Positions 1 through 64,000 of a stretch of DNA of 64,000 nucleotides are shown piece after piece. The translations under genes were made by a program, and so were the position numbers. The stretch lies in the NCBI GenBank assembly GCA_977020255.1, contig CDROCS010003124.1:124001-188000 (forward strand), written 5' to 3'. The DNA comes from Obrimoposthia wandeli (lineage: Eukaryota). Each line of letters begins with the position of its first letter. Positions within the stretch are counted from its first letter, which is position 1. The notes below the pieces were generated by a model. The model searched no databases and was not told the origin of the DNA. It saw only the letters and a program-made list of their open reading frames with translations.

Positions 1-2688
1 TGGAGTTGTAAACTCATTTTCTAAATTCACGTCTTGTAATTCGGCTACGTACGGTTCTGGTGTGCATGTCTTGTTCCAAGCTTCAGCTACATCGTTATCT
101 CCGCTTTCGCTTGAACTGTCTAAAATTTCTATAGGCGTTTTTATCATTTCTAACGCAGAGTTTAATATCTCCGTTAATCCTTCATTATCTACTAACTCTT
201 GGCGTCCTACAGTGATGACATCAATTTTTTCCTCTAATTCATTTCCTATCGGATATCCACACTCGACTGGTACGTCCTCATCATCTAGTGATCTCCCTTT
301 ATAATGGAACAACATATTCATTCCATCAATTTCAAGTTTCTCGGCCAACTTTTTTCGAATAGTTTTCATTGTCTGATACACGTTATGTTTTTCATGTATA
401 ATCTGTCCGGAAATTAATCGAAGCGAAATTTTCATCGTTCCCTTTTGGTTTGATCTCTGTACGTAACGACCATATCCTTTCAATAATCCTCGTGGTACTT
501 CTTTGTAACCCAAATTATCATGACTATGTTTAACCAATTCTGCTTGCACTTCTTCCAATCTGTGCACTTTAATTGTTTGCAATTTGGCCAAAACTTCTGG
601 AGCTTCACTCGTTTCATCTAACGGTTGATTTAACGTCTCCTTAGCTTCACTAATTATCTTTTTTACATTTTCCATACTCGTAGCATTTCTTGCTGCTTCT
701 ACATGATCAGTCATAGGTTGTGCGTTACACGTTTTCTCTATTGGTGTCTCATACGCTTCTAGTATTGGGTTCATTAAGTCATTCATCTCTTCTCTCGAGT
801 GTAGACTTTTTTCTTGTTTCGACAACGTAGATGAATTCGCCATCTTTGTGTGTGGTGAATCTTTAATTATTCCCAACATTCGTTCAAATTTACTATCACT
901 ATCTTCAAAATCTATTTCGCATCGAAGCTCGGTCTCGCGATTCCTATCGCTGTCATCGTTTACATAACGAAAATTTCCTTTCGGTTTCGGCGAACTCTCG
1001 CGACTATTTGTCTTGTCAACATTATTATTATTATATCGACCGGAATTATTATATCTCTCAGCTCCTTGCTGTCCTACGTAATTATTGTATCTCTCAGCTC
1101 CTTGCTGTCTGTCTGCATAGTTATTGTATCTACCTGGTGACTGTTGTCTATCTGTATACTGATTATTCGGTCTCCATGGCTGCGGAGTATATCCACCACC
1201 TCTATTCCATGGCGGGGGTGAATTATATCCTCTATAATTATTTCCAAAATTATTATTACCGAAATTATTATTTCCAAATCTGTTAGTTCCGAACTCTTTA
1301 CTTCTCGTACAATCTCTCGAATAGTGGCCCATTTGTTTACACGTGTAACACATTATTCTCCCTCGAATATCTATCTTATTTTGTTCATCTTCGAACTGTA
1401 CTCGACGACTATTCTGTCTATTATCATAGCGTCCTCTAAAATCATTTCTTCGGAAATTCGATTCAAAACCGCTTCCTCGATTATTGAATCTTCCGTCACT
1501 ACTACCTGTATTATTTCCAAATCGAGAGTCACTTCGCTCTCCTCTGTTTGCGCTATAATTCCTATCGTCCCCTTTCCAAGGTTGGCGATTTCCTGAATTA
1601 TCTCTATTAAATCTATTCCTGGAATCATCTCTATTTCTATTCCACGAATCATTACTATTTCTACCTCTTGAATCATCTCGATTCCTGTTCCAAGACTCAC
1701 TATTATTTCTACCTCTCGAATCATCTCGATTCCTACTTCGGAAATTATCTCTGTTTCCGTTACTGGATTCATCTACTTTTTCAAACTTATTTTGTCCATA
1801 ATTTCGATTCTGAAAATTACTCGGTTCTGTCTTATTCACAAATACCTTTGTCTTATCGTCATCACCTGCGGTCATTGCGTAAATTGCTATTGCTGCGTTA
1901 TTTTTTATATTTTTCTCGATCTCTCTCGCCTTTCGTACGGTGTTATCAAAATCATTTGTGTCCGATACTGCTAATAACACTTTAATATCTTTTTTCAGTC
2001 CTCCTCTGAATATGTCTAACAAAACTTCTGCCATTTCATTTTGGTTCCGGTTATTTTCCGCTACTTGTGCTTCTTGAGCTACAGGAATACCGTCCTGATT
2101 TCTCATTATTCTTCTTGGGTACGCTCTTGCGGCCAAGGTTCTCAAAACATACGCGTATTCATTCACGCCTTCGTCATGTTTCTGTTTCCGTTCCCTCATG
2201 ATTCGCTTATTCACTTTTGCTAAGTCTCCCAATACTAATTTTCCAATAAAAGCATTTTCCAACGTTGGCCAGTCTAAACGTTCTGCTTCTGTAAAATGTT
2301 TATACACTTCAAGTGCTAATCCGGTTAAGTGTGCCTGCACTCAGACACATTTTTCTTTATCGTTCCATCCTTGAACATCTGCACAACTCGAATATTCTGC
2401 GAGGAAGTCACAAATACTTTCCTCATCTCCTTTAAACTTTGTAATCTGCAATGATCCTGAAAAGTTGAGTCTCAACGTCGCATTTAGGGCTTGTGCCAAC
2501 TGTTCTGCATTCATGTCACCTACATTATTTCCTGCATTAATATCTGCTTGAGCTCCTGGTTGAGCCATATTTTCAATTATATCCTCTTCAACTATTTCTT
2601 CAATATTATTCAATTGAACTTCCTCAATCACTACTGGATTGGCAATTTCAAATTCTTCTGGGTTTATGTCACCAAATAATTCAGTCAA
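1..2688 (-). CDS. gag: Gag and downstream polyprotein of copy 1 (capsid-like region, RDDSR repeats, CCHC knuckle, SUMO-like domain), one in-frame TGA at 2343-2341
   Basis: The ORF track gives 2341..2688. The frame 2340->1 was in register at spot checks (840: ANSSTLSKQEKSLHSREEMN; 60->1: PEPYVAELQDVNLENEFTTP), and the track reports no stop-terminated ORF in it, implying it is open to the window edge. First ATG at 2568 (MAQPGAQ). Confidence 0.8.
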
Positions 2689-3048
2689 ATAAAAGCTGTC
2701 GGTTGAAACCGCTGATTGATTAACGTCTCTTTCTGATACGTTTTCTTCGACTCTAGTCTTTTCTGTTACTTTGTTATCTGTTTGGGGAACCTGTTCAATT
2801 CGGTTAAATTTATTATTATTTATCTCTTCCTGGGGAATCTGACTTTGTCTTCTAGTATTATACGCGGGTACTTTTCTATTATCCGTCGTCTTATCAATTA
2901 TGTATTCGTTTACGATATCAATTTACTTATTACTTTATCTTATTTCACTATTCTTATTTTACGATTTCTTATATCTCTTTTAATTAGTTCAAGGACACGT
3001 CTCTTGACTTAACCTATTCAATTAATTACTTCGAGTATCAATCCACTT

Positions 3049-3350
3049 GATTCTCAACTTTATCAAATTCTTAACTTCGAGGAACAAATCTACCCGATTT
3101 CTCAAAACTTATCGAATTCTTAACTTCGAGGAACAAATCTACCCGATTTCTCAAAACTTATCAAATTCTTAACTTCGAGGAACAAATCTACCCGATTTCT
3201 CAAAACTTGTCAAATTCTCAACTTCGAGGAACAAATCTACTCGACTTCTCAAAACTTATCAAATTCTCAACTTCGAGGAACAAATCTACTCGACTTCTCA
3301 AAACTTATCAAATTCTCAACTTCGAGGAACAAATCTACTCGATTTCTCAA
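3049..3350. repeat. 49-bp tandem repeat, ~6 copies, in the 5' leader of copy 1
   Basis: CTTCGAGGAACAAATCTAC recurs at 3075, 3124, 3173, 3222, 3271 and 3320. Confidence 0.9.
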
Positions 3351-3424
3351 CTTATTCAAAAACTTATCTCTATTTACTTATATCTTCTTCAAAAACTTAT
3401 TCTCAATTTGCTTATATCTTCTTC

Positions 3425-3600
3425 TGAAACTTATTCTCAATTTATCTGAAACTTATTCTCAATTTATCTTAAACTTATTCTCAATTTGCTTATATTCTTC
3501 TGCTGAAACTTATTCTCAATTTATCTGAAACTTATTCTCAATTTGCTTATATTCTTCTGCTGAAACTTATTCTCAATTTGTCTGAAACTTATTCTCTGTG
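3425..3600. repeat. Short-unit tandem repeat (CTGAAACTTATTCTCAATTT core) in the leader of copy 1
   Basis: Core repeated about 6 times with variable linkers. Confidence 0.8.
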
Positions 3601-3622
3601 AATTCGCTGTGTCCGACGAGCT

Positions 3623-3640
3623 ATCCTCACTCGGGCACCA
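3623..3640 (-). promoter_or_regulatory. Primer-binding site of copy 1 (elongator tRNA-Met type), one C shorter than in copy 2
   Basis: Minus strand reads TGGTGCCCGAGTGAGGAT, 8 nt after the LTR end. Confidence 0.75.
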
Positions 3641-3648
3641 CTTTAATA

Positions 3649-5898
3649 TGTTGGGGTTTCTATACGAGACTTGTACAGATCCTCTTGTGTGCGGAGGGCC
3701 CCAACGTGAGTTCGAATAGAAGCAGGTCTTAAAGTTGGTCGTGGCCTACTTAGTGCTATGGTTGCCTATCTCAATTTCTTATCTGAAGGTGTTTGTTTTG
3801 ACGTCTCTTAATCTGAAGGGTTTAAAACAACGTTTTCTAATGTAGGAAATCGTTTATTGGTAACACACTAGACTAAAACACAACAATACGTTTACGTACG
3901 TATCTTCTAAAAAGTATAGTAAAAATTCCTAAGACTTCTGTAAGTCTCTACACAAGTGGGGATGAACCACGTATCGATTTTATGTTAAGGGTGATCGAGA
4001 TTTTGGTGTTGTTCCTCTAACTCGCGAATAAGCTCAAGTTATAGATTTTTCAAATCAATTTTAACTCTAATGTCAAACTTTACGTTTTTGAGGGTAAACT
4101 TTTAATTTTATGTCAATAAAGGTGGTGATTCAAACTTCCTTAAAAATGGGCAAATTGAAATTTTATCAATAAGCAATCTATCAACGATAGAACTTTACTT
4201 CTTTTAGGGTAAATTGAGTTTTATCTCAAAAATCAAACTTTATTAAATACGGAAAATTGCAACCTATCAACGATAGAATTCAGGGTAAATTGAGTTTTAT
4301 CTCAAAAATCAAACTTTATTAAATACGGAAAATTGCAATCTATCAACGATAGAATTCAGGGTAAATTGAGTTTTATCTCAAAAATCAAACTTTATTAAAT
4401 ACGGAAAATTAAAATCTATCAACGATAGAATTCAGGGTAAATTGAGTTTTATCTCAAAAATCAAACTTTATTAAATACGGAAAATTGCAATCTATCAACG
4501 ATAGAATTCAGGGTAAATTGAGTTTTATCTCAAAAATCAAACTTTATTAAATACGGAAAATTGCAATCTATCAACGATAGAATTCAGGGTAAATTGAGTT
4601 TTATCTCAAAAATCAAACTTTATTAAATACGGAAAATTGCAATCTATCAACGATAGAATTCAGGGTAAATTGAGTTTTATCTCAAAAATCAAACTTTATT
4701 AAATACGGAAAATTGCAATCTATCAACGATAGAATTCAGGGTAAATTGAGTTTTATCTCAAAAATCAAACTTTATTAAATACGGAAAATTGCAATCTATC
4801 AACGATAGAATTCAGGGTAAATTGAGTTTTATCTCAAAAATCAAACTTTATTAAATACGGAAAATTGCAATCTATCAACGATAGAATTCAGGGTAAATTG
4901 AGTTTTATCTCAAAAATCAAACTTTATTAAATACGGAAAATTGCAATCTATCAACGATAGAACTTATGTTATTACGTTCTCACCAATAGTGCTGGAGCCG
5001 TCTAATCCAAGCCTGAGTTCGGTCAAGATCCGTATCCGTTCCGGTTCTGGTCCGACTGCGATTCGGTCTCGTAGTTTCTCAGTTCCGCGGTTAGATGCGG
5101 CTCACGTTCTCGTTGGATTCCTTCCTTGGAATAAATAAATTTCTTCGTTCGCCAAATTTTACTTCGATTGCTTCCTAATGTAGACTAGTGAATCTACTCT
5201 TGTTGGGGATCGTGTGATTGTTTTCCCGTGGCACAGTCAATTGATTTGTGTCTGTCACTTCCTCGCAGCACTGTTAGTTGATTTGTGTCTCTCACTTTCC
5301 TCGCAGTACAGTTAATTGATTTCCCTTGTAGCGTGTAACGTCGCGGTTTTGATTCGGGAATTCCACTGATTTTTCTGCGGGTTTTTCTGTGACAGCTAAG
5401 TTGACTTTGCTCGTGTCACTGGCAATTTAATTTCTTCGTCTCCCCTGTTGAATTGGTGAGCAGACTTAAATAGTCTCGCTGCTTTCACCTGGATAGGACA
5501 GGCAAGTTGCACCTGGAGATAAGAGGTAATTAAAATCGACCGCACTAAATGTGCTTACCTTTGCTGACGTTGGCGAATTTTACGTTGGCTAAATTCTTCT
5601 CAATTTTCTTCTTAATTAGTTTTTCTTTTTTCGCTGACGTTGCTATTTTCTTCGTTAATTAATTTTTTCTGACAGTGCTATTTTTTTTGCACTTTTACTA
5701 GTTAATTTTAACCTTATATACAACACATTATACACGACCTTCGTGGTCCTCTTAATTTTTATTCCTAATTTAGTCCTAATAATTTAACTCGATTTTAAAA
5801 TTAAAATTTATTTAATTCTCAACCTTGCTTTCAAGGATTTCTACTTCACTATAAAACAATTATTTATTTCCAATTTTACTCAAAACCTAATCTTAACA
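3649..5898 (-). repeat. 5' LTR of copy 1 (~2250 bp)
   Basis: TGTTAAG...CCCCAACA termini. Homology with 9825-12314 at both ends. AATAAA on the minus strand at 3858-3853. The outer end coincides with the break in the piggyBac ORF. Confidence 0.8.
4207..4962. repeat. 76-bp tandem array, ~10 near-identical copies, inside the LTR of copy 1
   Basis: GGGTAAATTGAG starts at 4207, 4283, 4359, 4435, 4511, 4587, 4663, 4739, 4815 and 4891. Confidence 0.95.
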
Positions 5899-6567
5899 AT
5901 TGCACAATTGTACGAATGGGAGCCAGGGGATCCTCCCTATCCCTCCTTATGGGATCGTCAAAGCGTAATGCTTGCTTCGGTTGTTTGAAGCGCTGGCAGC
6001 TCATGGTGGCCCTAAAAAGAGCATGACCATAACGATCCGACCACATTTCCTCCAGTACTCGATGATGTGCCGTTAGGGCGCCTGCAAGAAAATGAAGTCC
6101 AATGAATGCTCGCATTTCATTTGCAGTCACTTGCTTCCATTCAACGCCTTTTTCGCGGGCCAATCTGCGACCATACAAGTTTGTAAACATTATCGCACAA
6201 TCAACTGAACTGTCAAAGAATACTTCAAAAGATTCTAATCGTGATTCGGGGTGCAAACCACGACGAAATCCTTGGACACCACGGAATATATTAGCATATA
6301 TAATTTTAAAGAGTCAGATTTCTGCATTGAAAAACAAGAATGCATTATATTTGTTTGGGGTGCAAATTGCACCCCAAACGACAGTATATATAAAAATATG
6401 TCTGAGCTTCCTCATAGTATACAAATGTTTGACTTTCCGATATGATGTGTAGAATGGTCAAACTTAAAAAGTCATAAAGCAGAAATTCTCAAAGTTTGAT
6501 TAATTCGAGTTTATAACACTTGAAATGTGCCTGGGGTGCAAAATGCACCCCAAACAGCGACGAACTG
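5899..6567 (-). mobile_element. piggyBac-type DNA transposon, left end and truncated transposase
   Basis: TTAA at 6568-6571. Subterminal palindromes GGGGTGCA-n-TGCACCCC at ~6353-6379 and ~6532-6552. Protein has EMRAFIGLHFLAG...EEMWSD...FRATMSCQRF...LRFDD...DPLAPIR, typical of piggyBac transposase N-termini. It is cut at 5898 by the LTR. Confidence 0.8.
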
Positions 6568-6571
6568 TTAA

Positions 6572-6750
6572 GATTATATTCCCATTCAGATAATGCAGCT
6601 TGACAGTATATACATTTTACTTTATCAGGTGAATCATCATCATGTTTATAAAATCCAGTTTTAACGATATCATTTTTAGATTGATTCACTTTAACATTTA
6701 ATAATAATGAATTTAATCTTTCACTTTCATCTCTATATCTCTGATATTAA
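6572..6750 (-). pseudogene. BIR-domain (IAP-like) gene fragment interrupted by piggyBac
   Basis: YRDESERLNSL...KTGFYKHDDDSPDKVKCIYCQAALSEWEYN matches the N-terminal part of the BIR pattern. It stops at the TTAA before the H and C ligands. Confidence 0.7.
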
Positions 6751-6959
6751 ACATTCATTCTAGTATATATCCTACTTTCCATTTAACTAAAACATCATTA
6801 ACAGTTCTATAATGAATAATATAATCAACAAGCATTTCAAAATCAAATCAAATAAGATACATATTTGTTTATAAAAATTTACAATTCAACTAAATAAATG
6901 TATTGTTTATATCGAAAGTAAAATATCAGTTATTATCCAAGTCACATCAAAGCTATAAT

Positions 6960-7410
6960 CCAAATCCTTGAGACTGAGTATGACCACCTTCCCGCTTGCA
7001 AATATGCTGACACATAGAGTATTGTTTTGAAAACATCAAAACAGGAAACAACTCAGGTTTGAATATGCATACAGCTCCACACTTTTGAGACATCTTGTAT
7101 AGGTTTACTCTCTTACCTAAATCCACAGTAGTCGTCACTGATTGAATACGTCCCATCTTTATTCTAAAATTTAGAATCTAAATGAATACTTGAGCATAGT
7201 TGTAGTAAGAGGTTTCTTGTAACCTATTATCCTACATGCGCCTAATAATAATTAACTAACATAGATTATAAAACACACCTGAGCGGAAAATTATAAGGGT
7301 ATAATCCTTACACCTGCGCATGTACTGAAAGGGTTTCCAACTTTGAAGGGTAAGCGACTGATGTATCCTTTAACTCTACTTTTATAATTAATATTTGTAT
7401 GATTAAATTC
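6960..7410 (-). pseudogene. TATA-binding-protein-like relic
   Basis: RIQSVTTTVDLGKRVNL...FKPELFPVLMF and, after a frameshift, VSIFASGKVVIL resemble TBP repeat 2 (YEPELFPGL...LIFVSGKVVLTG). Upstream LIIFRSG resembles repeat 1. Confidence 0.6.
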
Positions 7411-7431
7411 ACGGAAGTAACCTTATAACCC

Positions 7432-7453
7432 TATATATATATATATATATATA
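7432..7453. repeat. (TA)n microsatellite
   Basis: Direct reading. Confidence 0.9.
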
Positions 7454-8699
7454 CTAATAATTAAACAATCAGTATTAAGTATGATGATATAAAATCTACC
7501 GCTTTCGTATACAATTCATTATTTCAAAATGAGCAACAAACAACCTAAAACTCACAAGTTTGAGACGCCATCATCAAGGCTTGCAGATTCAAATGAGGAT
7601 CTCTTTGATGATGATATAGTTTCCACACCCAAGTATAAGAAACAAACAACATCAAGAAACAAAATTTTCTTTTTATGACCATAACATTTTATTTTTGCAC
7701 GAATTCTAACACCTTTTATTTTTACTTCTAACTATATACCCTTCAAATGGAAAATCAAAAAACAACTCCCAGTATAACTGGATTCCTATTTCTAGGATTA
7801 AGTGAGATACAAGCCCAGATAAGCACACAAAGACCAGAAATGGCAATTTAGGCAAGCTTTCTAAACGTGAAAATTAGACATTTGTTTCACCCGTTTCTTC
7901 AAGGGAAAACCGGACACGCAAAATAATATAGATGTTGTTTCTTTGCTTGTGCATGATCAATGTATTAAATAATATTTATTTTACTTCTCTAACTTTATTT
8001 TTGTGATTTTAATGAAATGCGACATCGGGAGACTAAACATAATAGCATATTGATTAAAAACATTAAAAACTATTTTTTCTCATATCACTACGTCAGAGGT
8101 CTGACTTTATTTACCCTCATAGGATTGTTGGAATTAAAACTTCATTAAAACTAATTAAAATTTTAATCAACTCATTCGCTTTGCAAGGCTAGTCAGGAAG
8201 GCGGCTTTAGATAATATAATGATTATTGACAACCAACATTTACTTAGCTCCTGCCACCTCTCCAATCGGCAGCATAGACGACAGCACTGACCGACTACCG
8301 CTGTAGATTTATGCCACTCTCGGTAGACATCACTCTTTCTATCTCTCCCAGCGCAGCTGATCATCTTCCTGGATACCCACTCTGATGCTGTCAGGATCTG
8401 CTCTCACAGACTAATCTGTCTCGTATCTTCCCTGTCACAACGCAGTGTCATCTACCTCCATATCGCTTACTGTTGCAGTTGGTCGCACTTATGACTAACA
8501 TCAGATGCATGTGCTGTTAAATAACTGGTGATTCGAAGGAAGGATCACAAAAATTGACGTTTTTTTCGGACCAATTACAATTTAAAATTTATCAAAATTC
8601 TGAACAATCTCATTGAACAAAATTGAAAAATTGATTCTACTTCTAGTTACAATTTAAAGTTGAACGATTATTATAGGTCCACGAATATAATTTGTTAAC

Positions 8700-9440
8700 A
8701 AGCGACTTTATTTGATTTCCTTGAGTTATCATAACAGTTACACAAAAACAATACGTAACCATATGGAATTCCGTTATTATATATTTCAGGTTACAAAATA
8801 CTGAACAAGCAGCTGTAGTATACCGAAATGTCAACGCTGAAACCCAACAGACAGTTCAAGCCAAAGTTATGGAACATACATACGATGAAAATTGGGCATG
8901 TAGTCAGATGATAGAGATGTTAGAGAGACATCATTGTGAACATTGTTAACAGACTAAAAAAACACCAAATGTACTATCTAAATTTGAATTGCCGTACGAG
9001 TAGATTCAATGGAATTGGTACCACGATTATATTTAAAAGCCTGACATAAGGAAACAAAGTATAATCAATGAGAAGAACAGAGTAAAAGGAACCATTCAAC
9101 TGAATACAAAATACCAACTATGATAAAACTTGAATGAGTACCCAAAGAACAAAAACGTCAGGTGTTCAAAACACAACGGGCGCACGGAACACGAACGACG
9201 CTGTTTGAAACAGTAAGAGACAAAAAAGAACGCGATTACCATTTTGCAGACAAGATCACGCCAGTAATAGCTCTAATAGCAATAGCAGCAGTGTCTCTGA
9301 CCATATTCTTACTTACAACAATGTGCGTAAAAGGTTGTCAAATATGTCCGAGAATACGACGAAGATGTATAGAAATACAATATTGTGACACACCTATGAT
9401 GGAGGAAGTGGAATTCCGACTCTTACATCCGCCGCCTACA
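8700..9440 (+). pseudogene. Degenerate ORF for an unidentified single-pass membrane protein
   Basis: Frame broken by several stops, ending in hydrophobic ITPVIALIAIAAVSLTIFLLTTMC followed by a Cys/basic tail. Confidence 0.35.
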
Positions 9441-9722
9441 AGGGCTCCAGTATATTTGGCCACTGTGGTTGAGTACCTCGTTGCTTAGGTGCTGAAGCTA
9501 TCAAGAAACGCTGATCTGGACAACAAGAAGACATGCGTCATTCCACGTCATCTACAGTTGGCCATCCGCAACGACGACGAGCTTAACAAACTGCTCGTTG
9601 GTGTCACTATCAACCAAGATAGTGTCCTGTTCAACATTAAGTCTGATTTCTTGCCCACAAAGACTGCTAAGTCTCCCAAGACTGATAAAATGTCTTTCAT
9701 TAATCTTAAAACTTACATGTGA
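9441..9722 (+). pseudogene. H2A: Histone H2A C-terminal fragment with one in-frame TAG
   Basis: [56 protein letters not shown] matches canonical [52 protein letters not shown]. Confidence 0.9.
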
Positions 9723-10080
9723 TTGAGAAGGAAGGTTGTAGATAACTAGTGTATAAAGAAATTGAGTGTGGAAAATGGAAAGTAGAAATCGAGCGTAGAA
9801 ATATAATGTAGAAACTAATTATAGTGTTAGGTTTAGGAATTGAGAAAAAATAAATTAATTAATCGAATTTATAGTGAAATAAGAATCTTTGAAAGCAAGT
9901 TTATAAATTAAATAAAATTAAATATTAGAATTAAATTGTTAAAATTAAAAGGTAAATTGAATATTAAGGACCACGAAGGTCGTGTGTAGTCCGCTGTATA
10001 TATAGGAGGTTGAATTACTATTAAGGGCCCCAAAAAAGTGATTAATTAAAAGAAGGAGAAACACAACGAAGAAGCTAAAA

Positions 10081-10289
10081 GAAATCAACCAGGAAGCCTC
10101 CAATAGAAGCCTCCATTAATCAGGACAATAGAGGAAATCAACCAGGAAGCCTCCAATAGAAGCCTCCATTAATCAGGACAATAGAGGAAATCAACCAGGA
10201 AACCTCCATTAGAAGCCTCCATTAATCAGGACAATAGAGGAAATCAACCAGGAAACCTCCATTAGAAGCCTCCATTAATCAGGAAAATA
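10081..10289. repeat. 53-bp tandem repeat, ~4 copies, in the LTR of copy 2
   Basis: GAAATCAACCAGGAA unit at 10081, 10134, 10187 and 10240. Confidence 0.9.
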
Positions 10290-10437
10290 TTAGCACTTAG
10301 CTAAGTACGCTGAAAACACTTAGCGTCGGGCCAACGCCGAGAAGGAGAATTCGCTGAACAACACGCCAGTGTCTGGAAAAACACTTAGCGTCGGAAGGTA
10401 AAATTATTATAAATAAAATAAAATTAACCGCTCGCTT

Positions 10438-10596
10438 CAGTACGATTACAGCCGTTAAATTGCAAGTAATTACCTAGAAGACAGAAATTTTTGGAAATTG
10501 CCAGCCGGATTGAAAACAGTACGATTATAGCCGTTAAATTGCAAGTCATTACCTAGAAGACAGAAATTGTTGGAAATTGCCAGCCGGATTGAAAAC
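10438..10596. repeat. 79-bp tandem duplication in the LTR of copy 2
   Basis: CAGTACGATT...GCCGGATTGAAAA at 10438 and 10517. Confidence 0.9.
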
Positions 10597-10885
10597 AACA
10601 AGGTAAGAGAGAGTCGAAACAATTCCACCAACATTGAAACAGATCGCGCAGATAATCAGTGTAGCCTCCAGCCAAGCCAAGCTCGCAGGACCACAACGCA
10701 GAATAACCCAGCTATTCTCTCAATCGGTAGAGCACGGGACCTTGTGCAGAACGACACTTAGGAGCAGCATAGCGAGTTCGTCGGAACAATTTGGAATTGT
10801 CTTCTTGGAATTGTTGCAGATTGGAAGGTGAGCCGACACAATTTAGAAGGAATTTTGAATCACTATTATTAAATTCAGTGATAAA

Positions 10886-11739
10886 TTGATAAAAGTTTTA
10901 CGAGTTGAATTGATAAAGTTATAACTGACATTGTTCTATATAGATAATTGATAAAAGTTTTACGAGTTGAATTGATAAAGTTATAACTGACATTGTTCTA
11001 TATAGATAATTGATAAAAGTTTTACGAGTTGAATTGATAAAGTTATAAACTGACATTGTTCTATATAAATAATTGATAAAAGTTTTACGAGTTGAATTGA
11101 TAAAGTTATAACTGACATTGTTCTATATAGATAATTGATAAAAGTTTTACGAGTTGAATTGATAAAGTTATAAACTGACATTGTTCTATATAAATAATTG
11201 ATAAAAGTTTTACGAGTTGAATTGATAAAGTTATAACCGACATTGTTCTATATAGATAATTGATAAAAGTTTTACGAGTTGAATTGATAAAGTTATAACC
11301 GACATTGTTCTATATAAATAATTGATAAAAGTTTTACGAGTTGAATTGATAAAGTTATAACTGACATTGTTCTATATAAATAATTGATAAAAGTTTTACG
11401 AGTTGAATTGATAAAGTTATAACCGACATTGTTTTATATAAATAATCGATAAAAGTTTTACGAGTTTGAATTGATAAAGTTATAACCGACATTGTTTTGT
11501 ATACATAATTGATAAAAGTTTTACGAGTTTGAATGGATAAAGTTATAACCGACATTGTTTTATATAAATAATCGATAAAAGTTTTACGAGTTTGAATTGA
11601 TAAAGTTATAACCGACATTGTTTTGTATACATAATTGATAAAAGTTTTACGAGTTTGAATGGATAAAGTTATAACCGACATTGTTTTATATAAATAATCG
11701 ATAAATGTTTTACGAGTTTGAATTGATAAAGTTATAACT
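10886..11739. repeat. 62-63-bp tandem array, ~13.7 copies, inside the LTR of copy 2
   Basis: 14 unit starts from 10886 to 11698. The distal units alternate between two variants. Confidence 0.95.
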
Positions 11740-12322
11740 CGCATTTTGATTATTGAACTAAGGGATAAAGTTCGCATTGAAAGATTTTTCATAACCATTT
11801 TTAAAGATAATTTTAGAGTGAGTACTCTACCAATAATTAACAAGCGACTGTGCCCACATTTTAGAGCAATAAGCTCTCTAAACTCATTTCGTAAATTTAG
11901 AACAATCAGCCCTCCAGAAGACTTACTAATTTGCCCCGTCACAGTTGAGAGTACAGACTCTAGCGACCAACCCACCCTAAAAATAAAATCGATACGTGGT
12001 TCATCCCCACTTGTGTAGAGACTTACAGAAGTCTTAGGAATTGTACTGTAACTTTTTAGAAATACGTACGTAAACGTATTGCTTGTGTTAGTCTAGTGTG
12101 TTAACAATAAACGATTTCCTACATTAGAAAGCATTGTTCTAAACCCTTCAGATTAAGAGACATCGGAAAACAAACACCTTCAGATAAGAATTGAGACAGG
12201 CAACTATAACATTAAGTAGGCCACAACCATCCTTAAGTCCTGCTTCTATAAGAACGCACGTTGGGGCCCTCCACATTCAAGAGGATCTATAAGTTTTATA
12301 TAGAAACCCCAACATATTAAAG

Positions 12323-12341
12323 TGGTGCCCCGAGTGAGGAT
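12323..12341 (+). promoter_or_regulatory. Primer-binding site complementary to the 3' end of elongator tRNA-Met
   Basis: TGGTGCCCCGAGTGAGGAT differs by one base from the complement of the vertebrate elongator tRNA-Met 3' end as I recall it (TGGTGCCCCGTGTGAGGAT). Confidence 0.8.
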
Positions 12342-12449
12342 AGCTCGTCGGACACAGCGACTTCACATAGAATATAAGCAAATTGAGAATAAGTTACAGA
12401 AGAAGAAGATATAAGCAAATTGAGATAAGTAATTTGATAAGTTTGAGAA

Positions 12450-12620
12450 ATCGAGTAGATTTGTTCCTCTAATTAAGTAATTTTGGTAAAATTGTGAATC
12501 GAGTAGATTTGTTCCTCGAATTAAGTAATTTTGGTAAAATTGTGAATCGAGTAGATTTGTTCCTCGAATTAAGTAAATTGAATAAAGTTTGTGAATCGAG
12601 TGGATTTGTTCCTCGAAGTA
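12450..12620. repeat. 48-49-bp tandem repeat, 4 copies, in the leader of copy 2
   Basis: ATCGAGTAGATTTGTTCCTC core at 12450, 12498, 12546 and 12595; homologous to the 49-mer of copy 1. Confidence 0.85.
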
Positions 12621-12957
12621 ATTAATTGAATAGGTTAAGTTGAGAGACGTGTCCTCGAACTAATTAAATTGATATAAGAAATCGTAAAATAAGAATTGTG
12701 AAATAAGATAAAGTAATAAGTAAATTGATATCGTAAACGAATACATAATTGATAAGACAACGAATAATAAAAACGGACCCGCGTTTAATACTAGAAGACA
12801 AAGTCAGATTCCCCAGGAGGAGATAAATAATAATAATTTTAACCGAATTGATCAAGTTCCCCAAACAGATAAAAAAGTAATAGAAGAAGCCAGAATCGAA
12901 GAAAACGTATCAGAAAAAGACGTTAATCAATCAGCAGTTTCAACCGACAGTTTTTAT

Positions 12958-14865
12958 TTGACTGAATTATTTGGTGACATAAACCCAGAAGAATTTGAAA
13001 TTGCCAATCCAGTAGCGGTTGAGGAAATTCAATGGATTAATATTGAAGAAATAGTTGAGGAGGATATAGCTGAAAATATGGCTCACGCAGGAGCTCAAGC
13101 AGATAATAACCCAGGAGGTGTTGTAGGAGAAATGAATGCAGAACAGTTGGCACTAGCCTTAAATGCGACGTTGAGACCCAACTTTTCGGGATCATTGCAG
13201 GTTACAAAGTTTAAAAGAGATGAGGAAAGTATTTGTGACTTCCTCGCAGAATATTCGAGTTGTGCAGATGTTCAAGGATGGAACGATAAAGAAAAATGTG
13301 TCTGAGTGCAGGCACACTTAACCGGATTAGCACTTGAAGTGTATAAACATTTGACAGAAGCAGAACGTTTAGACTGGCCAACGTTGGAAAATGCTTTTAT
13401 TGGAAAATTAGTATTGGGAGACTTAGCAAAAGTGAATAAGCGAATCATGAGGGAACGGAAACAGAAACATGACGAAGGCGTGAATGAATACGCGTATGTT
13501 TTGAGAACCTTGGCCGCAAGAGCGTACCCAAGAAGAATAATGAGAAATCAGGACGGTATTCCTGTAGCTCAAGAAGCACAAGTAGCGGAAAATAACCGGA
13601 ACCAAAATGAAATGGCAGAAGTTTTGTTAGACATATTCAGAGGAGGACTGAAAAAAGATATTAAAGTGTTATTAGCAGTATCGGACACAAATGATTTTGA
13701 TAACACCGTACGAAAGGCGAGAGAGATCGAGAAAAATATAAAAAATAACGCAGCAATAGCAATTTACGCAATGACCGCAGGTGATGACGATAAGACAAAG
13801 GTATTTGTGAATAAGACAGAACCGAGTAATTTTCAGAATCGAAATTATGGACAAAATAAGTTTGAAAAAGGAGATGAATCCAGTAACGGAAACAGAGATA
13901 ATTTCCGAAGTAGAAATCGAGATGATTCGAGAGGTAGAAATAATAGTGAGTCTTGGAACAGGAATCGAGATGATTCCAGAGGTAGAAATAGTAATGATTC
14001 GTGGAATAGAAATAGAGATGATTCCAGGAATAGATTTAATAGAGATAATTCAGGAAATCGCCAACATTGGAAAGGAGACGATAGGAATTATAATGCAAAC
14101 ATAGGAGAGCGAAATGACTCTCGATTTGGAAATAATACAGGAAGCAGTGACGACAGATTCAATAATCGAGGAAGTGGTTTTGAATCGAATTTCCGAAGAA
14201 ATGATTTTAGAGGACGCTATGACAACAGACAGAATAGTCGTCGAGTACAGTTCGAAGATGAACAAAATAAGATAGATATTCGAGGGAGAATAATGTGTTA
14301 TACGTGCAAACAAATGGGTCACTACTCGAGAGATTGTACGAGAAGTAAAGAATTCGGAACTAACAGATTTGGAAATAATAATTTCGGTAATAATAATTTT
14401 GGAAATAATTATAGAGGATATAATTCACCCCCGCCATGGAATAGAGGTGGTGGATATACTCCGCAGCCATGGAGACCGAATAATCAGTATACAGATAGAC
14501 AACAGTCACCAGGTAGATACAATAACTATGCAGACAGACAGCAAGGAGCTGAGAGATACAATAATTACGTAGGTCAGCAAGGAGCTGAGAGATATAATAA
14601 TTCCGGTAGATATAATAATAATAATGTTGACAAGACAAATAGTCGTGAGAGTTCGCCGAAACCGAATGGAAATTTTAGTTACGTAAACGATGACAGTGAT
14701 AGGAATCGCGAGACCGAACTTCGACGCGAAATAGATTTCGAAGATAGTGATAGTAAATTTGAACGAATGTTGGGAATAATTAAAGATTCACCACATACAA
14801 AGATGGCGAATTCATCTACGTTGTCAAAACAAGAAAAAAAAGTCTGCACTCGAGAGAAGAGATGA
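12958..14865 (+). pseudogene. gag: gag of copy 2 (TGA at 13303-13305; A-run frameshift at 14834-14841)
   Basis: Capsid-like KFKRDEESICDFL...GWNDKEKCV*VQAHLTGLALEVY and RKQKHDEGVNEYAYVLRTLA; knuckle CYTCKQMGHYSRDC at 14296-14337. Confidence 0.85.
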
Positions 14866-16340
14866 ATGATTTAATGAATCAAATACTAGAAGCGTATGAG
14901 ACACCAATAGAGAAAACGTGTTACGCACAACCTATGACTGATCACATAGAAGCAGCAAGAAATGCTACGAGTATGGAACATGTGAAAAAGATAATTAGTG
15001 AAGCTAAAGAGACGTTGAATCAACCGTTAGATGAAACGAGCGAAGCTCCAGAAGTTTTGGCAAAACTACAAACAATTAAAGTGCACAGATTGGAAGAAGT
15101 GCGAGCAGAATTGGTTAAACATAGTCATGATTACTTGGGTTACAAAGAAGTATCACGAGGATTATTGAAAGGATATGGCCGTTACGTACAGAGATCAAAC
15201 CAAAAAGGAACGATGAAAATTTCACTTCGATTAAATTCCGGACAGATTATGCATGAAAAACTTAACGTATACCAAACAATGAAAACTATTCAAAAAAAGT
15301 TGGCCGAAAAACTTGAAATTGATGGAATGAATATGTTGTTCCATTATAAAGGAAGATCACTAGATGATGAAGACGTACCAATCGAGTGCGGATATCCAAT
15401 AGGAAACGAATTAGAGGAAAAAATTGATGTTATTACTGTAGAACGTCAAGAGTTAGTAGATAATGAAGGATTAAATGAGATATTAAACTCTGCGTTAGAA
15501 ATGATAAAAACGCCTATAGAAATGTTAGACAGTTCAAGCGAAAGCGGAAATAATGATGTAGCTGAAGCTTGGAACAAGACATCCACACCAGAACCGTACG
15601 TAGCTGAATTACAAGACGTGGAACTAGAAAATAAGTTGACGACTCCGGTGGTCGAAGTACCACCAGAACAAGAGATAATTCAAACCGGACAAGATGAAGT
15701 CACGGATATAGCCAACCAAGTGAGACAAAACGAAAACGAAACCCAACAAATTGGAGAAGATGAAATCTTCGAGATTGTAGATTTAGATTCACCAATTTGG
15801 CATGCTGCATACAGAGATAGACAAGTAGAGCAGATGATGCGACAAAACGAAGAGATTGGCCATGTAGAAGGACCAAGTCAAGAGATACAGTATAATGGTA
15901 AATCATATGATCCAGGAGAGAATCAAACTGAGTATCAGTATTTTCGAAGAGGACCTGGAAGACCTAGAAAGGACGGAAGTATATTACGAAATGTTCTAAC
16001 TGCACCACAGACTGATGAGGAGAGACATCTAAGCATTGGACAGCGAGCAACGTCATTAGAGCAGTATAGTACAGAGCGAAATGAAGATATCAGAGGTGAT
16101 ATGAATTCGGAAGCTCCAAGTAGTAAAGATATACTTACGGGAATTCTCAGGCAAGTGAAGCCGAAGTTGTTCAAAATGTACAAAGATGAAACAACCGATA
16201 TAACAGACAATTTGACTAAAGCAGTTAGATCACAAATGTCTACCGTGAATGACTGCGAATCATGGATACCATGTATCAATAGACAGATTTTACGATGGCG
16301 AAGTTTTAGCGAGATTATGTGGAAACCAGACTACAAATAA
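14862..16340 (+). CDS. Post-gag polyprotein segment: SUMO/ubiquitin-like domain (15213-15449), acidic linker, AT-hook (15945-15971), N-half of a Bcl-2-like domain
   Basis: MKISLRLNSG...LFHYKGRSLDDEDVPIECG...KIDV has a Ubl pattern. RRGPGRPRK is an AT-hook consensus. Contiguous with gag in copy 1. Confidence 0.65.
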   Translation: MNDLMNQILEAYETPIEKTCYAQPMTDHIEAARNATSMEHVKKIISEAKETLNQPLDETSEAPEVLAKLQTIKVHRLEEVRAELVKHSHDYLGYKEVSRGLLKGYGRYVQRSNQKGTMKISLRLNSGQIMHEKLNVYQTMKTIQKKLAEKLEIDGMNMLFHYKGRSLDDEDVPIECGYPIGNELEEKIDVITVERQELVDNEGLNEILNSALEMIKTPIEMLDSSSESGNNDVAEAWNKTSTPEPYVAELQDVELENKLTTPVVEVPPEQEIIQTGQDEVTDIANQVRQNENETQQIGEDEIFEIVDLDSPIWHAAYRDRQVEQMMRQNEEIGHVEGPSQEIQYNGKSYDPGENQTEYQYFRRGPGRPRKDGSILRNVLTAPQTDEERHLSIGQRATSLEQYSTERNEDIRGDMNSEAPSSKDILTGILRQVKPKLFKMYKDETTDITDNLTKAVRSQMSTVNDCESWIPCINRQILRWRSFSEIMWKPDYK

Positions 16341-16503
16341 AAAGTTAATTACAGCGATCACATATCTATGTTTCCAATTGACGGAACGAACGAGCCAACC
16401 TCACGAAGTCAAACAAGGAATAAATGAAGCAATGTATTTGATCGAGAATGTATTGCAGAAACGAATCGACGAAAACGGAGGTTGGGCAAAATTAAGAGAC
16501 TAC
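16131..16503 (+). pseudogene. Bcl-2-like domain split by a frameshift near 16340
   Basis: BH2-like KRIDENGGWAKLRDY (ENGGW at 16471-16485). BH3-like ILRQV...MYKDETTDITDNL. Reconstructed BH1-like EIMWKPDYK.KLITAITY. Confidence 0.55.
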
Positions 16504-16611
16504 GCTAAAACCATTGTAGAAATGAATGAAGACGATGAGGAACAATGTCATAAGAATCGTCAAAGAGAAAATAAACAATACCGTCCGAAAGAAATAAATA
16601 ATCAACCAAAT

Positions 16612-18800
16612 ATGTCCACAACGATGATGATGATGATGATGATGATAGTAATGTTTATGGGAATGCAACAGGCATCAGGATTAGTAGCATACGACTGTAG
16701 CGTACCAAAGATGGGACAAAAGTATTCACTGCTTGATAGCGAATATTGTCCCGAATCACAACCATCAAAATTAGAAGTTAAAGGTGTGGAAAACTACTTT
16801 GTGTATCAGGATGTTGATAAAATACAAGTAGAAGTGAAAGAATGTTCAGTCCATTCAAGTTATCACGAATTCTATTGTGGCCATAGAAGTTTTATGTCGT
16901 AAATCACACCTACCACACCGTACAAACCACATGAGGTTTTTCCGAGAGATTGCGAAGACGCATTTCGAACAGGAACAATAGAAATAGACAAGAATTACAA
17001 ACCTGATGTAAAAGTTGGGGTGAGACGATACGAAACAGTCACGAGAGTAGGACAACGATGGCCTGATGGATCTTGTGACGGAGGAACAAAAACGTGCGTG
17101 GAACCAAAGTAACAGAGTTAGTAATGGACGTAACTTACCAGATCGAATTAAAAACATGGACCGCCAATTTTGATAAAAAGACACAACGAATGATGAAGTA
17201 TCCGGAATGTAGAATGACAGATGCATCTTGTTTTACAGGTGAATCCACAATTGTGTATCACGTGAATCCAAAACAATGTTCTTTAGTATTTTTGAAAGAG
17301 ATTAGCTTTAATAAAATAAAAGGGTTCCTGTATAATAAAGATGGAGAAGGGTTCCTGTATAATAAAGTTGGAGAAGGATTTCATAATGAAACAAGACCAA
17401 TTCCTATGACGGCGACACCTACACTGTTAATGGCAACATCAACAGAAGAAGGATTGATATTTATTAAAAAGAGAAATAAAGCGCGATGCGGAATGACTGT
17501 TAGTACTACAAACTATCATGGAATAGTTTTGTTCAGAGAATTAATAGCATTGGCAGAAACCAATCTAAAACCTAGAGATATGCAGCTACACACGTATTTT
17601 AATAATAAAATTGATTTTTATTATCATAAAGGATTGATGCAGATGGAACAGTTATATCGGATGATGATCGAGAGAGATTCCCAGCTAAACAAAGAGATCG
17701 TAAGAACAAAGTTAGCATTATCTATTACGAATCCAGACATGGTAGCACCATTATTACCTTTAGATGAAGGAGTATTTGCTAAAACCATGGGAGAAGTATT
17801 GTATACTTACAAGTGTAATAAAGTAGAAGTACAGTTGAGAACAACAAACCGATGTACGAGTGAATTGGCAGTAACGAATAATTTAAAAGAACTTTTTGTT
17901 GAACCAATCACGAGAATGATACTTCCAAAAGACACTCCAACCAAAGAAATCAGCTGCTCTAATATAATGGCACCTGAATATTAGATGACGAATGATCTAT
18001 GGATAACTCTACCTGACCGAAAGCCAACGAAAACTTCAGAGATGATAAAAATGACGAATCTTAAAGGAAAAATGAAATTCGAAGCGGTAGAAAATATGGA
18101 AAATGCAGGTTTGTACAATGAAAAAGACTTAAAAGCGGCCTGGAACGAAATAATGTTTCCAGTAAAAAGGGCCAGAGTACTTACGGAGATGGTACATCGA
18201 GCATTACCGCCAGAAGCTAGATATGAGAATTTTGATATGTTATTATCGCCAAGTCATTTCAAGGAAGCAGCACATCAGACACTTAGAAAGATGTGGGGGA
18301 AATTCCTTGTTTTAGGACAATTATTTCCAGGTATCATAGGTATTTATGTTATAATTAAATTTGTGCAGTTAATTATAACCCAGGTGTTGTCTACGTATAG
18401 TTTATACAGGATAACTGGAATCACCTGGCAACTTATAATTGAATGTTTTCCATTTTTAGCGAAATATCTAATGCACCATCATCACGAGAACGAGTTGCGA
18501 GCCCTCAAGAAGGAGCAACATCAAACGAGAACCATGATACGAGAATCAAGAAACTATCGAGACGACAACGACGATGATAACGATAGCCCAGGAGAATATG
18601 CAAAGATACCAGGAAAACCAAAGATTCCGTTACCAGACAAGGAGGAAGTGACGCTAAACCTATATCCAATGAAGGAACTAAAGGAAGAGAAGGAAAAGTT
18701 CAAAAGAGGCATTTTAATGATAAGATGGCCTAAAGTGAACTACAGTGAGATTCCACAAGCAGAGGAAAAAGACAAAAAGATAATTCCAGAAGAATTCTAA
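16612..18800 (+). pseudogene. env: Chuvirus-type (class III, gB-like) envelope glycoprotein with stops and one frameshift
   Basis: Hydrophobic leader, then LVAYDCS, YCGHRSFMS, GSCDGG, YFNNKIDFYY, GEVLYTYKCNKVEV...CTSELAV...FVEPITRMI and C-terminal TM MWGKFLVLGQLFPGIIGIYVIIKFVQLII (~18291-18380). This matches the layout of chuvirus glycoproteins as I recall it. Stops at 16900 and 17982, frameshift near 17095. Confidence 0.75.
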
Positions 18801-19270
18801 AGTCTAGGATATCCAATGAGAATCCAAATGCTCCACCACAAGTAGCAGTAACACTAAACGGAAGAGAATATCTTGCCGAAGTTGATACTGGATCTGCAGT
18901 ATCAGTACTGAGTAAAGAAATCTTGTCATCAAAAGAATTAAGAGAAGTATGCCCAAAAAAACAGACATTTGTTAACGTAAATGGTACAGATGTAGTGTCA
19001 GAAGGAACACTGAAATGTTCGTTAAATATCAATGGAAGAGCATTGCAGTTAAATGCTAGAATATTCACAGATTGTGGTAGTCCAGTCATGATTGGGATGG
19101 ATGTAATACGGATGTTTGAAGGAATAATTATATTACCAAACAACAAGAGTTTTAAGAACGACAGTTCAGTGAGAGAGATAAAAATGTTGAGAGGACCTAT
19201 AGTCGAAAAGGAAAAATACACTATGTTCCGTATGGGAAATCCGTATAAGACAAAAAACAGGAAGCGCTAG
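18800..19270 (+). CDS. Retropepsin-type aspartic protease 1
   Basis: The frame of ORF 18923..19270 is open from 18749: VAVTLNGREYLAEVDTGSAVSVL (DTG 18884-18892)...VNVNG...VMIGMDVI. Confidence 0.8.
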   Translation, partial: KSRISNENPNAPPQVAVTLNGREYLAEVDTGSAVSVLSKEILSSKELREVCPKKQTFVNVNGTDVVSEGTLKCSLNINGRALQLNARIFTDCGSPVMIGMDVIRMFEGIIILPNNKSFKNDSSVREIKMLRGPIVEKEKYTMFRMGNPYKTKNRKR

Positions 19271-19317
19271 TAAAGTCGATACTTCACTACAAAGATGTAA
19301 ACTACGGACCACAAGCT

Positions 19318-20820
19318 ATGACGAGGAGGAAAATAACATACGTGAATCTGTCAGAAAAAGATCCTTTGAGAATCGAGAAAAATAGACGAAGATCACTAGA
19401 ACAGTACTATTCAAAAGAAATGTCACGTAAAATGGCGAGAACAGGTTTACAAATGTTAAACACGACAAATAGTTATGGTTCTGAGGAAGTAGTACGATGC
19501 GTATGGTGTAGAGTAAAGTTTAGGAAGTGGGAAAACAATGATAACCCAATGAAACGTCATAAAAGAGATGCACCAAATTGTCCATTTCTCTTGAAACTGA
19601 AAACTTCAAACGTACCAGAAATCCAAATGGGAAAAGCACCCGATTTCGATAACAGTGACGAGATTCCAGAAGGAAAATCAGCTCTAATAGTAGGCAAAGT
19701 AATAACAAATAGCCGAATTGAAGACATATTCGAAGTAATGCGAGAAGTGAACGAATGTGACGAACAATATCGAGAAGTAACTTTCGAAGATCCAAGACTT
19801 AAAAAATTGGCAAAAAAGGGACTTTTTGCTATAAAAAAGGATGGTAAAGACTTAATTAAATATCACAAGTGTAAAAAAGAACGAATTATCGACAGATATA
19901 CTCTCGAGTTACCTAAGAAAACTTTACACCATGAATTCTGCGAATTTTGTATTTTTAAAAACAAAATAAAGCAAAAAGAACAGAAAACCGAATGTATAAT
20001 CGAATACCAAATCACACGGAAAGAGATTTTGGCTCAACAAGACACACTGGTAGTGTCATTCGTGAGAAGACTATATCCAAAAGAAGCAGAAAGAATCAGA
20101 GATTTGGTAGAATTAAAAATAAAAACTACGCGAAACGGATACGGATCAATTTTTGAATTACTAAAAGATAAAGATGATAGTACAATCGAAACAAAAGAGA
20201 AAGAGTACATAAACAAACTAGAATACGCACTAGAAGATCCGGAATGCGCAGTTTGCATGGTCAACAAAATAGAAGTTGCCTTTTTACCATGTGGACATGT
20301 AAGAACATGTCGGAGATGTGCGAAGGAAATGGTATCATGCCCGATTTGTAGAAGGATAATAGATCGACAAGTGAGAAATATTAGATTTCACTATCCAAAC
20401 AAAGGAAGTGGACCGACAGAGTTTAATAATTCGATAAATACAATATACCATATGGGAAATATAAATGGAGCACAGCGACCAGCAGCTATCATTAGAGTAA
20501 ATAATTTAAGAGTAAAAGCCTTAATTGATACAGGAGCTGTAGCTTCGATAGTAAGTGAAGATTGTTTGACAGAGGAACAGAAACGAACAATGGCAGAACC
20601 AGATGAATTCTTGGTATCGGTCAATGGAGACCCTGTAAAAGTGACGGGAATATTACCATATACATTTATAATTAGACGTAATACGATCACTATACCAGTA
20701 AGAATCATGAAAGAATGTCCTGAACCTACAATTTTAGGAATGGATGTACTATCACAACTCAAAGGGATAAGTATTGATTTACAAGATCCAAGATTGAAGG
20801 ATAGCACATCAAACAGATAA
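19318..20820 (+). CDS. IAP-like module (BIR, degenerate BIR, RING) fused in-frame to aspartic protease 2
   Basis: BIR CVWC-x16-H-x6-C with exact spacing. RING CAVC...FLPCGH...CRRCA...CPICR at 20245-20352. ALIDTGAVASIV (DTG 20527) and ILGMDVL. Confidence 0.88.
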   Translation: MTRRKITYVNLSEKDPLRIEKNRRRSLEQYYSKEMSRKMARTGLQMLNTTNSYGSEEVVRCVWCRVKFRKWENNDNPMKRHKRDAPNCPFLLKLKTSNVPEIQMGKAPDFDNSDEIPEGKSALIVGKVITNSRIEDIFEVMREVNECDEQYREVTFEDPRLKKLAKKGLFAIKKDGKDLIKYHKCKKERIIDRYTLELPKKTLHHEFCEFCIFKNKIKQKEQKTECIIEYQITRKEILAQQDTLVVSFVRRLYPKEAERIRDLVELKIKTTRNGYGSIFELLKDKDDSTIETKEKEYINKLEYALEDPECAVCMVNKIEVAFLPCGHVRTCRRCAKEMVSCPICRRIIDRQVRNIRFHYPNKGSGPTEFNNSINTIYHMGNINGAQRPAAIIRVNNLRVKALIDTGAVASIVSEDCLTEEQKRTMAEPDEFLVSVNGDPVKVTGILPYTFIIRRNTITIPVRIMKECPEPTILGMDVLSQLKGISIDLQDPRLKDSTSNR

Positions 20821-22716
20821 ATAAACCAAATTGATGTAATTATAGAAAATCCTATAAAAATCGGTAAAAGATCACAATTTCTCATTCAAGGTCACACATT
20901 ATCAGAAGATAAAGGACCAGTTGTGTTCGAACCATCACGGGATTTCATAGAGAAATACGAATTACCAGTTGTAAGTACAGTATGTCTGATTGAAAATCAC
21001 AAAATACCAGTTAGACTGATGAATACAACCAACAATGACATCCTATTATACAGAGGAATGAGGTTGGGAAAGATAGCACAGATGGAGAATCCCACTATAT
21101 GTGCTATGAAACTCGATATAGACACGAATGATTACGAAGAAATAGTAATCCAATCAGAAAGACTGACAACTAGAGAAAAGAAACAATTACTTGATCTAAT
21201 ACATAAATTTCCGAAAGTAATTGCAAAAAATCCATATGACATAGGAGAAACGCCTGTCATAAAACACACAATACCGCTGACAGAAGACAAAGTAGTCAGA
21301 AGAAGACCATATCGAGTACCATTACAGTTACAAGATGAAGTAAAAAGTCAGATTGAAGACATGTCTAAAACAGGAGTAATTAGACCGAGTTTTTCACCAT
21401 TCTCAGCACCTGTAGTGTTAGTAAAAAAGAAGGATGGAAAAATGAGATTCTGTATAGATTTCAGAGAACTGAACAAGATCACCAGAAAAGACGTGTATCC
21501 ATTACCTAGAATTGAAGAGATGCTTGATAAATTAGGTAATTCAAATTATTTTACGACATTGGATTTGCAGAGTGGATACTGGCAAATCGAGATAGAGGAA
21601 GAGGATAAACACAAAACAGCCTTTTCCTGCGGAGATGGACTATACGAATGCAAAAAAATGCTATTCGGACTGACAGGAGCGCCAGCAACATTTCAGCGTT
21701 GCAAGAATTTTGTGCTCGCATCGTGTGCAAACACGATGGTTTATATCGATGACATAATAATATTTTCGAAAACGTTCGAAGAACATTTAAAAAATCTTGA
21801 AGTTGTATTTAAAAGACTGGAAAACGCTAAATTAAAAGTTAAACCTACAAAATGCGAATGGGCTAAAGAGCGAGTAACATTTTTAGGACATATAGTATCG
21901 AAAGAAGGCATCCGACCAGATCCAGCAAAGATCGAGAAAGTAAAAGCGCATTTAGCGCCAAAGACTGTTAAAGAAATACAGAGTTTTTTAGGCCTTGCGA
22001 ACTATTATAGACGATTTGTTGAACATTTTTCAGATATAGCAACACCATTGAGAAAGTTGACGAGGAAAGATGAGAAGTTCATATGGGGAAAGGAAGCACA
22101 ACAAGTGTTTGAACATTTAAAAGAAAGACTGATAAAAGCACCAATATTAGCGTTTCCAGATATAAACCGACAATTCATACTCATGACAGATGCAAGTAAC
22201 TATGCTGTAGGAGCAGTATTGGGACAAGAAGATGACGAAGGAAGAGAACACGTCATCGCGTATGCGAGTAGAGGATTAAACAGAGCCGAAAGAGGATACT
22301 CTGTTATCGAAAAAGAATGTCTAGCCATAGTATATTCATGTAGACAATACAGACACTACTTGTTAGAACAAAAAGTATTCCTGTATAAAGATCACAAACC
22401 ACTACAGTTCTAGTATAAACATAGAGATGAGATGAGTAGATTAAACAGATGGTTTCTGACATTGACCGAATTCGATCTAGAAATCCGTTATAGAACCAGA
22501 AAGTCGAATGGCAACGCAGATTGTTTGTTGAGGTTAACAAATGTAGACGAGAAAGGAAACATAATTCCAGAAGAAGAACAAGATGAAACCAACGACCAAA
22601 AAGGAGAAGCAAATCTACTAACGATTTTGCTGAAGACGGGTAAAATAGACAAAGAGATCATCAAGGAGCAGAAAGAAGATGAAGACCTGAGTCTAATCAA
22701 AGAAAAGAACTGTTAG
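20821..22716 (+). pseudogene. pol: Reverse transcriptase and RNase H (Gypsy type); in-frame TAA at 20818 and TAG at 22411
   Basis: YIDD at 21742-21753; DASNYAVGAVL, EKECLAIV and DHKPL RNase H motifs. Confidence 0.92.
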
Positions 22717-22772
22717 TGAAAGGAGATCTAAACGATGAAATGACGAAGAAATACTCGATAAAATAAGGAATC

Positions 22773-24020
22773 TTGTATATTGTCAACAATGTCGGAAAAA
22801 TAGTAGTAGTAATTCCGAAGTCATTGAAAACATCTGTGATGATCCAGTACCACGATGGAACACTAGGAGGACATCTGTCAGGACGAAAGACAATAGCCAG
22901 AATCAAAGAGAAGTACCATTGGGATGGTATGGAAGACGACATAAAACAATGGTGTAAACAATGTAAAGTATGTTTAACCAGAAGAGACACCGGAACTCGT
23001 AGTAAAGTTCCACTGAAACCAATGCCAGTTCCTTTGGCACCAATGGAATTCACAGCGATGGATATATTTGGACCATTGAGAGAATCAAGTAAAGGAAACA
23101 AGTACGTCATAGTATTTACGGACTACATGACGAGATGGGTAGAAGCATATCCCATGCAAAACCAGAAGGCTGAGACAATAGCGCAGATCTTAGTGGAAGA
23201 GATAATATTTCGATACGGAGTGCCTAGAAAGTTGTTAACGGATCAAGGTAAGAACTTCACCGGAGAAGTAATAAAAGCAGTATCGAAGATATTCGGAATC
23301 ATGAAGTTACAAACTTCACCATATCAGCTACAAACCGATGGACTAGTAGAAAGGTTTAATAAAACTTTATGTATGATGGTACAATCCTATTGCTCAGACA
23401 AGCAAGAGGATTGGAATAAATATTTACCTTCATGTTTATATGCTTACAGGAATTCAGTTCGAGAGGCGACGGGTCACACACCATTCTATCTGATGTATCT
23501 CAGACAGAACAATATGCCAATGGATCTGGAGTGGACCGAACCAACGTCTCAGTATCTAGAAACTGAACAATACATTGTCGTTATGAAAGAAAGATTACAA
23601 GATGCTTGGACTAAAGCAGGATTGAAACTAAAATTCAATTAAGAAGGTTACAAGGAACAATATGACAAAAAGGCAAAACCACATGAATTTAGAGTCGGAG
23701 ATCAAGTGATGATATTTTATCCAGTCATCGAACCAGGTCTATCATTTAAACTTCATAGACCATACAAAGGACCATACAAGGTGATACAGACAACCTCAAC
23801 GAACTTGAAAGTAATCAACGAGGAAAATCGGAACAAGGAACCGATGATTGTACATGCAAATCGATGTAAATTAGTACCAAATAAAGATAACGCGTCACGA
23901 TATGAGTTAAGATCACAGAAATTGAAGACGAATACCAATACGATTAAACTTACACGAATGGTAAGTGATCGAAACTACATAAATACGATGACAAGTAGTA
24001 GCGATGAAAAACCAGCGTGA
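22773..24020 (+). pseudogene. pol: Integrase (HHCC, DDE, GPY/F); in-frame TAA at 23640
   Basis: HDGTLGGH...CKQC, MDIFGP, TDQGKNF, DGLVERFN, HRPYKGPYKV. Confidence 0.92.
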
Positions 24021-24026
24021 ATTGGC

Positions 24027-24719
24027 ATGCTCAGAATGAAGCACCAAGAGGAAAAAGAAGTAATTCGACACATCGCACCACAAGAGATATTGGAAGAAGA
24101 CGAAGAGATCATAGTCGTTTTAGAAAGAACACAACCAACAGACGTGGCGAAAGAAGTCATTGTGAAAGATGCACTGACAAACGAATTTCTATGCGAACTT
24201 AGAGTGTCATACTTCGACGGAAATACACTAGTTGCAGAACTGCATCAAAACTCCAATGTGTTTACAACTGAGAAAGTGATAATCGAAATCACATTAAAAC
24301 CAAACATAGTTGCATGGCAGAACTATGACAGTACTGAAGCAGGACTAGCCAGTCAGGAAGAAAAAGAACCGGCCGGTGGTCACATACTTCATGGTACACC
24401 AAAAAGACTCAAACAAGAATACTACGATGTAATAATGGTATTACGTAATTCACATGGGAGAAGAGACATAATGAGAGTTCAGTTAATCGACGCTGACACT
24501 GAAAAGATAATCTGTCAGATGGACACCAAATACTTTGACGGAAAGACCATTGTATGTAGTATACCGGAATCTCACCAATTAAACACAGATCAAACGGAAG
24601 TATCTGTAAGGTTGAGCGTAATAGAAGGATTTCATTCGCCAACCCAACCGGAAATAACAAACAATAAAATCATTAAAACAACGGCAGAGTTACGCATTGA
24701 CATCGGATACTGGAAGTAG
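24027..24719 (+). CDS. Unidentified 3' accessory ORF with an internally duplicated domain
   Basis: 230 aa, in frame with the preceding ORF across one TGA. Two repeats share a CxxxxxYFDGxTxV core. Confidence 0.55.
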   Translation: MLRMKHQEEKEVIRHIAPQEILEEDEEIIVVLERTQPTDVAKEVIVKDALTNEFLCELRVSYFDGNTLVAELHQNSNVFTTEKVIIEITLKPNIVAWQNYDSTEAGLASQEEKEPAGGHILHGTPKRLKQEYYDVIMVLRNSHGRRDIMRVQLIDADTEKIICQMDTKYFDGKTIVCSIPESHQLNTDQTEVSVRLSVIEGFHSPTQPEITNNKIIKTTAELRIDIGYWK

Positions 24720-24739
24720 GAAGCTAAAAATAAACCACA

Positions 24740-26060
24740 AAGAATCAATATGATCCGAGAACAAGTGACAACCTCAATCCAACCAAAAATATCATGCTGA
24801 AATAGTATCATCCGCGCCAACTTGTCGGCAGTCATAGCATCTACCAGATCAGGTAAAGTATCCACAGTTTCTGAAACTCAAAGTAGTCTAAAGCAATTCC
24901 ACTGGGCACAAATATGTTCTATGACTTTACTTGCGATTCGTATTTTAATATTCTTTCTTCCTGCAGCTGAATATTTGTAAACCTGGAAAAGTTAGTTTTT
25001 GTCGATATTCAAGAACCCTACTCAAATGACATGGAGTTCTTCCATTTTGTCAATATTATCTTTCAGAGTAGTCTCGATTAGATTCTGACATTTGTCCATT
25101 ACTTTGCTGTAACTATTATTTGACTCATATTACTGTCAAAGGACACTTTGATTTCCACATAATGGATGTAGATTCTACCTTTTACCGTAATATCTGGTTT
25201 TGCTCACTGAATATAGCCACTTTCATTCATTATCATAGTAGTTTCCTTCATAGCAATAGTATCTCCGGCAAGTTTAAATAAGATATATACTTCTCGAACT
25301 ACCGTATCGTGTCTCTGTACTTTCCAGTAATGCATTTTATAGCATCCTACTATAGCATGAGATACAGTCTCAGGTGATGGTGTGTTGTTATTATTTAAAC
25401 CCATATCAGCAACAGTTAACTTCACGTTTACTGTTTACGGTACGGAGGCACATAAATAAAACTTCCTGAAATTGTTTAATTAACTTATTCATAAACATTT
25501 TTATCATAGATACATGAATCGATAACTTTTAAAAAACTAATAACCTTCACATTCTTTATTATCACCTTGGTAAAAATAAATTAACACTTTATAAAAAGAG
25601 GACCTATATTCCCCATTTGATCAGACATGTTTAATCTACGGCTGGTATTCTATTTAACGTACTTTATCACCCAATCACATGCTTACTTTCATTATTCAGC
25701 ATTGACAGAATAACAATGAGCAAATTATGAAACAGCTCAAAAGACCCAATAGACACGTTATGTAGCATTCTAACTATTAGCTTACTTCCCACCCTAATCT
25801 TTGCTACTCTCACCTTCCCATCCGGTCTCTAAATTTTCCACTCTTCATAATTTCTATTTACCTCTATCCTGGTGCTTCTCTATTAACCACACTACAGGTA
25901 TAGGTTTCCTGAAGGGAATTCTTAGTATTTCACATTTGCTTAGTCTAAATCTCAATTGGATACTGGCTGCAGTATCCAACATCGTCTTTAGTAAATATTT
26001 ATCCTCGGCGAGTAAGGCTAGTTCATCCGCATATATATGTACAACAAAGTTTGAATCCAG
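24740..26060 (-). mobile_element. Degenerate non-LTR retrotransposon with restriction-like endonuclease (R4/NeSL-like), 3' fragment
   Basis: RT remnant HIYADELALLAED...LRFRLSKC (~26040-25920). Zinc-finger remnant PETVSHAIVGC...QRHDTVV. Endonuclease remnant KPDITV...VEIKVSFDSN. Confidence 0.65.
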
Positions 26061-26329
26061 TAATAATTAAAATAAAATTCAGCCTATTGATTTAATCCAA
26101 ACCCACACAACAATAGTTTAAAGGGATTTTTAAAGTTATCATGTACTTTTCACAAAATCATTCAGTCTAAACCAGACAGGACACATCGATAAGCCTTATC
26201 GATAAGACTCAATTTGAGGGCAAACGAACATCGAATTATTCGTTCATCGAACATAGCAAATTTATAGAATATAGCAAAAATAGAATAATTATAGCAACAA
26301 AAAAAAATGATTATAGCAAAAAATAGAAT

Positions 26330-26700
26330 AATTTAATAAAGAATAAAATAAGTGAACAAGTAGATTGATATAGATTTCGAGATAGTAATCGAGATTAAAT
26401 ATATAAGAAAAGTAATAAGTATATATCCTACATTTAATACTAGAAGACAGTCACGTTAAACAAATTTAGTAATTCAAGTCGAAGTTGTTGATGACAGTAG
26501 TTTAAACCGATTTTTTATTCACACAGATAATAGGTGCGAAAACAAGAGTTGAATAAGAATGTATTGAAGAGAATTAATAACCTTAATTCGGAAATAAATA
26601 CAGTATCAAGAACCGTTTGCAGATGAAATTCGTGATGAGAAGATTCAACTGAGTTCCAAGCTGTTTATACAATTGTGTATATAATTGTGAACTTAGTCTT
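26330..26700 (+). mobile_element. Relic of the leader/gag start of a related Gypsy element
   Basis: Exact 17-mer TTTAATACTAGAAGACA (26433-26449) shared with 12784-12800, plus AAAGTAATAAGTA just upstream. Confidence 0.35.
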
Positions 26701-27857
26701 CTGACATTCGAGGAAAATCCGTGGAGGACATAGTACACTCGTAACTTACTAAATTGAATCTAGAAAGTTACTAGATAAATTACGGCTTAATAGTCTGTAC
26801 AATAAGTCACCCGGAAAAAAAAACTCAAACCCGGTACAAAATAAATTACTAGATGGAAAAACAGGTAAAATAAAATTGCAAACACACTTACACAACATTT
26901 TAAAATTAATTTTAGAATTTTAATATATGGATTTATAGTTTAATAGATTGATTTTATTTTTTCACAATTTAAATAGAAAAACTTTTTACGACAGATTTTG
27001 ATGACCTTTTATTCTGGGACTATAAAAAAAATAAGAAAATTAAAATAACAAATAGAGAAATAGTGTTAAAATGAGAATGTTTGATAATAATTTATCAAAT
27101 AAATGTTTTACATACTTGATAATTTTAAATCCGTTTCATCATGCTAAATAACTATTTTAAAAATTACTATCACTTACTAAGTTTCTTTATTCGACTTAGT
27201 AAATTACACACAATGTAATAATGAACGTCGGCTACTACACCACGGTAGACACATGTTAAAATTCAAAAGATGAGTAATATTGAATAATTTAAATATTCGA
27301 AATAAAGCGACAAATTAAACAAAGAGATTCTGCAATCATATTTAATTATTTTTTAATACATTGAAGTATTAACTTAAGTAATTACACAACTGAGAAACAA
27401 AAACTTAGCCCCCAAATAAGCTCAAATTCAAATTAACATGACTAGACGTAGATCGAGGAAAGGAAATTGAAAAAGTATGAAGGGCGAATATATACATCAA
27501 ATGATGATATGAAAAATTATCAAAAAAAATACATATAACATGACCGTCTTGAGAAACTTGAAAAATAAATGATAAAGATACCGTGTTAAATAATTTAATG
27601 ATACTAGTTTATGTAGATCGGTAAAGTAATTACACAAGCATCATATATCGTTATAATTATTCTAAAAAATCTTCAAAAAAAGCTTCATTAAATGTTTATA
27701 AAAATATATGTATATTCATTAATGCTATTTGACATTAATAGTTAATTTATGTTCAAAACACAATATAATACATTTTAAATAGATTAATATAGCATTAGGT
27801 TACATTAAATAGAAAAAGATAGAAAAGATAATTATTAGATCCAATATATATATTTAC

Positions 27858-28250
27858 TTAATAGAAGTATCCCATAATTTTTCCTCCTAGATGTTTCTTT
27901 CTAGCCTCAAGATGGTCCATAATACCCGCAGACGTGGTGACAACAATGAAACCGAACTGACGGGAAGGAAGTAATCTAGATGACCAGTTCTCCAACTTCT
28001 TGACGCTAGTATCAAATCTGGGGCTGATGACAGCACACTTGTTGATTCTTCCGTTCAATTCAACAACAATTTTGCCAGATCTGTGGTCATCAACAATGGT
28101 GAATTCTTTGATATAACCATGCTTCTGCATAACACCCAAAAACTGGATAATCACTTTCGAGCTAGGTCTGATAAGAACCTGTTGCTTACCTCTCTTCTCA
28201 GCATTATAAATACCATTTAAGGCATCAGCCAAAACATTCATACGGACCAT
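27858..28250 (-). CDS. RPS15A: 40S ribosomal protein S15a (uS8), intact, intronless, 130 aa
   Basis: [11 protein letters not shown]...[18 protein letters not shown]...[27 protein letters not shown]...[21 protein letters not shown]...GGKIMGYFY. Length and termini match the family; true start is the ATG at 28250. Confidence 0.96.
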
Positions 28251-29474
28251 TTTATATACTAATTTCAAATATATTAAAATTAAATTTATAGAAAAATGTT
28301 ACCTTTTAAATATTTCTTTCTACAACTATATATAAATATTAAAACAAAGTTCTTCAAATTTCAAATTAAAAAATTACACTTTAATTTAATATGAAAATAA
28401 AGAATTTTAAAAATTTAAACGTATTATAGAATATTTATATTCAATGATTTGTGATTTGATAAAATATTAACAATTTTAATAAAGTTTAATGATTGTTATT
28501 AATCACAAAAATAATTTAACTATTTATTTTTAAGATTTTTAATTACAAACATGTTTTCAAATAAAACAATTAAATGTCAAAATATTTTTATTCCGTGAAT
28601 TTTACAATTTCAATTGATAAAATTTTTTGTCATTATTTTATTTAAAACCTTTTTTTTTCTTCAAAATTAGAAGAAGAAAAATCATACTGTTAACTTGCAC
28701 ACCTAATGAAGGTGTCATGTGATATAAATACAAATACAGTTCCTTTGCTAATAATCAGTAAATTCATAATTCAGAAAATGTTTAAAGTAATTTTAAAATA
28801 TCCTAATTATTTTACAATGGATATTTCTTCAGAGTACCTTGAAAAACTTTTTTCAAATTAAAATTATACAATACTTTTTACTTTAGATTTACTTTTAATT
28901 AAATTTATATTATTAGGACAATATATCGATTAAACATACAATAATATCAAATAGAAATAAACAATAAAATAGAATATCCATTTTCACTGGAAGTTATTAA
29001 ATAGTTATGTAGTCGTTTAGTATGCCTACGCTTATGTCAAGCTTGATTACTGTGTCAAGAAAAACATGTGATTTCCTAACAATAGTTGAGACAGAGACCA
29101 TGTCGGGTTTGAGAATTTAGTAATTATCCTTCTTGTTTCTTTTCTTCAATGTATATGCATGGAAAATTGATTTAATTTTCTTATTTTCGGGAGTATTTTT
29201 CTGAGTCACCTCAATTTGATTTTTGTCAGAAATAATTACTGAAATGAATAGTTAGTTATTTAAACTCATATTCAATTTTGAATGGTTATTTAACTTTAAA
29301 TACATATGTATGTATATGTATGTATGGGTTTTGTTTATACCATGTTTGTGTGTATTTATGTATGTATATGTTAGTATTATTTATTTATAGCATGTGTGTG
29401 AGCATATTTTTATATTAAAAAACGTGTGTGTGCAATTGTTTTTATGTATATTTTAAAAAATCATACATGAAACA

Positions 29475-29679
29475 TGTTAGGTAAATAATTATAATTATAA
29501 TCTCACAATTAACTAATTAATTGAATGTTTGTACCTGTATGATTGCATAACTAATTGTCTCCATATTATTGCACAACTACATGCATTTCCCCACAGAACG
29601 CTTTACTTAAAAGATCACACAGAACGAGAACGGCATATTTGGTGTTTAATATAGTTTGAAGTATTATACAGACTTAACA
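29475..29679 (+). repeat. Probable short LTR (TGTTAGG...CTTAACA)
   Basis: The end is defined by AACA directly followed by a PBS. The start is inferred only from the inverted-terminus match. Confidence 0.45.
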
Positions 29680-30759
29680 TGGCGACCACGCAACAAGAAT
29701 CAAGGAAGCTGATTCCACAACCAAAAGAATATACAGAATCAGAAGAAGTTGAAGAGTTCCTGCCTAAGATCAGGTCATATTTTGAAATGATATCACTGGA
29801 TGTCAGCCAAAGAAATATTCTGATTAGAGCATTTATTCCCGAGAAATATCGTGAAAAATATGACAAGAAGAATTATGAAGATAGGCTTAAAGAAGCATTT
29901 GACAAGAAGCCGGATTTAGAAGTAGACCTATTCAATGCCTTGAAATACAAGAAAGGTAATGATTCCGTTGACACCTTCATTCAGCGTATCGAAAATAATG
30001 GGGAGAATGTAATGCGACACAAGATTACGGCCTCCAAATTAACAGAATTCTTACTAAAATTCTGTCTCGATGCTGAGTCGATGTTAGAAGAAATGAACCG
30101 ATTCGAACTCACTGGTGACATTTTGAAGATGAAACCAAATCCAAGCAACGAAGAAATGGAGACTGAACAAAAAAGACCAACAAAATTTATCAAGGATATG
30201 ATGAAGAAATTGGAAGAAAAAAAAAATAAAGTCAATAATTGAAAAACCGATATTTTCTTTAAATAATCGAACTTATGCTGGAATTGTGAAAAATGGAAGA
30301 CCTGCTCATCGAAATCCAATGAACATGAAGCAAAATCAAGGAGCAGCTCAGATAAGGTTTGAAAATACATAGAAAAACGAAAACTATGAGCGATGACAAT
30401 CTTATTACTGCAGTGAGGTTGGACATATTAGACGAGAATGTCTTCACAATCATTGTTCATTCTGCGCACGAAATGGACATATGATCAACCAATGCTATCG
30501 AAAACTTTATCAAGGTAATAAAGGATACATGCAAAACTATGGTTATCAGCGAGATCAGCAAGTACCAAATGGCAGTTTTGGACAAGAGCGAAGATACCAG
30601 CGAGATTGTGTTCCTGTCCATCAGCTAAGAAATCAGCAGAGATACCAAGGAACTGACCAGATAAAGAAGCCAGTTGCTGTCATCGATGACGACTACATGA
30701 CTGTGGAAAAACCGAATAACAGCCAGGCGGAAAATGAGTTGGCTCCATCAAACGGGTAA
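29679..30759 (+). pseudogene. gag: gag-like gene of a second LTR element with two zinc knuckles; no pol seen
   Basis: PQPKEYTESEEVEEFL and KYKKGNDSVDTF, then after frameshifts YYCSEVGHIRREC and CSFCARNGHMINQC (~30400-30500). Confidence 0.7.
29680..29690 (+). promoter_or_regulatory. Primer-binding site, tRNA-Arg(TCG) type
   Basis: TGGCGACCACG matches the recalled complement TGGCGACCACGAAGGG over 11 nt. Confidence 0.6.
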
Positions 30760-33639
30760 ATGATCGGAGCTATGAATCTAATGTAAGTAGTTTTGTAAAT
30801 TATTTGAAGACAATTAAGTTTGACTGTGATAAAGAATGTATGGATGGTGAGTTTGATTTCAATAGTTTGAATAGTAATGTTTTATGTGATACTGAGAATG
30901 GTGAAAAAATTAAAATAAATAATGATTATGTAGATTTTATTGAAAATTATTTAGTTAATGATTTATTTAATCAACAAAAAATATGATTAAAGTTTTTTAA
31001 CTGTTGGTTATGATAATAGCGATTGAGTTGAATAATGTAATAATTTGTAAACCGTTCGGAACAATTAATAATTGCTTAATGAATTTTAATTTTTTTAATG
31101 ATCAATCTTTAACCCAACAATTCTAGCGAGTTATAAAATAGTAGTAAGGAAATAACTATAAGACATGGCTTGTTATAATGTAATTTGTCAATCAGATATT
31201 GTTAACGTTTTAGGTATAGTGATAACATATGTGAGGAAATTAAACCATTCTTGTCATGCACTATAATACCCCTGCATCGGCAGTGTTCGTTAATAACACA
31301 GTCATTGGAAACTCTGCTATCTTCTTTGGCCGAGGGTTCATCGACCGTAGATTAAGACGATGGATTCGCACCTAAACCGAAATCTTTAATAAACTCAACC
31401 CCTCTGTACAAAAACAGTCGCCCAGTGCCAACAGCGCCATCCACACCACCATGGGAACCCTCATCACTTCGGTAGGTGGATGTGTTTGGTCTAACCCACC
31501 CGGGGGAACCACTGTCCTTTAAAACCGTGCATTTGTGAAGTGAAATTTCGTGCATGTGGGTGTATAAAAATCTATAAATGTCCTGAGACATAAACACTTT
31601 CAAAAGTACAAGTGCAGTTTACTGGCAGTGAATGGTACAATGGTCAAGGCAGCAAAAAGAGGGGTACAGAGATCTCAATATATCGATCTGACTAGTCAGG
31701 ATTTGATTGAAAATTGGGAAGAATGTACTCAGAAAAATGCACAAGCCGCTGTTCATTCATCAACTTCGGCGGAAGCAGCAAGGAAACCGTTGGAGACACA
31801 TACGAGGAAGATGAACAATCACTTTGACAATGTCAAGACTGGCATCAATGTCCAATGTCAGTGGAAGATGATCCCGTTGTCTCAGCCAGATACAGTCTTC
31901 GCACCCGACTCCGACAAGGAGCTCTTCAGTGATTAGGTACCGTCGGATCAGGAGGAGGATAACTTTACTCTTTTCATCGACGAGTGGGTTGACCTCACTC
32001 TGAATCTTCCAACAAATAGCAATGTTGCAGCCAGAAATGACTCAATGATTGCTGAGTTAAACGAGGTTGAGTGAAGTCTCTTCACATACGACTGAGACGC
32101 TCTTACTCCAGCTGCTACTCCGATTCCTACACTAACCGCAGACGATATTGGGCCTGTAGTATTCAGAAGGCCACAATCTACTGTGAGACAAGTTAGGAGA
32201 ATAAACGCCACGAATGAGGTTAGATGATTTATTTATTTCATATGTTTTTAATTTTTTTTTCATAAACCTTTGCTGGATATAACACTATCGATGACTTTGG
32301 TGGAGAGAATGCTTGAACCGGAGATCTTAGCAATTCATTGCAGCCAGGAGTTGCCTAGGACTGAGCTGCAATATCTGGCATCATACAATAATATTCAAGT
32401 GAATTATTTAATATCAGAAAATATTATTAATTATTCATATAGGAAGCCGACCAGGTGAAGCAAGTGGAGTAAATGCAGGAAGAGGTTGCTCCTATATTGC
32501 TTACCGGTAGACCGAAAATAGGGGGTTATGCAAAAATTCAAGGAAGTGCCAAATCAAGACACAGTCAATCAGGGGGAAGATGGCGAAATTTATAAAACAA
32601 TCAAACCTGTCTGTTAAAGAGTTAAATTTTAATATATATTAACTACATTAAGTGTAGGATTGAGGAGTGACTGGAAGAATCTACTCCTATTCCTTCAAGG
32701 TGGAAGCAGCAGGTGGTAAGACAATCGTACACCACAATCGTACTTCAGTGGTATCAATTATGAAAAACATTTCAGTTTCTGATTCTCCATAAAGGAATCT
32801 AAACCTCGTTTTGATATTTTTTTATCTTCAAAGTAACAAAGTTTGCAAAACGTATACAAAATATCTGAGACGCTAAAATTATGCTGGAAACTAATCGGTA
32901 AACATACAATTTCGGTTTCCAATTTATAAGATAAAAGAATGCGTACCGAAATATCATTGCCAATTAAAATTATTATTGTTTCTTTCCACTAACCATAACG
33001 ACTTCGACATCCTAAAACGAAATCTAAATTTTCTAGTCTCTTCAAGGTAAAATATGTGGATTAGTGAATTTTAGTGAAATATGGTATGAAATAATTAAAT
33101 AGATTTATGGTCAAATTCGTATTATTTTATTAAAAGTATGAATTTAGTCTGTTACTGAGGCTACAAATTATAAACCATCATATTAGATAATGATGCATCC
33201 GATAACGACGATACAGAGATACAAGTCAACACACCTAGAGCAAGTTTGGATAATTTGAATTTACACTATGTAAACACAATAAAATCTTAATTTATACAAT
33301 ATATGCAATTATATAACAAACTGTAGAACATTACAAAATTAAAATGTTAAACATGTTCAATTTTACAAATTAATTTTAGTATTTAATTTTTTAATGTCAT
33401 TCTTATACTGGGGTTGTAGTTCTAAATTTTATAAAAATACGTATATAGCAATATAAATTGCTTTACAAAAAGAAAATTAAATAAAGAAAACTGTGGAAGT
33501 GCATTTTGTTTAAATGTATTACCGTACTTCCGCAGTTTCAGTTTCAGAAAACATAAATACCAATATGGTATAAATAATGAAATTTAAATAAACATTAGTA
33601 AAAATATTTGGTATTCAAATTAGACAAGTTTCAATTTTC

Positions 33640-34500
33640 GATTTAGAGTAGACAGTTCAGACTATTTGGTTTCAATGGAAAATTTCGGAATGTAGTGTCG
33701 GGGTCGAGAAATCAGTGTTATTTTAATGAATGCAAATAAATGTTCAAGTTATGCGATGGAGTTCAACTTTTTAATGTTAATGTCAAAATTGAAACAAACA
33801 ATGGTAGCAGATAGCGAGGTTAGTACCGGTCAAATCGCTGAAGATGGAAAAGTTGCTGAAATGAATCTATCAACAAAAGTAGTAGATATCGTGTTCAATG
33901 TTCCTAATGCTGCTTCTGATAGCGAACGTCGAGCGGTTCTAGATGCTGCATAAATTGCGAATCTTAACTGTATAAAACTTATCAATGATACAACTGCATC
34001 AGCAGTTGCATATGGTCTCTACTATCCGAATTTCCTAGAACCTAAGCAAAAATGGAGACAAGTAGCATTTATTGACATGGGATACTCAACATTGCAAGCA
34101 AATATTGTTGCTTTTAACAAAGGTAAAATGTGAGTAGTTGCAAGTACGTGTGCAGATGTGGGTGGAAGATACTTTGACCGTGTTATTTATGAGCAGGCAA
34201 AGATCAACTTTGAGACCATTTTCAAGTTGGATGTATTTGATGGAAAGAAACCTTCTATTCGTCTTTCTCAGGAATGTGAAAACCTTAAAAAATTGATAAG
34301 TGCAAATTTCAATGAGATCCCAATGAATATTGAATGTTTCATGAATGATGTTGATTTTCATATGCGAACGAAGCGAGATCATTTCGAGAATCTTTCACCC
34401 TCTCTATTACAGGAGGTTAAGGAAACTCTTTCGAAAATATTCGAAGAAGCTAAAATAAGTATATATGATATACAATCTGTGGAAGTTTTGGTTGGTGGTT
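33640..34500 (+). pseudogene. HSPA4: HSP110/HSPA4-family (Hsp70 superfamily) pseudogene fragment, no introns seen
   Basis: SERRAVLDAA*IANLNCIKLINDTTASAVAYG...FIDMGYS...AFNKGKM*V...GGRYFD...RLSQECENLKKLISAN...IECFMNDVD...VEVLVGG is collinear with the HSPA4 ATPase domain; two nonsense codons. Confidence 0.85.
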
Positions 34501-35665
34501 TGGTACAAGGAGGTCGTGGTGATCGACCGAGTGTGACGGCTGTATTTTGAGTCGAAATTTGTTGAGGTTAATCTGTTAGGTTGTGGTGACCTCTTCAAAT
34601 TGGCCAAAAGTTAAAAGTAATAAAAGGTTGTGATGGCCCCTTCAAATTGCCTCGGAAAGTATACGAAGGTATTTTGTTGGGGGATTGGGTTTTGTAATTT
34701 TGAATAGAATAAATAAAAAAGACTTAATTTTTTTTACTTTATACATATAAATAATTATTACGGCATTAAGAGAGAAATGTCATGGAGTAATATAGTTGGG
34801 AGCGATTTCAGAAATAATCAAATATTTCATAAGGCTGTTGGAGACGTCGTTAAAAAATTATATTTAAAAGAAGTGACAAAAGTTGTTGAGGAGAACCCAA
34901 AGGTCGTAGAGGAGGCAACCAAAGTTACTGGGGAAGCAGTAAGGTTGCTGATGAAACACCAAAGGCTGGTGAAGAGGATCCAGAGGCCAAAGAAATGGAG
35001 CTCCAGAACGGGTCGATGATTCATCTGTGATTGATTTTGAAACTGTATCTTCTTATGTCTCTTACCCTATGTGTGAATTAAATAATAAAATAATAAAAAA
35101 TCAACCTCTTGCCACACGAGTCAACAGAACTCCACAAACCTGTAAAGAACTTGTCTCAGGAAGCAGAAAGAGTGGAGAGTCTGTTAACCGGAGGCAAGGC
35201 GAAAGATTAAAAATATTAATAATAAAAAAATAGCAAAGACAATAAAAAAATGCTGCAGAAAACAAATATAGGAAAGAGAGAAAAAGGAAAAGAGATAGAG
35301 GGAGGAGGATGAGAGATTGAGTGTCCTATTGAATAAGTTGGTTAGAGGAGAAGAAAGGGAGAAACTTTTAGAGGATATAGGAGGACAAAGCTGGATCAAG
35401 GAGGTAGTCAAAGCCATTAAATATCAACTACCCAGAATAAAGATCGAAATTTTTTCAAAAGTACACAAAATAAAATGATAAAAAGACCGAAAAACTGCAT
35501 AAGAATTGGAACTTAGAAGAAGAAGAAAAACAGAAAGTGGAAATAGCGATAGAAGAACAAGGAAAGGTCAGAAGAAAGCAGGGGGATAAAGGAATTTCAA
35601 ATGAAGAATTAAAAGTATAACAGCTGAAGAAAGAAAAGTAAGACCATCACAATTAAAAATAGTGG

Positions 35666-38040
35666 ATGAAATGTACGAGGCAAAATGGACTTATAAAGGA
35701 AAGAAGATTAAAGTTAATCCAGATGGCAGCTACTCAAAAAGAGAAAATGTACTTAGTTAATAAAAGTTTTAATAATTATATCTTGCTTTTTGAGTTAGAA
35801 AAGAAGCAAATATTTGTAAAAACCTTTAAAGGGGAAATAATAAGCGTTTTCACGTCTATGGACACTAAGATAATAAAACTTAAGGATATAATAAACGAAA
35901 AATTAGGATTACCTACAGAGGTACAAAACTTAACCTTTGAAGGAAAATAATTAGGAAATGAATTGAGGTTAAGAGATTATAAAATCAATAAGGGAAATAC
36001 ATTACACCTCATACTTCAGTTAAAAGGAGGTTCAGATGAGGAGAGAATCTTAGGTTATCGTGAGGAAAAGTTGAGAAAAGCCTTGTACGAAAAAAGATAC
36101 AAAAAGGCACAACTGACAAGGACTAGAAATTTAGCAATTCAGGCCATGAGAAGTGGTAAAGAAACCGATCGAAGGTTGAAAGACTATGAAGATAATTTCG
36201 AGATGGTATCAGGAGAGCTAACAGGTTTACAAGGGTTAGCTTCTGATCTGGGAAGACAAGAGGGGGTAAATGAGTTAGAGAAAGAATTATAAGAAATAAA
36301 TAAGTTGCACGACGAATTAGGAATACTTTCAACAGAACTGCTAAGAACAAATATGGAAAGCAAAAGAGCATCCACAACGAGCAATCAATCAAATAATAGG
36401 AATGAATTTACAGAATTAAAAAGGTTAACATATTCCTATATTTAGTGGTCAAAACTCAAATTACGAAAGTGGAAAACAACATTTAACGAATAATTCGGAA
36501 AAAAAGGGTAGTAAAAACAAGCAAATTATTTCATATGCGACAGTATTTAGGATCGGAACCATTTAGATTGGTAGAAAATTTAGAATTATCAGAAGAAGCT
36601 TATGATAAAGCATTAGAAAGATTAGAGAAAATATATGGAGATGACAAAAGAAATGATCGAAGCGTATTGAAGGACGTTGAGAAGTTAAAAATAATGAGAC
36701 CTGATGAAGTCTCAGAATTTGAAAAGTTGTCAGAATTATTAGATAGGACATTAGTAAAATTAAGAAGTTAGAACAAAACTGAATATTTAGAAAACAGTTA
36801 CTTGTATCAAACATTCTTAGGAAAGTTACCTCGTCAAGCAATGTTAGAATAGACAAGTTGGAAAAGACGAGAAGGTAGAGAATATTCTCTAGAAGACAAG
36901 CTGATATGGGCCCAACTAAAGATGGAAGATTTAATGAAAGCAGAAGAAGTATGTCAGGATACTAATAGAAAACCTGAGCTAGGAGACACGTTTGTCAAAA
37001 TGGATAGATATAATCAAAGGCAAACATATCCTAGAAGAGAAACATATTTTGGGGACACATTTGAGAAAATAGTTCCACAAGAACGGTTCCTGAAACATGG
37101 AAAAAATGAAAGTCGTACATGAAGAAATACTAAAAATTGAAAAGTATTCTAGTTTGACAAGAATAAAAAGGATAAGAGCTTGGATGGATCGATTTATAGA
37201 TAATTGTAGAAGGAAAAAAGAAGTGCAGATAAAAGGAGAATTAACCGTTGAAGAAATGGAACTCAGTATGAGTAAGCTGATCAAATAAGATCAAAGGAAA
37301 TATTTCCAGATAGAAATAAAAAGGTTAGTGAAGACTGGGTAAGTCTTAAAAATAGCAAAATCTTAAAGTTAAGATCATTTATAGATGAAGGAGAAATTTT
37401 AAGAACAAACTCCAGATTAATTCATGCTGAATTCTTAAATTATGATAGTAAGTTCTCAGTGATAATTTCAGGTGAAGGATGGCTAGTAAGGTTAGTAGTG
37501 AAAGATTTACGTGATAGAAATTTTCCCTACGCCGGAATCTAGCATATATTAAGTCTACTACAGAGAATATTTTGGATTTTAAAGGCTCAACGATTAATTA
37601 GAAAAATTATAATGGAATGTGTGATTTGCAAAAGAGCAAATGCAGCCCATTTGCAAAATATGATGACACCATTACCGAAGTTCAGATTGGAAGAACCACT
37701 AAGGGCGTTTGTAAGAGTCGGTGTGGATTTTGCAGGACTTTTTTTGACAAAGCAAGGTCGGAGAAAAGTAAGAGCAAAAAGGTATGTTTGTTTATTTACT
37801 TGTCTACAGACTCGAGCGGTTCATTTGGATATGGCTTATGTTTTGGACACTGATGCATATGTCAGAGCGTTTAAAAGGTTCATGGGAAGAAGAGGACGGC
37901 CAACATTAATGTTGTCTGATAACGGTTTGAATTTTGTTGTAACAGCAAATCTAATAGAAGAAGTTAAGTTCGATACTTATGCACTTAAAGCAGAGTTAGT
38001 AAAGAATGATATTAGATAGGTTTTCAATCTGCCTTTGTTG
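35666..38040 (+). mobile_element. Internally deleted BEL/Pao LTR retrotransposon (ubiquitin-Gag, RNase H end, integrase)
   Basis: KAQLTR and YLGSEPFRLVENLELSEEAYDKALERLEKIYG (Pao Gag). YSSLTRIKRIRAWMDRF. CVICKR...GVDFAG...YVCLFTCLQTRAVHLD...FKRFMGRRG...SDNGLNF (Pao integrase). No RT present. Confidence 0.85.
35804..36031 (+). pseudogene. Ubiquitin domain at the N-terminus of BEL/Pao Gag (TAA at the conserved Gln)
   Basis: KQIFVKTFKGEII...KLKDIINEKLGLPTEVQNLTFEGK*LGNELRLRDYKINKGNTLHLILQLKGG is collinear with ubiquitin and ends in GG. Confidence 0.85.
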
Positions 38041-38409
38041 CCCATCGCGGAACTCGAGACGATCTTACCATTACTGCACGTAGCAAATACATTAGGAGCA
38101 GACGGCAGATCCCACAGTAAGAGGTTATTTAATATATATTAAGAAAGATAATTGACTATTCCACTCCTTATAAATTAGAGATCAGCAAATTCAAGAAGAA
38201 TATTCGAAATTAGAGCAAGCACTGATAGTAGTAGAAAAATCAGAAGAGAGGAAATCGCCCAGCAACCGAATAAATCGATTCGAACTGGTGAGAATCGAAG
38301 ATCCTCGGAAAAGGAAGAGGATCACTTACAGGAGTTGAACATCAATCAAAGGACGTGGAAAGGACTGGTCGCACGGACGAAATTCGGAGAATTTAAACAG
38401 TAAAGGTCA

Positions 38410-38790
38410 TCGAAAGAAATATTTATTTTAAATTGTTTATAATATTTTAAATTGTTTAAATTGTATAAAAGTATAATCGAAAGAAATACTTATTGGAAAT
38501 TGTTTATAATACTTGAAATTGTTTATAATATTGAAATCATATAAAAGTATAAATGAAAACAAAACGTATTTGAAATTGTTTGTTATATTGAAATTATATA
38601 AAAGTATAATCGAAAGAATACTTATTTGAAATTGTTTATAATATTGAAATCATCTAACAGTATAATCGAAAAAAAGTATTTAAATTGTTTATAATATTGA
38701 AATCATATAAAAGTAAAATCGAAAACAATACTTAATTGAAATTGTTTGTAATATTGAAATCGTGTAATAGTATAATTGAAAGAAATATAA
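38410..38790. repeat. Degenerate ~55-65-bp AT-rich tandem repeat, ~6 copies
   Basis: Recurring TCGAAA...GAAATTGTTTATAATATTGAAATCATATAAAAGTATAA. Confidence 0.75.
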
Positions 38791-38906
38791 TACTTTGTAA
38801 TTGGGCGAATCATAGACTTGTAAAGGATATCGACTCCCTTAAAACATAAAGTAGTTTTTCGTATAAAAGGAGTAAAATTAGTTGAGGGTCATCCCATTAC
38901 CTAGAG

Positions 38907-39246
38907 CAGGGGCGTGCAACATATTTAGTCGGCGGGCCCTATAACATCACTTCAGATATTAAGTGGGCCACACTGAAAATCTAGAATTCATATGCATAAT
39001 AAATTCAAAAATTTTACAATATATTTGCATTCAGAAAAACATTTATTTAACCTATGGAATAAATCTTGGCTAATCGTTTTAATGAGACACTTGGAATTTA
39101 GAGTTTAAAATTGTAAAATTTACCTTACAGTGGCGAAACAGATTCAAATCCTGCGGAAAGTAAAAAATAAATTTTGTTAGCGAGAGCCGCACTAACTTGC
39201 ATAGAGGGCCGCATGTGGCCCGCGGGCCGCTTGTTGCGCACCCCTG
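38907..39246. mobile_element. Non-autonomous hAT element (MITE, 340 bp)
   Basis: TIRs CAGGGGCGTGCAAC and GTTGCGCACCCCTG; perfect 8-bp target-site duplication ACCTAGAG at 38899-38906 and 39247-39254. Confidence 0.92.
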
Positions 39247-41346
39247 ACCTAGAGTGTTGGAATTAATATAGTTTATTTTAGACGTTCTTAGTCGTATAAT
39301 TTGTTTAGACATTTTTGATTTTGTTTCGTAAATAAATTGTTTCTTAAAAACCGATTAATTGATCTATAAGCCACCAACCACATAGACGTAAACACCACTA
39401 ATCTATAGGTCGGGCGAGGGTCAATCACGAGACGGTGTTTCAAATAATGGGGTATTTGAAGATTGTGTGTCCCAATATTACCGGAGGAACATCGTTATCA
39501 TCGCTTGATTCCGGCTCTTTGTAATTCATTTTGGTCTAGGTTTCTAACCAGACCTTTCCTGAAATTAAACTCCTAACCCCTAAGTACATATAACACCACA
39601 TACTAGCTCATTTGTGAACACAACTCCTTTATCATACTACAAGACAATAAGACACAAAAATCCTTCAGATTTGAGACTAGAATTAAGTAAGAAAAGAACG
39701 GGTATGCCAAATCCATCTGTAAGCCCTATCGCTACAGAACTCACATTTGGAGCCTTCATACGAGGATCTAATTGAAGAGTTTCAAATAGAAACCACAACA
39801 AAGACAGAAGGAGAAAATTTGTGTGTGAGAGATAACCAAAAAATTCCAGTCAACATATTTGTGCTGTTCAGTGTTCCCTGTTTACAATCTTCGCCACAAT
39901 ATTCAAATCGAGGCTGTAGCTACAATAAGAAACTGATAAGTTCGATCAGATATAGCAGTTTTTACGCAGTTTTTGCTGTTGCTTTCTAGAAATTTGGATA
40001 AGTCCATGACGGCACCAAAAATAGTTGAACAGTAGAGGGATAATAAACAAAAACCAGTCAGCAGAGGCAGGTTAAGGGTATCGGAAAATCAATAGCTAAT
40101 TTGACCACTATCCCTATCGGTCCCAGTTACAGCCGATGCTCCGTCTGGGTGGTACTTCTAACTACTAACGGTGTTTCGATTACATATTGAACTGACAGTA
40201 CGTGATTATTCCGTTCTGCAATCTATTTGGGTTTGCAGGTATTTATTTATTTTGAGATACATCTATGACTTATTATATATACAATGGCGATGGGCAGGAA
40301 GGAATTGACTGCTGACGAGGGCAACGGTGACGGTAGGAAGTTCACGTCGCCGATGCAGACATTCTCGCATACTCACAACTGATAGCAGATAATGAAGGAT
40401 ACGGAAAGATAGGAAGAGATATGTGCAGCTACGGCCAGTTTAACTACTGCTGAAACTTCGCCGTCTCAATCCACAACTCCTAGGTGGTTCTGGGGAAAAT
40501 ATTTTATTTTCACTTGCACTTTGTTTCGATTGCAGATCAAACTGGCCAACAGTGGACCGTTTGATATATCATAAAATCTCCCAATTTTAACGTATTATTT
40601 ATTTTATAGTGTTTTCTTTGATTTTAAGTGCACTCAACAACGACAAAACCAGAGATAACAACATCTACGACCGCCAAAAGAGCCCATTACATAGCAAAAC
40701 GGTCAATAAGATTGACTTTTGCGGTCTGAGTCTATATCACCGATTGTGGACATTTTGGTTTTTAATTATTTTAATAACATTTTATAGTAAACGCAAACCT
40801 GTCATGACAATTCAAGTTAACATATAAAACATATATTCTTTATTTTAAAGCCTATCATGGCTTCAATACAGTTTCCATTAAACTCTTCGCCATCGTCATA
40901 TATAAGGCGACTAATCGGACATTTATGTAAAATATGTTAATCAGTTAGTTCAAGATTGAAAGTATTTAAATAAATTTAATTACTATAAAAGAAAAGAAAG
41001 AATAATGAATAATCCCAAATGTAATTTACTCTAACAATTTATCATTCTTATTATAATTTCAACAAAATGTCTTTGTTATTATTATAACAAATCTAATTAT
41101 TCTTGAATTCTTTATGTATTTTCTATTCTTTTGTAAAGTTTACATATTATAGAATTATACTTATAGCTTCATAATATTTACATTATATTACATTGTTTGT
41201 GACTCAATCTTCATGTTTCACAATGCATATTTTATAATTCAATTTTATTTAATTAATATAAACCACATGATAATAAAAATAAGTTAATTATTAAAATCTT
41301 AACCTTAAAGAAAATTAAAAATTTTATTTAAAATTTAAACTTTTCT

Positions 41347-42231
41347 ATGACTATTGAAAATAATAATGATAAGAAAACCAAAAAATTGGATAAAAATTAT
41401 TCAATTCGAATCAATTGTTACAAAGAGCTCTTAGATAATGTTCGTAATCAGCTTGAGTACGTTGAAGATTTCCATGAAGTTACAAAATCAGCCTGTATTG
41501 AATATCCTGAATATAAGAAAGTTGAAGAAGTTCTTAAAAATGCTCTAAATTATTTTACCGAATTTTCTCATAAATTGATAGAAATAGAGGAACATTTTTC
41601 TGTGGATTATCATCTTTTTATTGAATTAAAACCATTTGTAGAAGATGTCAAAAGTATTTTCTCTCCGTATTTAAATATGCAGGATCAAATAACCAATTTG
41701 TATCAGATTGTTAAAAAAAATCCTCCTCTTTTCATCACAACATTTTCAAAATTGGAAGACAAAATTCGTCAAAAAGGATCATCAGCAATATTTATGAAAT
41801 TACAACAGTTTCTAGTCCATTTAGACAGTAGAATAATGGACATAATTACCTATACAAATCCACTCAACAGTGATTTAGAGAATTTAGACTCATTACACAA
41901 TTTAGTTAAATCATTTACTACAGAAATGAATCAAGTTTCGGAATATCAATTAACTTATGCTAAATTGACTCAGATTCAAAAAGTTATGAAGAAAGCATTA
42001 GAATTTAGCTCCCATAGTCGTCTTTTAGCAACAATAGATTGTATGACTATGAAAGGCGATGGATTGTGGTTTCCAGCGACAATTTTGGTTATGAATGATT
42101 CGATGATATTTGCCAAATTTTATAATAAACCGGCCATAGAAAAAGAATATAAGAAGATATGCAAAAAGATCGATTTTAGACACACGAATGGCACGGCGGA
42201 TGACAACATATCGGTGAGTCTAACTGTATGA
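41347..42231 (+). CDS. Divergent Dbl-homology/PH (RhoGEF-like) protein; the 3' end may be spliced
   Basis: 294-aa open frame: ELLDNVRNQLEYVEDF, helical core ending FTTEMNQ...AKLTQIQKVM, PH-like RLLATIDC...ILVMNDSMIFAK. Possible splice donor GTGAGT at 42214. Confidence 0.55.
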   Translation: MTIENNNDKKTKKLDKNYSIRINCYKELLDNVRNQLEYVEDFHEVTKSACIEYPEYKKVEEVLKNALNYFTEFSHKLIEIEEHFSVDYHLFIELKPFVEDVKSIFSPYLNMQDQITNLYQIVKKNPPLFITTFSKLEDKIRQKGSSAIFMKLQQFLVHLDSRIMDIITYTNPLNSDLENLDSLHNLVKSFTTEMNQVSEYQLTYAKLTQIQKVMKKALEFSSHSRLLATIDCMTMKGDGLWFPATILVMNDSMIFAKFYNKPAIEKEYKKICKKIDFRHTNGTADDNISVSLTV

Positions 42232-45119
42232 TAACCACAAAACGAAAATGTTTCGTTATTTATTTTCACCATCAACTGATTCATTAATTTACTTTTAATG
42301 TTTTTGTTGCTATTATGACGTAATTTTCCCACATCTTTAATAAATTGATTCATAATTTTGATTATAATAACAGAAAAATTTCGTTATTTTTGCGTTATGT
42401 TAATTTACTTTTGTCTTTTCTATTTCACATTCTCGATTTGGGTCAGGGTATGTTTAATATCCCAGGCAAATCGACAAAACTGAGATAAAATTTTCTTTTA
42501 ATTATGTACGTTAATTACCGATAACAAACAATTTAGGGGTTCTTTCTGAATACAATTGAAACTGTTTGGTACATGTAATAAAAAAGGATTTTGCAGCAGT
42601 TCCAATGAGCGACTATGAACAAAATTGTATCTGTTCTTCGCATGAAATATTTTAAAAACATTGGATTGCGTAATATATAAAGATTGATATTTGGTTGCAT
42701 AACATCTAATTTCCTTCTGAAGCAAGTAGACATATGATTAATTCTATTTTTCACCAGAACTATTTCAAATTCTTTTTGTTGCACTTATTGTTTATTTCTT
42801 TACTCAATTCAAGTTAGTTTGATAATTACTGCCACTAACGAATGCCCGATTGAAGTTATTATGTTTTAAATTAAAGTTAAAAAGCAAAACATCTTTTGTA
42901 ACAAAAACATCGAAGAGTATAGGACATTGATTGCATCATTTGTTAAATTTTGATAAGATTTTAATGTTTCGGAAATAAATGAGAAAAACAAATAAAATTT
43001 TCTTTTTTTCTATTAGAAGACTTGCAAATAAATTTCGATGCATGCAAATTATTTATTTTGGAGGTGCAAATATTTGTTTATCTTTGAAAATCTGGTTCAA
43101 TTGAGTGGGTATTTTAGTGGCAAATAATTCAGATTTGGGTGTGTAAAATTCAACTGATAATTTAAGTGTAACACATATTACAAAGTTATTTTGTGCAGTA
43201 TAGGAAATAAAATAGTACCTAGAAACCAATTCAAAAATACGTCCGAAATAAAAATCGAAATGGGCCTTTTTAAAAGAGATTTGGGGGTTTTTCTTCTCTT
43301 TTTGGGACTTTGACTTAAATCGTAAAATAGGGCTTTTGAACATTATTTATGTTTTTTCCTTTAATCTAACGAATAATTTAAATGGTAATTTCGGTTCAGG
43401 AACGGTTTTCAGATGATCATTTCTATCTTACTTTTAGTTTTAAATCAAAATTTTCAATGGGTGATTAATAACACCATGCATTTTATTCTTACATAATCAA
43501 ATATTATAAATAAACCGTATGATTATCTGCGGCAATGCATAATTACAAATTTAGACAAAAATAACCAGATGTATTTAGTTACAAATTGGTGACAACACTG
43601 AACCATAATCCTAAAAGGACAATACCACATTCACTGACGCATTATGGAGATGGAGGAAAGCTTTTACAAGATTAGTAAGTGTTGGAAGATTTGACTTTTT
43701 CCGGTGCGGAATTTCGCAGATTGCGGAAAATCAGGGGATGTAGTAATAAAAACCCCACACAAAAGTCTTAATAGCAACAATACCTATTTAAAATTGACAT
43801 TTCACTTATAAATAGTGACGAATATTTCAAATTAAGTGCTAAATTGTTTACAATCAGACCGGATGTATCTATGATCTACCGTATCACATCAGCGGTAGTC
43901 TCTGGGTCATGTGAACTGTTACACTGCTGCGTTGGATCTAATGTCAACTGATGCGTACTGGTAATTGTATAACAGTTGTAAAGAAAATATGTCGCTAAGT
44001 TGTTTTATAAGCGTTTTAATACATATTTGGATTCTCCAGGAAATTCCGATTAAATTCTATTTTAGAAGGATTTTGAATATTTTCCTTTTTTGAGTAAGGA
44101 TGAGAAAGTTTTTTCTTCATATTTTATGTTAAAAACCGCGCATCTCAAACCGATAAATAATTTATTAAAAGCCTAATTACCAAAGGTTAATATACAAACA
44201 TATTTGATAGTTTATTGGTTACATTTCCATCTTTTGTTAGATTTTTACATAACATATTAATTTACCGAAACTCCCTATCTAATCATCTTAGCGCTGAATG
44301 AATTCTTCAAATTGCGTAGATCCCCATGAATAGATAGGTTTTCAAATTCCTTTGGAATGTGTTAATATTTCCGAAGTTTCTTATGGTTGATGCAATTTAT
44401 CGGCCAAATTCGAACTGTATAACATTTGTGGATCGGATAACCTTCAATCTAAAAAAGGCATAATTTCTTTGCCAGAATTTCAAAGTATTTGGATATTCGA
44501 GATGTAGTTTTTTGAACCAACAATAATATTTTAAAGTGAATATTCGCTTGTATTGGTACTCAATGGAACTTTATCAAATGTGTAGTGACAAATATCTCTC
44601 CTTCCTAACATGAAGATAAAATTATAGCCTTATACAAATTTATTTTCAAATGATTTAATTGATATACTTATTAGTGATAATTATGAATAAAAAAATCGTA
44701 CAACTATAGTTACATATGATAGCATTTTTGCAATGTCCGTATTTAGGCATCAATGGATTTTTACTTTTATTTACAATGCCGCGGAACTTCGATTTACATC
44801 TTTAAATTGACAAGTGGAGTACTTTTTCCTAAACCTTTCATTTAACATTAATTTAGAAAATTTAAACTAATATATCATGGTTATATTCAATTTTGACTGT
44901 AATCTTCTGGACACTATAGGTTTCGAAAATGGAAGTTCAGCGAAAACGTATTGACTTCCATCCGTCGTTTCGCAATGAGTTTAGCAATATGCCTACTCTT
45001 CATAGTTACTGTTTTGTAAATGGAGATTATCAGAATAACTGATGTTAGTTACACACAAGCTGATCAGATATTGTACATAATTTGTTAAAGTTTTAAATCA
45101 CAATTTCGAGTTTCAAAAT

Positions 45120-45235
45120 GATTTACGTTTTTGTTGTGGAGCATTTTAGTATATTGAACAAATTAAATTGGAATCTTGATTTACGTTTTTGTTGTGGAGC
45201 ATTTTAGTATATTGAACAAATTAAATTGGAATCTT
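45120..45235. repeat. 58-bp perfect tandem duplication
   Basis: GATTTACG...GAATCTT at 45120 and 45178. Confidence 0.9.
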
Positions 45236-47955
45236 TCTAATTGGGTGGCTCTGATTTGCTAGTAAAAAGTCCATCTCGTCAGGATTTTGAGATATCGACA
45301 TAATCAGAAAACACATTTTATACATAAAAAACGATTTGACATATGAAACCATATATATTTCGTTATGACAATTACTTATTAGGCAAGTTCTGTTGCAAAA
45401 ACATAAAATACTTGTATCGGTTGAAAATGGATTCTTAGTTGCGAACGAAAGCCAAATATTTCAGTTTGTCGTTTAAGAAGATTGAAATATCTTACTAAGT
45501 CGTTGAAATGACCCTGACTTATTAATAAAGGTTCTCCAGACATCGGCCTTTCTTAATCTCTAACTGTAATATCATTGTTCATCAAAATCTCTTTTGTATC
45601 TACTTCCTATACAAAAATTTTGCAAATTAAATAGAGATATAATTAAATTATTAATACATAAAGTCATTATTTTTTTGGACTTGTATGTAAATTAAAAGTA
45701 TTTTTATAGAAATCAGAATGCAAAAATGTCCCTAAAATGTTTTTATCAGAGAGAAACTTTTCATGTTGCGCTGTATTTGTGAATCTTGGACGTTAAGATT
45801 TTTCTCTTCTAATTTTAAGATTTATATATTATACAGTTTAGTTGAAGATGATGTTCTAATAGTATTTTTTGGAATTTTTAAAATAAAAATAGATTTGAAT
45901 CAATTTTTAGGTTTTTGATAAATTTTTGAGTTTGTTTCTGTCAATATTATTATAAAGTATTTGAGTAAATTTATAAGAAATAGTTAGTTTTTCTACGTCA
46001 GAGCCCAGCAATCCTGCAATGGGCCTTGACCCTGCTTATAAAAGGATTCCAACACAATTGGGACATTCCGCTGATTCATGTTCACTTAGATGACATTTCA
46101 TAATTGATAGACCAAAAGCACAAATGTGGGATTAGATTATATTTCATTTCGAAACATGTGATCTACAGATCATCCATGAGAAGTCACTGTTAGTCCTGGT
46201 GCATGTGTTCATCGACCTAATGGCGCAATACACCGGCCATTCGGAGGAAAATGGCGCACATGCGATGACGTAATCCAATGTTTCAAATCTTTTTTCTCTA
46301 AATTGACTACTTTTTTAAAAAAAATAACTATTTCCTATAAATTTACCCAAATCTTTTTCTTTTATAATATATTGACCGAAAAAAACTTATAAATTGACCA
46401 AAAAATCCAAAAATAACGAACTAAATTAAATAAAATCTTATAAATTGACCAAAAAAACCTATTATAACGAAAATCATTTTCAACTAAACTAAATTATTTA
46501 AAATTAAAATCTTATAAATTGAACAAAAAAAACCTTGTAGAAAGAATACCATCTTACGCGAAATATCTTATAAATCTTAAAATTAGAAGAAAAAATCTAA
46601 AAGTCTGAAAAGTCCTACTTTAAAACAAAACGTCCGCGCACCATTATTTGTGTACTATATTTAAATTTATATGCATATATACGACCTCATATAAGTGAAA
46701 CAAAGTACAAAGAAAAAAGGGACAATCTTTAAGAAGCTGTTTTCAAATTATAATTATTGAACTACTGTCATGTCAATCTAGCTTATTTGGTCATTTGTTA
46801 TTCATTTGAGCTAGACTGAGTAGAAAAAATACGTGGTTTATAAATTTCATTCACATATACGATTTTAAATGTAATAGTTTCTAAAATATATTTTTAATTC
46901 CTTCAGTGAAAATTTAGAAAGTCACAAAAAATTTGGGTAATTTTAAAACAGTGATGGTGAAGCTTTTTCCACGGTTTGGTCAAAGATCTATTAAGGAATT
47001 TGTAATAAATTTAACACAAATAATTTATAAAAAAGTACCTAAACCTTAGAAACATTAAGATTTGCTGCCAAGTTCAAACAAAATTCGTTATAGAATAGTT
47101 GAGTAAAGTAATTAGTCGACTTAATTATTAAAACTATATATGCTATTATTTCAGGAAGTTTTAATCAGACTCTAATTCACGCTTTATTAACCCACTTCAA
47201 CACAAAAAGATAACTAATACAGAATGTTGAGAACACAGTAGAAAAGACTAAACCGTCAAAAGTTGTATACAGTATTTAACAACATGTAGTCAATAGGTGT
47301 CTGTATAAAATTATCGCATATGTCGCTTTTAATGCGACCATGAGCTATTTATTTAAATCGATAGTTTCCTCTTTATTAAATCAATGTTAAATGGATTATC
47401 ACGTATGTGGTGTGAATAAACCAAAGTAACAGTTGGCTTCCAACTCATTTGGCACCTGAAAGGTAAGTTTTATATTTGAATGGATATGATGCAATTTAGA
47501 ATTCAGTGTAGTGATTTAAACGTAAATATCACAATATTAAATCGAAATTCCGATAAATGGGTTGGAAACAGACTATTACTTCAGCAAATACACAGAACAC
47601 ACGAAGTAATATATTTAAAATTGTTGTGATAAATGTATACCTGAATACAGGTAGGATTTCACAGTACATTTTACGATCATACGATTTTGGTCTCCAACTG
47701 TACGATTTTAGAAAAAGTTAAAATATTTTGTTGAATTTATTTTGTGAGAAAGGTAATATAACAAATAAATATAAAACAATATTAAAAGTTTTTAAATAAT
47801 CGTAGAATTTCAACATTTCCAAATGTTATCTCAAAATTATTAAATATATTGATTAATCACGTATGAATTTTGTACTCATTAGTTAGTTGAATTTACTGTA
47901 TAATGAGTGCCCTTGCGAGAAAAATAAAGTATAATCAAACCTACAGTCTTACAGT

Positions 47956-48126
47956 ACAACGTTAGAACTGACAATTCCACAATGTAATGCTTCATGTGAA
48001 CGTATTTTCTCACAAGTGGGAAAAATAAAAGTATACACTGACGCGCTTCTGGTGGTGAAGAACAATAGGGATTTTGATCCATTCATGAAGTATTCTGTGG
48101 AGAATCTTCGTAAGGGTAAAAGTTAA
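47956..48126 (+). pseudogene. hAT transposase C-terminal dimerisation fragment
   Basis: LTIPQCNASCERIFSQVGKIK motif. Confidence 0.65.
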
Positions 48127-51100
48127 TCTTTGAAACAATACTGATAATTATTTTCTCAATATACCTGCACTTATATAGGATTCTTTTTAAACCTAAACAC
48201 ATGTATTTATTGTACGATATTGTACGATTTAGTGTCAGCATTTATGGCAATTAAATTATTTGAGTAACCAGGTTCGAAAATAAAAATCCCATCGATTTAA
48301 TGATTAACTCATTATTTTTACACATACCTAAATAGTCAAGACATTCACCATCAATTTTAATAATTACACTTTTACGAAGAGAATCGGTTTACTACCAGGA
48401 ATCTTAATTCACTTTACTTTTACCATTACAATAAAAAACATCTTGTTGTTTTCTACTTTATCTTAAAACCTTTGCTAAGCTTGAAGCTACATGAAAAGTT
48501 TATAAAAATAAAAAAAAACGAATAGTTAGTACAAAACGTATGGCTTAAAGTTGGATAAATTATCCCTAAAATTATTTCTATGCTTCTAAAATTGTAGTTG
48601 CATACTAACGGACTTGAATATTTCAAATATTAACATCTTAAAATATCATAAGAAGTATCTCGAACATAAGTAAACAAGCTACTTTTTGAAACGTAAATAT
48701 TGAATAGACGAAAGGAGTCTCAACGTATTTTATACAAAAGTTTGTCTATTCAGAAGATGATGTAATATTTTATGATATATTACGAAATACATTTTGTCAG
48801 TTCTAACTCAGCCCACCGAGGTGGGGTAAAAGTAAACACAAAATGCCATGGTACTCAATCTGTACAAAACCCAAATTTGATTTTGCTACTCTGGACAATT
48901 TATCAAAAATTCTTGGAATAGTTTTCCGTAATAATCACGATTTAGTATTTCGTGTTAGCTCATTTATGTGACTTCGCACCGCAGTCGATTCTTTGTGTTT
49001 GTATTCTTTTGACCTGACATTTTTCGATCCGAAACAAATAATCAATGACTAAATTGTAGATTTCAAAACTATTTACAGTTTTTCAATTTTCAATTCATCA
49101 AAAATACCTTGATAAATCGTCTTATAACATTTTTGTGTTTCTTAGAATTTTTTATTCTTTGGTGATTCATTTGCCACTTGTCTGTTTGTTGGACCTCATT
49201 AAAAGTATTAAAAAACATTGATTGTTAGTAAATTAAAACTGATTAAGCAGATGTTTAATTTTGTAAAATAATGTTTACTCATTATATTTGTAGCTGTATC
49301 AAATCATAAGAAACGATTTTGAATTCTAATTATGTATTATTCTAGAAGATTTATTTAACATGATATAACAATAATATATTGATGTATAGAAAAATATTTA
49401 ATAAATCTGATTTATTACTCAAAAGTGCTTCCTGTTTTCCACTATTCTTCGTAATTTTTCTGAACTGCAAAGATTTGAATTTTTAAACATTGTTACAGTT
49501 TCTTATAATCATCCGTAAAATAGTTTCGGAGCATACATTTAAAATATTCCATCACTCAGTTGGTTATTTGAGAATTTCCTTATCAATATGCAGTGTTCAT
49601 CGTTGCTCCTAATATGTATATTCATGCTCACTGCACCAGACTCGAGAAGATCATATAAATATTTGAGCTTTTATGAGATTACATTTTTTATAATTAGTAT
49701 AATCCTGAATTCAATTCTGACATTGATCAGCAGCCAATGGAGCTTCATTAAATGTTCATTTGTATAACATTTTTCTTTGATTATAATATAATTATTGGAG
49801 CTTTCTTTACAAGCGATTTAATATAAATATTCATGTTAGGTTTGTGTGTAAAGGAAGAAAATTATAGTGCTTTAAAGTAATAGTTGGAACAGATAATTAA
49901 TTTTTTTTTAAACTTTCTAAAATTAGCACATGGTCATTTCCATTTCAGAGCTAGATTATTTAATTTATTTTCAAAGTGTATTTAACAATTTATTGTGGCT
50001 AACAAGTAAATTTCAATTTCCCGAAAATGTTCCAGAGCGATTAAATACTTCATAGTTACTAAGTAATTTTACATGTGATTTCAATGAAGAAACAAAAATT
50101 TACAGACCGTCGAATTTCCCCCAAAGATTTTAACTTTTTATATGTGTGATGAAATCGTTTCAAATCGAATACATGACCAAATTTCTAGGCCTCAGATAGT
50201 AAGCAACAATTCTTTTAGTTAATGGTGTCGCACAGAAAATGGAAATGCTTATTTTCTATCATAATATGGTGTTGGTAGATGTTTAATGTTTAGCATTTTT
50301 GGCAATGAGTTGATTATCTCAAATACAAGATAACATACACTTTACTGTCGTTATAAGACTTCTTGTTATAGTGTCCTATTCATTGTTTGTCCATAATGTT
50401 GGATAAACAAATGGATCACCACATACAATTTTGATTTCCACCATCTGACAATCAGTTCTAACAGCCATATGCATTTTTAGTACTGAGGCATATAAGAATC
50501 AATTAATTCCCAAAAGTAAAACGCGCAAAATATATGTCAATATGTTTTGGATCTAAATTGTTCTTTTGTTATCAGTTTAATTAGAACTATAAGATATTCC
50601 GCAAAAATAAGAATACGAAAACGGGCGTTATAATGAAAGTAATTTGTAGTGTACATAGTGCCATAAATTGCAACAAAATCATTTCAAACTTGGTTAGTGA
50701 TGCCGAATGATAATTACATGCGATTTCCCTGACATTTGGCCCTAGAATAATCTGATGTAATAATAAAGTCTGTAAAAGATTCATTTAAAAAATATCTCAA
50801 ACGTTTTCACATTGAAACAATACTATATGAATCTGTCGATTTACATGACGGTAATTGTACGTGCCAAAGAGCTGGTCAGTAGAACAAGGGATCGTACATA
50901 CGGATTATATATGAATGCTTGGTTTATTAATATTACTGCGATTATATATTTATTCTCTGATGAATTTTCATTTTTTTAATATGCTTATTAAAGCAAAAAA
51001 TCTGTATAAAAATGTGAAAAATATTTCTTTGAAATTTAGAATAATATATTTATATATATATTAAAATTGAAAAATAACCTTAGCACCAAAACCGATTATT

Positions 51101-51769
51101 TGTACGATACATTATCCTTTTATGACTACAAAATAATTGTTTGATCCTCAATGTGTAACGTTGCTATCTTCGGTAACATATGGTGTAATCAGCTAAAATT
51201 ATCAAGAAAATAATTACACAACCACCAATCAGTCAATATAAACCCAATTTGACATTTTGGTAACCCTTACACAAACTCTAAGCGTTTACTCGAAACTGAT
51301 TTCAAGTCCAGAGTTATAATGGAGCTTGAGTAAACAGAAATTTTTGAGGTTGAGTTGAATCATATTATCTGTAACCTCATCAGTATAGCAACGAACATTT
51401 CCAACAAGATGTTTATGTTTTTATGTATTATTACCAATCAATAAAAAATTTAGTACTCCAAAGGATATTTATATTAGAACTGTTTTTATATTGGATGTAC
51501 ACATCAAATTAAAATACAATGCTTCAAATTAATTTTTCTTCTGTGGGTATACAATATACATTTACATGGTACGTTTTTGTAAAATGTCCTTTAGAAAATA
51601 CAGCCAAGCCTGTGTAACGTGAACATTTGTTAATGTGGATGTAAACAATACAAATTTTATAATGTTCATATTTTAATGAATTTTTTAAAGATTTTGTTAT
51701 GTTGTTAAGGCCTATACTGTGAACATTTATTTAAAAAAAATATATATGACTGTGTCAACATTTCTATTT

Positions 51770-51952
51770 ATGACCTTAGAAAATAAATCCATCGTTGATA
51801 AAGTATGCGACCTCACAAAGGTGAAGCAATTAGAAGGTGAACGTTTCTCAGCGTTCAGCATGAGAGTTAGAAAACTCGTTGAGGCCAAGTTAGAAAACAA
51901 TGTTAGCAAAGATGAGCTGACTGACTCTTCTAAGAAGGAACAGTTTCTTTAA
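51770..51952 (+). pseudogene. Retrotransposon gag capsid fragment
   Basis: VKQLEGERFSAFSMRVRKLV resembles the QxxxExxxxFxxRxxxL motif. Confidence 0.4.
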
Positions 51953-54900
51953 AACCACAGATGCCAAAAGAAGAAGTAAAGGTTTATAGTAAAATGGAGA
52001 AAAATATATTTATCTATGATTTAGCGTTTTTTGGATATTTTTAAGGATTCAGTCGAACCTTGGTAATATGAACATCAAAATTATAATTTTTGGGAATGTT
52101 TGCGGTAAAATATGTTTATGTTTTGCAGCAGTAATATGACCCGATTTAAGATTTTATTATGTTGCAATTGTAATGGATATTCTCACCTCACTAGACCGGG
52201 AGCTCCAACAGTATACCAGCTTCCAGGTCGAGTAGCTGCAGCAATCTTGCCATGAAGAGTGGGGTGCATTTCCGTCACATGAAGTACAGCAAGATATTTA
52301 GTGGCCTGTCTAAGCTCAAGTTTAACTCCAGCACGGAAATCTACAGCAACTACTTCCAAGTAGCCAAGTCAGCCATCAACAAGGTCAGTACGAGCACATC
52401 TGCATAATTTGTTCATAACAGTTCTGTAATGGGCATTAAATAGCTGATGTCTGCATTGTTTTCATGGCATATTTAGAACTCTAGGCATATAAAAGCTCAT
52501 TTCAATGCAAGTGTATATATATAAACGAAGATAATAATGGTGCATTTAGTTATTTTTATGAGACCACATATGGTGATTTTATGTATATATATACTCTAAA
52601 TCCAAAAATGTAACTAAATTTTTTTGAATCCCTTCTGCATTTTAAACACTGTTAACACAAAATTAGGGGAAAAACATACATGTAATATACATTGGTATAG
52701 TTAAAATAATTTGTTGTCTGAAAATTGACTTCTTTTAATGAAGCGAAACTGCTATATGACTCTATTTCTCCTTTTGTCATAAATTCATATCAAATCATAT
52801 AATTTTCACACCCTTCCTGTTAGAATTATAAATTTATCTGACCATGTTTTCCCACTAAAAATGATGGGCTACACGATGATGATAAAATTAACTACTCAAA
52901 AGTTCATACTATCGCTACAAGAGGTATCAATATCAGTTGACTATCTACTCTAAAAGTGTTATTTTACAAAAAACTAGATTTGATAGCAAAAAAGTTAAAA
53001 AAGAGTTTTTGAAATCAGCACCAAAAAGTTTACAGAATATTATATTAAATTTTTGTAAAATAAAATCACGTATAGTAGTGTAATAAAACTATGCATATTA
53101 AACAAATGTTATTTTCGACATTTCTTTCATCTACTTGAACGTATATTTGTATTCGTTAATGAAAACTAATTTAATGATTATGGAATAATTATAGTGTTAT
53201 CTTTTGAGATAAATTTGTTAAAAGCTTTTTTAAATATTGAATAGTTTTCAGTTTTAGCAGATAGACTTTTTTTTCAAATGCATCCACATGTGAGGTCTGG
53301 GAAACTTGTTGTTTTTCAGCCTAACAATAGAACTCTGTCCCTCTGAACTAGCTCCTGATGGAGAGGGCTTGCACATTATTCAGGCAAAAGTCAGTCATGA
53401 AACCTAAGAGTCCCCGTTGCTATGTACGCGAGGAAGACGTGTTTAGTGTCTTCTCCCTTTTCACAATTTTTATTATATGATATAAAAATTTAGAAGAAAT
53501 TATGTATTCAGAAAACATTTAAATTACCTCAGTTATTGAATTAAATTATGGTTTTACATGTTAAAAAAACTCAAAATCTCCCTATGTTTGTTAAATATCC
53601 TTAATTATACAAATTTAAATATTCCAAATAATCGAAATTGTAAAAAAGTGATAACTAAATATTTGCTAAAAAATCAATACGTTATGTAATAAATAGTAAT
53701 ACAATGATGATAGTAGTATAATATTATTTAGCTTTATTTTGGTGAATTTCATCGTCACACAACAGTTAAAATTTATTTCGATTGCTCACTATTTGTAAAA
53801 TTTATGCACTCAAAAAAATATTCTCAGTGAAACACTTTCCTTTACGATTTACGTGTTCCATAGGTAGATGGAACGTCAAATTTTATAAAAGAACTCAATC
53901 TTATAAGAATAATGTGCTCTTTTGTTATCAGTGGAAAAGTTCTTTTAAGTAATGAATTAACGATTTTTTTAAACGAAATTTTCCTTTAATTTTACCGTCT
54001 TCCACGGCTTAATTGAATGGAATATTTTATAAATGAACGCTTTAATATAGTTAAATAATTACGCTTTTAGTTTATCATAATAGAATGTGTTCTCACAAAA
54101 ATAACTCATCATTGTTTATTCTAAGTTCAATTTTCATGGCTCTATTTTTTCCGATAATTAATTGTGTTTCTCAACAGGTTTGACCTCTGAGAACACTGCA
54201 AAATTTGGAAAATGTTGATTTCTTTTGCCACTTTTATGATATATTAATGTAGACATTTCTTTTCATTCCCATTTTTGGGGTGGGGGATTTTAGCTAACAC
54301 ATAATCATTGTATTGCATATGCATGTTTTTTGACTGTTTTGGTCTTAAATAGCTTCAGGTTATTATCTAATTTAATAAGTCTATACCATGAATGCTAGGG
54401 TTTATACTATGCTCACGTATGCCGAGAAGATTACCACGAACAAAGTAAGAAATGATAATGTACTGTTGTATCGATCATGCGATCATTTTGTGTAATATAG
54501 ATATGTGGAATTAATTGCGAAGAAATGATTGATTTGGAGATCTTAAGCTTAAATGAAGAATTCATAATGGGGGAGGGGTATAAAGATCTTGAAAACAAAT
54601 GATATTTCAGCCATAGTTATAATGATTGTCTCAGGAAATCTCGAAAGTATGCCTACAGAAACTAGTAAAGAAACCCGATTGTACAGTATTATTTTCATGT
54701 CTGACATGTTAGTACTTACGAGGGCAATTTTTGAAATCTAAATAACAAATCTTCTTCATATTTACAAAATAATCTAAATAAGAAAGTTAGTAACAATGTT
54801 AAATATTAGGTTCTCGAAAACAAATGTTTGATATGTTAATAAATCAAATGATTAAACTAAAACATTATTTTACCGTTTAAATATTGCCTTCCTTAGGGTT

Positions 54901-55850
54901 TCATCAAAATAAATATTACAAATTTTTTTGATGGTTATTTAACTTTTTTTATAGGAAAACTCAAATGCAAGTCAATTTATTTAATTATTTCTTATTATCT
55001 CGAGGCGAAATATGTTGATTTATTTTCTCCTTAAATGATATGAGTGGGTAATTTGTAGGTAGTTAGCATTGTGTTGCAATATATATGGTGTGGGTTATTT
55101 ATTATGCATTAAGTAACAAATTAAAAATAGAAAACGGGTTCAGTCGGATGTGTCAAAAGTCGGAAAGGAAATTAAAGTAAATTGTGATATTAAAAATTTA
55201 TCTTACAAGGAAAAGTTTCGCACGGTCATGAAAAGAACTCAGTGAAATTTTAGTATATGATAAACATAATATATTGCAATATTAAAAATGTAGTTTTAGC
55301 TGCTATTTATTTATAATAAAAAAAGTTATATGTATTAAACTTTTATAAAATACATTTTATGATTTGGTTTAATTGAAATAATTTAAATCCAAAAATTTAA
55401 GCGCACTAGTTGAAATAGTGTTGCGAATTTTAAAATCCAATAGGAATTTGGTAAGGTTTTATTTTAAAACAATAACAATTTAATATTTTAGGTAATTCAT
55501 TTTTATTTGGTATTTATTCATAAAATCACGTTAGTGTTTCTATAATTTAATATATTTAAACACATTTATAAATTTATCACATAAATATTTCTTTCGATAA
55601 CTTTTTATATACTGAAAACTAGCAGATAATGAAATTACTTTTATATGTAGAATTCGTTTCATAATTTTTATACAAATTGCGAACTACTAATTTTTATGAC
55701 ACCTAAAGTACGTTTCCTTGTTAGAAAAAAAGCTGTCTGATTATATAAATCAAGAGAATGTTGGGCAAATGTTAGTCTGATGTTTTAACCGGAAACAGTT
55801 ATAGGTATGTATCGATATTAGGCCACACCAAATTGCATCTCATTTCAAGT

Positions 55851-56880
55851 CTAGGATTTCTCTCCCGAGTTTCCGGGATCTCGGTCAATTTTTACTTTTC
55901 ATTATATCCTGGGATAAATTGAAACGTCCCGAGAAATCCCGGGATTAATATATAAACTTTTTTTCAATATCTTGCATCAGAAATACATGAATACCCATTA
56001 TTATTCCGTTTTACAATATTGTCACAACTTGAAAACAATTTCCTATTTTTAGTTGGAATTTGTTTTGCTTCTTCTCACGTTATTTTTCCTGCTAGAACTT
56101 GTAATTGCTCAAAGTCTCACAATCTATGCTGTGTGCTGTATTGTGAGAGCGTGTAATTTACCATGATAATGTTATTGGTGCAATTGACTAATTGTGATCA
56201 ACATCGCATTAATGAGTAGAAGCCAAATCATCATCGAAGCAGATTAGCAAGTGTGTACTCTGATTACCCTCTCATTTTAATATCGAATTCCGTGCAGTAT
56301 TAATAGTATGCTTTTTTATTTCCTTCAGTCTGATAGCCACCAAACAATATGTCAGAATCTTTTGTATGGAGATTTTCAAGAAACAAATACAAGAAGAATC
56401 TGTAGTATGTAAAGAATGTAAAACAACAATTAAACGTAACAGTTGGTCGACGAATTTGGCTTATACGTAAACTGAGCAGCAAACATAACATAGTGAAGCC
56501 AGATGCAAACCGCTCAAGCGAAGAAACAGAAACACTACCTAATATCAGCAAGTGACAGGCCTGCCAACAAATGTTATCTTTCTTAAAACACATGGGAGTA
56601 ACCGCAGCATTTAACACCTTTGTTTTTTGAAAACTTTTCTTAAAAAGTTTCAGGGAACACGGGAAAAATTTGATTATATATAAAATGTATGCCTAACTTT
56701 ATTCCAAACATAGAACCGATGTCATTGAGAGATTCAAGGTCGTTTTTATAACTGCTTACATTTCCTCATTCAGTTTTTCAAAATGCTATATATTGTAAAT
56801 AAAATATCTCGGGAACTGACCGGATCCCGGGATAACACGGTTTTGTCTCGAATCCCAACACAAGCAAAAGTGGCCAATAG
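55851..56880. mobile_element. Probable degenerate hAT-like element
   Basis: Inversely oriented ATCCCGGGA/CCCGAG motif clusters at both ends; minus-strand GSVSVSSLERFASG resembles the dimerisation motif. No TSD confirmed. Confidence 0.4.
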
Positions 56881-57023
56881 GAGAAACCCTAGTCTACATC
56901 TTGCATTAGTACCATTAAGGGATTTTAGAATGTTTCAGAATGTTCTGTTATTTTATGTACAAAAATAAAAATATTCATACTACTATTTGTTCGCATTACG
57001 TAGCGTTATAAGATTATGTGTGA

Positions 57024-57581
57024 GTGCTTACTAAAAGCGTTATGAACCCTTACAAGAGATGGGTGGGTCATAGAAAATTCAAAAATCCTGGATACATAAT
57101 TTGTGAGTGTTCACTATTGAGTGCGTTGACTATTGAGTTATTTTCTCCCATAATGCCGAAGAAACACTACACATTGCAGATTGCCCATGTCCGTGATGCT
57201 GGTGGCGCGACGGGCGGGCTCTACATAAAGATACTTGCCATGCTCGATGACGACGAACCTACTGAGGTTGTGTGTCATCTGGTGCCGCGCGCCGTGGCCC
57301 GCATCAGCGACTTCTGTCGACTTAACTGGCCATTTCCCGATGACTTCAAGGAGGCCTGGTTAGACGCTGATCTGGGGACCAGTAGCACCATTCCCATCAA
57401 GCCTTTCCTGGACTGCCAGGCGTTCGAGCTTGTGAAATGGCTAGCGGAACTCTATGGAAAGCCCCTGATCACGAATGAGCAATGCGACTTTCTCGACATC
57501 TCAGCAGCATCTTTCATCTCCACGTGCGTGAAACTGCTTAACTATTCATACTTCATTTCCAATCAAATCAGTGTTCATTGA
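57024..57581 (+). CDS. Unidentified ORF on a GC-rich island
   Basis: 185-aa ORF. Counted 35/60 and 38/60 G+C in 57181-57300, against strongly AT-rich flanks. Confidence 0.4.
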   Translation: MLTKSVMNPYKRWVGHRKFKNPGYIICECSLLSALTIELFSPIMPKKHYTLQIAHVRDAGGATGGLYIKILAMLDDDEPTEVVCHLVPRAVARISDFCRLNWPFPDDFKEAWLDADLGTSSTIPIKPFLDCQAFELVKWLAELYGKPLITNEQCDFLDISAASFISTCVKLLNYSYFISNQISVH

Positions 57582-58249
57582 GCATAAAATAGTTACCTTT
57601 AATTCTCGCCAAAGCCTACCGTACAGGGGGACTCAACATTGTATTACTAAGAAGTTCTTGCATTATTAGGAATTCAAGTTGTAACAATTGTTTGAATCAC
57701 CCTATGTGTACTCACAGATAAAACGATTTGATGTCTTGTATTTTAATAATGTTGGATATGTCTTTACAGATTTTGTTTTTAATATACATATAGGTAGTAG
57801 AAATAAATGAAACCTTCCTATTCATTATCATTTGAATCTCCACTACACACAGATGGCCACGAATCATTGCATAATAAACGGACAAAATTCTTGAATAAAT
57901 TTTATGTTCTAGACCGTCAAATTGACTCTAATTTTATCCAAAGTTGTCATCCCCATAGAATAAGTGAGACGAAGAGAATGTCCGTGTTGGTTTTTGTGCA
58001 CACTCTTACAAGGAAACGACCTCCACCTAAAATCACAGATTCGATCGAAATTTATACAACAGTTGGTTATAAAAACATTTTTTATTAAATAACCAGATGA
58101 AACGGATATCGGTTCATAATATGGCTACCAATATAACCTGTTTTTCTTTTAAAGCTATAAAGATGATTTATAAAATAATTGGTTAAGTGGCTTTTTAATT
58201 GGGATTCGTGTCGGGTACGCATTTCAAATAGTGTGAAAGATTATTGTAG

Positions 58250-58460
58250 AAAATGAAACGTTCGTTGGATTGTGATACCAGACACGAGAATTAGAAATAT
58301 ATCGAACATTTAAAGATAGAGTATCAAAATTTAGAAATTGATGGTCAAACTCGGACAATAAACATCCCAGTCAGGAAATTGTCAATTCGTGTGTGGACGA
58401 TGCGTGGAATGAAGTGTCAATTCACAGCACTATCAACTCCATCAAATCGGGAGTCTCGAA
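58250..58460 (+). pseudogene. pogo/Tigger-like DDE transposase fragment
   Basis: KHPSQEIVNSCVDDAWNEVS...INSIKSG resembles the C-terminal WVxxAWxxV motif; heavily broken. Confidence 0.4.
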
Positions 58461-60213
58461 TCTCGAATATTTTATATAACAAAGACTGAGGTTTATGGTG
58501 AATTAATTCAATTCAGAGAATTACAACCAGATCAATCAAATGAAATTCAATTTGAAGAACCATTTGAACAGGAATTTTGGATATTGCTGATAAATATAAT
58601 AATTCAGCTATAATTAAAAAAATTGATTTTTCAAATCTTTTCTACCATTTTTTATTTTTTCAACACTTTATAAATATAATAATGGCTCAGTTTCCAATTT
58701 TTTGATTACATTGTCTATTATTATGCTCAGCGATATCCGTTATATATCAATTTAAGAGGAGTTTTGATAACTAATTGTTTATTAAATAGCAATTATTTCA
58801 ATTTTCAAATAATCCAAATGGATGCCAAAAATTTGTTGCACTTTAAAGTGCTTCGTGTGTTTGTGTTTCAGGCTGTAATATCCCAAAGGTTGTTTTTGTC
58901 AGTGGCCAGTTGTAAAGTCAAAATGGTTTGAGAAAATTAAAAAATAGATATGATTTTATGTTTTAACAAGAAGAATTAATGTAATTATAAAGTTTTCGGA
59001 TTGTTCTATATTTCTTTTGTTGATATTTTTAACGTATTTTTTACATGTTTAGTAAAAATTAATTAATAAAATCTACAAATATTAAACAAAATTTTAATAT
59101 ACAAGTAATTTGTGCCTGCTGATCAATTTCACATGTTGGTTCTTTTAGTTTTGAAAATGAAAATTTAAAAAACTTATGAATGTATTACTTATAAATTTAA
59201 ATAATCTATAATTTTAAGAATTTGAATTTTGAATCTTAAGACTGAATTTTTTTAATGTTTTCAATTTTAAATACAACTGAACGAGTTACTTTAGATATTT
59301 TTAAATTGTTTTGTGATTTATTCTTCCCAATCACAGGCACCACAGATCGTTCATGGAAGATACCATCAGTATCACTTCACATGATACTTTCAAAACGCCG
59401 AAAACTACAAAGGTAAATTGAAATAATTTCTTGTCATATTTACTTAGATGATAAAGCAAAGAGAGTTGTGGGTTAATTTTTTATTACATATATAGTTTTT
59501 ACAATTTTAATAGTATTTTATTTACATATCTATTTAAATACTGAGTTGATTGTTTTAATTAATTTTTTTATAAAATTCTTGAAATTATTCATATATGCAT
59601 ATAAGAATCGTTCTAAAATAATAATATTGCCAAGCTTTCAGCTAGTTTAAATAATAAAGCTGACCAAAATAGTACTGGTTCTTATACTATATTACGGTCT
59701 ACTAAACTTTATGGCTTAATTCAAAGACGTGTGGGAGTTGAGTCCCCTTCAAAAAAACAACTGAATGCCGATTGTTTGATACGTTGAAAGAATAATTGTT
59801 TCTCAGTTTTATTTAATAGATTTTTTAGATATTTAGGCTATATTATGATCAAATAACATATTTATATAGCACTGGAATTCAATAGCGTATCCAAACATTG
59901 TTTTATATGATCTTTGAAACTGGAGCGTGGTGGTACATAATTTATTTTAGTTTGGACTAGATGTCACATGTTTTTTAAATATGAAAATTTTCAGCATTAT
60001 TTTCAGCATTTTTCATTTTCTTACAATTTCTGATATAACTTTACACAGTTAACTTCAGATATTCTGTCTTGTTTTTAATCAAAGTTTTCACTGATTGTTG
60101 AGAGTTCTTTTTATCACAGTCACATAATCTGTGCATTCCTTCCATTTAAAATATCCAGCAAATAATTTGATTTCTCAATAATTAAAACAATTTTGAATTC
60201 AATTCGGGGTTTA

Positions 60214-60377
60214 CAGTAATTATTCACCTGTAAGGGTATTCATTAAAACATGTTTTTGAGAGAGACCGACACCGAATCACTTATAGATGTCACCGGGCAC
60301 CCTTATAGGTGAAGCGTGAAATTTTCGGTGACAGGACACCCTTATAGGTGGGACCCCTTATAGGTGAATAATTACTG
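60214..60377. mobile_element. Tc1/mariner-pogo type MITE (164 bp)
   Basis: TIRs CAGTAATTATTCACCT(G/A)TAAGGG, with TA on both flanks (60212-13, 60378-79) and internal CCCTTATAGGTG repeats. Confidence 0.9.
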
Positions 60378-61209
60378 TAGTTGGCAACCAAGGCATTTTT
60401 AAAAGATGGTGCAATTTACTCTCTTTTTTAGTTGAAATATTCATCTGTCAGCTTTATTCAGAATAAGTCGAAGGTAGCTCAATTTTTTATTCGGTAAATT
60501 AAAGAACAATGAAAAGGTATTATGTTTATACAGTACTCGGTTTCAGTTTTTAAAGAAAAAGACAGTTAACGATCATTTTCACTTTTAAAAATTGATTTGT
60601 TTCGGATTTAGGTAAGAAAACTGGGAGAAGTCAGCTCCAAAATCCGATCTTCCGTGTCAGACATAACGAAAAAGATCAAGGTTAGAATTTTGTTGGGGTC
60701 CTAGTTAGAAAGGAAATTTTCATACAACTCGCCTGACATAAATCTTACTGGCCCGAAAATGTGTGCATATATCTATATATATATCATAGTTATCTAATTT
60801 TATTATCTTGAAGAAACCGACATTTACATGTTACTACTTCTTTTCATGAATCAAACCCGAGTTTTGTGGTCATATTTATCATGCTTTATTGATTTGAGGT
60901 TATCCGCTATTTGTAATAAAAACATAATGTTATAAAATTCCGGAAAAAAATTAATTTTATCTCTTTAAATTGACGACAAAATTTTCCATCTGATTAAAGT
61001 AAGTTTTTATGGATAGTTTGCAGACTGATTACAATTTTTTATATGTACAAAACAAATAAAAATATGATACGGCATTTTACATTTCTATCTTTATTTAATT
61101 AATTTATTACTGCAATTTTGTAATTTGTAAAATTTCTATATTGGAAGTAGTTACCGAGGAGAGTATTATGGAAAATAATTTTACGGATATAGATTATGAA
61201 ATTCTAATT

Positions 61210-61710
61210 TCTGGAGAACCTTTTTTTAAATTGCTTTGTAAGAGATTTGAATATTTCTAAATGACAGGCTGAAATACTTGGCTTACGTTTGCAACAATGG
61301 AATCTTTTCAAAATCAATACAAGCATTTCATGTTTTTGTAACAGATCGTAACTAATACTTAATCGTTTTAACTGAATATACTAATATATTTGTATTAAAT
61401 CGTTATTTTGTGTATAAAAATGTGTTTTCTGTCTATGTCCGATGTCTCAGCAGAATTCTGACAAGAGGGAATTTTTAAATTAACATTTTTGTAATAAACT
61501 ATTCAGATTAGTAATATGCTTTTTCGTGAAATGGAAAATATAACATTTATTATTTGTTGTGCTGGGGCAATAAATTTTTTATTATGAGCTGTTCGATAAT
61601 CTGTTTCTATTTTCATATTCTAGATCGTAGCTTATTTCATATTGATGATTATATTGGATTTGTCAGGTTTGTCGGATGTCGTGGAGCATTTGGAAAAACC
61701 ATAGCAAAAA
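61210..61710 (+). pseudogene. Chapaev3-like transposase relic
   Basis: NCFVRDLNISK*QAEILGLRLQQWNLF matches the recalled Chapaev3 motif NDLVRDLxLxKxxAELLGSRLQQWNLL. Confidence 0.55.
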
Positions 61711-63040
61711 GTAACATTTCAGAGAAAAAATATTATACAAAATGTAAATAATTTCCAAAAGTTAGTGAGAAGTAATTTTATTGTGATGGAAATTTATGCA
61801 GTGATTATTGCCGTTATCGAAAAGTTTTTTTATTGTTGAATCTGTTCTCTTTTCTTATAATGAATTTCCACTGAATTTTTTTTCAGTTTTTATATTTAAA
61901 CTTGTGTGTTAAATTTCCCTTTTGATATTGAAAAAATTGCTGAACCTTCCAGTTATTAACAAGTATTTTTACATATACAGTTAAAAAGTAAAAAAAAACA
62001 CACAAATATTATCATGGATTAAGTGCATTCAAACTAATTCATTTTTTCTTTTTTTCTCTTGGGATATTTATAATTATTTGACCTAATTCTTGTAAGTTGT
62101 AAAATCAAATTAAAAAGGACTTTTAGGGGATTTCTATATTTAGTTTTGATAGCTACATAGTAAGAGAATGAGTGAACAAAGTGAATGAGAGTGAGCAAAG
62201 GTTAGACTTGCGAATTCTATTCTTTTGAAAAATAGGATATCCTTCATAGCCTCAAAAATGTCAACATTTATACTTCTTTTAGCTTCTGCCAATATTTCCT
62301 TCAGAATAGAGGATATTTGGAGCGAAGTTGTATCTGTTAAACTGATTGATTATAAGTTCTGATTATGCAATGTCCTCAACTTATTCTTAATCTTTAAATG
62401 AGTACGATGTGTGACTTGCTTCATTGAAGTGGTCCATTTTTGGTAAGCAGAACTGGCGAAGTGAGATGAACTAAAGTTCATTTAGCGCCGTAGTTAATTA
62501 AACAAAAACGTCTGAAAACGTTTGTTAAAACTCTCAAATTCTGGACTAGGATCAATTGGAAAACTGTTTTTATAAACCATTTCCAGATTTTTTGATGATC
62601 GTAAATTTTATTTCGAAATTAACTAAAGGACAACTGAATCAAAGTAAAGTTCGTTATAAGCGATGTAGATTTTATTTATGAACCCTAGTTGTCATCCGCC
62701 TCCTCGCTTCATCAAACCCAGTAGCTCATCACTTTTGCCACTACTCATCGATTTCTAAGGGTCTTTCACTGTTGGTCCTTACAGATATTTCTACCCAAGT
62801 TTATAATGCAGGGTTCTTCTGAGTTCAAGCGAAGTGCCGCTTAACATCAATATTTAAAAATTCCCGAAACGAGGCTTATTTCCCAGTGGTTAATTGAAAT
62901 AGAAAGTAAATAACAAATTGCTAAAATTGCTCGAGGTCGTTTCTGATATTAACAAACGCCGACCAATGAAGGGCAATTGGCAATGTTTATCCGATAGAAT
63001 TGTTTTTAAGAAAGACATTTGTTTTTTGATAAAATGCAAC

Positions 63041-63965
63041 ACACGGTATCTGCATATGGAAGAATGATTACAGATGATTTATTTATTTGTCTGCTGCATT
63101 TTTCTGCTGGTTATGTGGTCATTAATGCACAAGTAGTGTTCAAATTTATCGTAAAAACATTTCAAAATTGTTTTTGCTATTGTAAATAGCATTTTTACCT
63201 GTTCATTTAACCATTTAGCCTCCGCTACTTGCTGCAGTTATTATGATTAACTAGACATTCTAAGAGTTTTGTAAATAAATTCTTTGAAAATAATATTTTG
63301 CATTCAGATTATTAAATTTCATACAGTGAATAATAACACGGTATCTGCATATGGAAGAATGATTACAGATGATTTATTTATTTGTCTGCTGCATTTTTCT
63401 GCTGGTTATGTGGTCATTAATGCACAAGTAGTGTTCAAATTTATCGTAAAAACATTTCAAAATTGTTTTTGCTATTGTAAATAGCATTTTTACCTGTTCA
63501 TTTAACCATTTAGCCTCCGCTACTTGCTGCAGTTATTATGATTAACTAGACATTCTAAGAGTTTTGTAAATAAATTCTTTGAAAATAATATTTTGCATTC
63601 AGATTATTAAATTTCATACAGTGAATAATAAAAAAATGGAAAACAAATCTTAGAAATATGGAAGAATGATTACAGATGATTTATTTATTTGTCTGCTGCA
63701 TTTTGCTGCTGGTTATGTGGTCATTAATGCACAAGTAGTGTTCAAATTTATCGTAAAAACATTTCAAAATTGTTTTTGCTATTGTAAATAGCATTTTTAC
63801 CTGTCCATTTAACCGTTTAGCCTCCGCTACTTGTTGCAGTTATTATGATTAACTAGACATTCTAAGAGTTTTGTAAATAAATTCTTTGAAAATAATATTT
63901 TGCATTCAGATTATTAAATTTCATACAGTGAATAATAAAAAAATGGAAAACAAATCTTAGAAATA
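63041..63965. repeat. ~295-307-bp tandem repeat, 3 copies
   Basis: ATATGGAAGAATGATTACAG at 63054, 63349 and 63656. Confidence 0.95.
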
Positions 63966-64000
63966 CAATTAGTTATAACTTAAATTTCTATCTGAAATGA

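Follow-up and report, generated by a model that had tools for sequence, protein, structure and literature searches.

The closest described system is planarian Burro/GYPSM1, in which a single ORF of 4,873–5,140 aa encodes Gag, a ubiquitin-like domain, a BCL2-like domain, an in-frame mononegavirus-like env, a BIR and pol; the sections of the review drawn on here propose that this cargo interferes with host apoptosis, and treat a role in apoptosis or ubiquitination as a possibility awaiting confirmation (PMC6431247). IAP and Bcl2 homologs have been noted in polintons, or 'adintoviruses', in the sections used of PMC8502044. Both IAPs in polintons and a BIR carried by a giant polyprotein of gypsy type are thus already known from these sources, and the arrangement described below is less unusual than a first-pass annotation of the same DNA had rated it. 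The literature covered gave no account of a BIR-BIR-UBA-RING module between twin proteases, of selection on such a module or of a link to Maverick IAPs; a RING, a second protease or a phosphatase may already appear in the original Burro descriptions, in figures (review Fig. 2A, adintovirus Figs S1-S2) or in supplements. The sections used of PMC11410931, PMC13238120 and PMC8532177 hold nothing on element domains. Here we analyzed a 64,000-nt stretch of Obrimoposthia wandeli DNA, hereafter the window, in which an IAP module lies between two proteases of a Burro-like retrotransposon.

A decayed copy of an env-bearing LTR element

Positions 9825–24820 of the window constitute one decayed, 3'-truncated copy of an env-bearing gypsy-type LTR element, with the order LTR, primer-site-like motif, gag, a weak ubiquitin-like match, env, protease 1, IAP module, protease 2, RT, RNase H and integrase. 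Its features outside the IAP module were the following.

9825–12314, plus strand: 5' LTR, TG...CA, with internal tandem arrays, matching the 3' LTR of another copy
12323–12340, plus strand: primer-binding-site-like TGG motif, by sequence, 8 nt 3' of the LTR
12724–14862, plus strand: gag region with CCHC knuckle (zf-CCHC E 5e-6), interrupted by a private stop
15228–15392, plus strand: ubiquitin-like domain, weak (Pfam ubiquitin E 0.005, under cut-off)
16100–16500, bounds approximate, plus strand: possible BCL2-like domain, weak and here split by a frameshift (Pfam Bcl-2 E 0.068 in a natural copy, under cut-off)
16630–18572, plus strand: env, Monjiviricetes-type fusion glycoprotein (PF24664), in three pieces in the window copy
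18836–19138, plus strand: protease 1, DTG at 18884 (Pfam gag-asp_proteas E 3e-7)
20473–20781, plus strand: protease 2, DTG at 20527 (LIDTG; retroviral protease Pfam E 2e-7)
21421–22407, plus strand: reverse transcriptase and RNase H (RVT_1 E 3e-36, RT_RNaseH_2 E 9e-36)
22812–23870, plus strand: integrase, with H2C2, core and C-terminal parts (Pfam)
24021–24820, plus strand: first part of the cargo that follows integrase, the copy being cut off at 24820

Measured on four LTR-to-LTR copies, the full-length element is 20.5–23.6 kb long, with LTR pairs 93–99% alike and with 4-bp target duplications readable in three of the four. A search for a tRNA matching the primer-binding-site-like motif found none. 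The gag stop of the window copy, at 13303, is sense in 11/11 copies covering the position. The weak ubiquitin-like and BCL2-like matches precede env, in the order seen in Burro, and a PDB search with the BCL2-like segment gave no match. In one natural gag-to-protease frame env matched PF24664 with E 1e-87, and in other copies it stands in frame between gag and pol. A constrained 138-codon segment between PR and RT, at the place of the dUTPase-like domain of Burro, matched nothing in Pfam or PDB when a dUTPase was looked for.

For 19 of 20 other copies the alignment stops at 24820, which is the truncation point of the window copy. In other copies the frame runs on past this point and takes in a dual-specificity phosphatase (Pfam E 6e-41) whose HCxxGxSR motif is intact and whose closest solved structures are MAPK phosphatases, DUSP10 being the closest, and thereafter a second phosphatase-like domain without catalytic motif and hydrophobic segments. 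The first phosphatase domain lies after the integrase at L054:6196-6579 and is not in the window copy. Repeated units of ~110 residues follow the integrase (window 24021–24820; L054:4699-5520), for which an Atlas lead as IPT/TIG-like, at 0.88, fell below the trust level, and an 847-bp stretch of this 3' cargo occurs as three tandem units (L054:7492-9998, copy on C2397).

Elsewhere in the window, positions 1–3990 hold an inverted second copy of the same LTR family, 93–96% identical and head to head with the first, spanning the LTR end, the primer site and gag to the ubiquitin-like region. Tandem arrays of 53, 79, 62–63 and 48 nt occupy the LTR and leader (10023–12641), with similar arrays of 76 and 49 nt at 3011–5110. 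The minus strand at 27858–28250 carries a ribosomal protein S15a ORF without introns, whose identity to database proteins reaches 78% at most. By eye, we also noted a second gag-like/CCHC fragment (29655–30759), an Hsp70-family-like fragment (34134–34550), a BEL-type integrase-like fragment (37543–38019) and an unannotated 299-aa coiled ORF (41332–42231).

The element resembles Burro, as known from its published description, in being of gypsy type with PR-RT-RH-IN order, long TG...CA LTRs and very high copy number, and in its one ORF of ~5,000 aa with a gag-CCHC, a mononegavirus-type env set in frame between gag and pol, and a BIR. It differs from Burro in size (20.5–23.6 kb against >30 kb), and the parts of the Burro review seen list a BIR but not an IAP RING, a UBA, a second protease or a phosphatase (PMC6431247). 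MATH/TRAF, Smc and ankyrin domains gave no Pfam match at E<=1 in three natural frames spanning nearly the whole ORF, a result that holds at the sensitivity of Pfam and for the main ORF as distinct from the upstream accessory ORFs. We therefore class the element as Burro-like, not as a Burro member.

The 500-codon ORF as a fragment of one giant frame

The frame containing the IAP module is stop-free from 19249 to 20817, with an ATG at 19318, and is followed by a stop.

20818–20820, plus strand: TAA private to the window copy, with the in-frame RT ORF beyond it

All 20 other copies, fetched with flanks, have a sense codon at this position, and 19 of the 20 lack a frameshift that the window copy carries at ~19247; the further in-frame stops that interrupt gag, env, RNase H and integrase in the window copy are likewise private. 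Because the TAA and the frameshift that bound the ORF are both private lesions, the ORF is a fragment and not a gene. A stand-alone 500-codon gene was ruled out on these grounds, as was programmed read-through at the TAA. The first-pass annotation had correctly placed a single TAA before an RT in frame with it, but the special status it implied for that stop is mistaken. Its statement that the ORF has no internal lesions holds for stops and frameshifts; it does not extend to 10 residues within 19318–20817 that are carried by at most one of the 20 other copies, the first BIR2 zinc ligand among them. The complete IAP module that it described as fused to the protease is present, but a likely UBA had been missed and the fused ORF is a piece of a much larger frame.

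A common frame in other copies takes in env, protease 1, the IAP module, protease 2 and RT; of two natural frames that overlap, one extends from gag to RT (3,070 aa) and one from protease 1 to beyond integrase (2,680 aa). The longest open frame among the best 150 of 21,202 candidates was 5,478 aa, which sets the polyprotein at ~5,500 residues. Of the first 30 copies, 7 have protease 1, BIR1 and protease 2 together in an open frame and 11 have RING, protease 2 and RT so; breaks are scattered through the others. In a DNA search with the 1,503-base ORF, 40/40 scored matches (the best 40 of 5,211 candidates) were 97–100% alike over essentially the full length, and in a search with protease 2 all 150 scored matches (the best 150 of 21,202 candidates) were protein-identical. 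These candidate totals are not equal to copy numbers, and thousands of element copies are likely.

Domain structure of the IAP module

Between the two intact proteases, the module has the order BIR1, variant BIR2, likely UBA and RING.

19375–19590, plus strand: BIR1, canonical zinc spacing (exact CX2CX16HX6C) and type I-like groove (Pfam BIR E 8e-12)
19753–19950, plus strand: BIR2 variant, CX2CX18HX3C in other copies, first zinc ligand lost in the window copy
20035–20169, plus strand: likely UBA, aligning to the cIAP UBA region (sequence E 0.004)
20239–20391, plus strand: IAP-type C3HC4 RING with RNIRFH tail (zf-C3HC4_3 E 3e-12)

The initial annotation was borne out with regard to the exact spacing of the first BIR, and to a RING that runs uninterrupted, within one stop-free frame, into the LIDTG protease 2. 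Because the E values of BIR, RING and protease are all strong in one frame, the observation lies far beyond chance. The predicted model of BIR1 matched the BIR of BIRC6 (Z 12.0, rmsd 2.1, 86 aligned), and its fold also matched DIAP1 BIR1 and XIAP BIR2.

The second BIR had been called degenerate. It seemed more so than it is because its first zinc ligand, kept in 41/42 copies, is missing from the window copy. The spacing CX2CX18-19HX3C recurs in natural copies and five relatives. All 8 segments compared with a profile of database BIRs matched it (E 2e-6 to 0.01), the profile–profile probability was 61% against 2% for reversed controls, and the secondary structure of the predicted model is BIR-like. 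BIR2 is a conserved variant, not a decayed domain.

A UBA domain is likely between BIR2 and RING. Its model (residues 238–290) matched the XIAP UBA 2kna with Z 3.5, rmsd 2.0 and 52 aligned residues, a match that is not independent of the cellular IAPs on whose alignment the model was built, and Pfam gave no match to the segment. A single-sequence fold of BIR2-UBA reached a pLDDT of 42, too low for use, and an Atlas search for BIR2-UBA returned nothing at >=0.9. The best PDB match of the RING was cIAP1, and each of its 8 zinc ligands is kept in 41–42 of 42 copies.

Presence and selection across copies

All four module domains were present in 19/20 copies picked by their RNase H, the twentieth being truncated inside RT. 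Selection was analyzed over 67 copies, which were best BLAST hits and not a random sample, in two subfamilies whose identity to the reference copy is ~96% and 88%; variants were counted as shared when found in at least 4 copies and as private when seen once. Private variants gave dN/dS values of 0.89–1.57 across domains, thus about 1, as expected post-insertion. Shared variants gave 0.54 [0.36–0.81] for BIR1, the fastest-changing domain of the module, 0.15 [0.06–0.34] for BIR2, 0.24 [0.09–0.65] for UBA and 0.28 [0.09–0.67] for RING (bootstrap intervals), compared with 0.34 for protease 1, 0.14 for protease 2 and 0.04 for RT. A second method pointed in the same direction, and for RING the between-subfamily comparison taken by itself was not significant (p 0.25). 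Because recurrent mutation and duplicated copies push the values towards 1, this test is conservative. The IAP module is under purifying selection acting on the element, as are both proteases, which retain DTG and are likewise constrained.

A host IAP fragment, captured and riding in frame as a functionless, neutral passenger, would agree with the shared dN/dS of 0.94 in the linker before BIR1, and with the only moderate constraint on BIR1 itself. It is at odds with the value for BIR2, UBA and RING taken together (0.21 [0.12–0.33] for shared against 1.05 for private variants), with zinc ligands kept in both subfamilies and with an architecture conserved with proteins at ~30% identity, and we consider it largely refuted and highly improbable. 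BIR1, with 28/77 variable sites against 4/260 in RT, may be undergoing either relaxation or diversifying selection.

The BIR1 groove and caspase binding

According to the portion used of PMC6360406, type II BIRs have an IBM groove that follows the rule E/Q319, W/H323 and G306, and type I BIRs bind adaptors, not caspases. At these XIAP positions BIR1 of the element departs from the rule: 319 is Arg in 42/42 copies and Leu in 20/23 of the second subfamily, 323 is Asp/Glu or, across copies, also Lys, and 306 is Lys or Asn. The argument concerns residue positions only, and the rule, which 218/420 database BIRs follow, is not an absolute test. As BIR1 is without type II groove residues, direct binding to caspases appears unlikely, and the 'anti-caspase' activity first ascribed to the module is not upheld in the direct sense, Lys306, Arg319 and Asp/Glu323 being the pattern of type I BIRs as given in the part seen of PMC6360406.

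That BIR1 would nonetheless bind caspases or IAP antagonists, as in DIAP1, XIAP and baculoviral IAP3, is suggested by its fold matches to BIRs of the first two, by retention of Trp310 and the acidic residue at 314, by true host caspases with QACRG and by the BIR-RING proteins that many animal DNA viruses encode according to our database comparison. The groove residues speak against it, as do the Maverick relatives, most of which are without the acidic 314, and the changed zinc spacing of BIR2; overall, we hold a direct caspase inhibitor to be quite improbable.

Comparison with host genes and kinship with Maverick IAPs

A genome-wide BIR search yielded one survivin-like and one BIRC6-like locus, neither of which matches the module by tblastn, while the remaining 28 fetched loci included BIR-RING repeat families whose ORFs stand alone and end in the same RVRN-x-x-FH tail. 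With a cellular IAP as query, 12/12 loci fetched were element copies. No gene that could be the source of a recent capture from the host turned up among the best 102–150 of >12,000 candidates, a search that intron-split genes could escape. The first-pass annotation had named three observations that would count against it: absence of the module from most copies, near-identity to a host gene and neutral evolution. None of the three was made, near-identity being judged on the host-like loci just described.

Two of the IAP repeat families, A and B, sit in 15–16 kb elements with TIRs of ~550–600 bp, carrying rve plus chromo and Pox_A32 by Pfam and PolB by motif match only; they are Mavericks/Polintons. 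By resemblance, we take further ORFs of both families to be capsids, and one ORF of family A presumably encodes a TATA-binding protein-like product. Family A (L121-L128) also has a phosphatase-like ORF without catalytic motif beside its IAP, and the BIR copies of family B (L084-L087) are spaced at ~7.15 kb on one contig. A common origin of the phosphatases was unsupported, the Maverick DSP-like ORFs being 33% identical and without catalytic motif.

The Maverick IAPs share with the module the order BIR-(variant BIR)-UBA-like-RING and an RVRN(I/V)(R/K)FH tail, but they are stand-alone, stop-terminated ORFs of 301–341 aa, and those of family B are without BIR2. The module shares the BIR fold, the IAP RING and the likely UBA with cIAP1, XIAP, DIAP1 and baculoviral IAP3, and differs from them in being embedded in a polyprotein, in its BIR1 without type II groove residues and in its altered BIR2 zinc spacing. 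Phylogenetic comparison with host and baculoviral IAPs, as proposed along with the initial annotation, placed the module outside the cellular and baculoviral IAPs and in one clade with both Maverick families and database proteins P0005, P0006, P0008 and P0034. In these trees, in which long branches were flagged, support for the clade was 100/100 at full length against 14 outgroups, including three viral-contig IAPs, and SH-aLRT 96 in a quick RING-only tree of 62 columns against 142 others. A search for the genomic context of P0005 and P0006 found none. As to the direction of transfer, none of three constrained trees was rejected (p-AU 0.145–0.287). Because the LTR module and the Maverick IAPs are only 34–37% identical, any exchange between them must be old.

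Related polyproteins and the inter-protease interval

Three giant polyproteins from ENA contigs, P0014, P0019 and P0102, have at least two proteases and are without BIR or RING. Env of P0014 and P0019 is 35–41% identical to that of the window element, pol of P0019 and P0102 47–49%, and their proteases are similarly repeated, P0014 having four protease domains after env; their inserts between proteases are other than IAP, with paired Cys/His finger-like motifs in that interval of P0019. Because these relatives have repeated proteases without an IAP, the duplication of the proteases seems to predate the IAP, which occupies an inter-protease slot.

Gypsy-element proteases process their polyproteins. 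In the window element a motif of the form [IV]xM[LIFT]R, defined after seeing the sequence, occurs near domain borders 5 times against 0.33 expected, compared with 2 against 0.25 expected in P0014 and none in P0019 or P0102. One of the five lies upstream of the IAP module.

19178–19192, plus strand: candidate processing motif, among the five [IV]xM[LIFT]R near domain borders

This border motif follows protease 1, a looser Met motif lies ahead of protease 2, and the site after RING (IYHM) misfits the strict form. Proteolytic release of the module would fit the two flanking proteases and the recurring motif.

DISCUSSION

We read the module as IAP cargo that selection preserves in a giant Burro-like retrotransposon, and regard it as probable, though not strongly so, that it is cut free by the element's proteases and then acts as a ubiquitin ligase whose targets are host proteins of cell death or immune signalling, not as a direct caspase binder. 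The whole element would be translated as one polyprotein, from which its proteases would cut at the Met-centred border motifs to free a piece of ~420 residues. The freed RING would dimerise and act as an E3 on host proteins of death or immune signalling, and the element would benefit through survival of the cell expressing it, alongside the possible BCL2-like domain and the phosphatase. Cellular IAP RINGs end near the C-terminus; here the RING is not C-terminal, and ~20 residues would remain past its tail after the proposed cleavage.

The ligase might instead act in cis on element proteins, removing surplus Pol, timing processing or supplying ubiquitin for particle release. From a single frame equal amounts of Gag, Env and Pol arise, the RING adjoins protease 2 and a weak ubiquitin-like match lies in the same polyprotein, all of which would suit such a role. 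The module is missing from relatives of the same organisation, however, the same IAP clade stands alone in Mavericks, which have no such polyprotein, and the variability of BIR1 relative to RT fits an outside target better, so that we judge a cis role to be rather unlikely.

Going beyond the preferred reading of a host-directed ligase, we offer only tentatively a wider set of proposals: that a Maverick and an enveloped LTR retroelement of the same animal lineage exchanged an IAP gene, in one direction or the other; that the interval between the proteases is an exchangeable cargo slot; that BCL2-like domain, IAP ligase and MAPK-type phosphatase form a complete anti-death kit in one polyprotein; that BIR1 is diversifying against a host target; and that Burro-like elements, should the host prove to be other than a planarian, would represent a wider, undescribed virus-like lineage.

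The many copies of the element permit a direct evolutionary test of the apoptosis/ubiquitination cargo, one that the IAP module passes, and the module is a small, natural and assayable domain set. Its relationship to the Maverick IAPs of this genome suggests that genes have passed between a retroelement and a DNA-virus-like transposon, or that there is a common mobile pool of IAP genes, and the twin-protease slot suggests a route by which giant single-ORF elements acquire accessory functions.

Follow-up and report, generated by a model that had tools for sequence, protein, structure and literature searches.

An internal, diverged ubiquitin domain lies in frame before Gag in a BEL/Pao retrotransposon family

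Ubiquitin inserts of pestiviruses are near-identical to host ubiquitin, and in the cytopathic pestiviruses BVDV Osloss and CP Rit the captured ubiquitin is internal and lies directly before a protein that needs an exact N-terminus. The polyproteins of retrotransposons are generally regarded as being processed by the element's own protease. UCHs cut the internal ubiquitin of BVDV CP Rit from NS3, giving the true NS3 start, and the CP Rit ubiquitin lacks its first residues and is preceded by a host piece, S27a (PMC8310069). Such inserts are independent acquisitions of single strains (PMC13517609). Cellular precursors such as ubiquitin-L40, ubiquitin-S27a, FUBI-eS30 and the algal ubiquitin-actin also place a unit ending in Gly-Gly before a partner, and the ubiquitin-like FUBI leader is cut by USP36, for which the diglycine is required (PMC8354635). 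Among LTR elements, the giant Gypsy elements Burro/GYPSM1 of planarians carry ubiquitin-like and other host-derived domains in their polyprotein (PMC6431247), and LTR-mediated retroposition brings host mRNA pieces into LTR elements (Tan et al. 2016, PMC5131818).

The window, i.e., the whole 64-kb stretch of DNA analysed here, holds an element in which an LTR end, a tRNA-Met primer site, an Hsp110 piece, a degenerate leader, ubiquitin, Gag and integrase follow one another in this order (Table 1). As in the cytopathic pestiviruses, the ubiquitin is internal and stands directly before a protein start, and as in CP Rit a host piece lies upstream of an N-terminally altered ubiquitin. Unlike the pestivirus inserts, the domain is fixed across families, is 26-56% diverged where whole and belongs to a germline retroelement, and cleavage has been shown for the pestiviruses, whereas it is proposed here. 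The cellular fusion precursors are host genes starting at Met1, whereas the present domain is internal in a mobile element, has no Met1 start and has no near identity to a canonical ubiquitin unit (33/75 identical residues in the window, 43/76 and 56/76 in the relatives P0079 and P0065 described below). Burro differs in being Gypsy rather than BEL/Pao and in carrying its ubiquitin-like domain after Gag; in the Burro-like element of the window this domain is remote (Pfam E 0.005) and lacks Gly-Gly. The chimeras described for LTR-mediated retroposition are young retrocopies, whereas here the captured piece is fixed before Gag; the process would nevertheless account for the entry of both Hsp110 and ubiquitin. 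A literature search covering titles and abstract openings, with Repbase Reports and most subscription journals outside its coverage, returned none on ubiquitin-Gag in BEL/Pao.

Table 1. Features of the ubiquitin-bearing element, in window coordinates
Feature	Position	Strand	Remarks
Probable 5' LTR	33507-33800	+	3' end supported, 5' start tentative
Primer-binding-site-like 10-mer	33802-33811	+	complement of the 3' terminus of initiator tRNA-Met
Captured internal Hsp110 (HSP105/HSPA4-type) coding piece	33843-34502	+	220 codons, intron-free, two stops
Degenerate purine-rich coding-like leader	34717-35803	+	upstream of ubiquitin
Diverged ubiquitin domain	35804-36031	+	76 codons; stop at position 49; Gly-Gly at 36026-36031
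Gag N-terminal helical region	36032-36400	+	begins Ser-Asp, in frame with ubiquitin; stop at 36290-36292
BEL/Pao Gag core (DUF1759)	36487-37059	+	different frame, with stops; Pfam, tblastn
Integrase region, H2C2 finger and core	37276-38019	+	breaks off near 38.03 kb

Three characters of BEL/Pao elements were found in the window copy, namely a DUF1759 Gag, an H2C2 integrase after Gag and a primer site after the 5' LTR, and one was missing, namely protease, RT and RNase H between Gag and integrase. Pfam DUF1759 matched at 36487-36768 (E 2e-8, above the cut-off), and tblastn with the Gag of P0079 spanned 36490-37059 (E 2e-16). The start of Gag was recovered independently, in that a Gag N-terminus profile built from four relatives, with the window row excluded, gave a single match in the six window frames, at 36068-36337 (E 5.2e-13). 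The match of Pfam Integrase_H2C2 in the integrase region (E 4.2e-5) was just under the cut-off. No Pfam match to protease, RT or RNase H lies between Gag and integrase in the window copy, the gap from Gag to the pre-integrase part being about 0.2 kb, and their absence was read as an internal deletion.

The Flow BEL/Pao family NC-63 of Schmidtea mediterranea (de la Chaux and Wagner 2011, PMC3118150) has in common with the window element a DUF1759 Gag and an integrase core with 69 of 108 residues identical, by an ungapped comparison by eye of 37693-38016 with the supplement of that paper. Two look-ups of the motif KRY[VL]CLF in its supplements each matched one family, both of them Flow, and a shorter term, TKQGR, matched two further families. 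The integrase comparison and the motif look-ups point to the Flow group, and the window element is best explained as one decayed member of a BEL/Pao LTR retrotransposon family that is present in many copies and likely belongs to that group. Taken with the Burro-like neighbour, the resemblance to NC-63 would suggest a planarian-like host. Relative to Flow elements the window copy is without protease, RT, RNase H and a 3' LTR, and no second LTR copy was found in the 64-kb window. The main text and the searchable supplement text of PMC3118150 do not mention ubiquitin; the element sequences of that study may hold the same fusion unannotated.

Residues 2-76 of ubiquitin align to the span listed in Table 1 without a gap (in phmmer, single ubiquitin chains of the PDB matched with E about 1e-12), and Pfam ubiquitin matched it with E 8.3e-15 when the stop was read as X. 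An earlier note on this DNA had claimed that ubiquitin ending in LQLKGG continues in frame into SDEER...KAQLTR and a Pao Gag, which phmmer, Pfam and the independent Gag profile bear out. It had also described a single TAA as the only lesion in the domain, and this is correct: the sole interruption is the TAA at 35948-35950, at ubiquitin position 49. About 0.7 stops would be expected in the domain if 5% private decay is assumed, and not one indel occurs across the 76 codons despite 56% divergence. The fusion stands as far as the in-frame junction is concerned, but in the window copy the fusion is not open as far as the Gag core, since Gag contains the stop at 36290-36292 and is frameshifted near 36.4-36.5 kb.

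The window was compared at 80% likeness with contigs of four runs, all from one sample that is possibly the source of the window. The region 33.7-38.1 kb was covered far deeper than by single contigs, and the depth dropped past 38.1 kb. Over ubiquitin and the Gag start the depth in run X2 was 8,437-16,870, compared with 37-53 for the listed contigs; such summed depth is evidence of many copies only, not of a copy number. At least three contig pieces, among the 32 listed (with 11,199 others), cross the ubiquitin-Gag junction and extend 31 or more bases to either side of it; their differences from the window number 22, 33 and 32 letters. Tail position 72 is a Lys codon in nearly all other contigs (41, 33, 26 and 15 contigs across the four runs), indicating that Gln is peculiar to the window copy and that the family tail is LKLKGG. 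The ubiquitin-Gag fusion is real and family-wide, and it is probably old. The window copy is badly decayed and rearranged, as might be expected if a ubiquitin pseudogene and a Pao fragment had met at this locus only, by chance or by misassembly; this explanation, to which we assign almost no probability, is refuted by the diverged contigs that bridge the junction and by four unrelated database proteins that share it.

These four proteins were found by a phmmer search with the ubiquitin tail and Gag start against 1.84 billion representatives (a 50%-identity library), which gave 139 matches, nearly all polyubiquitins, four of them crossing the ubiquitin-Gag junction in one stretch. P0079 (479 residues), encoded on a JGI contig 1,831 bases long, contains in one open frame a whole ubiquitin ending in LRLRGG, followed by SD, the Gag start and DUF1759 (E 3e-12). 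P0124 contains a ubiquitin tail, LRLKGG, followed by MD and DUF1759 (E 6e-15), also in an open frame. In P0065 a whole ubiquitin leads through SD into the Gag start and is preceded by 89 residues of open frame with an RRM-like piece; the RRM-like match (Pfam E 0.0065, and assigned in the Atlas with rather high confidence) is taken as a lead only. P0109 has half a ubiquitin that ends in Gly-Arg instead of Gly-Gly and is followed by SD. Gly-Gly is thus present in three of the four relatives, or four of five sequences with the window included, and all five continue with Ser or Met and then Asp. The Gag starts are pairwise only 24-43% identical, which indicates that the relatives are separate families.

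The earlier note had considered that intact relatives might lack ubiquitin or that the fusion might be unique to this dead copy; instead, the other copies and the four clusters carry it. Its question whether Ub-GG-Gag is conserved and open in relatives is answered positively for openness in all four clusters and for Gly-Gly in three of them. Since the query held the ubiquitin tail, it favoured matches bearing a tail and Gly-Gly and left Gag relatives without ubiquitin invisible, so that the search supports recurrence of the fusion, not its presence in all relatives.

A profile search returned P0079 alone among 8,000 scored candidates, and there was no match in word-indexed protein searches with the ubiquitin-Gag start or, among longer proteins, with the Gag core. 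Locus pattern searches gave 52 pattern matches on viral contigs and 590 on metagenome contigs, none of which was confirmed, and none of the 66 loci (20 viral, 46 metagenome) matching a degenerate ubiquitin-tail pattern had a Pao Gag; since the pattern itself required Gly-Gly-Ser-Asp, these starts carry no weight as evidence. None of the DUF1759 clusters of the Atlas, assigned there with high confidence, was shown with a ubiquitin family. As a side observation, among the loci L001, L023, L026, L031 and L039, near-canonical ubiquitin was joined via Gly-Gly-Ser-Asp to a KH-domain protein on giant-virus and metagenome contigs, and on other contigs to eIF5A, actin and an eIF2B/eIF5-domain protein.

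It is conceivable that ubiquitin was a passenger, acquired by template switching and tolerated in frame, while the element's own protease frees Gag. Capture of host mRNA pieces by LTR elements, in sense orientation and in frame, is frequent (PMC5131818), and the Hsp110 piece lies in the same element. Nevertheless, such a passenger would have had to keep an identical placement before Gag in five lineages with strongly diverged Gag starts, and to remain free of indels while its conservation was biased to the core, and this explanation is considered quite improbable.

The bias was examined at 18 positions that we take to form the ubiquitin core. In the window, 14 of these 18 match ubiquitin compared with 19 of 57 positions elsewhere (Fisher p 0.001), and in P0079 the numbers are 14/18 and 29/58 (p 0.03); the enrichment was not significant in P0065 (p 0.45), P0124 (p 0.36) and P0109 (p 0.20). 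Surface sites have drifted in the window (L8F, R42N, I44T and V70I) and in P0079 (I44L, H68Q and V70A), and in both the drift falls on the surface bound by ubiquitin receptors and by the activating enzyme. Retention of Gly-Gly in four of five sequences has a naive chance of 0.006, a figure that assumes independent lineages and comes from a search that favoured Gly-Gly. In a structural model of P0079, ubiquitin folds, the RGGS link (residues 90-93) is a low-confidence coil before a long helix, and the Gag start is predicted to contain long helices, the Gag core being of low confidence. From this pattern we infer that ubiquitin was kept for its fold and tail and not as a signalling ubiquitin. 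Deubiquitinases may recognise the domain less well in the window's family, from which R42, I44 and the tail arginines have been lost.

Selection on the hydrophobic core would also be seen if ubiquitin stayed attached as a folded module of Gag, at its N-terminus or internally, serving solubility or docking to the proteasome or ESCRT, as the ubiquitin-like domain of Burro seems to do. The absence of Gly76 in P0109 and the Ubi2/SUMO-like domain held inside the polyprotein of Burro elements (PMC6431247) are in line with this explanation. However, the window and P0079 have lost much of the receptor-bound Ile44 patch, in contrast to the flexible Gly-Gly tail, which persists in four of five sequences, and the absence of Gly-Gly from the Burro-like domain of the window indicates that the tail is not retained by default. 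An uncut module is judged unlikely, though it is the most plausible of the alternatives to cleavage by host enzymes.

The 3' end of the LTR, which reads ...AAACA at 33796-33800, is supported by the summed depth of run X2, which falls from about 50,000 to about 3,400 past bin 33684-33867, and by 12 contigs with loose ends at 33800 that run into unlike sequence; their low agreement (0.49) is expected where repeat copies enter different flanks. The start of the LTR was guessed from TGTTT at 33507 and from a contig whose match starts at 33505. One contig joins the integrase (38011) to 33683, which ties the LTR to the opposite end of the element. TGGTAGCAGA, located one base after the LTR end at 33800, is the start of a tRNA-Met primer site as given in PMC1797187 and PMC3587641.

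The Hsp110 piece aligns with residues 125-344 of HSP105 (6gfa; E 6.5e-52), matches Pfam HSP70 (E 3.9e-49) and is multi-copy in the sample contigs. A joint between 33967 and 35764 (runs X1 and X2) links it to the ubiquitin side in another copy, and further joints, 33681 to 35717 and 33687 to 35403, link the LTR to the ubiquitin side in other copies; all three were read as deletions. A polypyrimidine-AG stretch just 5' of the domain might have been a splice acceptor, but the joint that lands on it is flanked on either side by a 5-base repeat and occurs in contigs not recorded as RNA, so that it was read as a deletion. Likewise, placement of the Hsp110 piece within the LTR was rejected because the repeat end at 33800 puts the piece 3' of the primer site. 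Within 33500-33860 no match to Hsp110 was found in the PDB (two of three frames) or in Pfam (all three frames). In the stretch 33774-33860, KLKQT is encoded at the very end of the inferred LTR and AEMNL where the Hsp110 piece takes up again, 54 in-frame bases starting with the primer site lying between them, and the corresponding LKET and AENSL are adjacent in HSP105. The Hsp110 piece may thus extend into the LTR, where it has no significant match. The leader that follows has one stop-poor frame per 300-base step, the frame shifting along its length, and it gave no match in Pfam (three frames) or in the PDB (one frame).

The earlier note, whose span begins with the ATG at 35666, had treated ubiquitin as N-terminal and had suggested that the element might use it to raise Gag expression, and neither is supported. 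The ATG sits 46 codons 5' of the domain, and 35666 is probably not the family start, given this distance and the indel differences between this copy and others within 0.6 kb 5' of the domain. Position 1 of the domain is Lys in the window, Ile in P0079 and Ser in P0065, i.e., Met1 is absent from all three sequences that reach it. An N-terminal, expression-raising tag of the ubiquitin-L40 or ubiquitin-S27a type, preceded by an untranslated leader, could draw on the fact that natural N-terminal ubiquitin fusions are common (PMC6332867, and the 66 loci above), and splicing or an alternative start codon could place translation near the domain. These residues at position 1, the 89 upstream residues of P0065 with their RRM-like match, and the window leader, stop-poor in one frame at a time, make this explanation improbable, more so than an uncut module.

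The explanation that we favour, and consider probable by analogy with the cytopathic pestiviruses, is that host deubiquitinases cut after Gly-Gly and free Gag from the upstream leader. The features of the pestivirus arrangement are found here, namely a folded ubiquitin that is internal in the three readable sequences, ends in Gly-Gly in four of five and lies directly before Gag. The proposed pathway would start from the ubiquitin-Gly-Gly that stands in frame before Gag in the window, in other copies and in distant relatives, and from the coding-like sequence upstream of a ubiquitin lacking Met1, with its apparent host-gene pieces (Hsp110 here, RRM-like in P0065). Translation would begin upstream, near the LTR or the primer site, and run through leader, ubiquitin and Gag. 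A host enzyme of the USP or UCH type would then cut after Gly76, as the selection pattern and the precedents suggest. The freed Gag would start with Ser-Asp or Met-Asp and might assemble unburdened by the leader. Such starts are stabilising and acetylatable under the N-degron rules. The proposal of the earlier note that host deubiquitinases define the N-terminus of Gag thus fits the fusion in other copies and in the four clusters, and pestiviruses are the right model for it, the cleavage step itself being put forward by analogy. If this is true, the element is a germline parallel to the pestiviruses in which host deubiquitinases set the start of a capsid protein, deubiquitinase activity would be a host step able to gate transposition, and there would be a reason why captured host gene pieces are tolerated upstream of Gag.

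A further possibility, more doubtful than the cleavage itself, is that the ubiquitin spacer makes the front of the element a modular "cargo-ubiquitin-Gag" cassette, in which host mRNA pieces captured in frame between the LTR and ubiquitin are made as separate proteins without harm to Gag. The lineage might then capture, test and swap domains, such as Hsp110 in the window and the RRM-like piece in P0065, and the released cargo, ending in a free Gly-Gly, might in those sequences that retain Arg72 (P0079, P0065 and P0124) become attached covalently to proteins of the host.

Several other features were observed in the window. The Burro-like Gypsy element occupies 12.7-24.7 kb (+) and comprises a Gag with a zinc knuckle, the ubiquitin-like domain, RT, RNase H and integrase, with a Monjiviricetes-type fusion glycoprotein between gag and pol and a BIR plus RING (IAP-like) region flanked by two aspartyl proteases. 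Its layout matches that described in PMC6431247 but is much shorter here. The 5' part of this element is present a second time in inverted orientation, at 2-2980 (-), which is 93-96% alike to 12666-15646 (+) and is separated from it by tandem arrays. A piggyBac-type transposase fragment was found at 5876-6313 (-) (DDE_Tnp_1_7, E 2e-15), and an apparently intact, intron-free frame of the ribosomal protein S8 family, presumably of the S15a type, at 27858-28298 (-). Broken Gag-like frames with two zinc knuckles at 29655-30986 (+) are likely the remnant of another LTR element. Low-copy sequence with short tandem repeats occupies 38040-38835, starting where the integrase breaks off, and at 41332-42231 (+) lies a frame of 299 codons for which Pfam gave no clear match. 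Three near-identical 300-base tandem copies are located at 63054-63955, at the end of the window.
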